64,000 nt of DNA from a virus. Its lineage: Duplodnaviria > Caudoviricetes. Shown piece after piece: positions 1 to 64,000 of the stretch. The stretch covers positions 369-64,368 of IMG/VR virus record IMGVR_UViG_3300032308_001355; one strand, 5' to 3'. The first letter of the stretch is position 1; each line of letters opens with the position of its first letter. The notes under the pieces are model-generated. The model worked only from the letters and a program-made list of their open reading frames with translations. It ran no database searches and had not been told where the DNA came from. The translations under genes and the position numbers were made by a program.

Positions 1-25
1 GATGAAACAAGATAGTTGTTCATTT

Positions 26-259
26 TTACCTCATATCCATATTGCGTTTTTGACGGTTTAATAAATCGCTAGCCTGTTCCGATACATTATAACGTCCATA
101 AGATGGTCTTGGACCGTCATACTGACCGTGATGTATTACTCTAAACTCATTTAATCTACTTCGTTTAGCTTTTAATTCTGTTGGCTTTTTCTTAGCATTT
201 GGGTGGCCCTCACCTAGCGCTCGTTGTGCGCGGGTGCGCCCTACTGCTGGGTCATTCAT
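26..259 (-). CDS. small basic hypothetical protein
   Basis: 77 aa ORF, co-oriented with neighbouring minus-strand genes. Confidence 0.5.
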   Translation of the reverse strand: MNDPAVGRTRAQRALGEGHPNAKKKPTELKAKRSRLNEFRVIHHGQYDGPRPSYGRYNVSEQASDLLNRQKRNMDMR

Positions 260-344
260 TTAGGCTCACATGAGCATGGGCATGCTGCTTGATTGCAAAG
301 ACCGTAGTCCATTGTATGGTCGCACTTCTTACAAACATTTTCCA

Positions 345-554
345 TTACTTATCTTCTCTAATAACTGAATCCCAGTGGCGGTCCATCTCATCAGAACTAT
401 CTGTATCTAATTTAATTGGGACGCTCTTTCCAGTGCGCTCTTTAATTACACGGCTTGCGCTTAAATCTAAAACATTATCAAACTGACCTTCGGTGCGCTT
501 ACCTAATCCGCGGTGCGCAGGATGGTTTGGTCCAGGTGTACCCATATCGTCCAT
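345..554 (-). CDS. hypothetical protein
   Basis: 69 aa ORF with GAGGAG RBS upstream. Confidence 0.6.
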   Translation of the reverse strand: MDDMGTPGPNHPAHRGLGKRTEGQFDNVLDLSASRVIKERTGKSVPIKLDTDSSDEMDRHWDSVIREDK

Positions 555-569
555 AGATATTATTCTCCT

Positions 570-797
570 CTATTTTGGTGGAAGTGAAAGCATATAAGCT
601 TTGTACGCCGCCGATAGAAGCGGTATTAAAGTATCTTTTTTCTCGAAGTGGCGCGCCTCAATGTGTTGTAACCATTTAGTAGCATTAAAGGTTCCGTGCG
701 CACAACCATTATTAACGTCAGCCCAGCAGAGGTTGGCAAAATAGCCTATGCGGCTAGATTCATCCATTTGCTCCCAGAGCCATGTTGAGAAGTGCAT
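570..797 (-). CDS. YozE SAM-like domain protein
   Basis: F-x-x-WL...IG.FA....D pattern and helical C-terminus resembling YozE-like proteins. Confidence 0.5.
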   Translation of the reverse strand: MHFSTWLWEQMDESSRIGYFANLCWADVNNGCAHGTFNATKWLQHIEARHFEKKDTLIPLLSAAYKAYMLSLPPK

Positions 798-870
798 GGC
801 AGAAAGTATGCCACTTTGACGAAAAAATTATGGCGCTAACGATTTCTTCAGTACACCATCTTTGCGCTTG

Positions 871-1077
871 TTACTCTGCTCTCCAATGGAGGTAGGAACG
901 GATATATACAATTGCGTAGGCTAGGGCAGAGAAGATAAAGCCATATTGTGCGGTTATTATGGCGTAGGTAATCCATAGTATTTCATTGAATAGTAGGACC
1001 ATCCAGCCCCAGATTGTTTTGCGCCCGACAAAGTAGATGCCAGTTACACCGATTATTGCTAATACCCAGGACCACAT
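871..1077 (-). CDS. PnuC-like small membrane protein
   Basis: three hydrophobic segments, K.IWGW...NEILW..Y.....QYG pattern. Confidence 0.6.
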   Translation of the reverse strand: MWSWVLAIIGVTGIYFVGRKTIWGWMVLLFNEILWITYAIITAQYGFIFSALAYAIVYIRSYLHWRAE

Positions 1078-1413
1078 TTAGCGTCCGTAATCATCTGATA
1101 GGCGTTCGATGTCATCTTCACCAAAGTAAGTTCCTGTTTGGACCTCGGAGAATATCAACGCGCTTGTGCCAATGTTCTCAATGCGGTGGGTCGAACCAGC
1201 TGGAATGTCATAGACCGCCCCTGCAAGGCCGTAAGAGTCCACACCGTCAATGGTGACCTTGGACTCGCCTTCAATAATGAACCAGTGCTCTGAGCGCTTC
1301 TGGTGGCGTTGTAGTGATAAGCGCGAAGATGGATTAACAGTAATTATCTTAATTTTGTAATTATCTGCTTCAGCTAGGGTTTGATAGCTCCCCCATGGGC
1401 GAGACTCACTCAA
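1078..1413 (-). CDS. mannose-6-phosphate isomerase type II cupin (ManC C-terminal-like)
   Basis: RPWGSY, LSLQRHQKRSEHW, HRIEN, EVQTGTYFGEDDIERLSDDYGR signatures. Confidence 0.9.
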   Translation of the reverse strand: MSESRPWGSYQTLAEADNYKIKIITVNPSSRLSLQRHQKRSEHWFIIEGESKVTIDGVDSYGLAGAVYDIPAGSTHRIENIGTSALIFSEVQTGTYFGEDDIERLSDDYGR

Positions 1414-1540
1414 GATTATCGGCCGCCCACTCTTTCCACTCTACATTAAGCTCGGCTATATCAATTGTTCCTTCATAGCCCATTTCGTGTAGATACTCAA
1501 TGAAGTCATCATCTGCTACTAATACTGGTAAATTTTCCAT
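1406..1540 (-). CDS. small acidic hypothetical protein (44 aa, not in ORF track)
   Basis: MENLPVLVADDDFIEYLHEMGYEG...; fills the gap between tRNA and cupin gene. Confidence 0.55.
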   Translation of the reverse strand: MENLPVLVADDDFIEYLHEMGYEGTIDIAELNVEWKEWAADNLE

Positions 1541-1573
1541 AAGCGCATCATAGCAGCTCGTGAGAGCTCATTG

Positions 1574-1644
1574 CTCCCCACCGTGGATTCGAACCACGAT
1601 TCTTGGTGCCAAAAACCAATGTCCTGCCGTTGGACGAATGGGGA
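1574..1644 (-). tRNA. tRNA-Gln(UUG)
   Basis: acceptor TCCCCAT/GTGGGGA, anticodon stem TTGGT/ACCAA with loop TTTTGGC, T-loop GTTCGAATC; CCA not encoded. Confidence 0.93.
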
Positions 1645-1648
1645 TTGT

Positions 1649-1792
1649 TTACTTACAGGAGTTACAGTAGTTACCAACCCGAAGGTTTTCTACCGCAGTC
1701 ACATAGACTTTACCGCAATGTACGCAGGTGACATCGGTCTTGTGAATCTTCCGCTCAGGGGCGCGACGTAGTTCCAATCCAAAGGCAATCAT
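1649..1792 (-). CDS. zinc-ribbon microprotein (47 aa, not in ORF track)
   Basis: MIAFGLELRRAPERKIHKTDVTCVHCGKVY...YCNSCK; two CxxC. Confidence 0.65.
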   Translation of the reverse strand: MIAFGLELRRAPERKIHKTDVTCVHCGKVYVTAVENLRVGNYCNSCK

Positions 1793-1798
1793 AGATTA

Positions 1799-1826
1799 AG
1801 TATATCTTAGGCTACTGCCTTGTCAA
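1799..1826 (-). promoter_or_regulatory. sigma70/SigA-type promoter, leaderless
   Basis: TTGACA-16-TATACT, then 6 nt to the ATG at 1792. Confidence 0.75.
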
Positions 1827-1890
1827 TATAGGCAAATGTTGTCCATGAAGCCTGGTAGGCACCTTGTGGGGGTGGGGCTTTAAGGGTGGG

Positions 1891-1939
1891 GGGTTGTTAT
1901 AAATGAGGCTTGACACTGAGTTGCGTTACCCCCTAGAGT
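1891..1939 (+). promoter_or_regulatory. early promoter 1 with GGGTTGTTATA box
   Basis: GGGTTGTTATAAA-6-TTGACA-18-TAGAGT. Confidence 0.8.
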
Positions 1940-1981
1940 AAGCCTTGTTAGTAACCGCTAACACTTATGAAGGGAAATTAA

Positions 1982-2203
1982 ATGTTAAGTCTAGATGAGG
2001 TCAAGGATAAGTACGGCGAGCAAGCCTTTATTCAGTTGACCGATAACACACCTTGTTCTATGTGTAACGGTACTGTTCACCCTATCTTCGAGCGCGTAGC
2101 CCTTAACGGTTGCGAGCGTTGCGAGCGCGAGAACAGCCCACATGCACCTTCACACTTTCGCTGTAATCATGGTGCGCATTGCACCCGCGATAGTTGCTGG
2201 TAA
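1982..2203 (+). CDS. Cys/His-rich zinc-binding hypothetical protein
   Basis: CxxC x2 plus H/C-rich tail; RBS GAAGGGA. Confidence 0.7.
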   Translation: MLSLDEVKDKYGEQAFIQLTDNTPCSMCNGTVHPIFERVALNGCERCERENSPHAPSHFRCNHGAHCTRDSCW

Positions 2204-2214
2204 GGGGGCGCGAA

Positions 2215-2394
2215 ATGATGTTCTATAACGGGTTCAACCTAATGATTGACCTAATTATCGCAGGACTAGTATTCTACTTTACACGTCGCACTAGTTGGTG
2301 GCAGGGGTACCGCGCAGGTATCGAGGATACTAACGAGTATGCCGAGCGCGCTGGCGATTACTGGCTAGAACAGGAGCGCGAGCGTGAACACTAA
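2215..2394 (+). CDS. small single-pass membrane protein
   Basis: TM segment then GYRAG motif; start moved to the ATG after RBS AAGGGGG. Confidence 0.65.
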   Translation: MMFYNGFNLMIDLIIAGLVFYFTRRTSWWQGYRAGIEDTNEYAERAGDYWLEQEREREH

Positions 2395-2584
2395 GGAAAT
2401 ACGCAACATAATAAGGCTAGCAATAAAGCGCGGATACACCGTAGAAGTACGCAACAACGGACACTACAAGTTCACCGCACCTAGTGGGAAGTTCTTTTTT
2501 ACTAGTAGCACTCCTAGCGATAGGCGCGCACTAGATAACATACTGGCAGACATGAAACGCGCAGAAAAGGAGGATAACAAGTGA
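2384..2584 (+). CDS. HicA-like toxin-fold protein
   Basis: helix-GYTVEVRNNGHYKF..PSG...TPSD pattern typical of phage HicA-like proteins. Confidence 0.65.
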   Translation: MNTKEIRNIIRLAIKRGYTVEVRNNGHYKFTAPSGKFFFTSSTPSDRRALDNILADMKRAEKEDNK

Positions 2585-2814
2585 TAGCAACAATTCATGA
2601 ACGCATTACAAATAATAGGGTTAATAAGTGCATGGCGAGCAAACCTCACTCTTCAACAGGCGGACGGCTTATCTGTGAACTACTTCATGGTACGCGCCCG
2701 AAGTACCGCACCTCATACTTTATCTTCGACATGGTTCTAGAGATGATTACCAAGCCTAACAAGGCGCGCCAATACTGGAACGAAATGATTACCACGCTAC
2801 GGGATAAGCATTAA
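2581..2814 (+). CDS. hypothetical protein
   Basis: RBS AGGAGG, GTGA overlap with upstream gene. Confidence 0.6.
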   Translation: MIATIHERITNNRVNKCMASKPHSSTGGRLICELLHGTRPKYRTSYFIFDMVLEMITKPNKARQYWNEMITTLRDKH

Positions 2815-2843
2815 CAACCTCAACCCTTCCGAGGTTGTTACTA

Positions 2844-2880
2844 GGGGAGCCAGTTGGTTACTGGCTCCCCGCTTTACTTT
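2844..2880 (+). terminator. intrinsic terminator
   Basis: GGGGAGCCAGT-loop-ACTGGCTCCCC followed by T-rich tail. Confidence 0.75.
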
Positions 2881-2965
2881 ACTCCCTTATACGGCATTGG
2901 GTTAGGCATCAACACAAACATTAGAACGGCATAGGGACTGGCAAAAGAACCCCAAGAAAAAGAGA

Positions 2966-3013
2966 GGGTTGTTATAAACGAGACTAGACACGCAAGGTTG
3001 ATAAGGTTATTGT
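2966..3013 (+). promoter_or_regulatory. early promoter 2 with box
   Basis: GGGTTGTTATAAA-6-TAGACA-17-TATTGT. Confidence 0.75.
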
Positions 3014-3047
3014 TTAATTAGTGGAAATACCACAAGGAAAGGGAAAC

Positions 3048-3188
3048 ATGGAAACATGTGAAATGTGCGGTTCAGTAGGGGCAGTGACCTACCTACCTTA
3101 CCAGTACGATAACGGCGAGCAATTCCGCGCCCATGTATGCGGAGTATGCGCTATTCAACACGCTATCCTGATAGGGGCTAAGAAATGA
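3048..3188 (+). CDS. zinc-finger microprotein (46 aa, not in ORF track)
   Basis: METCEMCG...HVCGVC; RBS GAAAGGGA. Confidence 0.65.
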   Translation: METCEMCGSVGAVTYLPYQYDNGEQFRAHVCGVCAIQHAILIGAKK

Positions 3189-3352
3189 CCACTATCCACG
3201 CTGGCGACCACACCACGGATTGTGGAATATGCGAGCAGAACGCGCGCATTAAACAGAACATGGAGGATAGTCTCGATGATGTATTAGAATCGGGCGATTC
3301 TCAAGCTTTTCAAGATATATTCGAGGACCGCGACCCATTCGAATTTATCTAG
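3185..3352 (+). CDS. acidic microprotein (55 aa, not in ORF track)
   Basis: MTTIHAGDHTTDCGICEQ...FEDRDPFEFI; ATGA overlap. Confidence 0.6.
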   Translation: MTTIHAGDHTTDCGICEQNARIKQNMEDSLDDVLESGDSQAFQDIFEDRDPFEFI

Positions 3353-3357
3353 GAGGG

Positions 3358-3380
3358 AGCCCCGAAAGGGGCTTTCTTTC
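3358..3380 (+). terminator. intrinsic terminator
   Basis: AGCCCC-GAAA-GGGGCT-TTCTTT. Confidence 0.8.
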
Positions 3381-3479
3381 TATTCCCCTATAGGTGAGAA
3401 TGGGGAGGTGGGTCAACACAAACATTCGGCATTAGGGTATTAGGCAAACGAGCCCACGAACGAACAAGAGAGCGCGTGA

Positions 3480-3527
3480 GGGTTGTTATAAATGGGGCTT
3501 GACACGATTGCTTTATAATAGTTAAAT
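3480..3527 (+). promoter_or_regulatory. early promoter 3 with box
   Basis: GGGTTGTTATAAA-6-TTGACA; -10 ambiguous. Confidence 0.65.
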
Positions 3528-3567
3528 AGGACTTACAACGAACAGCCTACCGAAAGGGGCAAAAGAA

Positions 3568-3741
3568 ATGACAAGGAAGCATTACCGCGCAACGGCAGAA
3601 ATTCTGTCTATCTCTAAAAACGCAATGGCACCCGAGGAATACTCTTTCCTCGTTGATAAATTCGCTTACATGTTTAAATTGGATAACCCACGCTTTAACC
3701 GCGATAAATTCCGCGAGGCTTGCGGGGTGGCTAATGTCTAG
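3568..3741 (+). CDS. small phage protein with DNPRF motif (57 aa, not in ORF track)
   Basis: MTRKHYRATAEIL...DNPRFNRDKFREAC; RBS GAAAGGGG. Confidence 0.75.
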   Translation: MTRKHYRATAEILSISKNAMAPEEYSFLVDKFAYMFKLDNPRFNRDKFREACGVANV

Positions 3742-3865
3742 TTACTTCCCGCCCGTAAGTGGCATTCTTCAATCCGTCCCTAATCCTGTTAAAACTATCA
3801 AGTGCTCCGAGTGCTTTAAGCCACTAGGGCAAGACGATGCCTACGGGCACGATTGCGAGGTGTAA
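3734..3865 (+). CDS. zinc-binding microprotein
   Basis: CSEC...HDCE; start moved to the overlapping ATG. Confidence 0.6.
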   Translation: MSSYFPPVSGILQSVPNPVKTIKCSECFKPLGQDDAYGHDCEV

Positions 3866-4074
3866 CATGTGAGCGGACTTGCTCCGAAAGGCTCCGAAAG
3901 GAGGCGTCCTACAGCTGACTGTAGGTGTGGGCTCACACATCATGGGACCTTGGCCGCCAGATTTACCTGGCGGCCTTGCTATTTCTGGAGATGTTTGTGT
4001 TGGTGGCTGATGTAGTTTAATTGGAAAAGGCATTGGAACAATCTTTGATTGTTCCAACACAAACATGCGGCGAG

Positions 4075-4107
4075 TTATCCACAGGTTTATCCACAGCCTG
4101 TGGACAG
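4075..4107. promoter_or_regulatory. cluster of three DnaA boxes
   Basis: TTATCCACA at 4075 and 4087 (perfect), inverted TGTGGACAG at 4099. Confidence 0.8.
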
Positions 4108-4108
4108 A

Positions 4109-4156
4109 GGGTTGTTATAAAAGATACTAGGGCTATTGGGGAAGAGATGTTAGTCT
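4109..4156 (+). promoter_or_regulatory. early promoter 4 with box
   Basis: GGGTTGTTATAAA-6-weak -35-17-extended -10 TGnTAGTCT. Confidence 0.6.
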
Positions 4157-4202
4157 TATCCCGTAAGCGCAACAAGGCGCTTGCATAAGAGAAGGGTAAG
4201 TC

Positions 4203-5207
4203 ATGGCTCATAATCTTGAGACCTACGGCTCACAGGTAGCGTTCGCGTTACGTGGCGAGCCTGCATGGCATGGGCTCGCGGACACATTGTTCGACGAATC
4301 CGCACATGTTACTACGCAAGACATGCTAGATTCTGCTCACCTCTCCAATTGGAATGTTTCATTGGAGCAGGTACAAGTACCAGCAGGCTATCGCACAGTA
4401 TCGGATGCGTTTATGGTTACACGCACAAATCCATTTGACAATGGAACAGATGTTCTCGCAATGGTCGGTGACCGTTACAAGGTATATCAGAATGAGGAAT
4501 TGTTCTCATTCGGAGATAACCTTACAGATGGTGGCGCGACATGGGAATCTGCAGGCTCAATCAAGAATGGGCGCCAAGTATTCGGCTCCCTATCGGTACC
4601 ACGTGAGTTTATTCTAGACCCACAAGGTATTGCAGATAAGACTAAGACTTATCTACTCGTTACCTCTTCACACGATGGTAGCGCTAGCATCCAAGCGTGT
4701 ATCACTCCCGTTCGCGTAGTCTGCCAAAACACTCTCAACATGGCTCTACAGGGCACAAAGCAGACTTTCAAAGTCCGCCACACTCAAAAAGCAGATGGAC
4801 GTGTTGCAGAAGCACAGCGCGTACTAGGCTTAACAAATACTCACATGGATGAATTCGAGAAGATGGCGCAAGAATTATTTGCCACTTCAATCACCAATGC
4901 ACACTTCGACAAGATAGTTGAGGCTCTTTATCCTGCTCCAGTAGATGGCGCTAAGGGCGCAATCACTATGCACTCAAACAAGGTAGACCTTATTAAGGCT
5001 ATCTACCTAAACTCCCCTACTCAAACAGGTATCACAGGTACCGCATGGGGCGCGCTCAATGCACTAACTGAGCGCATAGATTACTTCCGCAATCCTCGCG
5101 GGGGTAATATTGAAGGTGTAGCATCCGCTGCATCAGGTTTCGAGGCAGGCGTTAATGCCGAGAAGGCTCGCATACTCTCAGCAGTACGCGAACTAGCAGT
5201 AGCATAG
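4203..5207 (+). CDS. DUF932 / phage-plasmid-like protein (TIGR03299-like)
   Basis: PAWHGL, Y..YQN, ESAGS, SHDGS, TPVRVVCQNTL, GTAWGALNA motifs. Confidence 0.9.
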   Translation: MAHNLETYGSQVAFALRGEPAWHGLADTLFDESAHVTTQDMLDSAHLSNWNVSLEQVQVPAGYRTVSDAFMVTRTNPFDNGTDVLAMVGDRYKVYQNEELFSFGDNLTDGGATWESAGSIKNGRQVFGSLSVPREFILDPQGIADKTKTYLLVTSSHDGSASIQACITPVRVVCQNTLNMALQGTKQTFKVRHTQKADGRVAEAQRVLGLTNTHMDEFEKMAQELFATSITNAHFDKIVEALYPAPVDGAKGAITMHSNKVDLIKAIYLNSPTQTGITGTAWGALNALTERIDYFRNPRGGNIEGVASAASGFEAGVNAEKARILSAVRELAVA

Positions 5208-5213
5208 GCGGAC

Positions 5214-5235
5214 GGGGGCGGAGCAATCCGCCCCC
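5214..5235 (+). terminator. terminator-like hairpin
   Basis: GGGGGCGGA-GCAA-TCCGCCCCC just after the stop; weak U tail. Confidence 0.65.
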
Positions 5236-5364
5236 TAAGTCGCACTATATCAGCCGCGGGCAAAAGTTTGTGTTGGTGGGTGGCTGGCGTAGTGGCGTTT
5301 CTTAATATAAGTTATAAAGGCTTGGACAAATGTTTCACATTTGTCCAACACAAACATCGGGCGA

Positions 5365-5437
5365 GGGTTGTTATAAAAGAAATTGACAAAGGGTTGTTAT
5401 AAAGAGTGTTGACAGGGCAAAAGAGTGAGAGTAAGTT
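5365..5437 (+). promoter_or_regulatory. tandem box+TTGACA units, early promoter 5
   Basis: GGGTTGTTATAAA-5-TTGACA twice (5365, 5391); second followed by 17 nt and TAAGTT. Confidence 0.8.
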
Positions 5438-5484
5438 ACGCATTAGTTGAGAGTAACAAGGCTTTCAACGACGAAGGGAACAAA

Positions 5485-5967
5485 GTGTTCACAACCCCCG
5501 ACGGTGTTGCACTATACACCGAAGAAGATATGGCTGAGGCGCGCAATACCGCGACTACTCAGTTTAATGTAGGCGCCGAATACGGCGTACGCAGTACCAC
5601 CAACGACCTACGGACTAAGGCTATTAACTGGTTCCGTGGCGAAGTTCGCTCAGGGTCTATGACCCAAGAAGATGCCCTAGGTATCTACAACGGTCTAGCC
5701 GAAGCACTTGGCTGGGCAACACTTGATAGTATTACTAGCAAGTACACCGTAGTAGTTTCTTTCAACGGCAACATTGTCGCTGAATTCGAGGACGTTGAGG
5801 CTGATGATTCAGACTCTGCTGAGGACGAAGTTCGTGGCAATATGGAGGTAGAGGACGTAGAAATCTCCTTTATTATCTCCTACAACAACCAAACAGCCCG
5901 CGAAAGCGCCAACATGACTTGGGACTTCGATGAGGAGTTCGAGTACGAGGCAACAGAACAGGATTAG
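5485..5967 (+). CDS. hypothetical protein with very acidic C-terminus
   Basis: GTG start after RBS GAAGGGAA (the track start overlaps the promoter). Confidence 0.8.
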   Translation: MFTTPDGVALYTEEDMAEARNTATTQFNVGAEYGVRSTTNDLRTKAINWFRGEVRSGSMTQEDALGIYNGLAEALGWATLDSITSKYTVVVSFNGNIVAEFEDVEADDSDSAEDEVRGNMEVEDVEISFIISYNNQTARESANMTWDFDEEFEYEATEQD

Positions 5968-6114
5968 TAGGTTCTCCTAGCAAGGGCAACCCCCTCTTGT
6001 CTAGGACTTACTAGCAGACGACCTACGATAAGGCTAGGAAGTCTTGGTAACGTCGGGTTGGGGCTCATTTCTGGTGAGCCCCACCTCTTAACAACTACAA
6101 GAAAGGCAATAAAA

Positions 6115-6441
6115 ATGGATACAAAGACATACAACCACCGCGTTGCAGTACTAGAAACGCGCCAAATTATTATGGATATTGAAGCACCGAACGATATAGA
6201 TAGTATTAAGGAAGTAGCGCTTAGCGCATACTTTCAAGGTGAAGGCGACCAAGAAGAAGGACTTTCCTACCCTGCTAGCCTTGTTATCTACCCATGGCTT
6301 GAAGAAGGTCAAACTCCGCCAGTTGGAAGCGCATACCCTAACCCTACTGAACTCCCCATTACACCCCTTGATTTCAAAGGCACACCTGACCACGAAGATG
6401 ACGACTCACTCAGCGCGACAATCTATAACTTCCCCAAGTAA
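6115..6441 (+). CDS. acidic hypothetical protein
   Basis: ATG after RBS GAAAGG. Confidence 0.75.
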   Translation: MDTKTYNHRVAVLETRQIIMDIEAPNDIDSIKEVALSAYFQGEGDQEEGLSYPASLVIYPWLEEGQTPPVGSAYPNPTELPITPLDFKGTPDHEDDDSLSATIYNFPK

Positions 6442-6455
6442 CTAAGATTACTAAG

Positions 6456-6492
6456 TAGCCCTATTAGCCCACGTGGTTAGTAGGGCTATTTT
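6456..6492 (+). terminator. intrinsic terminator
   Basis: TAGCCCTATTAGCC/GGTTAGTAGGGCTA stem plus TTTT. Confidence 0.7.
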
Positions 6493-6625
6493 GCGAGCGC
6501 GGACGGCGCGAAAATGTTTGTGTTGACCCACCCACCCAATATATAGATATATATACCCTTTACTTGCTTTGCTTATTCAGCAAATCAGATTGGATAAATG
6601 GAACATTTATCCAACACAAACTCTA

Positions 6626-6672
6626 GGGTTGTTATAATCCGACTTGACTTACTAAAGAGTAACCACTAAGGT
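6626..6672 (+). promoter_or_regulatory. early promoter 6 with box
   Basis: GGGTTGTTATAAT-5-TTGACT-17-TAAGGT. Confidence 0.75.
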
Positions 6673-6873
6673 GCGCGCCTCTCGGAGAGAGTGAGAGCCA
6701 CGTCACACTAGGCTACTGCCGAGAGGTTGCTAGGGCTATCTACGGGTAAGGGCAGACTATTGACTCCTTGCAGGGTTGTTATATATGCTAATTGCGAGAG
6801 AGGAGAGAGAGTGAGAGCATTGGACACTATGCCCGTGTATGACCCCCTATTGGTATCTATATAGGTATCCATA

Positions 6874-6921
6874 GGGTTGTTATATTAAGGATTGGTCGTT
6901 AAGCGCGACTTCGGATACAGT
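6874..6921 (+). promoter_or_regulatory. early promoter 7 with box
   Basis: GGGTTGTTATATT-5-TTGGTC-18-TACAGT. Confidence 0.6.
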
Positions 6922-6960
6922 ACGACCATAACCAACAAGGAAAGAGAAGGAATACAAGAT

Positions 6961-7155
6961 ATGACTAAAGATGAAGCACAGATGATTGCTAAGGCTATCT
7001 CTAACGTAAAAAGCACTACCAAGATAGTTTCAATTCCCTACGACGTACCAAGCGCACTAGCCCTATTAACCCTTGCTATTGCAGACACGCTAGAGAAAAT
7101 AACCCCTGACTTTAACTATTCAGCCTTTCTAGACGAGTGTGAGGACAACGCATGA
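6961..7155 (+). CDS. paralog of 3568..3741 protein
   Basis: MTK...IA.AI...P.FN...F...C pattern; RBS GAAGGA. Confidence 0.7.
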   Translation: MTKDEAQMIAKAISNVKSTTKIVSIPYDVPSALALLTLAIADTLEKITPDFNYSAFLDECEDNA

Positions 7156-7457
7156 TTAAGACACACGCAGAGTTTAAGCGAGCCTTATCTACTAAAGGTA
7201 CTCGTTTGACTACACTAGCCCTAGCAACAGGTATGAAGGAAGGTCGTATTAAGTTAGGCGCGACCCGTCATATCCGCAAGGCTGATACCACAGGCGTATA
7301 TCTAGTCACAGATGAGGAGTTAGATAAGCCTACTAACGGCAGTTTCTTAGGTTTTGATAAGGCTAGTGATTGGAAGTTTGAGGGCGATATTGCCACTAAT
7401 ACTAAGTTTGGATACTCATATCGGGTAGTCCTACCAACAACAGAAGAGGGTAAATAA
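7152..7457 (+). CDS. hypothetical protein
   Basis: 101 aa, ATGA overlap. Confidence 0.75.
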   Translation: MIKTHAEFKRALSTKGTRLTTLALATGMKEGRIKLGATRHIRKADTTGVYLVTDEELDKPTNGSFLGFDKASDWKFEGDIATNTKFGYSYRVVLPTTEEGK

Positions 7458-7458
7458 G

Positions 7459-7995
7459 ATGAGTAAGCGCGAGATGTACGACGGAGTTATTGCTGAGGTC
7501 GAGTACGACAAGGCACTAATTCAGATAGATAATGCTTCATATATAGATGTAGTACGGGAAGGTAGCGTTAAGTTAGCCCTACCTGAAAATGGTGTATCGC
7601 TAAAAAGCGCGACCAGCGTGTTCGCCGACTACGACGTTCGCGACGCACTACTTGTTAAGACTATGGAAGATGAGGAGTTTGCCTTCGTCCTTATCAACAA
7701 GATTGGTTCAACCGTAAAGTCTAAGGTAGAAGATAAGACTATTACCCAAGATGATGTAGAAGCCCTAGCAACGGCAGGGCAGGTACTTGTTATGTGGGAA
7801 CAGTTTGGTGGCGCGCTCGTAATGACCGCACTACTTGATAACGTTATTGAGGAGTACAACCTCTCTACCCCTAGCCTTGCTGATATTACTAAGCGCCTAT
7901 TAGAGGTAAAGGATTACTTCCCGTTTGCTGAAACCCGTAAGGGGTCAGTTGCAGACCTTTCAGGCAAATTAGAAGAAGGGCTAAGTAATGAATAA
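7459..7995 (+). CDS. helical hypothetical protein (possibly DUF4192-like), paralog A
   Basis: DVRDALL and DDVEALA...PSLA; shares a block with the next gene. Confidence 0.7.
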   Translation: MSKREMYDGVIAEVEYDKALIQIDNASYIDVVREGSVKLALPENGVSLKSATSVFADYDVRDALLVKTMEDEEFAFVLINKIGSTVKSKVEDKTITQDDVEALATAGQVLVMWEQFGGALVMTALLDNVIEEYNLSTPSLADITKRLLEVKDYFPFAETRKGSVADLSGKLEEGLSNE

Positions 7996-8536
7996 AGCAG
8001 AGCGCCTTTACCGCTTCGGGGAGATTATGAGTACGGTAGGACTATTACCCGATATTACTATGGAAGATGATGTCGCTGAGGCTGAGGCTGAAAGCGCAAA
8101 AGAGTGGGTTCTACCTAATCTTACTAAGAACCTATCCGATAGTGGGCTAAGTCAAGCAATTCTATGCCAAAGCCTTCGTGAAGATGTAGAGTTTAAGTTT
8201 AAGTTAGTAGCACTATTAACTAACAGCGCGACTATGGCTCTCAATAATTGTATAGAGAACGATACTAACCCTACTGATGATGATGTAGAAGCCTTAGCAA
8301 TTAGCGCAAATATCTTATGGAGTAGTGGTCAGACTAAGGGCTTGTACCAAATGCTAGGGTTACTAAGTCATATATGCTCACAATTCGATAGGAAGATACC
8401 TGAGTTAGCAACAGCCTTTATTCGCTCTAATGACGGAATAGATACCTTTGGACGGCTAGACCCACTAGAACTACTAGCAGGTAATGTTACGAAAGATGAT
8501 GTTCGTAACTTACGCGCCGACCAAGACGGGGAGTAA
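7988..8536 (+). CDS. helical hypothetical protein, paralog B
   Basis: DDVEALA...PELA block shared with the upstream gene. Confidence 0.7.
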   Translation: MNKAERLYRFGEIMSTVGLLPDITMEDDVAEAEAESAKEWVLPNLTKNLSDSGLSQAILCQSLREDVEFKFKLVALLTNSATMALNNCIENDTNPTDDDVEALAISANILWSSGQTKGLYQMLGLLSHICSQFDRKIPELATAFIRSNDGIDTFGRLDPLELLAGNVTKDDVRNLRADQDGE

Positions 8537-8617
8537 TCCCTATTAGGACTACTAGGCTAACCGAGCCAATTAAGCCGTAATTGCATAGTAGTCCTACCTA
8601 ATAACTAAATAGAGAAT

Positions 8618-8626
8618 TGTGGATAA
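8618..8626 (-). promoter_or_regulatory. single perfect DnaA box
   Basis: TGTGGATAA = reverse complement of TTATCCACA, intergenic. Confidence 0.5.
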
Positions 8627-8864
8627 CCCTATTAAGTAAGGATAGGTGTAGGCGCAACTTCACGACCTGAGGGTATCGGACTAGAGGTAATAGCGATATT
8701 ACAGTTACGACTAGGGGTGTTGCTGAAATACTAGGACTACTTAAACTGCCTTACTGCCATTGTGCGCACAATACAGACCGTACTTAATAGTGCCGTTGTA
8801 CCACGATAGGTAGTAGCCCTAGTAGTTACTTCAATTACTTACTAGGGTTACTTCCTTAAATCTA

Positions 8865-8912
8865 GGGTTGTTATATATAAAACTTGCACTTACTAATTAA
8901 ATACGTTTAACT
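8865..8912 (+). promoter_or_regulatory. early promoter 8 with box
   Basis: GGGTTGTTATATA-6-TTGCAC-17-TTAACT. Confidence 0.65.
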
Positions 8913-8946
8913 AAACCAAAACCAAATGACGAGAAAGGTCAAACAG

Positions 8947-10374
8947 ATGTCCATAGCACTATTCGTAGAAAGTAACGCAGGTGAGTTAGATAACTTACCT
9001 GCAACCGCACAGACTTTATTATTCGCACACGATAACACTATTAAAACTTACCACCGTATTAGTAATGGTAGTAAGGGTAAGGGTCAAGTATGGAAGAGCG
9101 TTGATGATATTAGCGCGCTACCTATTAACCCTATCAACCGCGCACCCGTAGGTGTCTTGCTTACCGCGCGCGACCTAGCACTAGCCGACTTAGATAGTAT
9201 TACTAATATATCTATCAAGGCTATCTATGCTAGTGAGAACGCTGAGGCTATTGCAGAACCTATTGCTCACCGTGAAATGGTCGCTAATCTTACTTCGCGC
9301 CTTATCTATGGCGACCAAGCACTAGCAGATTATGTAACTGATAAGCGTAGTAGCACAGGCACAGCGCAAGGAATTGTTATTAACCCTATTAACGTAGAGG
9401 TTACTGAGCCTATTGCAGAGGTAACCAACACAAACGCCACCGTATCTGAGCCAGTAGTTACTAGCACTATTAAGTTGCCTGATATGGCGCTTAATATGAT
9501 TACAGTACCCGACCCTAAATGGGCTAAAGAATACGTTAATCGTCGTATTGCAGGGCGCACAGATTGGGATATTTATGACCAAGCACTAGCCGACGGAGAT
9601 AATATCCTTATCGAAGGTGGCGCAGGTAGTGGTAAGACTATTAGCGTTCAGAGTTATGCAAGTGCGCGTGGCTATCGTTACTTTAACGTATCAAATAATA
9701 ATGGTATTGACCCTTCACAGTTATTCGGTCGTTGGATACCTAAGTCAGACGGTCAGGGCTATATGTGGCAGGACGGCGCAGTAACTCTACTCGTTCGTCA
9801 TGGTGGAGTGTTGTTACTTAATGAAGTCAATTTCCTACCTGCTAGGGTTAGTACCGTACTCTTCTCACTTCTCGATTATCGTCGTGAGATACAGTTGCTA
9901 GAAAATGGTGGCGAAGTAGTTAAGGCGCACCCTAACTTACTAATCGTAGCCGATATGAACTATGGCTATAAAGGTACGCAAGAACTTAATCAAGCGTTCA
10001 GCGACCGCTTCAATATCAAGTTAGAGTTTCCTTATGACCGCACTATTGAAAATAAGGTTATTGGCTCTAAGGCTATCCTTAATCTTGCAGACCAGTTACG
10101 CGACCAGTACGACAAAGAAGAAATTAGTAGCCCTATCTCTACTCGTTCGTTAGTAAGCCTAGTAAAGAACGCACGTCGCTTCGGTACTGAGTTTGCTATC
10201 GGCTCGTTCGTAAATGGCTTCAACAAAGATGAACGCAACGGTGTTCGCCTTGCTTGTGAAACACACAAAGACAATATCGAACAGGACTTAGGATTAGCGC
10301 CTACAAAAGCGCACCCAGTATCGCCTGATGAAGTAGAACAGTACGCTAATTCTATCAACGCATGGGTTAAGTAA
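8947..10374 (+). CDS. MoxR/CbbQ/CobS-like AAA+ ATPase
   Basis: Walker A GGAGSGKT, Walker B variant LLLNEVN, MN.GY.GT.ELN.AF.DRF, STRSL; RBS GAGAAAGG. Confidence 0.9.
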   Translation: MSIALFVESNAGELDNLPATAQTLLFAHDNTIKTYHRISNGSKGKGQVWKSVDDISALPINPINRAPVGVLLTARDLALADLDSITNISIKAIYASENAEAIAEPIAHREMVANLTSRLIYGDQALADYVTDKRSSTGTAQGIVINPINVEVTEPIAEVTNTNATVSEPVVTSTIKLPDMALNMITVPDPKWAKEYVNRRIAGRTDWDIYDQALADGDNILIEGGAGSGKTISVQSYASARGYRYFNVSNNNGIDPSQLFGRWIPKSDGQGYMWQDGAVTLLVRHGGVLLLNEVNFLPARVSTVLFSLLDYRREIQLLENGGEVVKAHPNLLIVADMNYGYKGTQELNQAFSDRFNIKLEFPYDRTIENKVIGSKAILNLADQLRDQYDKEEISSPISTRSLVSLVKNARRFGTEFAIGSFVNGFNKDERNGVRLACETHKDNIEQDLGLAPTKAHPVSPDEVEQYANSINAWVK

Positions 10375-10376
10375 TC

Positions 10377-12296
10377 ATGCCACGTCCTCGTACTCACTAC
10401 TTAGATGAGGTTAGTAGTCTTATTACAGACTATCGTGTAGATGAAAACGGTAATTATGTAGCCATGAGCGCCGACGGCTTTACACGCACAGACCTTATAG
10501 AACAGGTTGCTGAGGAGAAGTCACGCTTAGACGGTATTAGTAGTGTGTATCAAACCGCAGATAGGATTATTAGTGGTGACGATATTAACGTTACCGTAGT
10601 GCGTAATCCTGAAATGGATACTACTGCTACTAATAATGGGCGTGAGATTATCTTCAACGCTAATCTTATTGAGGACTTAGATACCGATACTATCGTATCT
10701 ATGAACGGTACTAACTACCATGAACTAGCGCATATTCTATTCTCTCCACGCGCAGGTTCAGCACTAGGTCAGTATGTAACTAATAATAAGATGAAGCGCG
10801 CCTTCAATATGCTAGAGGAGTCGCGTATTGAAAAGATGTTAGTCGCTAAGTACCCTGCTACTCGTCTATTCCTAGAAGCAACCGTCCTAGACTATGCACT
10901 AAAAGATAGTCCTGATAAGTGGGGCGATATGTTTCCAGTTATTACAGGTCGTCGCTACTTAGATGTAGAACTACGGCAAATGATTGCTGATAAGTTTATT
11001 AACTCTTACGGCTCAGAGGTAGCACAGACAGTTAGTAGGATTGTTAATGAGTATGGCTCGTTGATATTCCCTACCGACTTTACGCGTGGTATGGAGTTAA
11101 TCGCTGAGTACTCGCAGTTAGTAGGATTAGATACTGAACCGCAAGGTCAGATACCTAACGGCAACGGTGACGGTCATAGTCATAATGAACGCAACGTATT
11201 ACAAAAGGGTCGCCCTGCTTCCACTAAAGAACAGGAACGCTTGCAGGGTAAGTCAGGTAGTGGAGAAGGCGAAAACCTTAACGGCGATAATGTTATCAAC
11301 GGTGAAAAAGGTAACGGTAATGGAACTACCCCTGCATGGGGCGTAGGTGGAGAAGGCATTGAATACACAGGTGAGCAAACGTCTTACACAAACTCTGATG
11401 AAGATATTGCTCGCGCACTAACGCAACGCCTAAAAGATATTCACGCTGATAGCCGTATTAAGAACGAAGTCCGTGAAGTCCGTAAGGCTATTACAGGTAA
11501 TGATGAGGTGCGCTCTACTCTAAAGAATAGTAAGCACTTTGACCTAGAAGTAAATACTAACGCTAGTAACTTTGCTCGTCGTTTCGGTGTGGAGTTAGAA
11601 CGCATGGTGCGTGATAGCGACCCTCATTGGGATAAGTTTCTACCTAGTGGTAAGTTAAATGTAAGTCGTACCATGACCCCTGATGTTAATGCTATTGGAC
11701 AGATGTTCGACGTATGGGATACAGGTAACGAAAACACAGACATAGAGGCAGTAATCCTATTAGATAACTCAGGCTCTATGTCGTACCACATGACCGAAGT
11801 ATGCGAGAAGGCATGGATTATTAAACGTGGTATTGAAAATATAGACGGTAGCGTTACCGTGTATAACTTCCATAGTTATAGCGAGTTGCTATACGACAAA
11901 AAGGAAAAGGCTAAGCCACGCCAGCACCGTAGCGTACACGCCACAGGCTCTACTAATCCTATGACGGCTCTAGTAGAGGCAGAACGCACACTAACTACTA
12001 CTGATAAGCATATTAAGATGTTGTTTATTGTTACCGACGGTGAGTGGGAGAACACAGAGGAGTGCGATAGTATTATTAAGCGCCTTAACGATAAGGGCGT
12101 ACTCACTTGTGTAGTATTCATGGGAGATTACAAGCAGGTGCATGAACTTATGGCTGAGGCTAAGCGTGGTAATGAACAAGCACGTCACTACCTACAACGC
12201 CTACGTCATAGTGCTAAGGTATTCAAGGCAGTTGCTAATCCTAAAGACGTGTTGGAGTTGGCAGTTGATATTGTTAAGAGTAAGGTAGGGAAGTAA
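10377..12296 (+). CDS. CobT-like VWA domain protein with N-terminal HExxH motif
   Basis: HELAH, FNMLEESRIE, SGKL, MIDAS DNSGS, TDG. Confidence 0.9.
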   Translation: MPRPRTHYLDEVSSLITDYRVDENGNYVAMSADGFTRTDLIEQVAEEKSRLDGISSVYQTADRIISGDDINVTVVRNPEMDTTATNNGREIIFNANLIEDLDTDTIVSMNGTNYHELAHILFSPRAGSALGQYVTNNKMKRAFNMLEESRIEKMLVAKYPATRLFLEATVLDYALKDSPDKWGDMFPVITGRRYLDVELRQMIADKFINSYGSEVAQTVSRIVNEYGSLIFPTDFTRGMELIAEYSQLVGLDTEPQGQIPNGNGDGHSHNERNVLQKGRPASTKEQERLQGKSGSGEGENLNGDNVINGEKGNGNGTTPAWGVGGEGIEYTGEQTSYTNSDEDIARALTQRLKDIHADSRIKNEVREVRKAITGNDEVRSTLKNSKHFDLEVNTNASNFARRFGVELERMVRDSDPHWDKFLPSGKLNVSRTMTPDVNAIGQMFDVWDTGNENTDIEAVILLDNSGSMSYHMTEVCEKAWIIKRGIENIDGSVTVYNFHSYSELLYDKKEKAKPRQHRSVHATGSTNPMTALVEAERTLTTTDKHIKMLFIVTDGEWENTEECDSIIKRLNDKGVLTCVVFMGDYKQVHELMAEAKRGNEQARHYLQRLRHSAKVFKAVANPKDVLELAVDIVKSKVGK

Positions 12297-12422
12297 ATGG
12301 ATAATCTATTATGCGCTAACTGCGGATATGAGTACGACGAAGTAGATGATGTTGGATTGTGCCAAACGTGTCGTAAAGCCTATGATAAAGGATTACAGAG
12401 GGGTTATGAAATAAATGGATAA
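12297..12422 (+). CDS. zinc-ribbon microprotein (41 aa, not in ORF track)
   Basis: MDNLLCANCG...LCQTCRKAYDKG. Confidence 0.6.
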   Translation: MDNLLCANCGYEYDEVDDVGLCQTCRKAYDKGLQRGYEING

Positions 12423-12648
12423 AGAACTAGAGAAAGCCTACGATAACTACGGCAAAGACGGGAATATAACCGTTGAACAGACCGTTACAGACTATGCAGT
12501 ACTTATGAAAGATATTCTAATTAAAATGCAAGATAGCGTAGAGATGTTAGAGGCTACCGTTATTCAAGTACCACACTTAATAAACCTAATCAAAACAGCG
12601 AACGATTACCTCTTCTATCTAGAAGATAACCGTCGCGTAATCCTATAA
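12415..12648 (+). CDS. hypothetical protein
   Basis: 77 aa helical ORF in operon. Confidence 0.65.
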   Translation: MDKELEKAYDNYGKDGNITVEQTVTDYAVLMKDILIKMQDSVEMLEATVIQVPHLINLIKTANDYLFYLEDNRRVIL

Positions 12649-12666
12649 GAGAAAGAACGATATAAA

Positions 12667-13284
12667 ATGGGTCTAGATATGTACCTATATGCAGAGAAAT
12701 ATATAAGCGGATACGACTATGAAACTATCAACGGAGAACTAACCCGTAGGGATAACCTTATGTACGATAAGGTTATTGAGAGTGCAGGGCTAACTAAACT
12801 ACCCAGCACAGAGTATGGAAGCACAACAGTTACTAAATGCGTGGGTTATTGGCGCAAGGCAAACGCTATTCACGGTTGGATTGTACGCAACCTAGCCGAA
12901 GGTGTAGATGAGTGCCAGCGTATAAATATGAGTCGTGAGGACTTAATATCACTACGCGACTCATGCGTTAAGGAACTTAATAATCGTAGTAACGCACTTC
13001 CTATTAAAGAACCTAAGTCAATATCTATTTCAGACACAGGTGATGAGAGCCTTGTAGTATCCAGTATTGCTAATGCTATTAAGCAAGAAGCACTAAAGAA
13101 GCATACCGAAGTAGTACTAGCAGACCCGTTAGAGTTAGCGCCAACCGCAGGTTTCTTCTTTGGTAACACAGATAAAGATGAGTACTATTATTCAGATATT
13201 GAACACACAGTTGATATGCTGAACTCTCTTCTTGCAGGAACGCAAGATGAGGCTTATAGTTTCTACTATCAAGCCAGTTGGTAA
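12667..13284 (+). CDS. conserved phage protein (MGLDMY family)
   Basis: MGLDMYL, YWRKANAIHGW, GFFFG, YYQASW. Confidence 0.85.
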   Translation: MGLDMYLYAEKYISGYDYETINGELTRRDNLMYDKVIESAGLTKLPSTEYGSTTVTKCVGYWRKANAIHGWIVRNLAEGVDECQRINMSREDLISLRDSCVKELNNRSNALPIKEPKSISISDTGDESLVVSSIANAIKQEALKKHTEVVLADPLELAPTAGFFFGNTDKDEYYYSDIEHTVDMLNSLLAGTQDEAYSFYYQASW

Positions 13285-13435
13285 AAAACTAAATAAAAGT
13301 AGAGAGTAATCTAGTAGGGTTGGTCAGTTTCTATTCTGCCAAGTACCGCTAATGTCTGCTACCACAGAGAACACAGCCGTCAATGCCAATAGTACGCAGT
13401 ACCTATTAGATTACTCCTACAATAACTACTAGAGA

Positions 13436-13702
13436 TTGGAATACTATATGTTTCGTGTTATGGCAACGCTTGTGCATGATGAGTTAGAACCTGCTTATAC
13501 TTATTCAGAGGAAGTATTTGAGAGTAAAGCGGAAGCAGAGAGTTGGATTAACAGCAAAGAAGGCTATCTATTCGCCCAAGATGTAATGATTGGCGTAGAT
13601 GTCCATGAGTATCTAGACGGTTATTTATTAGAGAGCCTAACCGCAGAAGAAACCCCACTTAGTAAGGTTGGTATCTCCCCTAGCGTAACCTTTGGAGAGT
13701 AA
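13436..13702 (+). CDS. acidic hypothetical protein
   Basis: 88 aa ORF in early block. Confidence 0.6.
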   Translation: MEYYMFRVMATLVHDELEPAYTYSEEVFESKAEAESWINSKEGYLFAQDVMIGVDVHEYLDGYLLESLTAEETPLSKVGISPSVTFGE

Positions 13703-13783
13703 TGAGTTCTTGTACTTGGTGCGGAGATACTATGAAAGAGGGCTTATGGGAGAGCCATAAGTGCGTAGAGCCTGTGGAGAATA

Positions 13784-13978
13784 ATGAAAACTGAAATAGA
13801 GATACGAGAAGAGATTGAAGCCATACTTAAAGATATGGCGGAGTCGGGCGACGACTACCAATTTAAGTCATACCTAAACACGGTACTTAATACACTTTAT
13901 TGGGTACTGGGTAGCCTATCTATGGACGAGTTGATAACCGTAACCGAAGAAGAGGCTAACTTTTGGGGAAGCGACTAG
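13784..13978 (+). CDS. hypothetical protein
   Basis: MKTE.EIRE...TL.WVLG; RBS GGAG. Confidence 0.7.
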   Translation: MKTEIEIREEIEAILKDMAESGDDYQFKSYLNTVLNTLYWVLGSLSMDELITVTEEEANFWGSD

Positions 13979-14028
13979 CGTTCCAACACAAACCGCAGTA
14001 TATTTAACCCACTATCGAAAGGAAAAAA

Positions 14029-14316
14029 ATGAGTAAAAAAGTAAATGCCTTGTTTAATGGCGAACTACGCAAGAATAAGGAAAAAGGTGGCGCTTGGGTT
14101 GCTGAGTATGTAGTTACTCGCGCTGACTTTGATAAGCCTGTAAAGGCTGAGTACTCTGCATGGTCTAATGCCTCTGCTGGTAAGCGTTGGTTGAAGGCTA
14201 TGGTGTTGGCAAATACTCCTAAGAAAAGTATTAAAATGGTAGCCACCTCAGATGTAGATGAAAAAGGCAAGCCAGTACTATTTAACGGTGATGTTGTATT
14301 TAAGATTGAACTGTAA
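14029..14316 (+). CDS. basic hypothetical protein
   Basis: RBS GAAAGGA, 95 aa. Confidence 0.75.
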   Translation: MSKKVNALFNGELRKNKEKGGAWVAEYVVTRADFDKPVKAEYSAWSNASAGKRWLKAMVLANTPKKSIKMVATSDVDEKGKPVLFNGDVVFKIEL

Positions 14317-14330
14317 AGAGAGGAAAGATT

Positions 14331-14525
14331 ATGTGGTATTTCAAACAGGACGAAACAACAACAGCAGAAGAGCCGAAGTTTAATGTAGGTCACTACGCAC
14401 CTAACGGAGACTTTATCCCAGCCTTTACTTGCGACGACGCAATTACAGCCTCAGTTATAGTTAATAGCCTTAACGGCGGTAAGTCTTTAGTAAATAATAA
14501 AGATAACGAAACACCTGCGGAATAG
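14331..14525 (+). CDS. hypothetical protein
   Basis: VGHYAPNG...VNSLNGG; RBS GAGGA. Confidence 0.7.
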   Translation: MWYFKQDETTTAEEPKFNVGHYAPNGDFIPAFTCDDAITASVIVNSLNGGKSLVNNKDNETPAE

Positions 14526-14535
14526 GAGAGAGTCC

Positions 14536-14658
14536 GTGACCGACAACAACACCGATTGGGAGAGTCTTTTAGAGGACTTTGAGTGTGAGGATTGCGGAGA
14601 GAGTATCGTAGATTGTTCTTGCGATACAGAAGAGTATGAGTTTGAAGAAGAAGAATAA
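14536..14658 (+). CDS. extremely acidic Cys-containing microprotein (40 aa, not in ORF track)
   Basis: MTDNNTDWESLLEDFECEDCGESIVDCSCDTEEYEFEEEE; RBS AGGAG. Confidence 0.6.
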   Translation: MTDNNTDWESLLEDFECEDCGESIVDCSCDTEEYEFEEEE

Positions 14659-14787
14659 GCCTTAGTGAATACTATAAAGAAGTGTTAAAGAGACTCTTAC
14701 CTTTCTCACTCTAAGGACGGTCAAGACTTCTTTCTCTTTGTAATTGGCGAAGAGAGAGGACGAGCCGCACCTGCACTTCAATATAGA

Positions 14788-14826
14788 AGAAGCCCCCTGT
14801 ATCTTGCGCAGGGGGCTTCTTTATTT
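14788..14826. terminator. terminator at convergence of plus and minus blocks
   Basis: AGAAGCCCCCTG/CAGGGGGCTTCT stem with T-rich tails. Confidence 0.8.
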
Positions 14827-14834
14827 AGAGAGAG

Positions 14835-16856
14835 TTATGGTTTTGGTACTTCACAGAAGTCCGTGGAGCAATACTTTTCACCAATAGCGTCCGCAGCCAT
14901 GCCAGCGTACACGTCAGTAAAGTCAATAGGAAGTAATTTGTACTTGTATCCTTCGTACTCTTCTTTAGTAATTTGAGTGTATGGCATTTGAGGATAGACA
15001 GCGTTGCCCATAGGTAGGAAAGAGACAGTCTTTAGTTGTCCGTCGAACATATGAAGAACAGTACCAACGTGGTCTTTCTCAGTCTCAGCATTAAAAGAGA
15101 CCGTTACTGATACTGAATTATCCGACCAATGACGTTGAGCCATAGAAGCAAGAGAGGTCTTTTCATAAATAGTTACGTCCTTTTCAGAACGGAGAGCCTC
15201 AGATTCAATAGGGAAATAAACTACCGAAGTTGTTTTTGGAGATTCACTTGCTGGTTCAACCGTGTATCCACTTGCAGTAAAGAGAGGTAGCATAGGGTCT
15301 TCATTACCGAAACGAATAGTGCGTAAGAAGAATTGACCGCCAGGAGTCCAATGTACCCCAGGAGATTCACCAGCCAAGATAGAAACAGTTCCCGAAGGTT
15401 TAACAGTTGTAGTCTTGATTGACTCACGGATACCAAGCCACTCTGAGTATGACTTATCGTATGCCTGTATTACTTCGTATCCCTTATCCATCCACTCACG
15501 TAGAGCAGGTAACCCTGCGCGGTCAGCGAAGTTAGCGATACCTGAGATAGAAGTACCAATGCGACGATTACGTTGCATGATTGCGTTAGTTTCTTCCCAA
15601 TGTGTAGGAAGAAGAGTAACGGTCTTAGCATAAAGATATGCAAACTTTAGTGTGCGCTTAAAGTCCTCTAGAGAGTCATGGCGATTCATATATGTCTCTA
15701 CGAGAGTACAACACTCAAAAGATTCAAGAGATTGTTCAGCGCAAGGGTTGTATCCCGCTGCGCGCCAGTCTTTGTTATTAGGAGCATCAATCAAACGACC
15801 ATACTTCCTAGTAACATCCATCCAAATGACCCCAGGTTCACCGTTGCGGGCAATACCGTCAATGATTCCAGAGAAGTCATCCCCAACCTTTACCTCAACA
15901 GAGTTGTTGGACATCCAAGCCCAGCCAGGATTCTTCGGGTCATAAGAGTTACGCTCAGGATATACTTCAGCGTTCTTTAAATTAAGGAAGTCTTTGTCAT
16001 CCAAACGACCCATCAAGAGCTCAGCCGAACGACGGACATTTCCACTTACAACACAAACTCCAATTAAGTTACCAATATCTGCAATATCTTTACGAGTTAG
16101 TTTCTCACCAGCTCGATTGCTGAAGATTGCACGCACATAGTTGTGTAACTTCTCTAGCGGCTCATGTCCTGCAGCGGTTCCGCCAAAGGTTTTAATAGGA
16201 GTTCCAGCAGGACGGATGAGCGAGTAGTCAAACTCGCAGATATTCTGTTCAGACTTCAGGTAGGAGTTAATAAGTAATGAAGTTGATTCAACCCAACCCT
16301 CACGTGTATCAGGGATTACTGTGGTTACAGCAGGTAGTTTAGGCTCATAGATTGTGAAGTCTTTGTCCGCACCTTTGTCATCAAAGCCAACGCCTACGCC
16401 TAACATGCTTGCTTCCATGAGGAAGGCAAATGGTTTGGCTGGGTTAATCTTGGTCATAGACTCAGTAGAAACAAAAGAACAGTTTTGAAGAGCGGCTGAG
16501 TTGCGTTGCTCATTGACCAGAGGGGTACCCATTACCCATAGTCCGCGCCCTGGCGGAGTCCACTTTAAATTAAAAAGGCGGTCATAGGCTTCTTTAGCAG
16601 AAGCCTGGGCTTTAGCATCATTCCAAGGAAGGCGGTTTAATTTAGCGTGGTCTTTTTGTAGGGAGTACATGCCATTGATAACACGCTCGCATACTTCAAC
16701 CCAAGTCTCTTTAGTGCCGTCCTCTTTAAGACGAGAATAGGTGCGCAAGAAAGTAATCTCACCTACTGCATTTCCGCCAGCATCCACATAGCCCCATGGG
16801 ACTTTCTTGGATTTATATCCAGCGACAAAATCGTCCGCAAGATGGAATGACAACAT
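14835..16856 (-). CDS. nrdJ: class II (adenosylcobalamin-dependent) ribonucleotide reductase
   Basis: PPGRGLW, NPCAEQ, TTVKPSGTVS, C-terminal CxxxxC. Confidence 0.93.
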   Translation of the reverse strand: MLSFHLADDFVAGYKSKKVPWGYVDAGGNAVGEITFLRTYSRLKEDGTKETWVEVCERVINGMYSLQKDHAKLNRLPWNDAKAQASAKEAYDRLFNLKWTPPGRGLWVMGTPLVNEQRNSAALQNCSFVSTESMTKINPAKPFAFLMEASMLGVGVGFDDKGADKDFTIYEPKLPAVTTVIPDTREGWVESTSLLINSYLKSEQNICEFDYSLIRPAGTPIKTFGGTAAGHEPLEKLHNYVRAIFSNRAGEKLTRKDIADIGNLIGVCVVSGNVRRSAELLMGRLDDKDFLNLKNAEVYPERNSYDPKNPGWAWMSNNSVEVKVGDDFSGIIDGIARNGEPGVIWMDVTRKYGRLIDAPNNKDWRAAGYNPCAEQSLESFECCTLVETYMNRHDSLEDFKRTLKFAYLYAKTVTLLPTHWEETNAIMQRNRRIGTSISGIANFADRAGLPALREWMDKGYEVIQAYDKSYSEWLGIRESIKTTTVKPSGTVSILAGESPGVHWTPGGQFFLRTIRFGNEDPMLPLFTASGYTVEPASESPKTTSVVYFPIESEALRSEKDVTIYEKTSLASMAQRHWSDNSVSVTVSFNAETEKDHVGTVLHMFDGQLKTVSFLPMGNAVYPQMPYTQITKEEYEGYKYKLLPIDFTDVYAGMAADAIGEKYCSTDFCEVPKP

Positions 16857-16923
16857 ATTTATATCTCCCTTTGTTTAGTTGTGTTGCAACCCCCATTTGG
16901 GGGTTCTTATATGATAATAAGAA

Positions 16924-18384
16924 TTACTTATCTTCTAAAGATTGTTTGATAATTTGGGTGGTTTCAGATTCGTTCAATCCGCCTTCTGGCAGTTCCCGAA
17001 GTACCTGAGCCTTATCACCAAAGATAGAGGATAGCACGCCAGCCGAGCCTTGGCGCTCTACAGTCATGCGAATAAACTCACGTGAGTCGTCCAATTCTTT
17101 GGTGGTTTTAATAAGTTTAAATAGTCGGTCAATCTCTTGAGAAACGTTTGGGTCTGCGTATCCACCGTTCATTTCTTCGCTAAAACGCATAAAAGCAACG
17201 CGTTGTCCTTGCATTTCAATGACTGCGTTAATCAAAGACTTTAGTTGGTCTTTGGTCTTAATGCTAACTGGTAACTTAAAAGCGCATGTACTTGATGGTT
17301 TAAAAGCAGGACAGTTAGAAGCTACAAAGCATGTATCGCACGCTCGAAGTGAGACATCCTGTGAGGTAAGTGTAGTCACATCTTTGATAGTTCCATCGTC
17401 TTCTACAATGGTCTCTAACTCGTAACCGAAGACAGGTAAATTGCCCATTTCCTCTGGCTTACGGGGTTCAAGTTTGCGTACCTGAGTACCCTTATTATCA
17501 ATATGGGAAGGGGTAGTTTCCCCATTTTGCTCCACTTCGCTCCCCCCGCTATTATCATATAAGAAGTCGTCGTTATTCATTCCATTTAACCTCGCTTCGT
17601 ACTGCAAGTAAGACCAGACTGCCAAACGACAGACTTCCTTAGAGTCATCTTCTAATATCTTATCTACATCTAACCTAGCCTTTGTATATACGTTTCTGTA
17701 TCTAGTGCGGGCTTGGTCTTTCATTCGTTTGGGGTATCGCTTGATTTGAGTACCGTCCCAGACAATAGTTTCGCCATTCATCATGGGAGACAACCAAGCC
17801 ATAGTGCTGGCGGTTTCTGCAGATACTTGACGTAAATTGTCGGGTTTAGCGGAGCCTAGCACATGAAACCGTGTACCGTGCTTGCGGTTAATAGTCCTAG
17901 TGACCATAGCAAGTTGAACTTCTGTTTCTAAAGATTCCCCAGAAATACCAATGTCCAGATAGTCTTCAGCCATTCGATGAAGACCAGCGTAGCCCGTGGT
18001 GGGCTCCCAAACGGGTAAAAACTTACCAGGTGGTACTTGAGACCAGGCTGTTCGTCGTTGTTGTAGTACAAACTCTTGGTCTATGCGTGGCCCTGAGATT
18101 TCACTGAAGACATTAATCCTATCAACGTTGTTTGCTATAAATCCTTCATACTCAGCGGCAAAATCCTCAAGCTCTTCAGCTGTTAATTCCGTGTCTTTTG
18201 GTATGCCTGGGTATACATAAATATAAAATGAGTCTTTAAAGTAGTTCTTTAATAAATAATCGCTTTTCTTTGGAAGCCCTCGTTGTTTCAGCCGCCAGAA
18301 GCTAACACCTACGTGGGTTGCCCCTGTGGTTTCTAATAAAGTACGATTTGAGGGAACCTCTGCTCCCAACATTACAAGTTTCAT
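16924..18384 (-). CDS. TGT/TIM-barrel-like domain fused to Cys-rich metal-binding and helical C-terminal domains
   Basis: FHVLG...ASTMAW resembles the TGT-like H..G...D/S..W motif; CDTC-x5-C-x8-C. Confidence 0.45.
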   Translation of the reverse strand: MKLVMLGAEVPSNRTLLETTGATHVGVSFWRLKQRGLPKKSDYLLKNYFKDSFYIYVYPGIPKDTELTAEELEDFAAEYEGFIANNVDRINVFSEISGPRIDQEFVLQQRRTAWSQVPPGKFLPVWEPTTGYAGLHRMAEDYLDIGISGESLETEVQLAMVTRTINRKHGTRFHVLGSAKPDNLRQVSAETASTMAWLSPMMNGETIVWDGTQIKRYPKRMKDQARTRYRNVYTKARLDVDKILEDDSKEVCRLAVWSYLQYEARLNGMNNDDFLYDNSGGSEVEQNGETTPSHIDNKGTQVRKLEPRKPEEMGNLPVFGYELETIVEDDGTIKDVTTLTSQDVSLRACDTCFVASNCPAFKPSSTCAFKLPVSIKTKDQLKSLINAVIEMQGQRVAFMRFSEEMNGGYADPNVSQEIDRLFKLIKTTKELDDSREFIRMTVERQGSAGVLSSIFGDKAQVLRELPEGGLNESETTQIIKQSLEDK

Positions 18385-18839
18385 TGAACTCGGTGGTCTT
18401 CTACGTATAGTTCTTGTTGGCGCGTAATCTCATTTTCTATATCTGCCCAACTTTTACGACCCTCACGGCTATCTGGACGAAACTTTTCACTTATATAAAG
18501 GGGTTGTAAAAACATTAAGGTTGTAATACCAGATTCCAATAACTTAGCAGATAGCTTTGGGTCGGATGTAACTACATAATCTACGGGGCCTCTGCCTCTG
18601 CAATACTCTACCTGTCGCCATTCAAGCCAATCAATACTTAAAGGTATATCTTCCCCAACCAAATCATCTACTAAATTAATTTTATTTTCTTTAAGCCATC
18701 TGTCATCCCGTGCTTTATGTGAACATATAAGTATTACTTGTGTAGTTTCTTTTAAGGTACGGTAAAGGGCAAACCCTTGCCTATTAGGTGAGCCTGTGTG
18801 TGAGCGTAAAACGCCGTCTACAAACATTAAAATTGCCAC
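18381..18839 (-). CDS. HAD-fold protein (degenerate motif I)
   Basis: ILMFVDGVL (first Asp missing), W.....I pattern. Confidence 0.6.
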   Translation of the reverse strand: MAILMFVDGVLRSHTGSPNRQGFALYRTLKETTQVILICSHKARDDRWLKENKINLVDDLVGEDIPLSIDWLEWRQVEYCRGRGPVDYVVTSDPKLSAKLLESGITTLMFLQPLYISEKFRPDSREGRKSWADIENEITRQQELYVEDHRVQ

Positions 18840-18861
18840 GTGTTAGTTCTCCAACTACTAA

Positions 18862-19794
18862 TTAATTCTTGGCGCCGAGTGCCCTTCGGACTAGGGTATT
18901 AACATCAGGAAGTTCCATACCATAAGTTTGAGTCTCAAACTCTTTGCGTCCTTTAGCGGCAATATCCTTTAACTTACGCAAGGCTTGAATCGTACCAGCG
19001 GCTTTACCAGATTGCCAACGGTGATTGTAAATATCCATATAACCTTGCCCACTGGGACTAAACGCATAACTTCTTCCATGGTGAATTTCATCAAATAATG
19101 CGGCGCCTTGCTCAATCGCAAGCTTTAAGGCAGCTTCAGCGTTTCTGCGCGCCGTATCTGTAGTCGCGCTCCCTATGGATGTGAGCGCTGCTGAGTATCT
19201 TGACAAAATCTCTGTTGTCATAGATGTATCTTTAGCAACTCTGTCATCCCATGCTCTATTTTGAGGTGGGGCCTTGACTTCTGGCTGTACTGTCCAATCA
19301 TCATTAGTTAACGAATACGCGGCGTATGGTTTAATAGAACGAATATCTGTTTTAACATTTACAAAAAAAGTTAATTCGTAAGCTTCAAGGAAGTTATTAG
19401 TAACTGGATGTAACATTTCTCTAAAATCGGCGTTAAACATATCAGCAATTTGTTTATCACTTAAAGCTTTGTATTCTGGATTAGTTTGCCTAAACGTTAG
19501 GTAGTTAATTCCAATTAAACAATCCAAATCAGCTGGGTTACGAGCAGCTGTCCACTGATAGCTTATAGCTGAGCCAGCTAACCAAACGTGTGTGTATGCC
19601 TCTGGGTTATAGTAATGATTCTTTAAATGTTCAAATAAAATGCGCAAAATTGAAGAACGAACGTGAGGTACAAGTTTTCCGCTTCTAAATAAACGTGGGT
19701 CTAGCCCAGCCCCAGGAGCGCTAAAATATGACGTTTCAGAGGGCTCTATTGCTACTGGTGTAGCCTGCGCCACCAATGAAGAATAGATGTCCAT
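18862..19794 (-). CDS. Pol-beta superfamily nucleotidyltransferase
   Basis: LAGS-x12-DLD plus downstream YELTFFVN acidic strand. Confidence 0.8.
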   Translation of the reverse strand: MDIYSSLVAQATPVAIEPSETSYFSAPGAGLDPRLFRSGKLVPHVRSSILRILFEHLKNHYYNPEAYTHVWLAGSAISYQWTAARNPADLDCLIGINYLTFRQTNPEYKALSDKQIADMFNADFREMLHPVTNNFLEAYELTFFVNVKTDIRSIKPYAAYSLTNDDWTVQPEVKAPPQNRAWDDRVAKDTSMTTEILSRYSAALTSIGSATTDTARRNAEAALKLAIEQGAALFDEIHHGRSYAFSPSGQGYMDIYNHRWQSGKAAGTIQALRKLKDIAAKGRKEFETQTYGMELPDVNTLVRRALGAKN

Positions 19795-19823
19795 TTAACT
19801 ATTATAGCCTTTACCAGGCATCC

Positions 19824-20390
19824 TTAGTTGTATAGACCCTTCTTCTTAAATGCCTTTTCTTGAACTTTACTCTTTACAGGGCAATAATCACATAAGTACA
19901 CTTTTGGCCCACGGCTTTCTTTTTCCAAACCAGCAGCCATTCGTTCTTTAGCTGTGTCAGGAACTAGGAGCTTTTTATCTGTTTTGTAATCGCCGCAGTC
20001 TGTGGTTTGGTTATGTTCTTTAATCCAACATGACATAGCATCTGCTGTAAAGTTATTTTTAGTATCGTAAAAATTAGTGCCAAATACGTCTAAGCCCTGT
20101 GCGCCTTCTTTTAATTGAGCTAAAATTCCTTCTTTAACTTTAGGAATAATCCAAAAACGTGTAGGAAACTTAATAGTAATAAAATCATCACGGACACAGC
20201 CTTTACGCACGTGCTGGTCTGTGAAGAACTTTTGGGTTAGGTCAAACTCCATGGTGTTTTCACCACCCTCTGGGCCCTCATAATCAGGAACCTCTTCAAT
20301 TGAACGGCATTTAATGCACTTTAGGACGCGCATATGCGGTTCGTTAGGGTTTACCTCTGCGGTTTTAAGTTGAGCTAAGTCGTATACCAT
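19824..20390 (-). CDS. multi-Cys zinc-binding protein
   Basis: CIKC, H...C, C...H...C, CDYC. Confidence 0.75.
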   Translation of the reverse strand: MVYDLAQLKTAEVNPNEPHMRVLKCIKCRSIEEVPDYEGPEGGENTMEFDLTQKFFTDQHVRKGCVRDDFITIKFPTRFWIIPKVKEGILAQLKEGAQGLDVFGTNFYDTKNNFTADAMSCWIKEHNQTTDCGDYKTDKKLLVPDTAKERMAAGLEKESRGPKVYLCDYCPVKSKVQEKAFKKKGLYN

Positions 20391-20408
20391 GGCAGAAGTC
20401 TAGCACAA

Positions 20409-20894
20409 TTATTTCTTTTTGTTTTCAGCCAATCGTTTTCGAGCAGCAGCCATTTTTGCTTCATTAGAAGCTAAAGCAACAGCACGGGCTTGAGCACCAC
20501 CTGCGGTACCTGCAACTGGTGACGGAACTGCTGTTTTCTTTGGAGCCGCCTTTTTTGTTTTTGTAGTGGCTTCTTGTTTAGGAAATGAAAAATACCCACC
20601 AGAATGAAGCATCATGCCTTTGTTGGAATCATCTTTAGATGTAAGCAAACCGACATGTTCTTTATTATTTTTATCAAATTTAGTCATTTCACGTGGACCA
20701 AGCTCTTCCGCGTTGTACTCCTCAACACGAGGGCGTCCGCCACCAAAATCCCATTTACCTGTTCCAGGGCGTGTATCTCCACGAGATGGTAATGAAACTG
20801 ATGCGATGTTCTTTTTGCCCTCTAAGCTTTTATAAATAGCTTCAGTATTAATTTGTGGTGTACGAGCGGGGTTGTTAGCACGGTCATCAGCCAT
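20409..20894 (-). CDS. disordered Lys/Ala-rich protein, MAxDR N-terminus
   Basis: start moved to MADDRAN; KKAAPKK tail. Confidence 0.7.
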   Translation of the reverse strand: MADDRANNPARTPQINTEAIYKSLEGKKNIASVSLPSRGDTRPGTGKWDFGGGRPRVEEYNAEELGPREMTKFDKNNKEHVGLLTSKDDSNKGMMLHSGGYFSFPKQEATTKTKKAAPKKTAVPSPVAGTAGGAQARAVALASNEAKMAAARKRLAENKKK

Positions 20895-21057
20895 TAGATG
20901 TTTTCCTATCTTCTGCATCCATAGCATCTAATTCTGCTTGATGTGGGTCTGGTCGTTCACGCATTTCAATAATGTCTGCGCCAAACTTACCTTCCATACG
21001 TTCTTGTCGTTCAAGGTTAGGTACTCGGCGTGAGTCGTATGCGCGGTCTTCAGCCAT
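20887..21057 (-). CDS. charged microprotein, MAxDR N-terminus (56 aa, not in ORF track)
   Basis: MAEDRAYDSRRVPNLERQ...; 8-nt overlaps on both sides. Confidence 0.7.
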   Translation of the reverse strand: MAEDRAYDSRRVPNLERQERMEGKFGADIIEMRERPDPHQAELDAMDAEDRKTSNG

Positions 21058-21346
21058 TTAATTTATACTCATTTTCGTCATAAGCCTGTTTAACATGTCC
21101 GCCACCAACATTATAAACTTCGTTTCTATCTTTTCTAAAATCCCCATCGTGTTTTTTATTAATAGAAGAATTATCATGTGGGCGTCCTTCTTTAACAGCG
21201 TTTTGAGGGAATGACTGACCCGAGTTCATTTGAAGGTTGTCTGCCCAAGCAGAGCTTTCTCGCTTCCAACCTAAAGCATCACCCATTTTACTTAAAGCAC
21301 TGGTGTCAATAGTACGCTTTGAGTCGCGTGAGCGGTCTTTAGCCAT
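21050..21346 (-). CDS. disordered protein, MAxDR N-terminus
   Basis: MAKDRSRDSKRT... Confidence 0.7.
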   Translation of the reverse strand: MAKDRSRDSKRTIDTSALSKMGDALGWKRESSAWADNLQMNSGQSFPQNAVKEGRPHDNSSINKKHDGDFRKDRNEVYNVGGGHVKQAYDENEYKLNG

Positions 21347-21348
21347 AA

Positions 21349-21558
21349 TTAGTTGCCTAGTGGATTAACTTGTGATGTCTCTTCTGAGTTAATAAATCCG
21401 TAGTTCATGTATGGATGTAAACCTGCTCGGTTTTTAACAACTAGTTCGTCACCCATCGCAGGTGCAACTGTTGTATTAGGACGACGCTTACGGTATTTAC
21501 CGTCTGTTGCGCCCATTTCAAGTGCAGTGTTTTCAGACATTGCTTTGCGAACGGTCAT
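21349..21558 (-). CDS. hypothetical protein
   Basis: GATDGKYRKRRP; ATGA overlap. Confidence 0.7.
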   Translation of the reverse strand: MTVRKAMSENTALEMGATDGKYRKRRPNTTVAPAMGDELVVKNRAGLHPYMNYGFINSEETSQVNPLGN

Positions 21559-21785
21559 GCCATTCGTCCTTTCACTAAGGAGTAGTTTTTCCTGCGTTGG
21601 CAAGAAGTGCACATCTCGTTAAGTAATGATTGTACTGGGTCAATACGTCGTCCACAGCCTTTGCACGCTGTGTCTCCATTATAAATGGTCTGTCCTAGCT
21701 CTTTTTGAGTGCTAAGGGCAACGTCCTCAGCCCCAGCCATACCTTCGCCAGTGCTATCTGTAAATAAACCTGGGTCATTGCTCAT
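21555..21785 (-). CDS. zinc-ribbon protein
   Basis: CKGC...CTSC. Confidence 0.7.
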   Translation of the reverse strand: MSNDPGLFTDSTGEGMAGAEDVALSTQKELGQTIYNGDTACKGCGRRIDPVQSLLNEMCTSCQRRKNYSLVKGRMA

Positions 21786-22147
21786 ATTGTAGGTCCTAAC
21801 GAGTTAGTGCTTGTAGATTGTTGAGTATTAGGTGTTTGGCTAAAGTCGGACTCAACGCGTTGGGTAGTAGCAACACGACGTGGCATATTGACTAAATCTT
21901 CAATGCCAATCTCATCTTCACTATATCCATAACGTGCTGGGAATAACTGTATCTGTGGGAGTGGTGGACGAACATATTCTTGAATCTCTGATGCGCTCAT
22001 GCTCCAAGCAGCTAGTGATTGGCTTAACAGCCGCTCTTGATTGCTAGCAAAAGGCCCTACATATTCCTGTGGTGGATATGCAGGTTCTACTAATGGCGCT
22101 ACCCATGGGCGGCGATTATAAACTCCGTCTGCAAACTTACCTGCCAT
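21782..22147 (-). CDS. Pro/Gln-rich hypothetical protein
   Basis: tightly packed in operon. Confidence 0.7.
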   Translation of the reverse strand: MAGKFADGVYNRRPWVAPLVEPAYPPQEYVGPFASNQERLLSQSLAAWSMSASEIQEYVRPPLPQIQLFPARYGYSEDEIGIEDLVNMPRRVATTQRVESDFSQTPNTQQSTSTNSLGPTI

Positions 22148-22148
22148 A

Positions 22149-22688
22149 TTACTTCCAACCTGGGCGCATACGAGCCATTTGGTCTACGCGTCGTTTGTCT
22201 AATGACATAGGTGAAGTACTACGCATATTAGCCTTACCATCATTTGGTAGGTGAGGTGCTGGAGCAGCCATTGCGTTTTCTACACCACGGGGTACGCGGT
22301 ATACGTTTCCATCTTTAACTGCTTTCATTTGACGTGCAATACCACGTGTATTTTCTAAACCTGCTGGGTAGTAATAATCTTGTACATCAATGCGCTCACC
22401 ACGGTGAACACCTCGTTGATATGAACGTTGACCTACTCTTACTTTTAAACCGTCTAATACACGGTCTGCTACTCCAGATGAACGCCCTCTATCATCTCTA
22501 CGTGAACGAATAGTTCCAAGATACCCATCTGGGTACTCTGCTTGTGGCGCGCGACCTACACCAAGACGAAGAAAATCAAGTTCACTACGAGCAACTGGAA
22601 CACCACCACCACCGTAAACGGTGTTGGTCCCATACATACCAGCTGCGCCCAGATTCTGAACGTTTTGATGTGGTTGTGGATTAGCCAT
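22149..22688 (-). CDS. Arg/Gly-rich hypothetical protein (possible virion protein)
   Basis: YPDGYLGTIRSRRDDR, YQRGVHRGERID. Confidence 0.75.
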   Translation of the reverse strand: MANPQPHQNVQNLGAAGMYGTNTVYGGGGVPVARSELDFLRLGVGRAPQAEYPDGYLGTIRSRRDDRGRSSGVADRVLDGLKVRVGQRSYQRGVHRGERIDVQDYYYPAGLENTRGIARQMKAVKDGNVYRVPRGVENAMAAPAPHLPNDGKANMRSTSPMSLDKRRVDQMARMRPGWK

Positions 22689-22692
22689 AAGA

Positions 22693-23895
22693 CTATGGTA
22701 AGCGATTTTCTCCTGCTAGTACCGCTAAATCACGACGTGGGTCGTGCCCCTCACCAACTACTAGTGAGACTATACCTGTCGGTGATTCAAGACCACTTTT
22801 ATCACGGAACCATGCGCTACCACCGTCCATTGCTGGTACTTGAATCCAAAGGCGTGGACCAACTTGGTCTGCACGGAAATGGTGGAAGTGACCTGTTAAT
22901 AGAACATCTGCCGAACCGACTGGTGTTCGACCAGTTGCTTGTCCGTGTAACCACTTACCCATATCTTTTGCTTGGTGACCGTGAGCTAAGCCAACAATAG
23001 TGCCACCCAAATCAATAGCAAGTGTTCCATTGTCTGGCTTTGGATAATAAAACTTAACGTGTGAAAGGTTTGGGTTTTCTGCGCACGCGTCTTGAACCGC
23101 TGCAACAACCTCAATCTGCCAAGAATCAATCGGGTCTGTCATCATAATACGGTGTGGCTCATCGTGGTTTCCTGGTACAACTGGTACTAGTAACTCGTCG
23201 CAAAGTGGAGCAAACGCCTTAACCCACGCCATTAGTACACGGCGACCAATACGTACCTGTTGCGTTACTCCAAGGTCACTTCGTCCAATTACTTTTCCAT
23301 GTTGTGAAGCTGTACCTTCAATACAATCACCTAATTGGGGCAACACTACTGTACCAATTTTACGTCCTGCTTTTAATAGTTCTTTATGACGCGCAACCGA
23401 TTCTTCAATAGCTGTAAGAACTCGAGCAACTGTTGCTTCTGTACCACCACCTGCATCTTTTCCATACTGTGTATCACCTATAGCATAAATTGCATATAAC
23501 GGGCCAGTGGCCTGCTCTACTTTTCCTGGTTTCCACTTACTTATATCTGCAACTAATGCGTCGTAATCTAAATCTTTACCGTCTGTGAGTCTATCTGCTG
23601 GCTTTACTGTTACCTTAGCAGCTTCTAACCATTCTCCATCAAAACGTTGCCAACGGCTTTGTCGAACGCTGACCACTGTCCAAACATTTGGGTCTAAATC
23701 AAAATCTTTAAATAACTCAACTGCATCGGGCAACTCCCCTGCGGTACGTGGTGTAGAAACAAAGTAACCACCCTCTGTACCGATATCCATACGTGCCCTA
23801 TATTCAGGCGGCGTATTTGCTTTTTTTACTTCATCCTCTACGCCGTTAAGTTCTGCATTAATCAGTGCTTTTCCTATTACATTTATTTTTGACAT
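22693..23895 (-). CDS. calcineurin-like metallophosphoesterase
   Basis: GDTQ, LGDCIEG, PGNHDE, HGH, GHFHH. Confidence 0.9.
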   Translation of the reverse strand: MSKINVIGKALINAELNGVEDEVKKANTPPEYRARMDIGTEGGYFVSTPRTAGELPDAVELFKDFDLDPNVWTVVSVRQSRWQRFDGEWLEAAKVTVKPADRLTDGKDLDYDALVADISKWKPGKVEQATGPLYAIYAIGDTQYGKDAGGGTEATVARVLTAIEESVARHKELLKAGRKIGTVVLPQLGDCIEGTASQHGKVIGRSDLGVTQQVRIGRRVLMAWVKAFAPLCDELLVPVVPGNHDEPHRIMMTDPIDSWQIEVVAAVQDACAENPNLSHVKFYYPKPDNGTLAIDLGGTIVGLAHGHQAKDMGKWLHGQATGRTPVGSADVLLTGHFHHFRADQVGPRLWIQVPAMDGGSAWFRDKSGLESPTGIVSLVVGEGHDPRRDLAVLAGENRLP

Positions 23896-24116
23896 GTGCA
23901 GTACCCTCGAAAGTGTGAACGAAACGCGGTTAATTTAAAAGGCAATTTATCTTCTTTATCTAAATCTGTAAATAGTGTTGCTAACTTTATATTTTTATTA
24001 TTTTGCTTTACTAAGGCAAATGCTTCTTGTTCTTCTTGTGGAAGCGACAAAACCCATTGGTAGACCATACAACCATCGTCTTCATCACTAAGGTACTTAT
24101 TTAGTATTTCTAACAT
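23883..24116 (-). CDS. small Cys/His protein
   Basis: C.V..W and H.RG.C.C; RBS AAGGAG. Confidence 0.7.
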   Translation of the reverse strand: MLEILNKYLSDEDDGCMVYQWVLSLPQEEQEAFALVKQNNKNIKLATLFTDLDKEDKLPFKLTAFRSHFRGYCTCQK

Positions 24117-24184
24117 GAGCTCTCCTTGACTCCATCGTGTTGCATCATAACCTAGACTAGCACAGATGCATGCGGAATCAAATG

Positions 24185-24212
24185 AAAAACCCCGCTATTT
24201 TTAGCGGGGTCT
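24185..24212 (-). terminator. intrinsic terminator
   Basis: ACCCCGCTA/TAGCGGGGT stem plus TTTT on minus strand. Confidence 0.8.
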
Positions 24213-24225
24213 CTACCTATAAAAA

Positions 24226-24801
24226 CTAGGCGTACTGAGTGTATATGCGAGTCTCTCCGCCCGAGTTTGTATCAAATTCTTTTGCGGCGTTTACTGCACT
24301 GGTCATAGCTTTTGCAGCCAAATCTATATCTTTAAATATCTTAGAACCAGCAGCATACAAAGCACCTTGGGCAAAATCCCCACCACTTCCTGTAGCAAAG
24401 TAATTTCGAGCGTCTCGGTCTAGTGAGTAATCCTCATCAATTATGTATAGGGTCCCCTGAACTGCAACAAGAAATACGTTTTCAAACTGGGCATAATCCC
24501 CATCGTCTTTCATATCGTAACCACCATCAATAAAAACTTGACGCATTCCAGGAATAAAAGTGTTTATCATCCAAGCATCTAATTGGTCGGGTGTGCTATT
24601 AACACGGGGCTTTGGTGCTTTCCAACCACGTTGCAAAAGGTTCATACCCCGACCAATACCGCAACCAGCAATTAAAATACCATTATTGTCTACGACCTTA
24701 TGGTCTTTCATAAATACATTTCGGTATTCATTATAAGTGCCTTGTGAATCAGCGCCCATTACTACCCAACCATCACCTTGAATAGCTGCGATTGTGGTCA
24801 T
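24226..24801 (-). CDS. proteasome beta-subunit/HslV-like Ntn protease
   Basis: N-terminal MTT, ADS, KV, GSGG, D..SGG. Confidence 0.9.
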   Translation of the reverse strand: MTTIAAIQGDGWVVMGADSQGTYNEYRNVFMKDHKVVDNNGILIAGCGIGRGMNLLQRGWKAPKPRVNSTPDQLDAWMINTFIPGMRQVFIDGGYDMKDDGDYAQFENVFLVAVQGTLYIIDEDYSLDRDARNYFATGSGGDFAQGALYAAGSKIFKDIDLAAKAMTSAVNAAKEFDTNSGGETRIYTQYA

Positions 24802-24902
24802 CTTATATGCTCCTTATGCTTCACAGACCCATACTGTACTGGTGGTTGAGGGTTATTGCAATAAAAAGGGCTGGCATCTCTGCCAGCCCTATTAATTTAT
24901 TA

Positions 24903-25244
24903 CTAGTTATAGTTAGACATCCCCGCACCAAATTCTGGCGCCTGACGGCGAACAGCTGATGCAAAAATGCGTCCGTTACCCTGGGTGGCCCCAGCTTCTG
25001 GAGCAACTGTCTGTTGAAACTTAACACGGATGCCGTAGCGAGCTCCCGCATGCTTAGCGTCTGGGCTCATTACGTTTGGGCGCGCTGTCTTTGGTTGTCC
25101 ATAAGGGTCACCTGCTGCTGTGTTCTTCTTTTTGATTAATGTTCCCTTTTCAGGTGCAGCGTAACGTGGCTTTGCACTTGAAGACGCTGTAGGCTCAGTT
25201 GAAGCTGGTGCTACAGGCTTTGGGTTCTTGGTTGAATCTTTCAT
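24903..25244 (-). CDS. basic Ala/Pro-rich hypothetical protein
   Basis: RBS AAAGGA, low complexity. Confidence 0.7.
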   Translation of the reverse strand: MKDSTKNPKPVAPASTEPTASSSAKPRYAAPEKGTLIKKKNTAAGDPYGQPKTARPNVMSPDAKHAGARYGIRVKFQQTVAPEAGATQGNGRIFASAVRRQAPEFGAGMSNYN

Positions 25245-25283
25245 ATTTTGTCCTTTGGCCTAAGGGGTTTAGTTAAATGTACC

Positions 25284-25562
25284 TTAAATAACGATAACTG
25301 TAAGGACTATTGCGCTGATATCGCCGTCGTGGCTCTGAATTGTAGTAAATCCAGGCACATAGGCAATATCAATACCTCTTGGAGCTGTATAGCCTCGGGC
25401 AATAGCTAATGCTTTAGTAGCTTGATTAACAGCCCCAGCGCCTACTGCACGGACCTTACAGGTACGTGTCTCATAAATAGCGTGGGCAATAGCTGAAGCT
25501 AGGGCCTGTGGGTTTGAGCCTGCTGATACGCGCAAGACGTTTTCTTCTGGTTGTTCTGTCAT
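25284..25562 (-). CDS. spoVS: stage V sporulation protein S family
   Basis: VLRVS..S.P..LA.AIA...RAVGAGAVNQA.KALAIARGY.AP.G.D...PGF. Confidence 0.93.
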   Translation of the reverse strand: MTEQPEENVLRVSAGSNPQALASAIAHAIYETRTCKVRAVGAGAVNQATKALAIARGYTAPRGIDIAYVPGFTTIQSHDGDISAIVLTVIVI

Positions 25563-25614
25563 TTTATACCTCGGTTTACGAATAGTGGAATTCCCGCGGT
25601 ATAAATTATGCAGT

Positions 25615-25833
25615 TTAAATAAGCCCAGGTCTGTCTAAAGGAGTAGGAGCTTTTGCAAAAGTGCCACAAATAGCGCACTCCATATCAAGGAGGTATTGGG
25701 CTATCTCATAGTCATCAAAAGACACCTTTAGCAACCATAAATTACTTTCACAATGTGGGCACTCATTATGGACCTCATACTGATGGTCAAGGGTGCCAGA
25801 ATAATCAGGCTTTAAGGTCCTGATTGGCTTCAC
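25615..25833 (-). CDS. zinc-ribbon protein
   Basis: CPHC...CAICG. Confidence 0.75.
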   Translation of the reverse strand: MKPIRTLKPDYSGTLDHQYEVHNECPHCESNLWLLKVSFDDYEIAQYLLDMECAICGTFAKAPTPLDRPGLI

Positions 25834-26047
25834 GCTTTAGCCTTTCAAGTGTCTCTAGTTGTTCAATCTTCATCTTTTCAATTACTTCAATTTCTTCTGG
25901 AGACATTTTGTCTTTGTTTTCTTCAAACATCCTAAGACCAACACCGTAAGCATGTTCAAACATTTGTAATTGAGATTGGCGGCGAGCTCGAACAAATGCC
26001 TCGGCCTCAGCTTTACGAGCAGCTCTTTTATCTTGTGTTTTACTCAT
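25805..26047 (-). CDS. coiled-coil hypothetical protein
   Basis: start MSKTQDK overlapping the upstream stop. Confidence 0.65.
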   Translation of the reverse strand: MSKTQDKRAARKAEAEAFVRARRQSQLQMFEHAYGVGLRMFEENKDKMSPEEIEVIEKMKIEQLETLERLKREANQDLKA

Positions 26048-26217
26048 TGTCCTCCCCAACCCCCACCTTTAAGTTGAATAGCAAAACTAGAAAACTTACG
26101 AGATGCCTCTTTACCGCAGCTAGTACACAGCACTGAGGGGGCTGGGCCATCAACTATAGGAAAAAACTGCTCAGATTCTGCTTTGCAGTGCGGACATTGG
26201 TACTCATACGTAGGCAT
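26044..26217 (-). CDS. FmdB-family zinc ribbon (57 aa, not in ORF track)
   Basis: MPTYEYQCPHC...CTSCG...KGGGWG. Confidence 0.85.
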   Translation of the reverse strand: MPTYEYQCPHCKAESEQFFPIVDGPAPSVLCTSCGKEASRKFSSFAIQLKGGGWGGQ

Positions 26218-26756
26218 TATCGTTCCCTAAATTTTGGGTCTTGAAGCTTATCGTAAACTTCTTTTTCATACGCACGAGTATACGAGCCAGAAATCAAATG
26301 TGCAAGTACGTAAGAATCTGCTGCATTATCGTCTGTAAACTCAGCGCCCCAATTCTTGTATACGTGTAAAAGTATTTGGCTTTTTGATACCCCATTGCCC
26401 TTACCGCAAGCGTATTTCTTAAGGTTAGTTGGCGGGACTATAAGGGGGTAAATGCCAAAATCAAGCAAAGTTAGTTTTACCATGCCGCCAAGCTCGCCAA
26501 GCATATTAGCCATTTGACTACCAAATGCATAGCCTTCCATGGCCACGTCTTCAATATTATTAAATTGATAAAGCCAGTTCATCACGTGGCTTTGTATATC
26601 CCTAAGTCTGTCTATACCGCGCTTATCTGATTTATAAACTTCTGTGTAGTAGTTACCAGCCTGAAACGCTGTTATAGCAAAGCCACTATAAGACTGGTCA
26701 ATACCTAAATAAACTGGACGTTCTCTGTCTACAGTTCCGTTATAAAATACTTTCAC
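26217..26756 (-). CDS. RuvC-like Holliday junction resolvase
   Basis: LGIDQS, MEGYAF, LKKYACGKGN, DNAADS. Confidence 0.88.
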   Translation of the reverse strand: MKVFYNGTVDRERPVYLGIDQSYSGFAITAFQAGNYYTEVYKSDKRGIDRLRDIQSHVMNWLYQFNNIEDVAMEGYAFGSQMANMLGELGGMVKLTLLDFGIYPLIVPPTNLKKYACGKGNGVSKSQILLHVYKNWGAEFTDDNAADSYVLAHLISGSYTRAYEKEVYDKLQDPKFRER

Positions 26757-27232
26757 TAAAACCTAGACTTCATAGATGAGGTACGGCGGGTTAATTCACG
26801 GCTTGTTAGCTGGTAATACCGTTCTAAGTTGTCTTGCATAGTCTTAAGAAGCTTATGGTATGCCTTGGCATGCATCAAGCCTTGTGACATAGTTTCCATC
26901 TCTGGGTTAATTAAAATGGATGCTTTTATAGTCGTTGCTTTAGCTTTTGGGTCAGCAGAGCCTGTAATCAAAAGCTTTGCTTCTTCCTTATCATAGATGC
27001 TCTCTGCTTCAGTTACAGCAAGCTCTGCACAAGCTACCTGTGTAATTAAGAAGTTGTAATTTTCCATGTAACAACGAGCCAATTGCATTAGTTCTTGGTC
27101 ATCCACAGCTGTGATATCCCTAGGGAAAGAAGGGACATCAATATCTAACTTACGTCTAACGGGTAATCCTTGCGATTCTAGTACAGATAATACTGAACCG
27201 CTGACCCCATTTGCAAGTAACTCAATTGCCAT
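26756..27232 (-). CDS. helical protein, possible UvsY-like recombination mediator
   Basis: long helices ending SRELTRR; sits in recombination cluster. Confidence 0.45.
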   Translation of the reverse strand: MAIELLANGVSGSVLSVLESQGLPVRRKLDIDVPSFPRDITAVDDQELMQLARCYMENYNFLITQVACAELAVTEAESIYDKEEAKLLITGSADPKAKATTIKASILINPEMETMSQGLMHAKAYHKLLKTMQDNLERYYQLTSRELTRRTSSMKSRF

Positions 27233-28064
27233 AGTCTTTACACCTTCCGCAACCATCTGCATTTATATTACATAGTGGCGGCGTACCCGCCTTTACAGAT
27301 TCAACAATCATCTTAGCAGCATCAAACAAATGTTGTATACCCCAGTTACTACGTGGAATTACAAACTCTTTGCTCTCCTGATTGGGCTTTGCTTCATAAA
27401 TAATTACAGCCTCGTCAGGGACGTCTTCATATCCTTGTAGCTTAGCAAGTTCTAAATACATCTGTACTTGGTCAATGTGTTTTTGAAACGGGGCATCAAT
27501 TGATTTCCAAGTTTTATTAAAATCATATCCATTGTCTGCGTACAGTCCAGGACATTCCCATCGAAGCGTACCCTCACCTACAGATTTAATTTCTAGAAAT
27601 AAAGGGTTACCTAAACCAACAAGCCATCCATCGGCTTTTCCAGTAATACGGTACTCTTCATTAATAAAAGGTACTTCTCTATAATGTAATGGCCCGTCGT
27701 GGCAATCAAACATTCCAAAAAATAACTCGCCACACTCTTCGCACCACCATTGACCCTTTAGAACACCCATGTTTTTAAACCAAGTTTGCCACTTATTGTG
27801 AATGTCATGTCCTTCTTGAAATACTGTTTCTAAACGAAGACTAGACGTTCGTGTATCTGAGGGTGTGTGACCAAGCAAATGAAAATAAGAAGCACGGTGG
27901 CACCAATCTTTCCCAACCATATCGGATGGGTGAAGCATGTCGGTACGACGTGATTTATCTTTAGGGCGAGAAATAAGATAACGCTCTACGGAACCAAGTA
28001 CGCGGGTATCTTTCTTAGCCACGTCTATAAACTTCTTTAAGGCCCCACTTGGTTTGTATGTCAT
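27222..28064 (-). CDS. Cas4-like PD-(D/E)xK exonuclease
   Basis: HPS...C, G..IH, ADG...EIKS, Q...Y, C-terminal C..C..C. Confidence 0.85.
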   Translation of the reverse strand: MTYKPSGALKKFIDVAKKDTRVLGSVERYLISRPKDKSRRTDMLHPSDMVGKDWCHRASYFHLLGHTPSDTRTSSLRLETVFQEGHDIHNKWQTWFKNMGVLKGQWWCEECGELFFGMFDCHDGPLHYREVPFINEEYRITGKADGWLVGLGNPLFLEIKSVGEGTLRWECPGLYADNGYDFNKTWKSIDAPFQKHIDQVQMYLELAKLQGYEDVPDEAVIIYEAKPNQESKEFVIPRSNWGIQHLFDAAKMIVESVKAGTPPLCNINADGCGRCKDYGN

Positions 28065-28076
28065 AGGGTAAACCTA

Positions 28077-28388
28077 TCATCTATCTACCCACTCTTCAAG
28101 AGTTAATCCTTGTTTAGATGCTTTACGCTTAAGCGCGTTTCTTTCTCTGTGACTCATACCTCCCCAGATACCATGTTGTTCATCCATAGACTCTGCATAT
28201 AAAAGACATTCTTTACGAACAGGGCATTCTGGTAATCCATCTTTACCGTAGCAAACTGCTTTAGAAATACCAGCAACAGATTTGTATTTTGTTTTATCTC
28301 TTGGTGGGTACCAAAGCTCTGTGTCCATACCACGGCATTTAGCGTCGTAACGCCAGCCTTGATTATGACCAATGTCTTCTTGAAACAA
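28077..28388 (-). CDS. whiB: WhiB-family transcription factor
   Basis: four Cys, CPVRKECL, GIWGG.S..ER; TTG start after AGGAG. Confidence 0.92.
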   Translation of the reverse strand: MFQEDIGHNQGWRYDAKCRGMDTELWYPPRDKTKYKSVAGISKAVCYGKDGLPECPVRKECLLYAESMDEQHGIWGGMSHRERNALKRKASKQGLTLEEWVDR

Positions 28389-28454
28389 TATGTAAACTCC
28401 TGGGGTCGTTGTTGCTCTTCCCACTCCCAGGGGTTAATAGTTTAGCATAAAGTA

Positions 28455-28772
28455 CTACTTGAGCTCTAATTTCTCTTTCATCTCAAGGTAGTCGTCTTCT
28501 GTTAAAATGACATAATTATTATTATTTAAACTTATTCCTAAAATAGGCATTCTGCTGTCTAAAATAGCTTCTTTTACTATTTTTTCAAGCACTTCTGACT
28601 TTAAAGTAAAAGATTTCTTGCCAGTCCATTTATGCTCTAGCAAGACTCTTTTACTCCTAACGTCACCTTTCCGACTCCAAAAAGCACCACTAGCAAAACT
28701 TCTTTGACCATCAATAGCCTTAGCAAGCCTGTCCTCATGCTTTTTAGATTGTTTCTGACCCTCACTCCTCAT
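28455..28772 (-). CDS. Hjc-type PD-(D/E)xK resolvase/endonuclease
   Basis: HE..LA, SGA...KGDV, LEHK. Confidence 0.75.
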   Translation of the reverse strand: MRSEGQKQSKKHEDRLAKAIDGQRSFASGAFWSRKGDVRSKRVLLEHKWTGKKSFTLKSEVLEKIVKEAILDSRMPILGISLNNNNYVILTEDDYLEMKEKLELK

Positions 28773-29823
28773 GTGCAAACTTAGAGCCAGCTTTAATAGA
28801 ATCTAAAACGTCTTTTTCAAGAACTTCTTTTAGTTCTATTTCTTCACGAATAGATTCAAGTAAAGCGTCCTGACCCTGCCACTGTCTAGTCTCTCCGTTA
28901 AAATCATAACGATAGTAAGCACCTGCTCTAGTAATTACTTTATTAATAATGCCCATAGAAACAATTTCTTTTGCAAAATCAAACTCACCAGCTGGTGTGT
29001 CCGACCCCTCTGCAAAGTAAAAATCAACAGTAGCTACCTGAGAAGGGGCTGCTGATTTGTTTTTAATTACTCTTGCTTTTATAGATTGACCTATACGACG
29101 TTTTTCTTGTCCAGTTCCTGACTCTATCCACTCATCACGACGAACCTCTGTACGTGTAAAAAACGCATAATCTTTGCCAAGCCCACCTGGTGTAGTGCGA
29201 GGGTCCCCGTACATAACACCAATCTTTGAGCGCCATTGATTAATTACAATACCAATAAATGGACGTTCGGGGGAAACCAAAGAACGTTTAGAAGCTTTAC
29301 CTACTTTACGGAAAAACTTATTAGTAACTAGAGCCGACCGTCCCATGGTTGACTCATCCATTTCTTTCTCATCTTCTGCGCTAGGAACCAAGGCAGGAAG
29401 GCTATCAATAACGATGCAGTCCACAACCTTACTTTCAGCGAATTTAATAACAGCTTCATAAGCTTCCTCCATTATATTTGTAGAAATTACATAAACTCGA
29501 GATGAATCAACACCACATAGGTCAGCGTATCCAGTTACCCATTCCTCTGCTGCAACCCATACCGTTGTAAACTCTGGGTCACGTTTTTGATTAGCAGCGA
29601 TTGTTTTAAGAGCCAAAGCAGTTTTACCATTGCTTGCTTCTCCAATTAATTCATGCCATTGGTTAGGTGGCCAACCACCTCCAAGTGCTAAATCAAGTGA
29701 TAACGAACCTGTGGTAAACCTAGTAGGTGGGTCAATAATTTCTGACCCAAGCACTACGGTAGCGTCACCCATTTTTTTATTTAATCCGTTAATTACTTTT
29801 AATAGCTCTGCTGATGCTTTCAT
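28762..29823 (-). CDS. recA: RecA recombinase
   Basis: TGSLSLDLALGGG, GEASNGKT, IVIDSL, INQ.R.KIGVMYGDP.TTPGG, KNK. Confidence 0.95.
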   Translation of the reverse strand: MKASAELLKVINGLNKKMGDATVVLGSEIIDPPTRFTTGSLSLDLALGGGWPPNQWHELIGEASNGKTALALKTIAANQKRDPEFTTVWVAAEEWVTGYADLCGVDSSRVYVISTNIMEEAYEAVIKFAESKVVDCIVIDSLPALVPSAEDEKEMDESTMGRSALVTNKFFRKVGKASKRSLVSPERPFIGIVINQWRSKIGVMYGDPRTTPGGLGKDYAFFTRTEVRRDEWIESGTGQEKRRIGQSIKARVIKNKSAAPSQVATVDFYFAEGSDTPAGEFDFAKEIVSMGIINKVITRAGAYYRYDFNGETRQWQGQDALLESIREEIELKEVLEKDVLDSIKAGSKFAHEE

Positions 29824-30194
29824 TAAATGTGTCCAATGATTGTTGTCGGATTAAAGCCACCTGCTTGTACTTGTTTTGCTGGCATTGCTGGACCTGATGC
29901 TTGACCGCCTTGTCCTACAATTCCACGTCCCATACCACTACCCGATTGTTGAATTGGGTATCCACAATCGTAACAACGTTTACGAGCCTCAGGAGTAGAC
30001 CCACCGTAGTTACCGCTAGCACAATTAGGGCAACGGTCTGGTTGAGGAGTCATCTGTTGTGATGGTGGGTACTGGGGCTGTTGTGGTTGAGCATATGTTG
30101 CTGGTTGTGGTTGTGCCATAGGAACTTGGGGCATAAGTGGAGCTGTTTGTTGTGGCACGTTAAGTTTCCGCGCAAACCAATCTGCATTACTCAT
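29823..30194 (-). CDS. Pro/Gln-rich zinc-ribbon protein
   Basis: CPNC...RCYDCGYP. Confidence 0.75.
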   Translation of the reverse strand: MSNADWFARKLNVPQQTAPLMPQVPMAQPQPATYAQPQQPQYPPSQQMTPQPDRCPNCASGNYGGSTPEARKRCYDCGYPIQQSGSGMGRGIVGQGGQASGPAMPAKQVQAGGFNPTTIIGHI

Positions 30195-30660
30195 TATATT
30201 CACCATCCATATCTATACGTTGTAAATCTGAAGTTAAAGCTGTTATTTGAATTAAACCTAAAGCCGATGCTGTAGAAAAAGCACCAATAAGTGTTGATAA
30301 AGAAACTGATTTATACAAATTACCTATAATTTCAGCCATCTCTTCTAAGTCTTCTTCTTCTGTTATGTCATCTTTAGTAGCAGAGTATACGGCTATAGAA
30401 GATAAAACATTTGCTGCTATATCTGACATAGAATCAATAAAAGGGACAAGTGGCTGAAGCTCAAGTAACCTAGAATCGCTATCTTGAACTTCTTTGCTAT
30501 ATCCTTCTTCACTAATTGGTGAAAGACCAATTAAATCGTCAACTTTATCTTCACCATGCCCAATATCGTGTATAAACCAACGTACCATAGTAGTAACTGG
30601 CACCTCGCTAGTAAATATTTCAAATTCTGGTTCTTGTTTTCGACGTTTAAACCAACCCAT
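30187..30660 (-). CDS. hypothetical protein
   Basis: starts adjacent to the polymerase stop. Confidence 0.75.
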   Translation of the reverse strand: MGWFKRRKQEPEFEIFTSEVPVTTMVRWFIHDIGHGEDKVDDLIGLSPISEEGYSKEVQDSDSRLLELQPLVPFIDSMSDIAANVLSSIAVYSATKDDITEEEDLEEMAEIIGNLYKSVSLSTLIGAFSTASALGLIQITALTSDLQRIDMDGEYNE

Positions 30661-32639
30661 TACTTTGCATCTCCCCACTTTTGAACAATTTTTATGTCTG
30701 CTACAAGCGGGATTGGAAGTAAATTAATACCTTCCATAGCCTCACGAATGGCCTCACGCGTTTGTTCTACCAAAGAATCAGGGGCTACGGTTACAAGTTC
30801 ATCGTGAACTGTGAGAATCAACTTAGACTCCTTTGGAAGAATATCATGGGCCCTAATCATAGCAAGTTTAATAATATCTGCAGCCGTACCTTGAATACGT
30901 GTATTAAAGGCTTGACGCTCAGAACTAGCGCGAAACTTAAGAACCCTTGAGTCAATATCTGGAAGATAGCGACGTCGATTCATAAGCGTTGTTACGTATC
31001 CTTTTTTACGGGCTACGCTAACCACGGTTGTTTTGTATTTTGAAACAGATGGGAACTTTTCAGAAAAATCATTTAATAACTTCTTGGCTTCTTGAACAGT
31101 GCAACCAATTTGATTTGAAATCTTCTCTGGCCCTACTCCGTATGCCATAGCCAATACTAATATCTTACCAGCTTTACGGTCTACTCCCATAGTGTTACCA
31201 ACGGTTGTATAGATATCACCGCCATTTAAATAGTTATCCATCATAATTGGGTCTTTAGACATAGCTGCAATTACACGAGGCTCAATCTGCGAGTAGTCTG
31301 CAACAATAAGCTTGTACCCTTCAGGAGCAATAAATAAGTTACGAATGGCCTTTCCATGCGCAGTGTGAGGCGAGGGTACATTTTGTAAATTAGGATTACG
31401 ACTAGAAAAACGACCAGTCTCCGCACCCCATTGAATAAAGTCTGCGTGTAATTTTCCATTAACTAGCATGCTCTCACGAGTTTCAATCTTTGATTTACCG
31501 TTAGTAGTTTTTACAACATCTCCACCTAAGTACGGAACAACATAGGTTGTGTGAAGCTTATTTAAATCTGAATACGCAAGCATTGCCCCTACAAGTTCAT
31601 CTTTGCTCCTCAAAGCCTCTAAAGCCTCAGAACTAACGGAAAAGTCTTTGTAACTTAAAGCATCTTGCCCGTCCTGCTCCAACGTTTTTTTACCCGTTCC
31701 AGTTAACAAATCTGTTCGTAGACCACGACAGCCTTCTTCTTTTGGACCATACAAAATCCATTGTTTTTCACTCGTAGAGTTCATATTAAATACCTGACCA
31801 GCAATACGGTATACCTCAGATATCGTCTGTTCTAATTCTATCTCAAGCTGGTCGTTAAGTTCTTGAAGCGCTTTTGTATCAATGGCGGCTCCAGTCAATT
31901 TCATATCACATAAAACCTCTAACACGCCCATCTCTAAACCCATAACGTTAACTACATCAGATTCCTCTAGTTTTGGTTTGACAATCTTCCATAATAAAAA
32001 CGTGTATTTAGCATCAAGATAAGCGTACTTAGCAACCTCGTCAAAAGAATAATCTTCAACTTTATGGCCAATACCTTTTTGCATACTAAAACCAAGCTCA
32101 CGTTGTAAACAATCGTCTAATCCAAGCTTTCCACGGTTTTTATTGTCATATAGAAAAGAAGCCATAAGAGTATCAAAATACGGTGCGCAAGGAACCTCTC
32201 CACCAAAATATTTTGCAACAGATGATAGGTCAAAACCTAAATTATGCCCAATCTTTAAGATATTTGAATTAAACATTAAAGGCTTAAGTGCTTTAAATAC
32301 TTCACCTGGAAACAGCTGTTGAGGTGCAGATGAAAATATTTTTGTTGCTTTCTTATCATCACGTGAATAATCAAGTGGACGTGCTGGAAGACCCGCATCT
32401 ACGCGTTTTTGTCCTTGTCCAGTCAAAGGGCGAATTAATTCTATAAAATCACCATTAGGATGCCCCATTGGAATAACATCACCGCGTCCATAAGTAGCAA
32501 GTGAAATCCACATTACTTCATTAACTGCTGGTATCACACGATGTGTGCCAACAGTTTCTACGTCAAAAGCAAAAGCATCTTGTTTAAGATAGTACGCAAC
32601 CATCTCGTCTAACTCTTCTTTAGTTGTAATTATATTCAA
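30660..32639 (-). CDS. polA: family A DNA polymerase with 3'-5' exonuclease
   Basis: FDVET, HN..FD, YAYLDA, TGRFSS.NPNLQN, DYSQIE, R...K...L...YG, HDEL. Confidence 0.95.
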   Translation of the reverse strand: MNIITTKEELDEMVAYYLKQDAFAFDVETVGTHRVIPAVNEVMWISLATYGRGDVIPMGHPNGDFIELIRPLTGQGQKRVDAGLPARPLDYSRDDKKATKIFSSAPQQLFPGEVFKALKPLMFNSNILKIGHNLGFDLSSVAKYFGGEVPCAPYFDTLMASFLYDNKNRGKLGLDDCLQRELGFSMQKGIGHKVEDYSFDEVAKYAYLDAKYTFLLWKIVKPKLEESDVVNVMGLEMGVLEVLCDMKLTGAAIDTKALQELNDQLEIELEQTISEVYRIAGQVFNMNSTSEKQWILYGPKEEGCRGLRTDLLTGTGKKTLEQDGQDALSYKDFSVSSEALEALRSKDELVGAMLAYSDLNKLHTTYVVPYLGGDVVKTTNGKSKIETRESMLVNGKLHADFIQWGAETGRFSSRNPNLQNVPSPHTAHGKAIRNLFIAPEGYKLIVADYSQIEPRVIAAMSKDPIMMDNYLNGGDIYTTVGNTMGVDRKAGKILVLAMAYGVGPEKISNQIGCTVQEAKKLLNDFSEKFPSVSKYKTTVVSVARKKGYVTTLMNRRRYLPDIDSRVLKFRASSERQAFNTRIQGTAADIIKLAMIRAHDILPKESKLILTVHDELVTVAPDSLVEQTREAIREAMEGINLLPIPLVADIKIVQKWGDAK

Positions 32640-32655
32640 GTTATGCCCCTAATTA

Positions 32656-32702
32656 AAAGCCAGAGGGTCAGGAACAGGGGATAATTGCCCTGACCCTCCA
32701 GC
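32656..32702 (-). terminator. terminator/attenuator hairpin upstream of polA
   Basis: GCTGGAGGGTCAGG/CCTGACCCTCTGGC stem then TTTT. Confidence 0.65.
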
Positions 32703-32713
32703 AACCTAGTTGA

Positions 32714-33379
32714 CTAGAGCAGTGAAGCTGCTACGGCTTCAAGCTCTTCCCAAGTTGGTTCCTTGAGGTCAGAACTTGTAAATGGCTTGATGTCAGCAAG
32801 TGACTTCTCAATATTTTCAATGTCAGTCATTCCCCAGTCCTCTACGAGGTCACGGGCCTTGACTGCGTTAAGATGATACATAGTTGTTTGCATCTTTCCT
32901 GAACGTGAAATAGCCCAATAGTTTTTAGTTAATGGGCCTTGAGGTGAAAACTCTGCTGCATGAAGCGCATCATATAAACGAGGGCTAGCAATAAGACGTT
33001 CACGACGTGGTCCTCCTGGAGCGCTCAAGTTAATAACGCTAAAAGCGCGCTTGAGTTCTGGCTTGCTTCCCAATTTTGTACACAATGGGTCATTAGCACC
33101 CAATGAGATATATGCACGTTGACCACTAGTCTTCTGTGATAAGAAATGTTGCTTGTACACAGCAAATGGACCGTTGGGGTCAATAAACTTAATAATCTGT
33201 GGTGAATCACCAAACTTAAAATCTGTTGGGTAATTCCCTGCTACTGACTTCTCTGCGGCATCCCAACCTGACTGGACTGCAGAACTTGTTGTTTGTGCTG
33301 GGCGCGCTGTAATTGGTTCGTCAATCATAGCGAACTCATCTGTTTCTGGTAGATATTCATCTGTACGGTTTACTGCCAT
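32714..33379 (-). CDS. putative single-stranded DNA-binding protein
   Basis: aromatic/OB-like core (IIKF..GPF..Y.QH, YWAISR.G) next to polymerase. Confidence 0.65.
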   Translation of the reverse strand: MAVNRTDEYLPETDEFAMIDEPITARPAQTTSSAVQSGWDAAEKSVAGNYPTDFKFGDSPQIIKFIDPNGPFAVYKQHFLSQKTSGQRAYISLGANDPLCTKLGSKPELKRAFSVINLSAPGGPRRERLIASPRLYDALHAAEFSPQGPLTKNYWAISRSGKMQTTMYHLNAVKARDLVEDWGMTDIENIEKSLADIKPFTSSDLKEPTWEELEAVAASLL

Positions 33380-33401
33380 TTTTATCATCCTTTTATAGTT
33401 A

Positions 33402-33869
33402 TCATTTGTTTTCAATTGCACGGATTTGACTCCATGCCTCGGCAATCTCAGTACTGAGTTGTCGGTGTAAGCCCCAGTCTATACGCTTTACATATAGAAG
33501 TCCAGCTTTATCAAACAACTCAATTACTTTTTCCACCATTGCCCTTGAATAAAGGCGCCTGCCTTGATGGTCATCCCCGTTAATATTTTTCTTAGCGGGA
33601 AGTCTATATGGTGCAACGGGTAGGTAGCCCTCTTTTAACCAAGCACGTATTGTTATAACAGGGCGACCTAGAGCCGAAGCAATTGCACCAATAGTAAAGA
33701 GTTCAATATCCGTACCGTTGGGCAATGTTGTTATGCGGGGTCGCGAATCCCACTGAGTATCTGGAAACACCTCTTGTTTTGGTGCAACTTTTTCCTTGCG
33801 CTTTCGTTTACTTCCTGGATAGTAAGTATCTAGGTCAGAAAACGTTTTATCAATAAAGTCTTCACTCAT
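33402..33869 (-). CDS. MerR-like HTH DNA-binding protein
   Basis: FTIG.IA.ALGR...TIR.W...G.LP, RRLYS. Confidence 0.8.
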   Translation of the reverse strand: MSEDFIDKTFSDLDTYYPGSKRKRKEKVAPKQEVFPDTQWDSRPRITTLPNGTDIELFTIGAIASALGRPVITIRAWLKEGYLPVAPYRLPAKKNINGDDHQGRRLYSRAMVEKVIELFDKAGLLYVKRIDWGLHRQLSTEIAEAWSQIRAIENK

Positions 33870-33871
33870 TT

Positions 33872-33979
33872 TTAGTTACAAGACCTACAGTCGCAAGTAC
33901 CGCGTGTGCATGGACAAACCGCATCGGTAGGTAAATTTCCTGTACCGCTGCACCAATAACAATCTTTAACATTTTTCAT
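33872..33979 (-). CDS. Cys-rich microprotein (35 aa, not in ORF track)
   Basis: MKNVKDCYWCSGTGNLPTDAVCPCTRGTCDCRSCN; fills the gap exactly. Confidence 0.55.
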   Translation of the reverse strand: MKNVKDCYWCSGTGNLPTDAVCPCTRGTCDCRSCN

Positions 33980-34371
33980 TTAGCGTCCACCAAAAATGCA
34001 AAAGTTACTTTTGATGGGAACATAGCATCAATGTCTTCTTCTGTTAAAAGACCTTCATAAAAAGCAGACATAATTGAACCCTCATCAAGAGTTGGAATCA
34101 TTTTTATACATTTATCTTTAATTCCTTTAGATGTAAGGATAGTTTCCGCAACATCCATATCTAATGATTTAGATACACGGCGTTGTTTGGTAAGGGTTAC
34201 TTCACCTTTAAAATCATCTTCAATAACAAGCTTTTTATGACCGCGGTCATCAAAGTCTGCTTGGTCTACTTCTAGAAGAAGTTCTTCTTTTATTTGAACT
34301 GTGCGCTTTGTGAGTAAAGCGGCTTCATCCCTAAGAGCTAAGTACTGACGTACTTTTGACTTTATATCCAT
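33976..34371 (-). CDS. hypothetical protein (N-terminal coiled coil)
   Basis: ATG after AGGGGAG; own promoter. Confidence 0.75.
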   Translation of the reverse strand: MDIKSKVRQYLALRDEAALLTKRTVQIKEELLLEVDQADFDDRGHKKLVIEDDFKGEVTLTKQRRVSKSLDMDVAETILTSKGIKDKCIKMIPTLDEGSIMSAFYEGLLTEEDIDAMFPSKVTFAFLVDAK

Positions 34372-34396
34372 TTGGTTCTCCCCTGTTAGGGGCACC

Positions 34397-34425
34397 AATT
34401 TAGTGCTGGCCTACTCCTGTGTCAA
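34397..34425 (-). promoter_or_regulatory. SigA-type promoter
   Basis: TTGACA-17-TAAATT. Confidence 0.75.
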
Positions 34426-34557
34426 ATAGAGCTCTAGATGTTTAATTATGACGCTGGTCACTGTAACCTTCTCTAGGGCAGCTTTCTTCTGGACAGCCCC
34501 CCATAGGTCATCTGATACGCGGATAGTACGCGTAGGGGTTTTAGGCGCGTTAGGCAT
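34411..34557 (-). CDS. ribbon-helix-helix DNA-binding protein (48 aa, not in ORF track)
   Basis: MPNAPKTPTRTIRVSDDLWGAVQKKA...TVTSVII; leaderless TATAAT promoter. Confidence 0.85.
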   Translation of the reverse strand: MPNAPKTPTRTIRVSDDLWGAVQKKAALEKVTVTSVIIKHLELYLTQE

Positions 34558-34564
34558 TATATAA

Positions 34565-36154
34565 TTATACGACAGCTGATATAAGGAACTGCTTTAAACT
34601 GCCAATTGTAAGAGCTAATTCACCGTCCTTGTCTATTCCTTTACCGTCAATGACTGCGTCTGCTACTGCGGATTTTTGCTGCAAGGACTCCCACTGACGC
34701 TCTTCAATACTCCCACGTATAAGAATGTCAGCAATAACTATAGAGGGCCAGGTAGAAGAAGCGCGTTTGATACGTCCATTGCGCTGAACAGCTGTGCCAG
34801 AAGACCAAGGTAAGTCATAGTTTATTAGTAAGTTGGCTGCTGGTAGGTCTACGCCATAGCCTCCAGCGTCAGAACTAATTAATACGCGAATACTTGGGTT
34901 TTCATTAAAAGCAATTTTATTATCTTCTTTAGTCTTAGCATCTAAACGACCTGAGTATAAGCGACATTGGTCTGGGCCTAAAGCTTCAGCAATTTTATCA
35001 AGCATATCTACATATGTAGCAAAGATAACAACCTTATTAAGGTCATTTTGTTCTAAAAAGTCTTTTACATATTGAATTAAATAATCAAGTTTAGGTGATG
35101 AGGTTAACTCTTCTAATGCCCCAGCTTGCACTAGCTCAGCAGCGTAAGCTGAACCCTCACCGTTCATAAGATGAAACTTGCGAGCGCTAGTAGTAAGCAA
35201 ATCTGGGTGCGAACAAAGCATTTTGAGGCAGCCTATCTTAGACATAATTTTTCCACGCATTTCGTCCTCAGGCCCCCCAGAGCGACCCTCTTGACCGTAA
35301 TGGGTAAGAATGTTAAAGCTTGCTCCAAAAAGACTTTGAGCCTCTTCTAACTCCTCTACAAGGTCGTGCACAACCCTTGTATATAATTTAGAAGTTTTGC
35401 GGTCAAAATGAATCATTATAGGGTCTTGATGAATAGTGGCTGGTAAATACGGAGCAACATCATCGTCTCTTTGTGATTTACGAACACTTGCTTCTTTCAT
35501 TTTAGTGTGCAACGTTGGCAAATTTCTATAGTGTTTAACACCTCCCCATGAGTTTCGCACAATAAACGCTGAATCAAATATATCAAAACGACCAAGTACT
35601 GTTGGGTCTACAAATTGCATAATGCTATATAGCTCTTCTGGTTTTCCATTTTCAATTGGAGTACCAGTAAGCGCAAAACGGTAAGGGGTATGAAGTAAAC
35701 GTTTTACGTGTTTAGAGCGCTTAGACCTAAATGATTTTATAGCTGTTGCTTCGTCAAGTACTACAAATCCTCGTGGTAAGTCTTTGATGGAATCCCAGTC
35801 GTTAACAACTTGCTCGTAGTTAAGAATGATGTAATCAACCCCTGAATTCCTCCAGTCCATAGCTTCGGAGTATTGTGATGTTCTTTTCTTTGGCGTTCCA
35901 TCAATAACCAAAGCTTTTGAAGTTCCATTTGTAAATTTCTCAATCTGATTAGCCCACTGATATTTAAGTGAAGATAAACAAATTATAAGACCTGGCTCTG
36001 TAACTTTGTTCTCATCCATCAAACGCTCTATAGCTGCAATTGTAATAACAGTCTTGCCAAGCCCTAAATCGTAAGCAACAAGCATTTTGGTTCGCTCGCA
36101 CATACGGTCTACGGCTTCTGGTTGATAAGGTAGCAAAGTACCTTTAAAAGTCAT
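34565..36154 (-). CDS. SNF2-family (SF2) helicase
   Basis: LLPYQ, DLGLGKT, LDEA, LTGTPIEN, GVDL, QRNGR. Confidence 0.93.
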   Translation of the reverse strand: MTFKGTLLPYQPEAVDRMCERTKMLVAYDLGLGKTVITIAAIERLMDENKVTEPGLIICLSSLKYQWANQIEKFTNGTSKALVIDGTPKKRTSQYSEAMDWRNSGVDYIILNYEQVVNDWDSIKDLPRGFVVLDEATAIKSFRSKRSKHVKRLLHTPYRFALTGTPIENGKPEELYSIMQFVDPTVLGRFDIFDSAFIVRNSWGGVKHYRNLPTLHTKMKEASVRKSQRDDDVAPYLPATIHQDPIMIHFDRKTSKLYTRVVHDLVEELEEAQSLFGASFNILTHYGQEGRSGGPEDEMRGKIMSKIGCLKMLCSHPDLLTTSARKFHLMNGEGSAYAAELVQAGALEELTSSPKLDYLIQYVKDFLEQNDLNKVVIFATYVDMLDKIAEALGPDQCRLYSGRLDAKTKEDNKIAFNENPSIRVLISSDAGGYGVDLPAANLLINYDLPWSSGTAVQRNGRIKRASSTWPSIVIADILIRGSIEERQWESLQQKSAVADAVIDGKGIDKDGELALTIGSLKQFLISAVV

Positions 36155-36669
36155 ACAGGCAAGCCTACCAAACGACGTAAAACCAAAGCCTCTAGGTCTG
36201 CAATAGTTCCGTTGTTTACAAATATCTGGTCAACAGGGTAACCATCTAGTTGAGTCTCTGATGTGTGAGAGTTAACGGGCTCAACCCCTAAACGTTTTAT
36301 GCGCCATATCTGTGAGCCAGGATACCATTTTATGTAATCAGCCTCATTTGTAAAACGTACGTCTGTAAACACCACGTTGTCTATGTTTTTATATCCACTA
36401 AGAGCTTGTTTAATCCAAAAGTCTTCTCCAAACACTGTACGGGCGCCTACACCTGTAGTTTGAAGCAACTCACGTACAGTTTGATATTTTTTAGCTTCTT
36501 CCCAACCTACTTCATCAACAATAAGTTTAATGTAGTTAGGAGCAGTCTCATACAATAACTCACGAATTTTGTCAGCAAAAGCAATACGCCGATATCCGTA
36601 GTTATCTACAAGAATCTTTGCAACTGTATCTTTTCCAGACTGTGCATACCCAGTTAATCCAATAATCAA
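36151..36669 (-). CDS. deoxynucleoside monophosphate kinase
   Basis: IGLTGYAQSGKDT, FAD, RELLQ..G, DVRF.NE, HTSE. Confidence 0.9.
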   Translation of the reverse strand: MIIGLTGYAQSGKDTVAKILVDNYGYRRIAFADKIRELLYETAPNYIKLIVDEVGWEEAKKYQTVRELLQTTGVGARTVFGEDFWIKQALSGYKNIDNVVFTDVRFTNEADYIKWYPGSQIWRIKRLGVEPVNSHTSETQLDGYPVDQIFVNNGTIADLEALVLRRLVGLPV

Positions 36670-37550
36670 GGTATTTGCACGTACTTTCCAGTTAACCATT
36701 CATTAGTTGCTGTGCTAGAAGATGTTGCTATTTTATTATAAGTGTCAGACCAAGTGCTTTGTAGATTTAAAACCCACCAAGCCGTCAAAGCGGCACTTGA
36801 GTTAGAGGTACCAACCATAAATTTAGTTTTACCGTTTGGTTGAAGAGTAATCCAACGAGCATTTGCATAAAAACTTGTTTGGGTATTTCCATTACTGTAC
36901 CTAGCAATATAAGGCTTAGCTGTTGGGTCATATGGGCGCTTTTGAGACGTTGGGTCTGGATTGTCGGTAGCCCCTACTGAAACAACATCTGTCAGACAGG
37001 CAATTGAATCCATTGCAGACCTATTACCATCGTTACCAGAGGCTGCAATAACAGCCACATTATTTGCTTTTAATGATGCAACAACTTGAGTAGTTCCATC
37101 TGGAACTTTGCAACCATCAAATATTTTTCCCTGAGAAACGTTAACAGCAACTATGTTGTATTTAACACGGTTTACCGCAACCCAATCAAGAGCCAACTTA
37201 ACTGCGTTATTAGAATAAATATAAGGATTACCTTTATCTGTAATACCTACAATACGAACGGGAATTAAACCTACTGATGGGTTTACTTTATTAATAATAG
37301 AAAGCATCTCTGTTCCATGCGTAAGGGTTGGGTTAGTTGTTACTCCAGTGTTAGACGCACCAGCGCCCTCCATAAAAGGCTTGCCATTGGGGCAGTTAGA
37401 GTATTCCAATATACATACCTCTGCCACAATATTTGTAAATAATGCTGTGTTTACCCCAGAGTCAATAACAACTATTGACTTGGTTGGGTTTGCGTGAGCA
37501 GATGTAAGTGGTAGTAGTGAAAGTAATAATACAAATATAAATTTTTTCAT
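36666..37550 (-). CDS. secreted S8 (subtilisin-like) serine protease
   Basis: signal peptide ending AHA; IDSG, HGT, SGNDG, GTS catalytic motifs. Confidence 0.9.
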   Translation of the reverse strand: MKKFIFVLLLSLLPLTSAHANPTKSIVVIDSGVNTALFTNIVAEVCILEYSNCPNGKPFMEGAGASNTGVTTNPTLTHGTEMLSIINKVNPSVGLIPVRIVGITDKGNPYIYSNNAVKLALDWVAVNRVKYNIVAVNVSQGKIFDGCKVPDGTTQVVASLKANNVAVIAASGNDGNRSAMDSIACLTDVVSVGATDNPDPTSQKRPYDPTAKPYIARYSNGNTQTSFYANARWITLQPNGKTKFMVGTSNSSAALTAWWVLNLQSTWSDTYNKIATSSSTATNEWLTGKYVQIP

Positions 37551-38464
37551 AATACGATATATCCCCTTGATATGTGTTTTGAGTTGTCTAATCCAAACCT
37601 TACCTCATCCAAGCTCATACCGCCAATATCTTTGACGTCTAAGCCGTTATAGTTAAAAAACCAAGCCTCCTTCTCCATATCCTTACACATGTTGTATAAG
37701 CTCATATTTGACTTATGACCAGCCTCATCGTTGTCCATAGCAAGGACTATTCGGTCCCCACCACGAATTAAATTAAACTGATGATTAGACACTAAAGCCC
37801 CGTAAGTTGCCACCCCACCAAGTATCCCTAAGGAAGCAAGCCTAATAACATCAAGAGGTGACTCTACAACAATCATGTCTCCAGACACATACTTATCATA
37901 ACCAAATAAAGAATGGCTTTTTTGAATACCCGTAGGGTAGTTCCTAAAGTATCGTCGGTCATAACCTTTTTCTTGCCAACCTAAAAGTTTTCCTGTAGAT
38001 GCCTCACGAATAGGTATAATCCAATTTTTATTATGCCTATCCCAACAAAGCCCATAGTCACGCGCCGCGTTACTAGTTAACCCGCGAGATTTTAAAGCAT
38101 CTGATGGTGGTTCTACAAATGCACTAAGCATTGATTCTGTTATGTATGTCTGCTCTTGAATCTTTGGTTGTTCACGTGTAGCTCGGTTAAACCTTGCAGA
38201 TAACCCCTGTTCACTATCTAGCCATGACCTAGCGTCTATGTCACCCTGTTTATAATTGATAAGTGTGTAGAGGCTCCCTTTCCAACCGCAAGAAAAACAA
38301 ATAAAAGCACCGCTGTCGGCATTGATGTAAAAAGAAGGGTTACGGTCTTTATGACCTGTACGTTCTTCGTGGGCTGGGCACTCAGCTTGAATCTCATAAC
38401 CACGGTTTGAGTAGAACTCAACGCCTAAACGAGTTAAAGCGTCTTGCATTTCTTCAACGGTCAT
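37547..38464 (-). CDS. DNA primase
   Basis: CPAH...CFSC zinc finger, TOPRIM VES.LD and DND.AG. Confidence 0.92.
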   Translation of the reverse strand: MTVEEMQDALTRLGVEFYSNRGYEIQAECPAHEERTGHKDRNPSFYINADSGAFICFSCGWKGSLYTLINYKQGDIDARSWLDSEQGLSARFNRATREQPKIQEQTYITESMLSAFVEPPSDALKSRGLTSNAARDYGLCWDRHNKNWIIPIREASTGKLLGWQEKGYDRRYFRNYPTGIQKSHSLFGYDKYVSGDMIVVESPLDVIRLASLGILGGVATYGALVSNHQFNLIRGGDRIVLAMDNDEAGHKSNMSLYNMCKDMEKEAWFFNYNGLDVKDIGGMSLDEVRFGLDNSKHISRGYIVL

Positions 38465-39684
38465 AAGTCAGTCTCGTCAATCTCGCGAAATAGACCCGTG
38501 TCCCAATTCCACATAAGAGAAACTTCTTGAAAACCACCGTTACGGTTTGCAATAACCTTAAGGGTACGGGTGTCATCTACAGTTTCGTCTTCACGCTGTA
38601 GACCAAAAATAACGTCCGCATCTTGATGGAAAGAAGATGAGTAGCCAATTGCATCCGCAGTAACCTGGCCTTTTCGCATCTTCCAATTAAGAACCTGGGT
38701 TGTAGCAACTACTGGAATCTTAGCTTTTTGAGCCAAACGCTTAAGTGCGCGAGTAATGTTAGTCATCTGCTGGTTATATGCCTCAGCACCTTCCTCGTCA
38801 ATCATAAGGTAGGTACCATCAACGTAAACAATGTCTGGTTTGAAGTTCTGAATCTTGCTAGCAACGCTACTTACGGTCACACCATTAGCAGAGTCAACAA
38901 ACCACATCTCATCTTCCATGTTTTGAATGGAATCAATCTTTTGATAAAAACGCGCTTCTTCTTCATCGGTCAAAGTACCTGTTCGCAAACGATGATGAGA
39001 TACGCGAGCACGAATAGCATAGTAACGAAGTTTTTGTTCTTCGTTGTTCATTTCAAATGATAAAAACATAGGTCGTAATCCATTTAAATGATTAGTTGCA
39101 GCCATCTGCAAAGCAACTGTGGATTTACCTGTTTTTGGAGGGGCAACAATAAAAATTAACTGCCCAGCTTGCATACCAGCAGTGGAGGCATCCATAGTAG
39201 GAAACCCTGTAGAAAAACCAAGTAAACCTGGATTGTTCTTACGACGCTCATATTCTTCTTTAGCGTTTGCGGCAGCCTTTGTAATCTCAATGTCGTTAGT
39301 GCGTGAAAGACCTTCACTCTCAATACGAGCAAAACCACGTAACAAAGCATTTAGAGCTTCTTCATGGTCTTTTTTATTTTCAACTTGTTCAATAGCGTCA
39401 CTAATAGTTGAAACAACAATTGATTTTCGGCGCTCATCTACAAGACGGTCAATTAAATACTCAAGGCTATCCTCAACTAAAAGTGGTACATAAGTTGGAA
39501 AGTTTTCTTGAATTACTTCAAGGCTTGGGGTTTCTGAGTAATTAGCAAAATGGTGTTGAAGAAATTTAAAAAGCTTTTTATCACTTGGGTCATGAAACCA
39601 AGACTCGTTAACTCCTTTTTCAAATAAATAGTTAACGTTACGTCCCTGAACAATTTTGCTAAGTATCTTTGCTTCATGGTTCAT
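38461..39684 (-). CDS. DnaB-like replicative helicase
   Basis: APPKTGKS, SFEM, VDG.YL, QDAD, NRNG. Confidence 0.92.
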   Translation of the reverse strand: MNHEAKILSKIVQGRNVNYLFEKGVNESWFHDPSDKKLFKFLQHHFANYSETPSLEVIQENFPTYVPLLVEDSLEYLIDRLVDERRKSIVVSTISDAIEQVENKKDHEEALNALLRGFARIESEGLSRTNDIEITKAAANAKEEYERRKNNPGLLGFSTGFPTMDASTAGMQAGQLIFIVAPPKTGKSTVALQMAATNHLNGLRPMFLSFEMNNEEQKLRYYAIRARVSHHRLRTGTLTDEEEARFYQKIDSIQNMEDEMWFVDSANGVTVSSVASKIQNFKPDIVYVDGTYLMIDEEGAEAYNQQMTNITRALKRLAQKAKIPVVATTQVLNWKMRKGQVTADAIGYSSSFHQDADVIFGLQREDETVDDTRTLKVIANRNGGFQEVSLMWNWDTGLFREIDETDL

Positions 39685-40082
39685 ATTTGGTCTAACCCCC
39701 AGTGCCCGTATCGTAATTGCCTAGACTGTATATCTAGAACACCTACTACTTCTGGCCTATATGGCAGTTCAGCAACTAAATGCTCAACTGATTCATACGA
39801 AGTGTAGTATCTAAATGGATTTGTACCCATAATGTCAAGCTTATCCATAAACTCGCCCAAGTTAGACTCATCCATTGTAAAAGAAGCTAACTCTAACGTA
39901 ACACCCTCACGAGTAGTGTAAAGGTAAAAACGACTAAGAAGCTGACGATTTATAGATTGTTCAATTTTAGGTAATTTAAATACCTTAAAACGCTTTTGTA
40001 ACTTTAGCTCCGTTTGTAAGAATACATCTGTTGTAACAATTATCCTTACGGGGAGCTCGTTACTTATATCCCCGTTTTTCAT
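39681..40082 (-). CDS. hypothetical protein (possible degenerate HAD fold)
   Basis: GDISN...; LPYRPEV.GV.D. Confidence 0.6.
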   Translation of the reverse strand: MKNGDISNELPVRIIVTTDVFLQTELKLQKRFKVFKLPKIEQSINRQLLSRFYLYTTREGVTLELASFTMDESNLGEFMDKLDIMGTNPFRYYTSYESVEHLVAELPYRPEVVGVLDIQSRQLRYGHWGLDQI

Positions 40083-40083
40083 T

Positions 40084-40398
40084 TTAAAAAACCTCTATTT
40101 TCCCATATCGTATAATAAACTTACGGTACTCTTCAGCAGAGTTTTTTGCCTTTTGAGCATCTTCTTCGGTTGCTTTGCTAAGAATCTCTAATGGATAATT
40201 ACCATTATTACTTTCTATTCTGTTCTCAACAAGTTTTGTATGCTTACACCGTTTACGAGAAATATAAACAGAACAAGTGCAAAGTAATAAACCATCTTGA
40301 GTGGTAGAGACTTCAAAAATCCCAGGACCAGGGTTATTAGACTCACTTAGAAAAACTTGTACTAGCCTTGGTTTGCTATTCACCGAAACCTCTTTCAT
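40084..40398 (-). CDS. SWIM zinc-finger protein
   Basis: CTC-x7-CKH. Confidence 0.8.
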   Translation of the reverse strand: MKEVSVNSKPRLVQVFLSESNNPGPGIFEVSTTQDGLLLCTCSVYISRKRCKHTKLVENRIESNNGNYPLEILSKATEEDAQKAKNSAEEYRKFIIRYGKIEVF

Positions 40399-41087
40399 TT
40401 CCTAAGGTCGCCTTTATTAGAAAAAATTGGAATATAAACAAAAGCTTCGTTTGCAAAACTTTCGGTCGAGTCGCCGTATAGGGCTGCCCAGTCTTCCAAC
40501 TTTATATTAGTGGTAACTATAGTAGGCAATCCGTTGTTAAAACGTGTGCGCAAAACCTCATGAAGTAAGTTCTTTTGCCAACCGCTTAAACTAGCGTGCT
40601 CTTTACCAATGTCATCAATAACTAAAACACGAATATTAAACGAATCTTGTTCGCAATTACCGAGCATTCCATTATAAATAACCTCTTGGTCATCTGTTGC
40701 GGAGTTGTTAATCAAAGCACCTTTAATGTTTAGAATCTCATTAAATGTGGTAAAGAAACAAGGCCGTACAAGGGTGTTACTTTCTTTAACATCTAGCTCA
40801 TCTAATCCAAAAGTACGAATAACTTCTTGAATAACCGCAAGAGCTAACGTTGTTTTGCCTTGACCTGGTGTTCCATAAAACATTAAACCTTTTCCGCATA
40901 AGCTACTGCCTTGGGAACGAATTACTTCTTTGTTTTTCAAACGACTTATCCATAATTTGACATCTTCTATATCTTCTTCAGATATTTCTTTGCAATCCTC
41001 AAACTCCCAACCAGTTAAGTGTGGGGGTATATGCGCAAGCTTTATCCAAGATAGGCGACGTGCTTTTAGTTCTTTACTCTTGAACAC
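40395..41087 (-). CDS. DnaC/IstB-like helicase loader ATPase
   Basis: GTPGQGKT, LVIDDIGKE, R....PTIVTTN, DLR. Confidence 0.9.
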   Translation of the reverse strand: MFKSKELKARRLSWIKLAHIPPHLTGWEFEDCKEISEEDIEDVKLWISRLKNKEVIRSQGSSLCGKGLMFYGTPGQGKTTLALAVIQEVIRTFGLDELDVKESNTLVRPCFFTTFNEILNIKGALINNSATDDQEVIYNGMLGNCEQDSFNIRVLVIDDIGKEHASLSGWQKNLLHEVLRTRFNNGLPTIVTTNIKLEDWAALYGDSTESFANEAFVYIPIFSNKGDLRK

Positions 41088-41931
41088 GTAATTTACTCCT
41101 TGACTTTTGTGAACGCTCGCGCTCTATCTCTAACTGCTCAGGTGTTGCACTCTGACGAGTCACCTGCAAGAACAGACTACCGAAATCTACTATAAACTTC
41201 TTCCATATAATCTCTGGGTCGTTAATACGTTTATCGTGTTTAATCTTGTCAAAAAAAATGTCCATCATCTGGCACTCTAAGTCGCCCGTAGTGTTGTACT
41301 CAGAACGTTTCTTGTCAAGAGCAAAACGAAAACGGCTGCGAGTAACTTGCCAAGGAGCCACGTGCCAAAGCAGTTGCATACGATGACCAAACTCAAATGC
41401 TACATCTGTAGGAGACCAATTGACACGGTTGCTATCTTCACGGCGTTTCATGCGCTCACCACGAATACGCTCATGTTGAGCCATCTTCTCTTGGTGCTTC
41501 TGCTCACGTTTTTTCTGAAGCATAGAGTCCCTGTCCTCTGGGTCTACGTACATAGGAGCGAAGTCATCCCAATCCATTTCATTTCCTCCACGCAACGCTT
41601 CCGCGTTGCTATTCTGTTTATGACTTAATAAATGTGTATTAGTATCTATGTATAGATTGTTATTAGCATTTAGCTGTATCAGCAGTATAGATGTACGGCT
41701 TTTCAGGAACTGATAACCCGCCTCAGTTACCCTTAAGTTTCGGGCAAATCCAAGCTTGCCAGTCTTGACCGTAGTGGTCTCAATGAACCCTAGGGAACGT
41801 AGGTCAGACAGAGCATTTTGAATAGCATCGCGCCCCTCCCCCAAACGCTCTGAGAGGCCTCTAGCGCCTCCGTGGTTGGGGTTTATAAGTAATTCCTCTA
41901 AGACGCCTATGGCGCGGGCTGTAATCGCCAT
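41074..41931 (-). CDS. putative replication initiator (N-terminal wHTH)
   Basis: EGRDAI..AL..L...G.I wHTH, directly upstream of loader. Confidence 0.7.
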   Translation of the reverse strand: MAITARAIGVLEELLINPNHGGARGLSERLGEGRDAIQNALSDLRSLGFIETTTVKTGKLGFARNLRVTEAGYQFLKSRTSILLIQLNANNNLYIDTNTHLLSHKQNSNAEALRGGNEMDWDDFAPMYVDPEDRDSMLQKKREQKHQEKMAQHERIRGERMKRREDSNRVNWSPTDVAFEFGHRMQLLWHVAPWQVTRSRFRFALDKKRSEYNTTGDLECQMMDIFFDKIKHDKRINDPEIIWKKFIVDFGSLFLQVTRQSATPEQLEIERERSQKSRSKLRVQE

Positions 41932-41932
41932 C

Positions 41933-42505
41933 CTAAGCCTTATCCAAGGCATCCCGCAAGGCAACCTTGACGGCCAAAACCACCGCTTCGGTTATTTCGG
42001 CCTTTAGCGCCTCATCTAAGACGTTAGGTAAAGACTTAGATTCCTTAGGTAAAGGCTTAGGCTCCACCATCAGCTCCTCTGGACTCACTACCGTTTTATT
42101 CCCTTGTTTAACGATTGAAAGTCCTTCACAAAGATTAAGCGCTTTTTTACCAACCGCTTCACAGTGCTCAAACGCATCCATGCAGTGGGTGTCTGACTCA
42201 TCCCACAAAAGCATTACAGTCTCTACCATATCGACCGCTTCTGTAATTGGATATTTAGTAAAAGAAACACTAGCGGATGGTATCGACGCTACGTTGGCGC
42301 CTTCTTTACAAAGAACAACTATCTCTTTGCCTTTATCTTTTGCGTATTGCGCAGCAAATACTTGACCTTGACTTGGTACTTTATCAAATGCAAGTACTAG
42401 GTAGGACTCTTTGCCTTTTGCGTAAAAATAATCTTCTACAAGTGCTTCTATGTTTGCTCTACTAGTAACTCCTGTACCAACAATTAACACATATAGTTTG
42501 TCCAT
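41933..42505 (-). CDS. hypothetical Rossmann-like protein
   Basis: VLIVGTG start; RBS AAGGAGG. Confidence 0.7.
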   Translation of the reverse strand: MDKLYVLIVGTGVTSRANIEALVEDYFYAKGKESYLVLAFDKVPSQGQVFAAQYAKDKGKEIVVLCKEGANVASIPSASVSFTKYPITEAVDMVETVMLLWDESDTHCMDAFEHCEAVGKKALNLCEGLSIVKQGNKTVVSPEELMVEPKPLPKESKSLPNVLDEALKAEITEAVVLAVKVALRDALDKA

Positions 42506-42548
42506 AGGGCCTCCTTATTAGGGGAGGCTCACTCTAGCATATGTTTTT

Positions 42549-42827
42549 TTATTGTCTAGTTTGGTTTACTACAACTGGTCGGTAGGCGGTTAGTCGTTCA
42601 GCAGCTTTTAGCGCCACTTTTCCTAAAAAAGCCCCAGCAACGGTTTTTACAATAAATTCTTTGCCAAACGTATCATTTAATAAATACGTACCTATTGACG
42701 ATAGTGTTAAAGAAAATATAAAATTAACAGCTACCGTTCCTATAAAAATTGACAAAAAATCAATAAATGAATCAAAAACTGCAAGGAAAAAAGAAGTAAA
42801 ACACGCAACAAGTAGTAATTCAAGCAT
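42549..42827 (-). CDS. small multi-pass membrane protein (holin-like?)
   Basis: three hydrophobic segments. Confidence 0.55.
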   Translation of the reverse strand: MLELLLVACFTSFFLAVFDSFIDFLSIFIGTVAVNFIFSLTLSSIGTYLLNDTFGKEFIVKTVAGAFLGKVALKAAERLTAYRPVVVNQTRQ

Positions 42828-42839
42828 GGGTTTAGTACA

Positions 42840-45410
42840 CTACGTATTTGATTGAGCGTAGTAGACGGCTACCGTAGTTCCTAAAAGAAGCTCATCATTT
42901 AGGGCCTCACTAGCAAGTCTTGTACTGAATACTTTGTAATTTTTGTAATAATGGCTTCGGCTAGCATCAGCCACACCTTCCCAAATAAAATCTGTAGACT
43001 CACTAGAACCAACATCCCCATCAAAAAAAGGTAACGCAAAAGATTCTCTTTCAAACAAAGCAGATTCAAAGTTAAATGTATTTCCAACACTTGTAGCAAG
43101 AGAAATATGTACAGTTGCGTAAGATGCATCTTCAGGAGAGGCAGCGGTAATATAATTTCTATCCCAGGCGGTTCCTGTTAATAAACTAGAAACTGTAAAT
43201 GTATCACCAACTGATGTGCTGATAAGTGTGTTTGTATCGTCATACCATTTGATAGACAAAGTTACGTTATCATTGATAGTAGTTCCTTTAGAGTACACAC
43301 TAAAAGTATAATCAGCGTTTGAATAGTGGACTGGAATTTGTTGACTTGTTGTTGAGCCATCCCATGAGTCAATAGATACAGAACTTGATGTAGGTATGAC
43401 TTTAAGTACGCTTCCATTTTCAAAAAAAGTACCATTTACCGCTGTTCTAGGTGCTGTGGTAGAGCCCCCTGTATCAAAAGTTATATATGAATTTGCTGGA
43501 GACGCTGCCCCTTGCCAACTTAAAACCTCATACACACCGTTAGTAATACCAGTAACCCCAGAAACGTAAACGTAAGCTCCTTGAACAATATCGCTTGAAT
43601 ATAAAGACTCTAAAGTTGCAGTTCCAGAGTCTAAAGATAAATATGTAGTGTTGTATATAGTTGTTGTAGGAGGCGCTACATCTTCTACTATATCAAATGT
43701 AGCACCTGTTACTTCCCAAGGCTCAGGTAGTAGTGACATGTTAAGTTTAAAGTGTGGATTAGTTAACTCATTAATACGAGTAGCCTTCAATATAACATTA
43801 ATTTGACGCGCCTCTTCAAAAGAAGTTGCCGCAGAAACTTGTTCAAATTGTGCTGCGTCAAAGTAGTGCCACTCATTGCTTGCTGAGCCAGCGGCCGCAG
43901 CAATAGATATTGTTGGAACAGCGTAGTAAGCATCTGCAGGTGCTGTCTTGTTTTCTACTTTTATTCTAACTGTAAACTGTCCAGTTAAGTTAGAAGTTGC
44001 TGAACCATTGCTTGATGAAAGATATACGCCAAAACGGTTATACCAATCAATCCCCACGGTTACGTTTCTAGCAGAAACATCACCAGAGGAGTAAACACTA
44101 AAACTATAGACTTGTCCCGCAGTAACTGGGATTCCCTTTAAAACAGCATTGTCGTAACCGCACTGTATCTTAACTGTTCCGCTAGGTGTTTTAGAGTTTT
44201 TTACAGAAAGAATTCCCTTACGTTTATTTGGGTATAGATTAAGGGAAGTTGGTTCTTGCCAAGCTTTAGGATATGGATAAATAATTGGATACGTGTCTGT
44301 CGTGTTATTAAAAGCATTTACAGTATCAATATTTTCTCCAGTTAAAGCAAAACTAATAGATGTACTTGTCCTTGCAGTAATTGTAACTGGCGTGGTTGTT
44401 TTATTAAATAATGGGAATGAACACCCACTAATATAAACTTTGTTTCCTACTTGATAATTATGTGGCTCAACAGTTAACGTTGCTACGTTACTTAATAATT
44501 GTAGTGCTTTAATGCGTCTTTCTGTTAAGGAAAACAGAGAGGCGCTACTGTCTGGTGTTGCCCAGTGGCCCACACCCTCTTCAAATGAAGAGTCGTTGTA
44601 ATCAAGCATTATATTTTTACCAATACTAAATCCATCAATTGGCGGGTTTGGGCTTGAAGACGTGGTAGAAATTGCATAACCGCTATAAGATTTAATAAAT
44701 TCCATCAAACCCGCTGCTGCGCCCTTTTCTTTATAGCTAATAGCAGAGTTTTGTAAAAGAACACGTTCTTGTTGATACCCAATTTCAGGCTCATGGGCTA
44801 AACCAAATTGTTGCATAAATGCTGGTAAAAGCATCCCACCAACTTTTTCAGTGTCATACCTATTTACAAGAAGGTTTGTGTAGGTGTGTATTAAACTTAA
44901 TTGAAACCCAAAAAGTGATAAAAAGTTATATAAATCTTCGTTATAACTTCCAACAAATGGGTCGTTTAAACTATTAACTTTATAGACCTCAGGCAAATAT
45001 TCATACATTAAATCTGTGTATCCATAGTCATATGCCGATAGTGCTGCTGTATTACCTACTCTTTGCCAACGTTTTGTAGCATTTTGAAATACAAATAAAG
45101 AATAGTAGTAAAACGTATTGTAAGCAATATTTTCTGTATCATCAAAGATAGTAGGGTCTGTTTCTTTAAAAGCGTAGTATGTATCATCGTTTCCAATATC
45201 TAACTCAACGCCATCCCATGGGTTTACAGGGTATCCATATGTATTCCTTGTTAATTTAATCTTAGACCAATTACCTGCTGGACTAGTCCACCTAACGTTA
45301 ATGGAACCAAACGTTTTAGGTACAGCTTTAAAGTTTAAAGCTGTAAAGAAAGAAACATTAGGCGCACCATAGTACGCCAGCTCATAATAATTAGAACCAT
45401 AACGTGACAT
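42840..45410 (-). CDS. baseplate wedge/tail protein (P2 gpI/T4 gp7-like) with carbohydrate-binding-like domains
   Basis: YLPEVY, FL.LFG, YKEKG motif, repeated jelly-roll segments; follows baseplate J. Confidence 0.8.
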   Translation of the reverse strand: MSRYGSNYYELAYYGAPNVSFFTALNFKAVPKTFGSINVRWTSPAGNWSKIKLTRNTYGYPVNPWDGVELDIGNDDTYYAFKETDPTIFDDTENIAYNTFYYYSLFVFQNATKRWQRVGNTAALSAYDYGYTDLMYEYLPEVYKVNSLNDPFVGSYNEDLYNFLSLFGFQLSLIHTYTNLLVNRYDTEKVGGMLLPAFMQQFGLAHEPEIGYQQERVLLQNSAISYKEKGAAAGLMEFIKSYSGYAISTTSSSPNPPIDGFSIGKNIMLDYNDSSFEEGVGHWATPDSSASLFSLTERRIKALQLLSNVATLTVEPHNYQVGNKVYISGCSFPLFNKTTTPVTITARTSTSISFALTGENIDTVNAFNNTTDTYPIIYPYPKAWQEPTSLNLYPNKRKGILSVKNSKTPSGTVKIQCGYDNAVLKGIPVTAGQVYSFSVYSSGDVSARNVTVGIDWYNRFGVYLSSSNGSATSNLTGQFTVRIKVENKTAPADAYYAVPTISIAAAAGSASNEWHYFDAAQFEQVSAATSFEEARQINVILKATRINELTNPHFKLNMSLLPEPWEVTGATFDIVEDVAPPTTTIYNTTYLSLDSGTATLESLYSSDIVQGAYVYVSGVTGITNGVYEVLSWQGAASPANSYITFDTGGSTTAPRTAVNGTFFENGSVLKVIPTSSSVSIDSWDGSTTSQQIPVHYSNADYTFSVYSKGTTINDNVTLSIKWYDDTNTLISTSVGDTFTVSSLLTGTAWDRNYITAASPEDASYATVHISLATSVGNTFNFESALFERESFALPFFDGDVGSSESTDFIWEGVADASRSHYYKNYKVFSTRLASEALNDELLLGTTVAVYYAQSNT

Positions 45411-45412
45411 TA

Positions 45413-47125
45413 TTAAACAATACCTCCATTATATGAAATAGTAGAGGATTTTAACTCAGGTATTTCATTTGGTTCACAGATAATGTCTTTTACGTTTAAT
45501 ACAGTTACCGCACCACTAGATACCGCTGCGGAGTTTACGTTTGTAGCTACACTTGTATAGCTAATTGTATTTGAAGTAACCTCATTAACAACAAATGTTC
45601 CATCAAATTCGGTTCCTATGCTAGAAACAAAAATAGTCTGACCAACTGTTATATTATGTGTTGCTGTAGTGGTTAGTGTTGCTTTATTACTTAGTAACAC
45701 TTTGTTATTAACAAAAAAACTTTGGTCTTGGTCGTCTCTAACTAATTTAAGTATTTTTACCGAAGCAACTCCGTAAATAGAAGTAATTGCATTAAATACA
45801 TCATGGACATATATAGTGTCTTGAAAAGCAACGTTATCTAATGCAAATAAAGCAGAAACAGCTGAATCTGTTTGTAATGTTACATTGTATTGATTAAATT
45901 TAGGTAAAACAACTACTTGAGCAATTAAATTTACGCCTACGTATGAGGCTGGTTGGTAAGTTACAGTTGTATTTGCTGGTATTTTATCTTTTAAATAAGT
46001 TTTAATTGTTGGTATGCTGTTTGTAAATACTGTTGACGGTGTAGTTCCATTTTCCAAAACGCCTTTATCACCATAAGGAACAAAAAATACAGTTACGCTT
46101 GTATAAACATCAGCTACTGCAGATGCTTTAGACATTCCTGATGCTTTTACTAAAGCTGCGTAGTCTGATAGAGATACGGCCCTGTTTATTGTTCTTAAGC
46201 TAAGTGGGGCATTAATTCTAATAGAGTCTGTAGATTCTGAATCAGTGCCACCTCTTGCGGAACCGTCATCTTCTGGATTTCCATAAGATGTGTTTAGTAC
46301 GCTTAGTCCAACTTGATTGTTTGTAAGAATTGTTTTAATGCTTCCCGCGGCTACGTTTCCAACAATACCTCCACCTACACGGTAAGTTGCATAAATAACG
46401 GAAGAATTTGTAGGTATACGTCCGCTGATTCCGTCACCAAACAACACATAAGAAGTGCCCTCCGCGTTGGTATAAACAGAGAACACAGCATCATATCCGT
46501 TATAGTCAATAAGGTAGGGTACTTGTGTGTATGATGTGTTACCAGAAGTGATAGTAATGCTATTGTTAATTACAGAGGTGCTTGATAGCTTGTAAACTTG
46601 GTTTAGTTGACCGCTACTTGTTCCAATAACTTCATTTGTTATTGTCGTTCCCTGTGTAGCCGCAACTTGGGCAGAGCCATTAACAGCACCAACTTTAGCT
46701 GGAATAGTAGCAACAGCATCTGTTTCAAAAATAATTTGAACGTTAGAGCCACTAGCTACAGAGCTGGTTGATACTTGTGTTTTTGCTGGAACCGTTATTG
46801 GTGAAGCGGTTGAGTTGTAGAATGTCAAAGTTACTTTTGCTCCAGTGTTTTCTACAGGCTTGTACCCTAACAATCTTGAAATTTGTAATACGCTGTCTCG
46901 TTGGCTAGCTGTACCAATAAAAGCTTCGTTTGCTGAACGGTCAACATAATAGTTTAGTAGGTCTCCCATGTAAGCAAACAACTCAAGCATAGTCATACCA
47001 AAATCTGACGGCTCTCGGTTTGTCCACTTAGGGGCGTAATCAGGAATAAGAGAAATCATGTCATCTCTGAGGCTCGTGTAATCACGAGATGTATAATCAA
47101 CCTGTGGTATGTATTTATCGGCCAT
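45413..47125 (-). CDS. baseplate J / gp6-like wedge protein
   Basis: DYTSRDY, SDFG..MLE, FGDG..G.IP, GG.D.ES, RAVS..DY. Confidence 0.93.
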   Translation of the reverse strand: MADKYIPQVDYTSRDYTSLRDDMISLIPDYAPKWTNREPSDFGMTMLELFAYMGDLLNYYVDRSANEAFIGTASQRDSVLQISRLLGYKPVENTGAKVTLTFYNSTASPITVPAKTQVSTSSVASGSNVQIIFETDAVATIPAKVGAVNGSAQVAATQGTTITNEVIGTSSGQLNQVYKLSSTSVINNSITITSGNTSYTQVPYLIDYNGYDAVFSVYTNAEGTSYVLFGDGISGRIPTNSSVIYATYRVGGGIVGNVAAGSIKTILTNNQVGLSVLNTSYGNPEDDGSARGGTDSESTDSIRINAPLSLRTINRAVSLSDYAALVKASGMSKASAVADVYTSVTVFFVPYGDKGVLENGTTPSTVFTNSIPTIKTYLKDKIPANTTVTYQPASYVGVNLIAQVVVLPKFNQYNVTLQTDSAVSALFALDNVAFQDTIYVHDVFNAITSIYGVASVKILKLVRDDQDQSFFVNNKVLLSNKATLTTTATHNITVGQTIFVSSIGTEFDGTFVVNEVTSNTISYTSVATNVNSAAVSSGAVTVLNVKDIICEPNEIPELKSSTISYNGGIV

Positions 47126-47528
47126 TTGGAGCCACCTCTCGAATAATATCTCCGCTCCTGCTTAGAACGGCTGTTTTAATACTTACGGTTTGCGTTTGGT
47201 TTTGAGACCTATAATTGTACTTTATCTGGACAATAAGATGGTCATCGTAAGGGTCTACGTACCCAGTAACATCTAAAAGAGTCAAGGATTGAAGCCATCG
47301 ACTGAAGGCAACTGACACGCTTTGTCTAATAAGAGAGATTGCGTCATTAACATTTTCCCCAGATGTCTTAGGGGCATCACTACCAAAAGTAGGGCGCATA
47401 ATGCGCTCTCCAATACTGGTCATAACAGCAATGATTACGCGGTCTTGCCAAATTTTAGCTGGGTCTTCTGTGTAAGCAATAGAACCGCTGCTATCAAAGT
47501 TAAATGGCAAAGATATAGCTCTACTCAC
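47115..47528 (-). CDS. baseplate W / gp25-like
   Basis: ISLPF, T..GERIMRPTFGS. Confidence 0.92.
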   Translation of the reverse strand: MSRAISLPFNFDSSGSIAYTEDPAKIWQDRVIIAVMTSIGERIMRPTFGSDAPKTSGENVNDAISLIRQSVSVAFSRWLQSLTLLDVTGYVDPYDDHLIVQIKYNYRSQNQTQTVSIKTAVLSRSGDIIREVAPNGR

Positions 47529-47767
47529 GGCATTACTCCAATCCACACGGGAAAGTTAGGGTCTCCTGCTATAAACATAACCCAAACTATTTGTTCTACT
47601 TCTGGTACTTCAGTTGAACCAGGTGACATGCATGGGTACACCCAGTCCGTTACAGAGCTACCAAGCACTTGAGGTACTTGAACCCTAATCTTATACGATA
47701 AAGAGGGGTCTTGGTTATCTATGCAAATAGCCTGGTAAATTCCATAAAATCTTTTATCAAAACTCAT
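47525..47767 (-). CDS. gp5/gpV spike N-terminal OB-fold only
   Basis: YG.Y......DP....I.V.VP, W, P.V...VWV.F..GDP..P.W.G. Confidence 0.85.
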   Translation of the reverse strand: MSFDKRFYGIYQAICIDNQDPSLSYKIRVQVPQVLGSSVTDWVYPCMSPGSTEVPEVEQIVWVMFIAGDPNFPVWIGVMP

Positions 47768-49107
47768 AGTAAACCCAGCTTGCTGTACATTCGGTCAATA
47801 ATAAATTGAGGTTTTTTCTTTTCATAAATTATAGAATCAAGGATTGGGGTGTCTGTTTGCCACATAGATGGAGAGTTAGACCTTCCATTAATGCTTGGCT
47901 TTGCTCTATTCTGCGGATTACCAAAACTTCCTGTATTAGAAACGCTATCGTACCTTACTTTTTTGTTTAAGATAGTTTTTGGTAAAACTTTGGTTTGTAA
48001 CACGTTTGGGATAATAGTTCGTTTAGGTAAATATTCTGGAGATGTAACCGTTCTATTATCAATCCATTGACCCGAAGAGCCTAAAGAATCTGTTCCCACT
48101 ACAAGAGTAGTTGTATACCTTTGTCGGTTCAACTCTTCTTCAACAATAGTATGGTGAGCTTCTAAAATAATCCAATACCCTGTGTAAGGGTCTCCGATTC
48201 CATCTAAATACACTGGCATATCTGGGTGAAGGTTAGGGTTTCCTAAAACCTCTACTACACCACGATACGGGAAGTAGTTTCTATTTTCAGCTGCTTCCGC
48301 TTCAAATGTTGCTATTTGAATGTCTGGAGCAACTACGTTTGTTTCAAAAATATCAAAAAACTCTGTTTGTTGTTTAACTCTAGTTTTTTTATTACGAATC
48401 TGTTGCGTAATAGAAACAGGTGTAGAATTAGTGATATCAATTCCATTTACAGCAATAGCCCCCTTTGTTGCATCCTCATAGGGCACAGACTCTCCAATAG
48501 TAGGGTTAAATGAATAAATAGTTGAGCCCTGTGGGTCTCCTGCTTGTCTAAGGGTAAATCTGTGGGCTTCTTCTCGTTTATTTGTATATTCATACATAAC
48601 TGGTTCAAAGTAAAGTTCTGTATTTGTAGCACGCAGGGTGTAACCATTTTGTTTAGCAAGCCTAACCATAAGCTCCCAGTCCGTGTGCCCAGCCTGAGCT
48701 ATTTGAGGATAAACTCTTTGAGTAGGTACGGTATAGCATGCAAAGTTGTACTTAAAAGCAATTTGTTTTACAACTTGGTCAGCGGTTGAGTTTAAATACA
48801 CTTGCTGAGCTTGCTGTTTCATAGGAAAAGAAGCACCTATAATTGTAACTTCTGTAAAGTTTTTACCAGGGGTTCTGTCTAAGTTAATGTGGTGCACGTA
48901 TCCATATATTTCTTTCTTTTCGTGCAGCCCGTTAACAATTAAACGTACAGGAGAGCCTGCTTTAACAACGTCATATTGAACACCCCAGTCTTTAAAATAT
49001 AAACAAATAAGTTCATGCGCATAGCGTTTTTGATAAATATTTGCTTTATATACAACCTGTGGTTGAATAGTTGTTTCTGGAAAGTCTACAGATATATAAT
49101 TAAACAT
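47764..49107 (-). CDS. baseplate hub (gp27/gpD-like)
   Basis: Q.G.TDW....LA...G, G.P.L.P...V.L.G....Y.G.W. Confidence 0.85.
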   Translation of the reverse strand: MFNYISVDFPETTIQPQVVYKANIYQKRYAHELICLYFKDWGVQYDVVKAGSPVRLIVNGLHEKKEIYGYVHHINLDRTPGKNFTEVTIIGASFPMKQQAQQVYLNSTADQVVKQIAFKYNFACYTVPTQRVYPQIAQAGHTDWELMVRLAKQNGYTLRATNTELYFEPVMYEYTNKREEAHRFTLRQAGDPQGSTIYSFNPTIGESVPYEDATKGAIAVNGIDITNSTPVSITQQIRNKKTRVKQQTEFFDIFETNVVAPDIQIATFEAEAAENRNYFPYRGVVEVLGNPNLHPDMPVYLDGIGDPYTGYWIILEAHHTIVEEELNRQRYTTTLVVGTDSLGSSGQWIDNRTVTSPEYLPKRTIIPNVLQTKVLPKTILNKKVRYDSVSNTGSFGNPQNRAKPSINGRSNSPSMWQTDTPILDSIIYEKKKPQFIIDRMYSKLGLL

Positions 49108-49381
49108 TAGGTATCTTTAACACCGTTCCAGGGGTAATATTATTAATATTAGATATATTTGGATTATATTCTGGAATAATCCACCAATACTCTGGACGAC
49201 TATAGTACTTAAAAGCAATTTCTTCTAATCGTTCGCCACTACGATATACGTGTTCCCAGTAGTTAGTTAATCCTAAATTAGAAAACTGATATAAAACGTA
49301 TGGTTTTTCAGAACCATCACGTTTTGTTGTAAAGTAATCCACCGTAGAGTACTCATATCTAGAACCTTTATAAATAGACAT
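49100..49381 (-). CDS. LysM-like baseplate protein (gp53/gpX-like)
   Basis: GERLE.IA..YY.....WW.I...NP.......PGT.LKIP. Confidence 0.88.
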   Translation of the reverse strand: MSIYKGSRYEYSTVDYFTTKRDGSEKPYVLYQFSNLGLTNYWEHVYRSGERLEEIAFKYYSRPEYWWIIPEYNPNISNINNITPGTVLKIPNV

Positions 49382-49382
49382 A

Positions 49383-50441
49383 TTAAACTCCTGACGTTAA
49401 ACCAGAGCCAGAGAAGCACTGGATAGAAATTGATACTTCAGTTCTAATAGGTACCATGTTTTCTGTAAATGCTGTGTGGTTAATTCCCATATTAGATACC
49501 CAACCAACGTAAGAAAGATTATTTAAAGTAGGACCAAGCTGGATTCCTAAAAGGGTTGGCGCTAGGTACCCTATATTGGCTGTTTTTTTACCTAGCAAAT
49601 TAGTCCATTGCAGTGAGCCGTTACCGCTACCATTAATTGCTTTAAATAGATACTCTAAGTCGGCCATAGTGCCTTGCGCCATCAAAGCGGTTATTTGTTC
49701 AGGCATGCTTTGGCTAGTGTCAGCTCCTGGATACAAAGAATTATAATATGCAACAAATTTGCTATATTCGCTAATACTTGATGCTGCACGAATGCATGCA
49801 AAATCATTTGTTCTATCTATAACAATGTTAAGAGATACTGTTTCTTGACCAGGAAAAACACCAGCTACTACGCGCAAAGTGTCTGCGCTAGACGGTGTGA
49901 TGTCCATATTTCTTGAAACGTTTGTGTTGATAGATGTAGGGTTCCACAGAAACTGAAAACCCCAGTTAGTATCAATTAAATTCAAAGCCGTGCTAGATGT
50001 TCCTGTATTGGTAGTTTGTGATGTAGATGCGGATGTGCTACCAGTAATATTGTTTGCCCCAGCCCAGTACCATATACGACCACGACGTAACCCATGAAAA
50101 GAAGAATCTGAAGTTTGCCCTACTAAATCAGGGTCTACCGTCGCTGGTCTTAAAGGAAGACTCCAGTCATGTGGCGGCAAGTTAAACTTGTAACCAATGG
50201 GTTGAGTTGTTCCTATTTGATTTGCTGGTGATGTACTAGAAGAAGGGACTTTTAAAGCATCCGCCAAAGTAGCATCTGATACGGATACCACACCTACGGC
50301 AGTGTTTGCCGTAGCATTTAAAACTTCAGTTGTATTTGTAGTTAGTGAAGCTAATCTAGTTGTAGCGGTTGTGCTGGAGGAGGCTACATTCACAGAAGAG
50401 TTGGTAGATACTAAATCATTTGTATTAGAAAGGGTTACCAT
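49383..50441 (-). CDS. tail tube initiator-like baseplate protein
   Basis: GFQFLWNP.SI, H..F...MVP; position after tape measure. Confidence 0.7.
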   Translation of the reverse strand: MVTLSNTNDLVSTNSSVNVASSSTTATTRLASLTTNTTEVLNATANTAVGVVSVSDATLADALKVPSSSTSPANQIGTTQPIGYKFNLPPHDWSLPLRPATVDPDLVGQTSDSSFHGLRRGRIWYWAGANNITGSTSASTSQTTNTGTSSTALNLIDTNWGFQFLWNPTSINTNVSRNMDITPSSADTLRVVAGVFPGQETVSLNIVIDRTNDFACIRAASSISEYSKFVAYYNSLYPGADTSQSMPEQITALMAQGTMADLEYLFKAINGSGNGSLQWTNLLGKKTANIGYLAPTLLGIQLGPTLNNLSYVGWVSNMGINHTAFTENMVPIRTEVSISIQCFSGSGLTSGV

Positions 50442-52231
50442 TATGACTCACTCACTTTCTTATTAGTTTCAATTTGAACAAGAACATTTTTAATTTCTGT
50501 AACTAAATCTTGCGTATTACCACTAGGCGCATTGATTGTAAAGTTATAGGTAGTGGCGCCAGATGTTAATTTGTCATTTGAAACTATTGTTCCATTACTA
50601 TTTGGAATAAATAACTCTGGTCCTACCTCTCCAACAATGTAAGGAGAGTTTGCTGACACGGGACCGCCACTAGCCATACCAGGCAACACACCCAACAAAG
50701 AGCTAAGGTTAAAGGCTTTAAATACCCCCTCTAATGCTGTAACTATTGCAGATGACGGGGTAGATATAAAATCAAGTGTTCCTTTTATAGCAGGCAATAT
50801 ATTTGCAGCGCCTGTTGCTAATAGAGCAGACGCTGGGTTTCCTCCAAAAGCAGTTAAAAGTGTATCTCCAAATGATTTTGCAAAACTAAGGGCTGTTGCA
50901 ACCCCTACGTTTTCATAATATTTAGTAATTTGTGTGTTTGCCCCCATAAAACCTGCAGCAGACTCTCCTTGAGCTCCAACTAAAAACCCTTGACCAGCGG
51001 CAGCGGTTGAGGAGTAGGAAAGCATTGCTGATGTAGTTCCTCCAAGCTCTGTTACACCACCTTTAATAGCACCAGCTCCGAGACTTCCTCCTTGAGCTTT
51101 GTAGATAAGACCATTTGCTACTAATTGTTTAAGCATAGGGTCATTTCCAAAGTACATATTAAGCATTGAGTCTAAAGAGTTACCTGGTTGTAAAGCTATT
51201 TGTACCTCATTTAGTGAAGGGGTTTTACCACCACCATATGCTTGTGAATAATCTCTAGAAATCTTTTTCCACACCTGGTCAATAACCTCATCGGGTCCTT
51301 TAAGCTGTCCTGTGATTGGGTCACGTAATTGAATACCAATGCCTCGTAACATATTTACGTTAGAAGCTTGTTGCATAGACCCAGTAGCACGAATAGCGCC
51401 TTCAACACCAATACCAGGCATTAAATTAGATACGTTTGCCGCACTTTTTAAAAGTGAGTTTACGCTAGAACCTAATCCATAGCTTTGAGCGGCAATTTGC
51501 GCTCTCATAACATCCATCTGTGGATTGTCACCACTTAGCATGGCCGCCTGAGCTACAGATTGTTGCGAGGCCTGTATATTACCAATTCCCGATTTACCAC
51601 CACCTGTATAAAAAGAAGCCCTTTGCTGTAATAGTTGTGATTCAAGAATATCTGAGGTAGATGGTGTTAAATTAGAAGCTGTGTTATATATTGCGTAACC
51701 AGCACCAATAGCCGTTCCGACTAAAGGAATATTAGAAAGACCTAGGTACGAGCCAGAACCAGCTCCTCCAGCTCCGCTAGTACCACCAGAGCCTGTATTA
51801 AAGTTATTTCTACCCCCAGAGCCGCCACCAGAACCTCCACCAAGGTTTCCGCCATATCCCGATACTCCAACTGAACCACGTTCTGGTTGATATAGGGTAG
51901 CAGCGCCTGTTTGAGAAGCATAAATACTTAAATTAGTAGCACCCCTAGCTACAAGTGAACTAGAAGGACCAGAAGGACCAGAGGCTACTAGACCGCTACC
52001 CGTTTGAGTAAGGGAACTAACTGGAGGTGCATTGAATACTGGGTTAGGTGCGACCAACATGTTAGATGCGCCCGCATTTTGGCCCCCAACAGAAGAAGTT
52101 TTAGATATACCAGAAGTTATTCTTTGAAAAGCGTTATCGGTAGTTTGACCCAATAAAGAAATGACTGATTTGAGCTCACTTATAATACTGCTACTACGTG
52201 ACCCCATGTTCATTGATTCTCTACTTGCCAC
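50441..52231 (-). CDS. tape measure protein
   Basis: Gly/Ala/Ser-rich helical, C-terminal ASGGPV...VGE.GPELF.P. Confidence 0.85.
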   Translation of the reverse strand: MASRESMNMGSRSSSIISELKSVISLLGQTTDNAFQRITSGISKTSSVGGQNAGASNMLVAPNPVFNAPPVSSLTQTGSGLVASGPSGPSSSLVARGATNLSIYASQTGAATLYQPERGSVGVSGYGGNLGGGSGGGSGGRNNFNTGSGGTSGAGGAGSGSYLGLSNIPLVGTAIGAGYAIYNTASNLTPSTSDILESQLLQQRASFYTGGGKSGIGNIQASQQSVAQAAMLSGDNPQMDVMRAQIAAQSYGLGSSVNSLLKSAANVSNLMPGIGVEGAIRATGSMQQASNVNMLRGIGIQLRDPITGQLKGPDEVIDQVWKKISRDYSQAYGGGKTPSLNEVQIALQPGNSLDSMLNMYFGNDPMLKQLVANGLIYKAQGGSLGAGAIKGGVTELGGTTSAMLSYSSTAAAGQGFLVGAQGESAAGFMGANTQITKYYENVGVATALSFAKSFGDTLLTAFGGNPASALLATGAANILPAIKGTLDFISTPSSAIVTALEGVFKAFNLSSLLGVLPGMASGGPVSANSPYIVGEVGPELFIPNSNGTIVSNDKLTSGATTYNFTINAPSGNTQDLVTEIKNVLVQIETNKKVSES

Positions 52232-52234
52232 TGG

Positions 52235-52388
52235 CTACCTCCTTGCTTTACGTTGACTTCGTTCAATCCAATTACTTCGTTCCCTAACCGATAGTCCTTT
52301 GATATCAGCTAATGTCCACCCAGTAAATATTCTTGTTAAAACCTCATACTGGTCTAAAAGGTTTTCGTAAGCTCCGTCTTCATAGGCG
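52235..52388 (-). CDS. tail assembly chaperone C-terminal extension (probable frameshift product)
   Basis: GWTL.DI..L..RER..W motif; no convincing independent start. Confidence 0.65.
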
Positions 52389-53174
52389 AAACAAATCGAG
52401 AAGGCTAAGTGGAAGAGAAATATCTTCTCCACATGCCCTGCAAACCTTCTTCACCTCCCCAAGGCGTGGTCCTGGGTTACGAGAAATAATTTCCTCTACA
52501 ATTTCTGTTCGGTCAGCCATTCCAAGAGATAATGCTGTTTGAGCACCTATTGATGGGGCATTGTTTACAGATAAAATACAACCAGCTAGAAGCATTGTAT
52601 TAATTTCAGAAGAAGTTTTATCTAAGTTGTCCATGAGTTTTTTCTGAGTAATACCGTTAGGCAAAGATAATTTAATTACACCTTGCTTTGTGTTTACTTC
52701 CCAAACTCGGTCAGAGATTGGGTCATTAAGAACTTTTACTGGAACATCTGTCTCAAGGTCAACATCTGTTGATTGTTCTTCAGAACAAAATGAACAACGA
52801 ACTTTAAGTGGTACGGTTTTTCCAAAAGTAACTTTACGGATACCTAAAAGGATTGCGTCACGGTCTCCCGCTAAAAGCGCGTCTAAGTCATCCTTAGTTA
52901 CGTCTTTGTCTCCAATTTTTATTAAACCCCTTTGTAACAAGATGTTAAGAGATTTAGATGTTGAGCCTGCTTTAGAGATAGCCTCCTCGTCAGCCCCATT
53001 TAATTCTTTAACTTCAGCAGTTTTAACTAGCTCACCGTTTGGCATTATGTAACCAGCTGGTAACTGAACTGTTGACTCAGAAGGTGCCCGAGTGATTATA
53101 GTCTTCTCGGGCTCCTCCATCGCCTTTTGTGCGTACTGTGATACAAGTTCTGCATCTGTAATAATCTGTGTCAC
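52380..53174 (-). CDS. tail assembly chaperone / gp26-like hub assembly protein
   Basis: ELNG.DEE, GDRD.ILL.IR..T.G, two CxxC; between tube and tape measure. Confidence 0.82.
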   Translation of the reverse strand: MTQIITDAELVSQYAQKAMEEPEKTIITRAPSESTVQLPAGYIMPNGELVKTAEVKELNGADEEAISKAGSTSKSLNILLQRGLIKIGDKDVTKDDLDALLAGDRDAILLGIRKVTFGKTVPLKVRCSFCSEEQSTDVDLETDVPVKVLNDPISDRVWEVNTKQGVIKLSLPNGITQKKLMDNLDKTSSEINTMLLAGCILSVNNAPSIGAQTALSLGMADRTEIVEEIISRNPGPRLGEVKKVCRACGEDISLPLSLLDLFRL

Positions 53175-53196
53175 GACTTTTGCTCCTTTAGTTTAA

Positions 53197-53847
53197 TTAA
53201 CGTAGTACGGTACGGCCTACTGCGCCGTAGTTGTTATCAGTAAAGAATACGGATAGCCCTTCATGAACAATGTTCAAAGATTCAAAAAGAATTGCCCCAT
53301 CATTTGCGTTTAGGTCCGTATAGCTAAGTTGTGTAATCCAAGCGTTACGTACATCAAATCCTATACGTGGAATCATATTTGTTCCAGCGTTTGGGTGGTC
53401 CATAACCCATAGTTTGATGTTGCAACGGTAGCCCTTAGCGTTGGATGCACCAGCAGAGATACCATCACCAGATACCGCTGCAAATAGTCCACGCATCCAT
53501 GTCATAGCTTGGTCATTTCCATATAGAACACCGCGTTGCATTGTGATAGGTGTGAACGTTGTCATACCTGGGATTTGGTGCACAGTGGTGTTGTAGCCTC
53601 CCTCACGGTATTGAATCGCTTGAGTAGTAATGTTTAATCCGCTAATGGATGTAAAACCACCAATAAATCCTGTAGAGAGGCTGTTAAGGCTAGCTTTAGT
53701 GCTAGCAGTTGATGTTATTTTTGAGCTAAATACGGACTCGCCGTTTAAAGCTGGGTCGCTAAACTCTGCGATGAACCGAAACGAACGTAGCGGGTCAGTT
53801 GCGAGGGTAGAGAAACGATTGATTACGCTATCTGTTGTTGTTGGCAT
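53197..53847 (-). CDS. tail tube protein (gp19-like)
   Basis: DPLR.FRF, GF..ISGL, YREGG, PG.T...ITM.RG, NAW, HEG. Confidence 0.93.
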   Translation of the reverse strand: MPTTTDSVINRFSTLATDPLRSFRFIAEFSDPALNGESVFSSKITSTASTKASLNSLSTGFIGGFTSISGLNITTQAIQYREGGYNTTVHQIPGMTTFTPITMQRGVLYGNDQAMTWMRGLFAAVSGDGISAGASNAKGYRCNIKLWVMDHPNAGTNMIPRIGFDVRNAWITQLSYTDLNANDGAILFESLNIVHEGLSVFFTDNNYGAVGRTVLR

Positions 53848-53863
53848 TTTTCTTTATGTCTCC

Positions 53864-55381
53864 TTACGCCACAGTAACGGTGGTTCCACCGTCAAACTGA
53901 CCAATTTTGATTACAATAAATTCAGCAGGACGTTGTAGTGCAACACCAATTTCAATGTGGACTTCTCCATTATCAATAGTTGCTGGTGTATTAATCGTGT
54001 CATCTACCTTAACAAAGAATGCTTGTTGAGGAATATTTCCACGAAGCCCGCCCTGTGCCCAGAAATTAGTCAAGAAACTAGACACAGTTGAATTAATACG
54101 GCGCCATAGTGCCGCATCGTTTGGCTCAAAGACCGCAAATTGAGTTAGGTCAGAGAGTGCTTTTTGTAAGTAAATAAGTGTGCGACGTGTAGGAACATAC
54201 TTATCTACATAAGCTGGGTTTAGTGTACGTGAACCCATAACTACAATTCCAGAACCTGGAACAAATTTGATTGCGTTAACAGCAGCAGATGCGCTATTAA
54301 GATTATCTAATTCAGCGTTAGTTAGTGTAGTTACTGACACAGCGTTTGCAATTCTAGCTTGCAATCCAGCAGGAGCTTTGAAAACTCCGCGGAAGTTATC
54401 TGTTGAAACAAATAAACCAGCTACAGCTCCACCAGGTCCTACAAGCAAAGTAGTTCCTGTTGCAGCACCAACGCCTTTTGTAGGGTCTGAAATTAAAATG
54501 CGTGGATAATAAACAGCAGCATACCCAGTTGTTGTATAGCTAGCTGCAAGCGTTAACTGATTAGCAACGGTATCGTCTTTACCGTCTACAATTACAAATA
54601 CATCTTTACGTGACGCGGCGTATGAGATTGCCGCGTTTACTGTTGTTGCGTCTGTAAATCCAGCTACGTTTAGAAGCAATGATGAATTAATTACATCAAA
54701 TGAACTAAAATCTGTAACAGATGTAACAGCAGCTCCATTAGCGCCACTAGTTAAAGAACCTGAAGCAACAGCCACTACTGCTGGGTTTCTAGTAGCACCT
54801 GTCGATGCTGATGCGGCATCAGTTGCAATTAGGTAGCGTGAGCCAGCATTAATAACCGAAGGTGCGTATCGAGCATCAGTTGAGGTCATGCACAAGTCTG
54901 TAAACTTTTCAACAATGTATGGGGCTGTAATTCCACCAAAGTACACCGTTAAATCAAAGTAACCAGTTTTAGCTGAATTAGTAATTTCAAAAGAAATTCC
55001 ATAATATGCTCCGCTGTTTACTGACCATGTGCCAGGGTTAATAGCGGTAAGGGTTAATGTGTCATCTGGTGAAACAGCACGGTCTTGAAGAGTACGTGCG
55101 GCCGAAGCTGCTCCAGTACCAACTACGCGCTTAACGTAAGTTTGGCTTCCACCATTTGCAAAAAACATATATACCGCAAGCGCTAAATTGTTGCTTGCTG
55201 TTGTGTTCCAAGACCCATACTTATTTACATAGTCGCTCCATGAAGTAACTAGAGTTGGGGCAAGGGGTCCACGGTCATTAGGTCCAACAAAAGCTCCAAC
55301 TGTATTTGAGTTGAGTCCTGTTGTTGGTTGAGTAGGGTTTAACGTTTCTTCTACGTATACCCCAGGGCGGTCATATGCCAT
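53864..55381 (-). CDS. contractile tail sheath protein
   Basis: RPGVYVEE, FFANGG, RGVFKAPAG, FEPND, PAEFIVI. Confidence 0.96.
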   Translation of the reverse strand: MAYDRPGVYVEETLNPTQPTTGLNSNTVGAFVGPNDRGPLAPTLVTSWSDYVNKYGSWNTTASNNLALAVYMFFANGGSQTYVKRVVGTGAASAARTLQDRAVSPDDTLTLTAINPGTWSVNSGAYYGISFEITNSAKTGYFDLTVYFGGITAPYIVEKFTDLCMTSTDARYAPSVINAGSRYLIATDAASASTGATRNPAVVAVASGSLTSGANGAAVTSVTDFSSFDVINSSLLLNVAGFTDATTVNAAISYAASRKDVFVIVDGKDDTVANQLTLAASYTTTGYAAVYYPRILISDPTKGVGAATGTTLLVGPGGAVAGLFVSTDNFRGVFKAPAGLQARIANAVSVTTLTNAELDNLNSASAAVNAIKFVPGSGIVVMGSRTLNPAYVDKYVPTRRTLIYLQKALSDLTQFAVFEPNDAALWRRINSTVSSFLTNFWAQGGLRGNIPQQAFFVKVDDTINTPATIDNGEVHIEIGVALQRPAEFIVIKIGQFDGGTTVTVA

Positions 55382-55425
55382 TAGATAGTCTCCTTAGTTT
55401 TAATCATTAGTTCCATGTTTTAACT

Positions 55426-56043
55426 CTAGTAGTTTCCAGTTAGGGTGTACGAAATGGTGTCAATATTTACTGTTTGAACAGAAGGAATTAGTTCCGCAGC
55501 AACAGCTGGAGACATTTCGCTTACTATTCTAACGGTAAGTGTGTTGCGCAAAAGACGTCGGTTACCCGTCTCGCCTTCAGTAGCATCACGTTTTACAAAT
55601 CCATCAAGGAACATAGAACGATACGCAGTCTCTGTCCCTAATTGGTTAGGTACTGCTAGCTTTCCATATTTTGACGGAAACTTATTTAATAACTGATACA
55701 TTATTGAGCGGTCATGCCGCGGGTGGCGAGAATAAGATGTAATTTGATAAACGAGGTCGTACGCTACTGGAACCGTATATCCGTAATAAGAATCTGGTTC
55801 TGCGGCAATTGTCCCTTGAAAATCATTGTCATATTGAATGCCTGATGTTTGGCGATTATTAGCTGGAATAATATCAATTAAATCAATTGTAATAAATGGA
55901 AAAGCCTGGTCTCTAGCCTCTACGTCAGGGTAGCCAAACCATACTTTTACGGTCCGTGGGCTTTCTACGTTATCACTAACTGTAATACCTTGACAAAGAG
56001 TTTTAAGAGATAGGTCCTCCGCAATAATAAATTGGTTTCCCAT
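55426..56043 (-). CDS. tail terminator / sheath stabiliser-like protein
   Basis: FPFITI, PV.YDL.YQ; directly upstream of sheath. Confidence 0.65.
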   Translation of the reverse strand: MGNQFIIAEDLSLKTLCQGITVSDNVESPRTVKVWFGYPDVEARDQAFPFITIDLIDIIPANNRQTSGIQYDNDFQGTIAAEPDSYYGYTVPVAYDLVYQITSYSRHPRHDRSIMYQLLNKFPSKYGKLAVPNQLGTETAYRSMFLDGFVKRDATEGETGNRRLLRNTLTVRIVSEMSPAVAAELIPSVQTVNIDTISYTLTGNY

Positions 56044-56378
56044 TAAATTACCCCCTCCGCATCTAATATTAAGTCAAGAGTGCGGGATACCAATACATCC
56101 CCTATGTAAGCCTCACTATTATAAACAAATGGGCGAATTACAGGATTAGGCAAACCATACGGTTTGCCGTACTCAAGGTCATCAATTTCTGAGGAGAGCT
56201 CGTCTGGATACTTTACTAAAAGGCTGCTTCCATCAAATGTAACTATTAAAGACCCAACAATGCGCTCAGGCCATCCAGCAGCTCTTGCATGCTCTTGTAA
56301 ATTATCTTGTAATATAGGTTGAAGGACCTGGGCTGCATCAGATGCAGCAAACTGTAGGTTACGGTCTTGTGAGTACAT
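56043..56378 (-). CDS. neck/tail completion protein (putative)
   Basis: LEYG...P.P.IRPF motif. Confidence 0.55.
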   Translation of the reverse strand: MYSQDRNLQFAASDAAQVLQPILQDNLQEHARAAGWPERIVGSLIVTFDGSSLLVKYPDELSSEIDDLEYGKPYGLPNPVIRPFVYNSEAYIGDVLVSRTLDLILDAEGVI

Positions 56379-56517
56379 TACGTATCGCTTTATATAGGAG
56401 ATATGCGGCCCCAAGTTCGTACACTGTGCGCACGTTTGTTTGGTCGCTAGGGAAGTGTTTGGTCATTCCCTTTATAAGCCCCACCTCATCGGTAGGCTTA
56501 AGCACTTTGTCAGACAT
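56359..56517 (-). CDS. small hypothetical protein (52 aa, not in ORF track)
   Basis: MSDKVLKPTDEVG...; RBS AGGAG. Confidence 0.55.
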   Translation of the reverse strand: MSDKVLKPTDEVGLIKGMTKHFPSDQTNVRTVYELGAAYLLYKAIRNVLTRP

Positions 56518-56596
56518 GACAAACTCCTAAATAAGCAATGTGAAGCGCAAGTGTACTACATTGTTCCCCGCATGAGAACTACTATAAGAGTAAAGC

Positions 56597-56618
56597 AAAA
56601 GAGCCCCTTTCGGGGCTC
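56597..56618 (-). terminator. intrinsic terminator
   Basis: GAGCCCC-GAAA-GGGGCTC-TTTT. Confidence 0.85.
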
Positions 56619-56624
56619 AAATGC

Positions 56625-56858
56625 TTACTTCTTTTTGTCATCCTTATTGGACTTTTTAATCTTTTTAATAATCTTGGCATCAATCTTCTTATCTTCAGCC
56701 ATTGTCTTAGGCTTTTTTTTAGCTCCGTGAGCTTTGTCAGCCTTTTCAAACTTAGCCTTTTCGTCCTTGTCAAAGCCCGCCTTCTTAAGCATTTTGGCGT
56801 CCTTCTTCTTGTCCTTGGCTTCTGTATATTTACCTGAACTAAATCCCATAGCGGCCAT
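56625..56858 (-). CDS. Lys-rich microprotein 4
   Basis: KDKKKDAK..., DKKIDAKIIKK. Confidence 0.75.
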   Translation of the reverse strand: MAAMGFSSGKYTEAKDKKKDAKMLKKAGFDKDEKAKFEKADKAHGAKKKPKTMAEDKKIDAKIIKKIKKSNKDDKKK

Positions 56859-57001
56859 TACATTCCCTTCTTTCTTACCATAGAAGACTTGTTAGACTTT
56901 GCAGGAGCAGCTTTCTTGGCAGCAAACTTCTTGTTCGCTGCTTGTAGTGTTTTCATCCCGTGCTTGTCTTTTGGCTTCATACAGCCGCAGGTCGCGCACA
57001 T
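56858..57001 (-). CDS. Lys-rich microprotein 3 (47 aa, not in ORF track)
   Basis: MCATCGCMKPKDKHG...AAKKAAPAK; TAATG overlaps. Confidence 0.7.
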   Translation of the reverse strand: MCATCGCMKPKDKHGMKTLQAANKKFAAKKAAPAKSNKSSMVRKKGM

Positions 57002-57177
57002 TACTTTTTCTTCTTACGTAGGGCAGCGAAGTCAGAACCTTCTAGCTTTCCGTCTTTGTCTACATCAAGCTTCTTCTGCTTTGGGGACATTTTCTTTGGA
57101 GCCGCTTTCTTTGCAGTCTTCTTGCAAGCACCCTTACAGCCTGGCTTTGAACAACCACATCCACATGATTTGCACAT
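57001..57177 (-). CDS. Cys/Lys-rich microprotein 2 with EF-hand-like loop (58 aa, not in ORF track)
   Basis: MCKSCGCGCSKPGCKGACKK...DVDKDGKLEGSDF. Confidence 0.7.
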   Translation of the reverse strand: MCKSCGCGCSKPGCKGACKKTAKKAAPKKMSPKQKKLDVDKDGKLEGSDFAALRKKKK

Positions 57178-57178
57178 A

Positions 57179-57322
57179 CTATTTTCCTACTTTCTTTTGG
57201 GTAGTTTTCTTTACTTTCTTTGGAAGCTTCTTCCCTTTTGGGGTTTTATCTTCCCATTCCTTAGCCATTTCTGGATGCTGAGCATACATAAATTTTCGTT
57301 GAGATTGTGACTTGAATGGCAT
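57179..57322 (-). CDS. Lys-rich microprotein 1 (47 aa, not in ORF track)
   Basis: MPFKSQSQRKFMYAQHPEMAKEWEDKTPKGKKLPKKV. Confidence 0.75.
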   Translation of the reverse strand: MPFKSQSQRKFMYAQHPEMAKEWEDKTPKGKKLPKKVKKTTQKKVGK

Positions 57323-57324
57323 AA

Positions 57325-57861
57325 TTATAACGGATTATCTGAAAAGTCATAGAACTGAGGGTCATTAACCATTTCTTCTGGCATGACTTGTTGACACTCA
57401 ACCACAAGTAAGGTAAATCCTTCACTAATAATACCGCGCTGTTGGACGTTGAATGGTCGATAGACTTGGTTTTTCCAAACAACACGGCTACGGTTTTGGT
57501 CATCTGGATTTGTCATAACCCCTGGGGCAATAGATTCAATATCTTTAGAGTTAATAGTAAGGTGCAAAGTATCGGCGTTATAAAAACCAGCTTGTGAAAT
57601 CTTTGTACTGCCTTGGCTAATAACAGCTTTAATAAGTGGAATTTTAAATGGTCCGTGCCACACTTTTCCGTCCGTGGCGAGCTCAGCTACGTTATTTCCA
57701 ACATCGTAGATTGGGTCAAGTGCTGAGTTAACCTCATCGTAGATATACCAAAGCGCGCTTGTACCAACTGGGTTTTTAAGGTCCATGTCAATCCCTGTGA
57801 ATATAGACTGCGCCTCAAAATCACTAGTAAATCGGCCACCAGGGCTGCAGGCTCTGCTCAT
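57325..57861 (-). CDS. putative head-closure / head-tail joining protein
   Basis: DPIYDVG, GFY..D.L, beta-barrel pattern; neck-region position. Confidence 0.6.
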   Translation of the reverse strand: MSRACSPGGRFTSDFEAQSIFTGIDMDLKNPVGTSALWYIYDEVNSALDPIYDVGNNVAELATDGKVWHGPFKIPLIKAVISQGSTKISQAGFYNADTLHLTINSKDIESIAPGVMTNPDDQNRSRVVWKNQVYRPFNVQQRGIISEGFTLLVVECQQVMPEEMVNDPQFYDFSDNPL

Positions 57862-57866
57862 GTATA

Positions 57867-59135
57867 CTAGTGTAAAGTTAAATCCTGAGAAAAACACTCC
57901 TTATTACGAGAAGCAAGGGCTGGGTTTACCCATACCTGGTCTTCCATTTTGTTTCCCCATTCGTGAGAGGTATCTACCAACACAAACCCATTGCCGTTCA
58001 TAAACTCAACAATCTTATCTGTTGGCATGTGGTCGGGGTGAAGTGACTCCCTCTCAGTCTCTATATGAAAGAGCTTTACATCTTTAAGGCGCTCCCCAAA
58101 GCTGTGTAGTACTTGCCAGCTATGCCCCTCTGTATCAATCTTAATTACATCAATAATGCCTTCAATGTCTTTAAGCAGTGTATCCATACGAGTTGAGGGG
58201 ACCTTTATTGCCTCAACCTTTCCTTCATAAAAAGAAGCAGGTGGGTCAATAGACGTGTCTTTGCTCATAATAGAAGATGTACCCAATACCTCAATATTAT
58301 CTGTTTTAACTTGGTTAAATAAAACCTCACCGTCGGTATCAGACACTGCTGTGTGCCTAATGTCCATCCACGGGTATCGCCCTTTAACAATGTTAATACA
58401 TACTGGGCTTGCATCAATAGCTACTACTTTTTGCCCGTATAGCTCTTTGTAAAGGTAGTTGGCGTCATCACCGTCACGAGTACCTACATCAATAATATTT
58501 GTAGCCTTAGTGCCAAAGTACTTACGGTAATTAGATACAACAGTTTCTAGTGGGTTTACATAACTAGGTGTATCGTCAACTGTGTTTAAGTTGTTATGAA
58601 TAGCTGAACGGTACACCTGATTTATATCTTCTTTTAATAGTTCTTTGAATATATTAATCGCTTCATCTTTTCGCCCTACCCACCAACCACTTACGGCTTT
58701 TTCAAATCGCAACCCATATTCACCTGGATAATCAACCCACACTGGTAAGGGACCAGACTTAAGTTTTCCAAAAGACAATCCTACTTCAGCGGCTGTGTAG
58801 GATTCTTGCCACTTTTGATTACGCTCGTACCAACGAGCTAAAAGAAACCAAGCCTCTGGTCTAGAAGGGATGTAAGCAATAGCTTTTAAGTAAAGATTAA
58901 CTACAGTATTCTCTCTATTTTTTTGGCTACTAAAACAGTGCGCAGATTTTAAAAGAGATGCGTACACATGCTCAGGGTGTGAGTAGTACCCATACTCTGC
59001 TGTACGAAGGTAGAAAGACACAGCAGATGCGGTCTGCCCAATATTTTCGTACTCAATAGCAATTTGTAAGCTAAGAGTGGGGTTAAACGGGTCGTTAGAT
59101 AATGAAACTATTAGGCTGTTTATACGGTTATACAT
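57867..59135 (-). CDS. TPR domain fused to FkbM-family methyltransferase
   Basis: TPR helices (P.RPEA); IIDVG...G, AVSD..G, IKIDTEG. Confidence 0.85.
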   Translation of the reverse strand: MYNRINSLIVSLSNDPFNPTLSLQIAIEYENIGQTASAVSFYLRTAEYGYYSHPEHVYASLLKSAHCFSSQKNRENTVVNLYLKAIAYIPSRPEAWFLLARWYERNQKWQESYTAAEVGLSFGKLKSGPLPVWVDYPGEYGLRFEKAVSGWWVGRKDEAINIFKELLKEDINQVYRSAIHNNLNTVDDTPSYVNPLETVVSNYRKYFGTKATNIIDVGTRDGDDANYLYKELYGQKVVAIDASPVCINIVKGRYPWMDIRHTAVSDTDGEVLFNQVKTDNIEVLGTSSIMSKDTSIDPPASFYEGKVEAIKVPSTRMDTLLKDIEGIIDVIKIDTEGHSWQVLHSFGERLKDVKLFHIETERESLHPDHMPTDKIVEFMNGNGFVLVDTSHEWGNKMEDQVWVNPALASRNKECFSQDLTLH

Positions 59136-60126
59136 TGATAGCCTCCGCAATTAAAGTATCTACTAGGTCTCCAGGAACCTCTAAAACAAATGCTGCGTTA
59201 TCTTGGAACCCAAAGCTAATAAGTAGTTTGCCGTCATACTCAGCGGCGCCCGCGCAAAACTCAATCTGACCATCTAGGAAAGACCAAGACTCCTTAGATA
59301 AACCTATAAGTTCAAAGTCTTCATTCCATACACATAAACGATGGCGGTATGTACCGTTTTTTTGCTTAAGGTAGTTCTTAAACAAAACTACCTCATGAGT
59401 AATAGCAATGTAGTACTCGCCCCATTTAATTACTTGAGAGCCTCCGCGTTGGTCAGCGTTAGCCCACTTACCTTCTTTAACAGAGACCTGTTTGCATTTA
59501 GGCTCATTAGGGTCAGCCTCTACAACCTCTGTGGGGACGGTCCACTTAATGTATTGGAACTTCCTATTTAAGATAGGCATCCAATTCTTCTCACAGTAGG
59601 AGTTTTCATCAATAGGCGCTGGTACTCGGACTCTAGATACTTCTTTAGCTGTCCACTTGTCTTTGTCTATTTCAAGCTTAGACAGCTCCATGCGACCCTG
59701 CCCATTAGTCGTAGTATCTCGGCGCACACCAGTGCCATAGTACTCACCGTCCCACTTAACTAAGCGCGCATCCTCTAGCCCAACAAAAGTCCAAATAGGT
59801 TTAACATCTAAGGTAGAGGTATCAATAGAGCAGTAGTTAATAATGTTTAGGTCTTTGTCAAGGCGAAGAAGATAGTTGTCTGTTACTAGGCGCTGGTCCT
59901 CTTCTGGGTGCAGGTATGACAAGGGGCCCCAGATGCTAGGAAATCTTTGATTATTTTCCGCATGGTATAGAGTGTAGTTAATGTGGCGTAGGATACAAAG
60001 AATATCCCCATCTTCATCTATAAAGATGGATGGGTTCATTAGACCAGTACCGCCAGTTATAGTAGAAGGGATTATAAGTGGTCTTAATTTGCCACCCGCT
60101 ATTACCGATTTTTGCACCAAATTCAT
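59128..60126 (-). CDS. five-bladed beta-propeller glycosidase/phosphorylase-like (GH130-like)
   Basis: NPSI, GLEDARL, EKNWMP, RGGS, IEFCAG, SFG.QD. Confidence 0.8.
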   Translation of the reverse strand: MNLVQKSVIAGGKLRPLIIPSTITGGTGLMNPSIFIDEDGDILCILRHINYTLYHAENNQRFPSIWGPLSYLHPEEDQRLVTDNYLLRLDKDLNIINYCSIDTSTLDVKPIWTFVGLEDARLVKWDGEYYGTGVRRDTTTNGQGRMELSKLEIDKDKWTAKEVSRVRVPAPIDENSYCEKNWMPILNRKFQYIKWTVPTEVVEADPNEPKCKQVSVKEGKWANADQRGGSQVIKWGEYYIAITHEVVLFKNYLKQKNGTYRHRLCVWNEDFELIGLSKESWSFLDGQIEFCAGAAEYDGKLLISFGFQDNAAFVLEVPGDLVDTLIAEAINV

Positions 60127-60194
60127 ACCCGAAAGTGTACACCAGAATGCATAAAATGTTGGCATTTTACTATTAGTTTGATACAGTACCTCTT

Positions 60195-60875
60195 ATGGAA
60201 AATAACAAAGTACCTCATTTTAATGTAGTTTTTGCAACCCCTGGTAGCTCGATGCTCCCAGGTTATGTACGAAGTCTTTTGCTAAGCACATACTATTTAA
60301 CACAACGGGGCATGACTTGGAACTTTTTAACAGAATACTCTTCACTTGTAGCACATGCGCGTGAAAAAACTATAGGTGGCACGGGCTATCAAGATAAAAG
60401 CAATCGTAAGCCTGGTCATGGTCAATTTACTTATGATGTAATTGTGTGGATTGATTCTGACATTGCTTGGCTTCCAGAAGATTTATTCCGCCTTATTGAA
60501 CATGAAGAAGATGTAGTTTCTGGTTGCTATATGATGGAAAACGGAGAAGTGACTGTTTATCCAGAGGCTCTTAAGAGCGGCATGCGGGCTGAAGAGATTA
60601 TGAAATTAAAAAAACCTTTTGAAGTACGTGGTGTTGGGTTTGGGTTCTTAGCAGTTAAATCAGGTATTTTTGAAAAGTTAGAACGACCTTGGTTCTCTCA
60701 AGTTGAAGTTGAAGTTAAAAATGAAGAAACTGGTGAGGTTGAGTACAAATTCCCACTCATGGGAGAGGACCTGTCTTGGTGCGAAAAAGTTCACCGTACT
60801 GGAACTAAAATTTGGGTAGACCCACTTATTCGCGTTACACATCATAAACAAATTAAATTAGAGTGGCCTCGTTAA
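60195..60875 (+). CDS. GT-A fold glycosyltransferase
   Basis: WIDSDI, VSGCY, GFGF.AVK..IFE, GED.SWC, H.K. Confidence 0.85.
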   Translation: MENNKVPHFNVVFATPGSSMLPGYVRSLLLSTYYLTQRGMTWNFLTEYSSLVAHAREKTIGGTGYQDKSNRKPGHGQFTYDVIVWIDSDIAWLPEDLFRLIEHEEDVVSGCYMMENGEVTVYPEALKSGMRAEEIMKLKKPFEVRGVGFGFLAVKSGIFEKLERPWFSQVEVEVKNEETGEVEYKFPLMGEDLSWCEKVHRTGTKIWVDPLIRVTHHKQIKLEWPR

Positions 60876-61387
60876 TGCCAGATTCTAACCCAGAAACAAA
60901 ACCATGGATTGCTGAGCATATTTCTAAAATTAAACCAAAAACTGTTTTAGATGTCGGGGCAGGTAGGGGTTTATATTTAAATTTATTGTACGATGTTCTT
61001 GGTAAAGAAAACGTTCACGTAACCGCGGTTGAGGTATGGGAAGACTACATACAATTTTTCATGCTTAAAATGCGGTATGACGTTCTTATTAAAGAAGATG
61101 TACGAAAAATGAATGATTTTAAATATGATTTAGTTATACTTGGGGATGTGCTCGAGCATATGTCTAAAGAAGATGCTATAGAGCTTTGGAATAAGATAAG
61201 CAAACAAGCTAAATACGCCATAATAGCTATTCCAATCATTTACCACCCGCAGGAAGCAGTTAACGGCAACCCATACGAGGTACATGTAAAAGAAGACTGG
61301 ACTACCCAAGAGGTACTTGACAGTTTTTCTGGTATTGTTGACCACGCTGAGTTCTCAGTATGTGGTGCATTTATAGCTAAATTTTAA
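60875..61387 (+). CDS. class I SAM-dependent methyltransferase
   Basis: VLDVGAGRG, YDLVILGDVLEH. Confidence 0.9.
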   Translation: MPDSNPETKPWIAEHISKIKPKTVLDVGAGRGLYLNLLYDVLGKENVHVTAVEVWEDYIQFFMLKMRYDVLIKEDVRKMNDFKYDLVILGDVLEHMSKEDAIELWNKISKQAKYAIIAIPIIYHPQEAVNGNPYEVHVKEDWTTQEVLDSFSGIVDHAEFSVCGAFIAKF

Positions 61388-61395
61388 GGAGATAT

Positions 61396-61524
61396 ATGGA
61401 AATCTACGAGCGACCAGGTTGGGGACACCCATCACCAGTTATAAATCCAAGTCAACCAATTATTGAAGAGGCTATTGAAACCGCGCCCGAAGAAGAACCG
61501 ACTGACGAAAACCCAAAGGAGTAA
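61396..61524 (+). CDS. acidic Pro-rich microprotein (42 aa)
   Basis: RBS AAGGAG; MEIYERPGWGHPSP... Confidence 0.55.
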   Translation: MEIYERPGWGHPSPVINPSQPIIEEAIETAPEEEPTDENPKE

Positions 61525-61526
61525 AA

Positions 61527-62423
61527 ATGACAGAACGTCTTATGCCTAAAGGTGGCTCTGACATAATGTTAGATGGCTTAAAGCGCCACGTTAATTTAGA
61601 CGGAATCAACATTATTCAATCAGTATGTAGGGAAAACCTTATTGATTTAGATAAAAAAAACATATTGTGGCAGCACCTTCCTGCAGACCAACTATATGTT
61701 CAAGGCATAAGAGATAAATATTTTCAGCGACAACTAGATGCAACAGTTATGGTATCTAATTGGCAACATGAGCGCTATCGCCTTATGCATCAAATACCCT
61801 TAAATAATGTATTTGTTATAAAAAATGCAATTGAGCCTATAGAGTTTATTCCACGTTCAAATGATAAAGTAAAGGTTATTTACGCATCTGCCCCTTATAG
61901 AGGATTAGATGTTATGTTAGCCGCTTTTGAATACTTAAATAGAGATGATGTAGAACTAGACGTTTACTCCTCTACTATTATCTATGGTTCTGATTATGTA
62001 GAGTATGAAGGTGATAAGTATGAGCCTTTATTTCAAAAAGCCCGAGAATTAAAGAACGTTAGCTATAAAGGCTATGCTCCTCACGATAATCTTATTAAAG
62101 CACTACAAAACGCAGATATCCTTGCTTATCCCTGCACTTTTGAAGAGACATCTTGTCTAACCGCTATTGAGGGTTTAGCCGCAGGTTGTCAAGTAATAAC
62201 TACAAATATTGGCGCGCTACCAGAGACGGGTTCAGAGTTCTCTACACTTGTTCCTATTCAGTCTACTTACGCCGATATAGTTATGTCTTTTGCAGCATCA
62301 CTTAACACTTTAATTGATAACGCTAAAAATTTTGATGGCAGGTACCAATCAGAGTTTTACAACAAGATGTATGGTTGGGAAAAACGCACTAAAGAATGGA
62401 ATGATTTGCTTAATAGGATTTAA
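61527..62423 (+). CDS. GT-B (GT4-like) glycosyltransferase
   Basis: GGS, VS.WQ, I.NAI, PYRGLD, YP..FEETSC...EGLAAG. Confidence 0.9.
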   Translation: MTERLMPKGGSDIMLDGLKRHVNLDGINIIQSVCRENLIDLDKKNILWQHLPADQLYVQGIRDKYFQRQLDATVMVSNWQHERYRLMHQIPLNNVFVIKNAIEPIEFIPRSNDKVKVIYASAPYRGLDVMLAAFEYLNRDDVELDVYSSTIIYGSDYVEYEGDKYEPLFQKARELKNVSYKGYAPHDNLIKALQNADILAYPCTFEETSCLTAIEGLAAGCQVITTNIGALPETGSEFSTLVPIQSTYADIVMSFAASLNTLIDNAKNFDGRYQSEFYNKMYGWEKRTKEWNDLLNRI

Positions 62424-63480
62424 TATATGCAGTATACCCCGCAATTGAAGGTACTGCAAAGAATGCACGAGAGCTTAATCCCGTTGAGGTGCGAATAGTT
62501 CCAACATTAGTGCCTGCAACAAATAAGTTTCCAAAAGCAAGTGCAGTTATAGAAGCGGTTGAGGGGTTATAAATATTAACATCCCAAGTGACCGCATCTG
62601 TTGATGTTCTTAAGGCTCCATTATTACTACCAGCTACCCAAAGATTATTACCATATGCTATTGATAAAATAGTAGTAGTGAATGTAGATGTTTGAGTAGT
62701 CCAAGTTATAGTATCAGTAGAGGTTCTTATAGCACTACCAGCAACAGCAACAAAAAGATTATTTCCATATGCTATTGATGCAATAGTAGTAGTAAAATTA
62801 GAAGTCTGAGTATCCCAAGTGATTGCATCAGTTGAAGTTCTTAAAGCTCCACCATTACCACCAGCAACAAAAAGATTATTGCCGTATGCTACTGTGTTAA
62901 TAGCAGAAGCACCAAAGTTAGAAGTTTGAGTAATCCAAGTTACCGCATCTGTGCTTGTTCTTAAAGTTCCAGCAAAACCACCAGCTACCCAAAGATTATT
63001 TCCGTATGCTATTGATAAAATAGAAGTAGTAAATGTAGAAGTTTGAGTATTCCACGTAACACCATCTGTACTTGTTCTTAACTGACCACCATTGCCACCA
63101 GCAACAAAAAGATTATTTCCGTATGCTATTGAGTAAATTTGAGTAGTAAATGTAGAAGGTTGAGTTGCCCAAGTAATACCGTCGGTAGAGGTTTTTATTT
63201 GTGTACTAGAACCCGCATTAGCGCCAGCTACCCAGATACCATTGCCGTAGGCTACAGTAGTAAGTGCTAAAGTAAATTGCGTAGGTTGAGAGGCCCAAGT
63301 AGCTACTATGGGATTTTTTGTTTTTTTAGACAACACGCTATTTAAATCCATATTAAATGTAGTATTTGCGTTTACCCACTCAGGCCCAGGTCGCCCTAAA
63401 GTAGATTTTACATATATAGTATCGCCTACGCGATAAACACCAGATGGGTTTGGAGAGCCTTTAAATAATCCATTATTCAC
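62410..63480 (-). CDS. Thr-rich beta-propeller repeat protein (probable virion appendage)
   Basis: about seven ~39 aa repeats IAYGNNL[FW]VAGG..G.LRTSTD..TW.TQTS.F. Confidence 0.85.
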   Translation of the reverse strand: MNNGLFKGSPNPSGVYRVGDTIYVKSTLGRPGPEWVNANTTFNMDLNSVLSKKTKNPIVATWASQPTQFTLALTTVAYGNGIWVAGANAGSSTQIKTSTDGITWATQPSTFTTQIYSIAYGNNLFVAGGNGGQLRTSTDGVTWNTQTSTFTTSILSIAYGNNLWVAGGFAGTLRTSTDAVTWITQTSNFGASAINTVAYGNNLFVAGGNGGALRTSTDAITWDTQTSNFTTTIASIAYGNNLFVAVAGSAIRTSTDTITWTTQTSTFTTTILSIAYGNNLWVAGSNNGALRTSTDAVTWDVNIYNPSTASITALAFGNLFVAGTNVGTIRTSTGLSSRAFFAVPSIAGYTAYIKSY

Positions 63481-64000
63481 GCATCCACCCCCAAACGCTA
63501 TTTCCTAAATTAATAGTAGGAAGTACAAAAGAATAAGTTTTTAAAACTCCATTATTACCACCAGCAACAAAAAGATTATTGCCAAATGCTATTGAGTTAA
63601 TAGAAGTAGTAAATGTAGAGGTTTGAGTATTCCACGTAATAGCGTCAGTACTTGTTCTTAAAGCTCCACCAAAACCACCAGCAACAAAAAGATTATTACC
63701 GTATGCTATTGTGTTAATAATAGAAGTACCAAAGTTAGAAGTTTGAGTAGTCCAAGTAATAGCATCAGTTGATGTTCTTATAGCACCACCACTACCACCA
63801 GCTACCCAAAGATTATTACCATATGCTATTCCGTTAATATCTTCTGAAGTACCAAAATTAGAAGTTTGAGTAGTCCAAGTTATTGCATCTGTGCTTGTTC
63901 TTAAAGTTCCAGCAAAACCACCAGCAACAAAAAGATTATTTCCGTATGCTATTGATAAAATAGCAGTAGTAAATGTAGAAGTTTGAGTATTCCACGTAAC
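62500..64000. repeat. ~117-120 bp coding tandem repeats shared by two genes
   Basis: recurrent ccagcaacaaaaagattatt.cc.tatgctattg and gaagtttgagta.tcca blocks. Confidence 0.9.
63473..64000 (-). CDS. second beta-propeller repeat protein, 5' end beyond window
   Basis: open frame from 64000 to TAA at 63473 with the same repeats. Confidence 0.85.
   Translation of the reverse strand, partial: VTWNTQTSTFTTAILSIAYGNNLFVAGGFAGTLRTSTDAITWTTQTSNFGTSEDINGIAYGNNLWVAGGSGGAIRTSTDAITWTTQTSNFGTSIINTIAYGNNLFVAGGFGGALRTSTDAITWNTQTSTFTTSINSIAFGNNLFVAGGNNGVLKTYSFVLPTINLGNSVWGWMRE

Follow-up and report, generated by a model that had tools for sequence, protein, structure and literature searches.

The early region of an uncultivated, actinophage-like virus carries a previously undescribed family of DNA elements, each consisting of two invariant, inverted 11-bp arms around an interior that is free in sequence and self-complementary; members of this family flip, drop out and are swapped at exactly their 11-base ends. 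The window analysed here, a stretch of 64,000 nucleotides of viral DNA, holds three such elements. Each appears to be the middle part of a module (an intrinsic terminator, then the palindrome, a DnaA-box-like or GTTAT box and the promoter) that would part single early-gene cassettes and be specific to one phage clade. Tentatively, we regard the element as a boundary element forming a DNA hairpin or cruciform, the arms of which are read by some factor, and as a cassette joint comparable with the promoter-early stem-loops (PeSLs) of T4-type phages and the attC sites of integrons. It belongs to neither of these families.

Motif and inverted-repeat mapping bore out the three composite elements, with their perfect hairpins, of a preliminary description of this DNA. 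Element 1 (3991..4066, no strand assigned) is bounded by perfect 13-bp inverted arms (3991-4003 and 4054-4066) and has an interior that is first G/T-rich and then A/T-rich, with a hairpin at 4033-4057 adjoining the right arm. Element 2 (5266..5355, no strand assigned) has 11-bp arms at 5266-5276 and 5345-5355 and a hairpin at 5322-5348 with a 12-bp stem and the loop TTC; the 11-bp core GTTTGTGTTGG / CCAACACAAAC is common to these two elements. Element 3 (6516..6621, no strand assigned), which is of class B, opens with the left arm and a ACCCACCCACCC tract at 6526-6537, after which come an A/T-rich stretch, a minor hairpin and a hairpin at 6590-6614, with the loop GAA, adjoining the right arm. 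This type, with a C/G tract beside one arm, accounts for 20 of the 146 distinct elements in the pooled set described below, and the orthologues of element 3 in relatives lie upstream of an AAA-ATPase/VWA gene pair. The left arm GTTTGTGTTG starts at 3993, 5266 and 6516, and the right arm CAACACAAAC at 4055, 5346 and 6612. The stems of the three hairpins are perfect (11, 12 and 11 bp) and their loops measure 3 nt; folded as DNA, the hairpins reach z = -5.5, -6.0 and -6.05, with 0/200 shuffles folding as well, and the whole elements z = -5.2, -4.0 and -4.7, respectively.

The 10-mer of the arms has 13 exact copies in the window and, at up to one mismatch, 17 matches as compared with a shuffle mean of 5.73 (0/100 shuffles reach 17). 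Solo right arms had been placed at 2910, 3414 and 13984; all three are present, and four further exact copies exist besides (9426, 16049 and 57978 on the plus strand, 49920 on the minus strand), mostly within coding sequence. The first solo arm (2910..2919, plus strand) precedes the promoter box at 2966. The second belongs to a solo unit (3402..3423, plus strand) in which a G-rich tract, GGGGAGGTGGGT, is followed by the arm CAACACAAAC, and which is the reverse-complement form of the class B end 'left arm + ACCCACCC'. The third (13984..13993, plus strand) directly follows a stop codon; since the same letters open an ORF (ATGCCAACACAAACC) in relatives, this copy probably has a different, coding-linked context.

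The order of the module can be read directly in the relatives: an intrinsic terminator is followed by (T)GTTTGTGTTGG-palindrome-CCAACACAAAC(A), then by the DnaA-box-like CCTGTGGATAAC and the promoter. In the window, too, a terminator-like hairpin precedes the elements and the next promoter follows them, as first described: an intrinsic-terminator-like hairpin of the upstream cassette occupies 3952..3975 (plus strand), equivalent hairpins are found at 2844-2870, 3358-3373, 5214-5235 and 6453-6491, and each element is flanked by -35/-10-like hexamers and terminator-like hairpins, a promoter scan alone being not above chance (25 sites, shuffle mean 26.2). Among the terminators that precede elements, 11 of 17 tetraloops are GNRA. 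The hairpins of the elements are themselves not intrinsic terminators, being followed by CACAAAC and no T run. The promoter-associated box GGGTTGTTATAAA is seen, for instance, at 4109..4121 (plus strand), with a TTGACA-like hexamer 5-6 nt further on; its copies start at 1891, 2966, 3480, 4109, 5365, 5391, 6626, 6773, 6874 and 8865. A promoter-associated box, GGGTTGTTATA, has 10 exact copies, all on the plus strand and within 1891-8875. Scanning viral contigs for the promoter box in the form AGGGTTGTTATAAA returned more than 119 loci; the 80 listed have one match each and no contig in common with the viral-contig loci of the element. The promoter box is particular to the lineage of the window.

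The elements themselves are more widely distributed. A pattern of two exact arms with a gap of 45-75 nt was found at 78 loci in viral contigs and at more than 164 in metagenome contigs, 80 of the latter being fetched for a pooled set of 146 distinct standard and 3 everted elements, 59-142 bp long; the relatives are uncultivated contigs in every case. Each genome carries 3-7 arm pairs, grouped within an early region of 5-10 kb. In 596 Gb of prokaryote genomes there were 29 arm-pair matches where about 17 are expected by our own arithmetic; in 26 of these 29, pairing stops at the arms, and a DnaA-like box is present in 0/29. The elements are therefore confined to phages and do not occur in prokaryote genomes beyond chance. 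A covariance model of hairpin plus arm, which the preliminary description had called for, recovered the known early-region copies; strong copies whose arms were altered did not turn up, and G006 yielded none. The latter genome (L202), tried as an arm-less outgroup, proved to be an unrelated phage with few genes in common, so that profiling for a co-occurring protein gave nothing. That the element was not recognised as a described one agrees with the literature, in which our searches found no description of such a family and in which the matches listed for either 10-mer appear to be unrelated uses in other organisms, as well as with Rfam, which at E-values up to 1 yielded for positions 1-15000 only a tRNA at 1574-1644 (minus strand). 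The closest described concept is the PeSL of T4.

The arms, solo arms included, are either exact or absent. Five early regions hold 54 exact arms and 5 with one mismatch, the latter being about the number expected by chance, and redundant loci hold 609 and 69, respectively; the arms are exact across genomes whose core proteins are 26-89% identical. Because the family search required exact arms, it is biased towards invariance, an objection partly answered by these mismatch counts and by loci found through the DUF932 protein without use of the motif, where exact arms flank the gene in three of four cases, the fourth being an unrelated phage. In 40 oriented elements, the left arm has T at -1 in 32 and G at +1 in 37, and the right arm has C at -1 in all 40. 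The exactness of the arms suggests that some factor recognises their sequence. On a rival reading, they would be paired duplex operators, bound by a global regulator of early promoters in the manner of the C1 operators of P1 or the stoperators of mycobacteriophages, and the interior a self-perpetuating by-product. This would account for arms that are exact even when solo, for conservation of their sequence rather than of pairing next to a free interior, for solo arms upstream of promoter boxes and for the over-representation of the solo 10-mer elsewhere in the genomes (4-9 copies as compared with 0-1 for a reversed control), although at least some of the scattered copies are explained by conserved coding sequence. 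We nevertheless consider operators doubtful. The distance from right arm to promoter box in the window varies from 14 to 66 nt, unlike that of a classical operator or activator site; no regulator or other candidate reader of the arms was found among 26 early ORFs, none of which has a DNA-binding Pfam domain, and PHROGs gave no DNA-binding candidate either. Pairing extends beyond the arms in 109/146 distinct elements, and is perfect for at least 8 bp in 66 of them, which is too frequent for accident. In one relative, G007, the arms are everted and the DnaA-like boxes flipped, so that no fixed geometry is kept with promoter or junction.

Although the interiors are different in each copy, they are almost purely Watson–Crick self-complementary, so that either strand can fold to a hairpin and the duplex to a cruciform. 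In all, 18 distinct hairpins adjoin the right arm, all of them perfect, with stems of 9-14 bp; 11 have triloops, of which 9 are GNA, 1 TNC and 1 TTT. Triloops of the GNA type are characteristic of the stable hairpins that single-stranded DNA forms at origins and at N4 promoters. The observation that the stems differ and yet stay paired could be borne out and extended to relatives: across 13 hairpins, 97.8% of cells are paired, 16 cells have changed on both sides, and 0/500 shuffles reach the covariation score. The two unpaired cells and the single U-G cell stem from one misaligned row. Template switching at quasi-palindromes can, however, mechanically yield both compensatory changes and perfect stems, and covariation is therefore no proof of selection for structure.

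The composition of the stems points to DNA rather than RNA. Among the isolated mismatches in 27 sequence clusters, G·T accounts for 5 in the sense and 3 in the antisense strand, and 10 are of other kinds; pairing is thus nearly pure Watson–Crick, without G·T enrichment. Of the proposed DNA cruciform switch, it is this structural part, at the level of DNA, that stands. Read-through transcripts might instead fold into an RNA element, such as an RNase III-like processing site, a stabiliser or an antitermination signal as in the early region of T7. The elements do lie between cistrons, their stems are long enough for double-strand-specific RNases, and minimum free energy folds of 38 oriented elements favour the sense strand (better in 23, worse in 9, mean -2.5 kcal/mol), with more G·U pairs. 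The apparent sense-strand G·U bias had to be withdrawn, as it arose because G/T-rich unpaired stretches were counted and is gone when only true stem positions are considered. Moreover, the elements lie past strong terminator-like hairpins with T runs and before the next promoter, centre-symmetric palindromes and solo arms have no RNA rationale, and Rfam holds no match; a function in RNA thus appears very unlikely. The hairpin promoters of the virion RNA polymerase of phage N4 are comparable in part: they, too, are small, perfect DNA hairpins with a GNA-type loop of 3 nt beside a conserved sequence, and about three of them lie in the early region. The stems described here are longer (9-14 bp as compared with 5-7 bp), sigma-70-like promoters lie downstream of the elements, and a giant virion RNA polymerase, with its domain of over 1000 aa, is lacking: the largest ORF of the window encodes 856 aa and that of the complete relative G004, a collagen-like one, 949 aa.

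The neighbouring box raises the possibility that the module is a signal for replication, priming or DNA entry, in which host DnaA bound at the box would act on an unwinding-prone palindrome (origin, primosome loading) or injection would be arrested. A high-affinity DnaA-box-like motif, (C)CTGTGGATAAC(T), lies 2-53 nt downstream of the right arm in the 40 oriented elements, which were oriented, and hence selected, by this very box; without such selection, 63/146 distinct elements have a DnaA-like box within 70 nt. Between element 1 and its promoter box, where relatives carry the CCTGTGGATAAC box, the window has a cluster of three DnaA-box-like sites (4075..4107, plus strand; TTATCCACA twice, one inverted), 33 bp of which recur unchanged in a non-coding region of Streptomyces phages, the sole match in a nucleotide search of cultured phages. 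The GNA triloops would also be in keeping with such a role, and the phage encodes DnaB-, DnaC- and DnaG-like proteins, a replication initiator being recognised neither in the window (PHROGs) nor in G004 (Pfam). As far as the account of T5 goes, the first-step-transfer region of that virulent phage likewise combines non-coding palindromes and inverted repeats with eight consensus DnaA boxes in an early region, and its repeat regions are better conserved than neighbouring ORFs (10.1101/866236). In T5, according to the same account, there is a small number of large non-coding regions, the spacer has a constant 52 bp and the boxes lie in pairs within the repeats (10.1101/866236), as compared with a small unit at every cassette boundary and a box outside the palindrome in the present phage, for which a two-step injection is not known; the T5 injection-stop model is itself a proposal. 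An origin would hardly be expected in 3-7 copies per genome, interleaved with genes; the box position is held by GGGTTGTTATAAA in most window modules, the geometry is flipped in G007, and GC skew follows gene direction and transcription with no origin signal. Replication or entry thus seems an improbable role.

Direct evidence that the elements rearrange comes from comparisons of near-identical genomes, which place breakpoints at the element, as had been anticipated. One deletion of 114 bp removed a whole element, with ends within 1 nt of the left arm and 7-8 nt of the right arm and flanks showing 991 matches and 1 mismatch; one phage thus lives without one copy, and single copies are dispensable. 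It was the only such case in a search of 178 loci for further empty sites. In one case the interior is reverse-complemented, the 120-nt flanks reading the same on both sides, and in one case unrelated palindromes of 78 and 89 bp lie between the same arms, the 150-nt flanks being near-identical. Among 19 orthologue pairs, orientation is kept in 17, and the other two are the flip and the replacement. There is one event of each kind, and any long palindrome is prone to such events, which therefore speak for hairpin formation and recombination rather than for a purpose. For the window copies, contigs of four sequencing runs, which cannot show rare variants, contain no flip or excision; in the source run the stretch is in one piece, and the joints listed are those of other organisms at 85% likeness. 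Gene content between the copies varies, as the preliminary description had proposed to check: six genomes do not have the same gene families between their elements. Family F10 lies between elements in G003 and downstream of F7 elsewhere, and extra cassettes sit between DUF932 and F4. The 58 bp at 2909-2966, which start at a right arm, are 98% identical to G003, where coding DNA is about 70% identical.

Rearrangements bounded by the arms would also be expected of selfish mobile DNA (a MITE, REPIN or IS200-type element) or of an attC-like site, with an enzyme recognising the terminal inverted repeats. The elements are discrete units with invariant terminal inverted repeats, present once per cassette in a one-directional array. 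Integron attC sites are 57-141 bp long and have the cores RYYYAAC (5') and GTTRRRY (3'). The present elements resemble them in length and in the variable content of their cassettes, and also in that conservation is limited to the inverted ends, around an interior that varies and is self-complementary, so that structure would be recognised rather than sequence. The arms GTTTGTGTTGG ... CCAACACAAAC fit neither core, however, the stems are near-perfect where attC has extrahelical bases, and the cassettes of this lytic-type phage have their own promoter boxes and terminators. REP/REPIN and MITE copies share their interiors and are mobilised by RAYT or a transposase. They, too, are palindromes outside genes, about 100 bp long or shorter, whose inverted ends are conserved and which often directly follow a terminator, whereas here the interiors are different in every copy, which shows that the elements are not copies of a master element. 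Target-site duplications are not seen at the flanks, orthologous positions are held across diverged genomes, and the elements are absent from prokaryote genomes beyond chance. No integrase (including the IntI-type tyrosine recombinase), resolvase, Y1/HUH or DDE transposase, nor RAYT, was found in 90 ORFs of the window (PHROGs) or 120 ORFs of G004 (Pfam), and Pfam searches of 21 + 26 window ORFs were likewise negative for the integrase family. Mobility by a dedicated enzyme of this kind is accordingly a distinctly remote prospect. The suggested recombination site for gene cassettes stands as regards cassette boundaries and rearrangement ends, and finds no support as regards dedicated site-specific recombination.

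We return to a boundary element that would form a hairpin or cruciform. Most likely, it is a protein-recognised hairpin or cruciform site, which would separate neighbouring early transcription units. It would have two layers, arms recognised as sequence by some factor and an interior free in sequence but self-complementary, and may extrude as a cruciform in vivo, possibly to the benefit of the phage. The site may in addition be a preferred joint for DNA inversion, loss or exchange between co-infecting relatives, shuffling early cassettes by general recombination as in T4 PeSLs rather than by an integrase as in attC. A similar arrangement is described for the PeSLs of T4-type phages, in which compact terminator/promoter units, repeated many times in one orientation, lie in plastic regions among small early genes that are not essential; these units are associated with insertions, deletions or replacements when close relatives are compared and are regarded as points of genetic exchange (PMC2839356, PMC4122927). 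A terminator coupled to an early sigma-70-like promoter and an association with indels and replacements between relatives are found here as well. As described in those accounts, however, a PeSL consists of terminator stem-loop and sigma-70-like promoter only and is carried by T4-like myoviruses (PMC2839356, PMC4122927), whereas the present elements interpose an extra palindrome of 59-142 bp with invariant 11-bp ends and a DnaA-box-like motif, and occur in a WhiB-encoding, actinophage-like lineage; mini-circles are not shown for them. It is also conceivable, if rather unlikely, that the elements are sites of integrase-independent cassette exchange in lytic phages, carried out by a dedicated phage protein together with RecA/UvsX-type machinery. 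This protein, for example a junction- or hairpin-cutting nuclease among the unnamed core genes, would recognise the arms once a hairpin or cruciform is extruded and would nick or break the DNA there, and the RecA/UvsX-type machinery would invert, excise or replace DNA between neighbouring arms. The early region would in that case be a phage counterpart of the integron, holding host-takeover and anti-defence genes.

The early regions of virulent phages harbour fast-changing host-takeover and counter-defence genes, the shuffling of which is poorly understood outside T4. The present case would add to T4 a second example, independent of it and far more sharply marked: an invariant 11-bp sequence on either side of an interior that is free and yet self-complementary, conservation across genomes with proteins diverged to about 50% identity, and inversion, loss and replacement caught between near-identical genomes. 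An arm duplex or hairpin would be a clear bait for the arm-reading protein and, if a dedicated enzyme exists, it would represent a new DNA tool specific for both structure and sequence. The arms also provide a precise sequence handle on the early regions and cassette boundaries of this actinophage-like clade, the members of which are uncultivated, WhiB-encoding, contractile-tailed phages with a portal of the SPP1 type and a sheath whose nearest counterparts, 38% identical, are those of Streptomyces phages.

In the window, small genes on the + strand occupy 1.9–14.5 kb and the remainder lies mostly on the − strand. Elements 1, 2 and 3 of this early region (3991–4066, 5266–5355 and 6516–6621) each consist of inverted arms, left GTTTGTGTTG and right CAACACAAAC, enclosing a self-complementary interior and a hairpin, and the coordinates of the preliminary description were all correct on re-reading. 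The 10-mer occurs in 13 exact copies in 64 kb; allowing up to one mismatch raises this to 17 (shuffle mean 5.73), a total that none of 100 shuffles reached. The arms of element 1 are perfect over 13 bp, and an 11-bp core is common to elements 1 and 2. All three hairpins have perfect stems (DNA folding z = −5.5 to −6.05), and the whole elements fold with z = −4.0 to −5.2 on either strand. Among 38 oriented elements of the family, an apparent sense-strand bias (better folding, more G·U) was rejected as an artefact of G/T-rich unpaired stretches. Each element has a terminator-like hairpin upstream and a promoter-associated box downstream, the position originally assigned to it. The box GGGTTGTTATA(A/T)(A/T) is found in 10 exact copies at 1891–8875, all on the + strand, each followed after 5–6 nt by a TTGACA-like hexamer and, 17 nt beyond that, by a TANNNT hexamer.

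In relatives, all of them uncultivated contigs, the order of terminator, palindrome with arms, DnaA box and promoter is strict. A module runs from the stop codon through a G+C-rich terminator hairpin with a T run, the left arm immediately after it, the palindrome, the right arm and a spacer of 2–53 nt to (C)CTGTGGATAAC(T), a consensus DnaA box whose flanks are those of a strong E. coli DnaA box, and then to promoter-like hexamers. Since the base preceding the right arm is C in 40/40 oriented elements and that following the left arm is G in 37/40, the conserved core measures 11 bp. A clade-specific DNA palindrome with invariant ends sits downstream of one early cassette's terminator and ahead of the promoter region serving the next.

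The family was gathered with exact arms. The pattern GTTTGTGTTG-N45–75-CAACACAAAC gave 78 loci in viral contigs, mostly several per contig, and more than 164 in metagenome contigs, 80 of which were taken for analysis; pooled, they comprise 146 distinct standard elements and 3 with everted arms. Sixty-six of the 146 are long palindromes with perfect pairing continuing at least 8 bp past the arms, in 20 a C- or G-tract adjoins one arm, in many cases with a small hairpin abutting the other, as in element 3 (class B), and the other 60 include chance matches. The identical pattern gave 29 single matches in 596 Gb of prokaryote genomes, where about 17 are expected by chance according to our own arithmetic assuming uniform base composition; 26 lack pairing past the arms and none has a nearby DnaA-like box. 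The element thus belongs to a single clade of phages and not to hosts. Three of four loci found via the DUF932 protein, independently of the motif, have exact arms flanking the gene on both sides, the fourth being an unrelated phage with few genes in common and a single 10-mer. The element extends to at least some dozens of uncultivated contigs; contigs from four sequencing runs added nothing further on the window's own copies. Literature searches yielded no description of it and Rfam no matching family, in agreement with the initial impression of an undescribed element. Conceptually, it is close to two known kinds, the composite regulatory joints found in plastic regions of phages and the cassette sites defined by structure; its signature of sequence plus structure is unusually sharp.

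The arms are either exact or absent: in five early regions, 54 are exact and 5 differ at one position, the latter at about chance level, and solo arms, which lack a partner, are likewise exact. This exactness persists across genomes whose shared proteins are 26–89% identical and whose adjoining coding DNA is about 70% identical. Pairing alone would permit covariation, yet the arms are invariant, which argues that their sequence is read by something. They may be paired duplex operators of an early regulator, although we regard this as improbable; no DNA-binding domain was recognisable among 26 early ORFs. What lies between the arms is unique to each copy yet self-complementary. The 18 distinct hairpins abutting the right arm are all perfect stems of 6–14 bp closed by TTGG/CCAA. 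The covarying stems noted in the preliminary description extend to relatives: in 13 aligned hairpins 97.8% of cells are paired, 16 cells are changed on both sides, and the covariation score was reached by 0/500 shuffles. Orthologues of element 3 also show double changes that keep the stem, for example TTGGATAAATG versus TTGGACATATG.

Among isolated mismatches within well-paired stems of 27 sequence clusters, 5 are G·T on the sense strand, 3 are G·T on the antisense strand and 10 are of other kinds; the stems are thus essentially pure Watson–Crick, unlike RNA under selection. Terminators upstream of the elements have RNA-type loops (GNRA in 11/17 tetraloops), and 9/11 small hairpins have a GNA triloop, known from very stable DNA hairpins. 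Taken together with the lack of an Rfam match and the position after RNA-type terminators, these features argue for DNA-level structure, and a role in RNA processing, which transcribed hairpins might suggest, seems very unlikely. Our conclusion is that DNA is where the structure matters or, at the least, is formed. Template switching at quasi-palindromes can invert spacers and copy changes from one arm to the other, so that both the perfect stems and the 'compensatory' changes may be mechanical; they prove hairpin formation, not selection.

Rearrangements between close genomes, with endpoints at the element as the preliminary description had envisaged, were found as one event of each kind. Of 19 orthologous element pairs (30-nt flanks at least 70% identical), 17 share the same orientation. 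One pair is flipped, with 120-nt flanks identical on each side and the interior between the arms reverse-complemented; in another, near-identical 150-nt flanks on each side surround unrelated 78- and 89-bp palindromes between the same arms. Two genomes with flanks of 991 matches and 1 mismatch differ by a 114-bp deletion of a whole class B element, which begins at base 2 of the left arm and extends 8 nt beyond the right arm. These events show that the element halves pair in vivo often enough for deletion at the stem base and inversion between the arms. Selfish mobile DNA might likewise account for whole-element differences, but hardly seems probable: there is no target-site duplication at the element flanks, and no integrase, resolvase or transposase family among the 90 window ORFs or the 120 of the complete relative G004. 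An integron attC site was also discarded, as the arms do not fit attC cores.

Cassette content changes across the elements as joints. Six genomes compared have different gene families between their elements, bearing out the suggestion that gene content varies at element boundaries. In G003 two elements enclose early family F10, which in G001, G004 and the window is found downstream of F7; G002, G003 and G004 have additional single-gene cassettes between DUF932 and F4. The DUF932 gene (4203–5207, + strand), with elements on both flanks, is the only early gene common to all element-bearing genomes examined, and the sole one shared by the early regions of G007 and G004; the unrelated phage G006 has it as well, as do Streptomyces and Mycobacterium phages and further actinophages (563 records). 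In one relative, the neighbouring cassette encodes DUF3846. The conserved early pair of an AAA_5 (MoxR/CobS-like) ATPase gene and a gene for a 639-aa protein with a weak VWA domain (8926–12296, + strand) always has a class B element upstream in relatives possessing it.

In the reading we consider most likely, a protein would read the 11-bp arm, in double-stranded form or at the foot of the extruded hairpin, and the element would separate adjacent transcription units and be the site where the phage's own recombination system preferentially crosses over. We put this reading as a whole at somewhat less than even odds, ahead of each alternative. The same role, unit separation and crossover joint, is proposed for PeSLs of T4-type phages (PMC4122927). 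The window encodes DnaB-, DnaC- and DnaG-like proteins, a family A DNA polymerase, a RecA/UvsX-like recombinase, RuvC-like and other junction resolvases, and Cas4-like and SbcD-like nucleases; G004 carries RecA, endonuclease VII, HNH endonuclease and SbcD-like phosphoesterase genes.

Alternatively, the element may be a DnaA-linked replication or entry signal, resembling the T5 repeat regions, which combine palindromes with eight DnaA boxes (preprint 10.1101/866236). We consider this unlikely. The window keeps DnaA-like boxes at element 1 only (three, at 4075–4107), GGGTTGTTATAAA taking their place in its modules, and relatives have either the DnaA-box-like CCTGTGGATAAC or GTTAT-N6-GTTAT at the promoter-upstream position; this box therefore differs by lineage and the arms do not. 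Beginning with the right arm at 2909, the window and G003 share a 58-bp stretch at 98% identity that stops exactly at the box, GGGTTGTTATAAA in the window versus CCTGTGGATAAC in G003. In the complete relative G007 the arms are everted, CAACACAAAC-palindrome-GTTTGTGTTG, and the boxes are flipped too. No giant virion RNA polymerase was found in the window or G004. The 33-bp DnaA-box-like cluster beside element 1 (4072–4104; two copies of TTATCCACA and one inverted copy) is matched at 100% identity within a non-coding region of about 1.5 kb in Streptomyces phage Faust. Corresponding positions in Moab, Sham and Patelgo match too, and nothing is annotated there. Across four metagenome runs the cluster recurs on numerous unrelated contigs, and it may mimic a host origin or titrate DnaA.

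The whole record (64,368 bp, the window being bases 369–64368; window G+C 41.7%) encodes contractile-tail proteins (sheath, tube, baseplate) and lacks the head genes terminase, portal and capsid; since complete relatives measure 88–96 kb and have these genes, it is a fragment, an incomplete genome. A class II ribonucleotide reductase, a tRNA-guanine-transglycosylase-like protein and WhiB are also encoded. WhiB indicates that the host is an actinobacterium, and the nearest cultured phages are Streptomyces myoviruses (sheath protein about 38% identity). The transglycosylase homologue (16924–18384, − strand; PHROG 'queuine tRNA-ribosyltransferase') is of a type that in phages often signals 7-deazaguanine modification of DNA; a connection with TGT, present twice in the element arms, would be conjectural. 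On the − strand, opposite to the early array and a short distance upstream of it, is a tRNA gene (1574–1644; Rfam RF00005, 51.5 bits). In class B and solo units, tracts of the (ACCC)3/(GGGT)3 type directly adjoin one of the arms, at 6526–6537, 3402–3413 and many other loci; in some relatives they contain four G runs, a quadruplex-type motif, and their orientation to transcription varies by copy. Other intergenic inverted repeats have different arms (8808–8856, 6845–6876, 13304–13416 and 8544–8596), several of them sharing TAGTAGGGCTA/TAGCCCTACTA-like words; they may form a second family, of terminator-type palindromes.

Follow-up and report, generated by a model that had tools for sequence, protein, structure and literature searches.

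The window, the whole 64,000-nucleotide stretch of viral DNA analysed here, comes from a lake-type phage and carries a minus-strand block of four genes, one of which encodes a 486 aa protein derived from the DNA guanine transglycosylase of phages, DpdA. This TGT-like protein is, by its sequence, without the residues needed for base exchange. The best reading is that it is mis-annotated as a queuine or 7-deazaguanine enzyme. Because key catalytic residues are lost and the protein bears a tail like that of proteins in the small-terminase position, its probable role is DNA binding, not DNA modification. We tentatively view it as a non-catalytic, DNA-recognising derivative of DpdA with two obligate partners.

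All four open reading frames of the block proved to be real and conserved. The first gene (19824..20390, minus strand) encodes a Cys/His-rich, probably Zn-binding protein of 188 aa. It is followed on the same strand by genes for a Pol-beta-type nucleotidyltransferase of 310 aa with a C-terminal helical bundle (18862..19794), a small alpha/beta protein of 152 aa with an HAD-like or DUF188-like candidate fold (18381..18839) and the 486 aa TGT/DpdA-like protein (16924..18384). The stop of the 152 aa gene and the start of the 486 aa gene overlap as ATGA, in agreement with the translational coupling noticed earlier. Searches returned 789 representatives of the 486 aa family (E<=1e-3, at 50% identity) and 1583 matches to the 310 aa protein, both far beyond chance. 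At every one of 126 unique loci, the 152 aa protein was encoded beside the DpdA-like gene, and at 125 of them the gene for the 188 aa Cys/His protein lay upstream of it. Thus, these two proteins are obligate members of the module. An intact Pol-beta nucleotidyltransferase was encoded beside the DpdA-like gene in 110 loci and was missing from the other 16. It was absent genome-wide from 5/5 complete genomes of the latter kind (positive control, 3/3). The nucleotidyltransferase is thus a frequent yet dispensable member.

Streptomyces phage BRock, whose genome is collinear overall with the window lineage, encodes counterparts of all four proteins with gene order and strand conserved: gp42 matches the 188 aa protein (34% identity, 3e-23), gp39 the 310 aa protein (34%, 1e-59), gp38 the 152 aa protein (29%, 3e-20) and gp36 the 486 aa protein (32%). 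The genes that the initial annotation had grouped as one operon therefore do co-occur in other phages. The BRock block differs by its extra genes (gp41, the amidase-like gp40 and gp37) and has no adjoining ribonucleotide reductase (RNR). In the window, a class II RNR (14835-16856; Pfam RNR_Alpha, 3.5e-29; RNR-II_ins_dom, 9e-12) does adjoin the module, as had been pointed out, but this neighbour is specific to the window's clade. The 486 aa gene is set among replication and nucleotide-metabolism genes.

The 486 aa protein consists of a barrel (residues 1-278; 17551..18384, minus strand), a predicted disordered linker (residues 279-318; 17431..17550; pLDDT < 50 for 280-310 and 312-319) and a tail comprising a beta-hairpin, a Cys4 cluster and a helical domain (residues 319-486 plus stop; 16924..17430). 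AF2 modelled residues 1-270 with a pLDDT of 95-98. When the model was compared by VIA with known structures, its residues 1-278 superposed on ArcTGT (1iq8_A; Z 17.0, rmsd 3.5, 252 aligned) and on DpdA (7ui4; Z 16.8, rmsd 3.4, 259 aligned). Alignment of the family with six phage DpdA1 sequences by hhalign gave a probability of 99.0% (E 2.3e-18, 230 columns), and the protein matched PHROG 887, 'queuine tRNA-ribosyltransferase', with E 3.3e-52. The TGT-fold call, made tentatively at first, is thus upheld, by the modelled structure as a TIM barrel and by sequence as DpdA1 homology.

By sequence, the nearest relatives are the DNA-acting DpdA1 proteins and the DpdA of Bacillus phage BCD7. The DpdA1 proteins of phages 9g, Iggy, VpKK5 and Vid5, also Sonali and phiFN37, and bacterial DpdA (7UI4) have a TIM barrel like that of the window protein, and DpdA1 and the window protein have the LDSG, HG and SSSW motif positions in common. 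In contrast to the window protein, DpdA1 proteins are short (~270-320 aa), lack the Cys4/helical tail and adjoin FolE, QueD or QueC genes. BCD7 gp021 (757 aa, YP_007005872) is a long-form phage DpdA, and BS162P1_00087/00088 of Bacteroides phage BS162P1 form a split pair. Both halves of the 486 aa protein match these proteins (barrel, 21% identity, 4e-6; tail, 27%, 4e-13), and PHROG 887 is common to all of them. They differ in that BCD7 gp021 has ~270 extra residues between the two domains and stands directly after FolE, QueC, QueE and QueD, and in that BS162P1_00086 is QueC-like, whereas the window lineage lacks Que genes.

Base exchange by DpdA depends on aspartates that the window protein does not have. 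In DpdA, D95, D130 and D256 are reportedly invariant, and either of the catalytic-Asp mutations D95A and D256A is described as abolishing its base exchange (PMC10164549). At these three active-site positions the window protein has Y58, S97 and S193, and where DpdA1 has invariant D72, H196-G197 and D215, it has Y58, H174-V175 and S193. The nucleophile position (bDpdA D256; 'CDSSSW' in DpdA1) was Asp in 0/134 unique viral homologues and in 1/95 sequences of a second set, the family alignment. BCD7 and BS162P1 keep this Asp (GDSTTW and VDSVTW). The acid/base Asp (bDpdA D95; 'LDSG') was found as D58 in 0/65 members of the window's clade but is kept in 65/69 of the distant, BRock-like members. The base-recognition Asp (bDpdA D130) was found as D97 in 13/65 and 69/69 of the two groups, respectively, in a register that is approximate because hhalign places the position one column off. 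The BRock-like group further retains H127 and the H174-G175 pair (H174 in 65/69), and the homologue in BRock itself, also without the nucleophile Asp, keeps D58, D97, H127 and G175. Thus, the lack of the usual Asp noticed at the outset is borne out and the loss extends further than had been seen. Other residues point to continued selection: W197 and all four Cys are invariant, and both groups keep E9, E95, H174, D247 and E250 almost without exception.

A source of the modified base is likewise missing. Consistent with the earlier remark that the window holds no 7-deazaguanine synthesis genes, no QueC was found in the 64.4 kb record, and searches of five complete relatives for QueC, PTPS (QueD) and FolE returned none of the three, with positive controls.

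What would a DpdA without its catalytic residues do? The protein keeps the TIM barrel and a Cys4/helical tail and probably no longer exchanges bases. The attacking Asp is gone family-wide, and in the window's clade so are the acid/base Asp and, in most members, the Asp for guanine recognition. Such a protein would act in DNA recognition without catalysis, working with the 152 aa protein, to which it is translationally coupled, and with the 188 aa Cys/His protein, and the intact nucleotidyltransferase would be an optional accessory. The tail would point to DNA recognition or to hand-over of DNA for packaging. Against this best reading stand the guanine pocket, which is still present in the BRock-like half of the family and would also fit a residual or altered enzyme, the near-invariant acidic E9 and E95, which could substitute as catalytic groups, and the place of the gene among replication and nucleotide-metabolism genes.

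The 486 aa protein may still be an enzyme, a hydrolytic DNA glycosylase or a base/nucleotide modifier using E9, E95 or D239 in place of the lost Asp, and the nucleotidyltransferase encoded nearby might produce or activate its substrate. We consider this reading, which corresponds to the modification module of the initial annotation, unlikely. The E9 position is acidic in 94/95 sequences and the E95 position in 88/95, and D239 is Asp in 84/95. Retention of D58, D97, H127 and H174-G175 in the BRock-like group and the presence of a catalytically intact nucleotidyltransferase (by motif) at most loci also speak in its favour. However, the window's clade conserves the protein at 57-91% identity despite the complete loss of D58 and the loss of D97 in most members, and the nucleotidyltransferase is missing genome-wide from the 5/5 complete genomes whose locus lacks it. 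Moreover, the literature searched offered no TGT-fold enzyme that is active despite lacking the nucleophile Asp. The proposal of a nucleotide-modification or signalling module is not supported; the 486 aa protein is without base-exchange residues and the nucleotidyltransferase is dispensable.

The nucleotidyltransferase itself has intact catalytic residues. An alignment of 55 sequences with 31-92% identity shows no variation in its GS and DxD motifs (G74, S75 and D89-L-D91), already recognised in the single sequence, or in a third carboxylate, E140. The AF2 model has a pLDDT of 90.2, and residues 32-166 superpose on the minimal nucleotidyltransferases 1ylq_B (Z 6.6, rmsd 3.2, 89 aligned) and 1no5_B (Z 6.5). 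Pfam gave no match to the protein and Foldseek none at E<=0.001; its best matches were weak, to NTase-fold proteins at E 0.03-0.3, and included CdnE and CdnD chains (E 0.04-0.2, rmsd > 16). As a side observation, PF01909 is assigned to 12% of one look-alike cluster of this protein in the Atlas.

A precedent for the pairing of the two proteins is Cap10 of type IV CBASS (PDB 9NTN), a TGT-fold protein that is also encoded beside a Pol-beta-fold nucleotidyltransferase, its CD-NTase partner, and ranks 8th in Foldseek for the 486 aa protein (E 2.9e-5). It differs from the window pair in several respects. Cap10 is described as keeping its catalytic Asp, D248, and as lacking a Zn site (10.1101/2025.04.06.647259). 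It needs the QueC-like Cap9, whereas the window phage lineage has no QueC, and the 310 aa protein matches CD-NTases at Foldseek E>=0.04 at best.

The 152 aa protein begins with MAILMFVDGVL. As the initial annotation had it, the would-be HAD nucleophile, two residues before the Asp, is replaced: in its place, 39/39 family members have F, L, I, V, Y, A, T or P, and D or E occupies the +2 position of this would-be motif I in 38/39. Pfam Hydrolase_6 was weakly matched by 1/39 members (E 0.061), and a profile search of PDB sequences with the family found no HAD. DUF188 (PF02639) was matched below the cut-off by 10/39 (best E 0.0055), and the hhalign match to E. coli YaiI was weak (probability 24% over 31 columns). 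The 188 aa protein has no Pfam, PHROG or NCBIfam family. All of its 33 family members have C25, C121, C132, C167 and C170, and conservation of C28, H60 and H126 reaches 90% or more; the protein is probably Zn-binding.

The tail is a further argument for the DNA-recognition reading. The CxxC-x5-C-x8-C motif noticed in the single sequence (C349-x2-C352-x5-C358-x8-C367; nt 17284-17340, minus strand) is invariant in 95/95 sequences. This Cys4 cluster, a candidate counterpart of the TGT structural Zn site, lies after the 40-residue predicted disordered linker. By tblastn, the tail matched the C-termini of BCD7 and BS162P1 (4e-8 and 4e-10). All three tails searched also matched phrog_6902, 'terminase small subunit' (3/3; E 0.015, 0.028 and 0.09). 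Proteins of this type occur in Gordonia, Tsukamurella and Rhodococcus phages (SteveFrench gp8, Woes gp6, Chelms gp9, Jumbo gp6). They are of similar length (465-535 aa) and, like the window tail, carry a C-terminal CDSC-x5-CP-x8-C followed by helices. Unlike the window gene, theirs lie immediately upstream of the large terminase (TerL) gene, and their terminase function is an annotation only. The earlier guess of a small-terminase-like tail is thus backed by homology, and the tail common to proteins in the small-terminase (TerS) position suggests a role where DNA is recognised or passed on for packaging. It is not packaging-specific, because the true DpdA of BCD7 bears the same tail.

Could the 486 aa protein itself be the small terminase of this phage lineage, or a subunit that recognises the packaging site, its barrel reading the DNA and its tail coupling it to the large terminase? 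Three Gordonia TerS-position proteins (SteveFrench, Woes and Chelms; 465-468 aa), whose genes overlap the start of the large terminase gene, aligned with the tail over 110 columns including the Cys motif (hhalign, 87.7%, E 3.4e-6), and this family holds the same position in 117 phage records. Foldseek of BFVD also returned the 'terminase small subunit' of Gordonia phage Jumbo (E 2.0e-7, 554 columns), and no recognisable TerS was found near TerL in one complete relative, G001, or in BRock. However, the Jumbo match has a TM of 0.30 and an rmsd of 25.6, and by sequence the tail alone aligns. The N-terminal halves of the 486 aa family and the Gordonia proteins showed no significant similarity (hhalign probability 1.4%). 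In addition, small ORFs without assignment do occur upstream of TerL, and in neither genome does the 486 aa homologue hold the position directly upstream of the large terminase. In G001, it lies at ~35.4 kb and TerL at ~65.2 kb, ~30 kb apart, which also counts against a packaging role more generally; in BRock, it lies at 16 kb and TerL at 88.5 kb, ~72 kb apart. The gene is placed inside the replication gene block. We thus regard such an identity as rather improbable.

A bolder version, which we regard as quite improbable, sees in the nucleophile-less DpdA with its Cys4/helical tail the small terminase that BRock-type actinophages are missing. Reading of the packaging site would have fallen to a base-flipping TGT barrel, with the 152 aa and 188 aa proteins as subunits of the recognition complex. 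In BCD7, the active DpdA would use its version of the tail to couple base exchange to the packaging motor. If so, DNA in BCD7 would be modified while being packaged.

An action on tRNA, as a QTRT2-like pseudo-TGT with the nucleotidyltransferase serving in tRNA repair or protection, seems very unlikely. The TGT fold is common to tRNA enzymes, QTRT2 is described as a non-catalytic paralogue (10.1101/2025.04.06.647259) and BRock has 29 tRNA genes, RNA ligases and a polynucleotide kinase; but the nearest sequence relatives act on DNA, the window has a single tRNA gene, far from the module, and the tail is common to proteins in a DNA-packaging position. It is hardly probable at all that the protein is a working singleton DpdA that takes preQ0 or a similar base from the host and inserts it into phage DNA, as its PHROG 887 match, its true homology to DpdA1 and the listing of the BRock homologue as a singleton DpdA (Hutinet et al. 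2019, PMC6884629 Supplementary Data, file 7) might suggest, given the family-wide loss of the nucleophile, the further losses in the window protein and the remark in the same paper that divergence may have given singleton DpdAs another function.

In phages, the presence of DpdA is taken to signal 7-deazaguanine DNA modification (PMC10516641). Here, a large family is labelled 'queuine tRNA-ribosyltransferase' or 'DpdA-like' despite missing catalytic residues. Since it has neither the residues for the reaction nor a supply of the base, any forecast of DNA modification or restriction resistance that relies on this annotation would be wrong for a whole lineage. In the limited collection of literature searched, we came across no account of the residue loss or the four-gene module. 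The affected lineage comprises actinophage-type myoviruses of roughly 90-116 kb that are abundant in lakes and soils, and the link to the terminase position is testable in the cultured phage BRock. The family is also a clear example of a viral enzyme that has probably become a binding protein while retaining two constant partners.

Four minus-strand ORFs follow one another in the window: g188 (a Cys/His protein, 19824–20390), g310 (a Pol-beta-type nucleotidyltransferase, 18862–19794), g152 (a small alpha/beta protein, 18381–18839) and g486 (a protein resembling the DNA guanine transglycosylase DpdA, 16924–18384). g152 and g486 overlap in an ATGA, a class II ribonucleotide reductase gene (14835–16856) comes next after g486, and the coding strand of the 14.5–21.5 kb region shows no terminator-like site. 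The sequence details quoted in the initial annotation are all present in the window. The window covers the greater part of a viral contig of 64.4 kb, whose completeness is rated 68%; the source phage is a myovirus with a replication block and baseplate, sheath and tube genes, and its complete relatives measure 95.8–100.2 kb. Megablast of 10 kb against phages gave no match, and searches of Pfam and NCBIfam returned no match to g188, g310, g152 or g486. Directly upstream of the module (20409–22688, minus strand) lie small basic low-complexity ORFs of 172, 56, 98, 87, 76, 121 and 179 aa, for which we found no family matches; the 179 aa ORF is 65–89% conserved in relatives and the 172 aa ORF is present in only 1 of 82 loci.

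A TGT fold had been proposed tentatively for g486, and this call turned out to be right. The AlphaFold2 model, computed with 95 diverse family members as input, has a mean pLDDT of 83.0, with values of 95–98 over residues 1–270. Foldseek ranked a TGT first (7a9e, E 6.4e-6) among 168 matches at E≤0.001, and VIA-align matched residues 1–278 of the model to archaeosine TGT (1iq8_A, Z 17.0, rmsd 3.5, 252 residues) and to the DNA preQ0 insertase DpdA (7ui4, Z 16.8, rmsd 3.4, 259 residues). PDB sequence searches with g486 alone or with the profiles A1 (the 95-member alignment), A3 and A5 returned no meaningful match. g486 matched PHROG 887, "queuine tRNA-ribosyltransferase", at 3.3e-52, and the family profile matched six phage DpdA1 proteins (9g, Iggy, VpKK5, Sonali, phiFN37 and Vid5) with a probability of 99.0% (E 2.3e-18, 230 columns). 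On the predicted fold and the profile match, g486 is a true DpdA relative.

Does g486 keep the DpdA active site? In bacterial DpdA, D95 serves as acid/base, D130 in base recognition and D256 as nucleophile; according to PMC10164549, none of the three varies among DpdA and TGT enzymes, and guanine exchange is lost in either mutant, D95A or D256A. Aligned to DpdA1, D72 of the LDSGAF motif falls on family position 58, where the window protein has Y; the Asp of VLD falls at about position 97 (S), H196-G197 of the HG motif on 174–175 (H-V), and the nucleophile D215 of CDSSSW on 193 (S). Asp occurs at position 193 in 1 of the 95 sequences of alignment A1 and in none of 134 unique homologues from viral loci. 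The family comprises two groups, 69 distant members resembling the protein of Streptomyces phage BRock and 65 in the window's clade (members at least 55% identical). BRock-like members largely retain D58 (65/69), D97 (69/69), H127 (60/69) and G175 (66/69); in the window's clade D58 is absent from all 65 (H in 35, Y in 20, N in 6, S in 3 and I in 1) and D97 persists in 13. Both groups keep E9, E95, H174, W197, D247, E250 and four Cys. As judged from these alignments, the g486 barrel (residues 1–278) is derived from DpdA and lacks the catalytic Asp residues. Such a protein could still be an altered enzyme, above all in the BRock-like half of the family, in which the guanine pocket is kept.

The genomic setting also bears on the reaction. 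QueC, PTPS/QueD and FolE, which belong to 7-deazaguanine synthesis, were absent from five complete relatives, with control genomes positive, and QueC was absent from the window's record; judged by these genes, the lineage would have no source of 7-deazaguanine. Two proteins that match g486 in both domains retain the Asp: Bacillus phage BCD7 gp021 (GDSTTW), which adjoins FolE, QueC, QueE and QueD, and Bacteroides phage BS162P1_00087 (VDSVTW), which adjoins a QueC-like gene. Supplementary Data file 7 of Hutinet et al. 2019 (PMC6884629) lists the BRock homologue as a singleton DpdA and BCD7 as a DpdA with Que genes, and the text of that paper states that the function of singleton DpdAs may have changed. 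In our literature search we found no description of the residue loss in the g486 family.

Beyond a disordered linker (residues 280–319, pLDDT <50), the model of g486 continues into a tail with a beta-hairpin, the cluster C349-x2-C352-x5-C358-x8-C367, whose four Cys are invariant, and long helices. The tail alone matched the C-termini of BCD7 gp021 and BS162P1_00088. The tails of the window, BCD7 and BS162P1 proteins weakly matched phrog_6902, "terminase small subunit" (E 0.015, 0.028 and 0.09), all in one region at about positions 280–389. Atlas returned T5_Terminase_small clusters with a score of 0.77, which is below its chance level. A permissive tblastn search matched around 80% of the tail to 62 records from Gordonia phages and 6 from Tsukamurella phages (E 0.1–3). 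The matched proteins of SteveFrench, Woes and Chelms have 465–468 aa and are annotated as small terminases; each of the three genes overlaps the 5' end of the large terminase gene (TerL), and the portal gene comes next. Using hhalign, the family tail matched these three proteins with a probability of 87.7% (E 3.4e-6, 110 columns), and the alignment includes the Cys motif (CDSCSLWRLCPAYRTEEVCG against CDTCFVASNCPAFKPSSTCA). This Gordonia-type family occupies the same position in 117 phage records. On this evidence from sequence comparison, the tail is common to a true DpdA and to proteins at the small-terminase position. The N-terminal halves of the g486 family and the Gordonia-type proteins matched with a probability of only 1.4%. 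Foldseek against viral models also returned the "terminase small subunit" of Gordonia phage Jumbo (E 2.0e-7, 554 columns; TM 0.30, rmsd 25.6), which by sequence aligned to the tail only (probability 25%).

The boldest alternative is that g486 is itself a small terminase. In a complete relative (G001), TerL lies about 30 kb away from the g486 homologue, and upstream of TerL we found no PHROG or Pfam small terminase, just a KTSC-domain protein and small ORFs; none is annotated in BRock between 9 and 112 kb. This KTSC-domain protein is encoded upstream of TerL in G001 and BRock alike (PF13619, E 4.8e-10 and 2.2e-16; L178:11995–12582 and L185:18069–18494, minus strand).

That the four genes co-occur in other phages was borne out by BRock, which encodes homologues of g188, g310, g152 and g486 in identical order (gp42, gp39, gp38 and gp36), and by 126 viral loci. 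gp37 was ruled out by comparison as a g188 relative. The BRock genome is largely collinear with the window, so the conserved set stems from common ancestry in a single broad lineage and cannot count as independent support for linkage. The loci were retrieved with a 12-sequence alignment as query (the distant member P0198 as query returned no relative) and comprise each unique g486 protein with at least 6 kb upstream, duplicate proteins and shorter flanks being left out. g152 is present in all 126, g188 in 125 and g310 in 110; the ribonucleotide reductase neighbour is confined to the window's clade. Five complete genomes that lack g310 at the locus have no copy anywhere else, with three known carriers scoring 1e-114 or better as controls; the core is thus g188, g152 and g486. 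Genomes without the nucleotidyltransferase have a 113–132 aa ORF between the g188 and g152 homologues (L097:5992–6390, L108:5995–6360, L110:6139–6480, L130:6005–6397), and these ORFs did not match the g310 profile. Homologues of g486 inside large actinobacterial contigs of 0.11–7.7 Mb (0.14–7.7 Mb for L169–L176; Terracoccus, Nonomuraea, Streptomyces, Actinomadura) point to Actinobacteria as hosts and indicate that part of this lineage of roughly 100 kb phages is integrated or was co-assembled with host DNA.

Among the partners, g310 has G74, S75, D89, D91 and E140 invariant in 55 sequences of 31–92% identity. Its model (pLDDT 90.2) gave no Foldseek match at E≤0.001; weaker matches were of nucleotidyltransferase fold (MiD51, AAD(9), CdnE/CdnD, CCA-adding enzymes). 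By VIA-align, residues 32–166 matched the minimal nucleotidyltransferases 1ylq_B (Z 6.6) and 1no5_B (Z 6.5), and the rest matched generic helical bundles. g310 is predicted to be an intact Pol-beta-type enzyme that falls in no family described so far. A pairing of g486 and g310 resembling Cap10 with a CD-NTase was set aside, since Cap10 keeps the Asp and needs the QueC-like Cap9 (10.1101/2025.04.06.647259). The g152 motif is hhh(D/E)G(V/I)L, with a residue other than Asp at the would-be HAD nucleophile position in all 39 members; 10 of the 39 weakly matched DUF188/YaiI and one a HAD family, and hhalign to E. coli YaiI covered 31 columns only (probability 24%). A profile search of the PDB sequences returned no HAD protein for g152. 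A search of 61 genomes sampled from the class of one prophage host found no DUF188, and an NT5C search of five host genomes gave one, unrelated match. In the g188 family five Cys are invariant and one more Cys and two His nearly so, consistent with one or two candidate Zn sites.

Elsewhere in the window, a 191 aa HslV/proteasome-like peptidase (24226–24801, minus strand; Pfam Proteasome 5.3e-6, phrog_1040 4.5e-26) lies within the replication/recombination block. A CobS-like AAA ATPase (phrog_249, "porphyrin biosynthesis", 2.5e-44) and then a 639 aa protein (8926–12296, plus strand) may form a CobS/CobT-like pair. Near the tail genes are a methyltransferase-like protein (57867–59150, minus strand; phrog_8156, 4.3e-13) and a glycosyltransferase-like protein (61527–62423, plus strand; phrog_2170, 2.1e-36). 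The sole tRNA gene is tRNA-Gln (anticodon ttg; 1573–1644, minus strand); BRock has 29.

What, then, is the role of g486? The comparisons depict a strongly conserved predicted protein with two fixed partners, g152 and g188, and an intact nucleotidyltransferase, g310, as an optional one. We infer that g486 would recognise DNA without base exchange.
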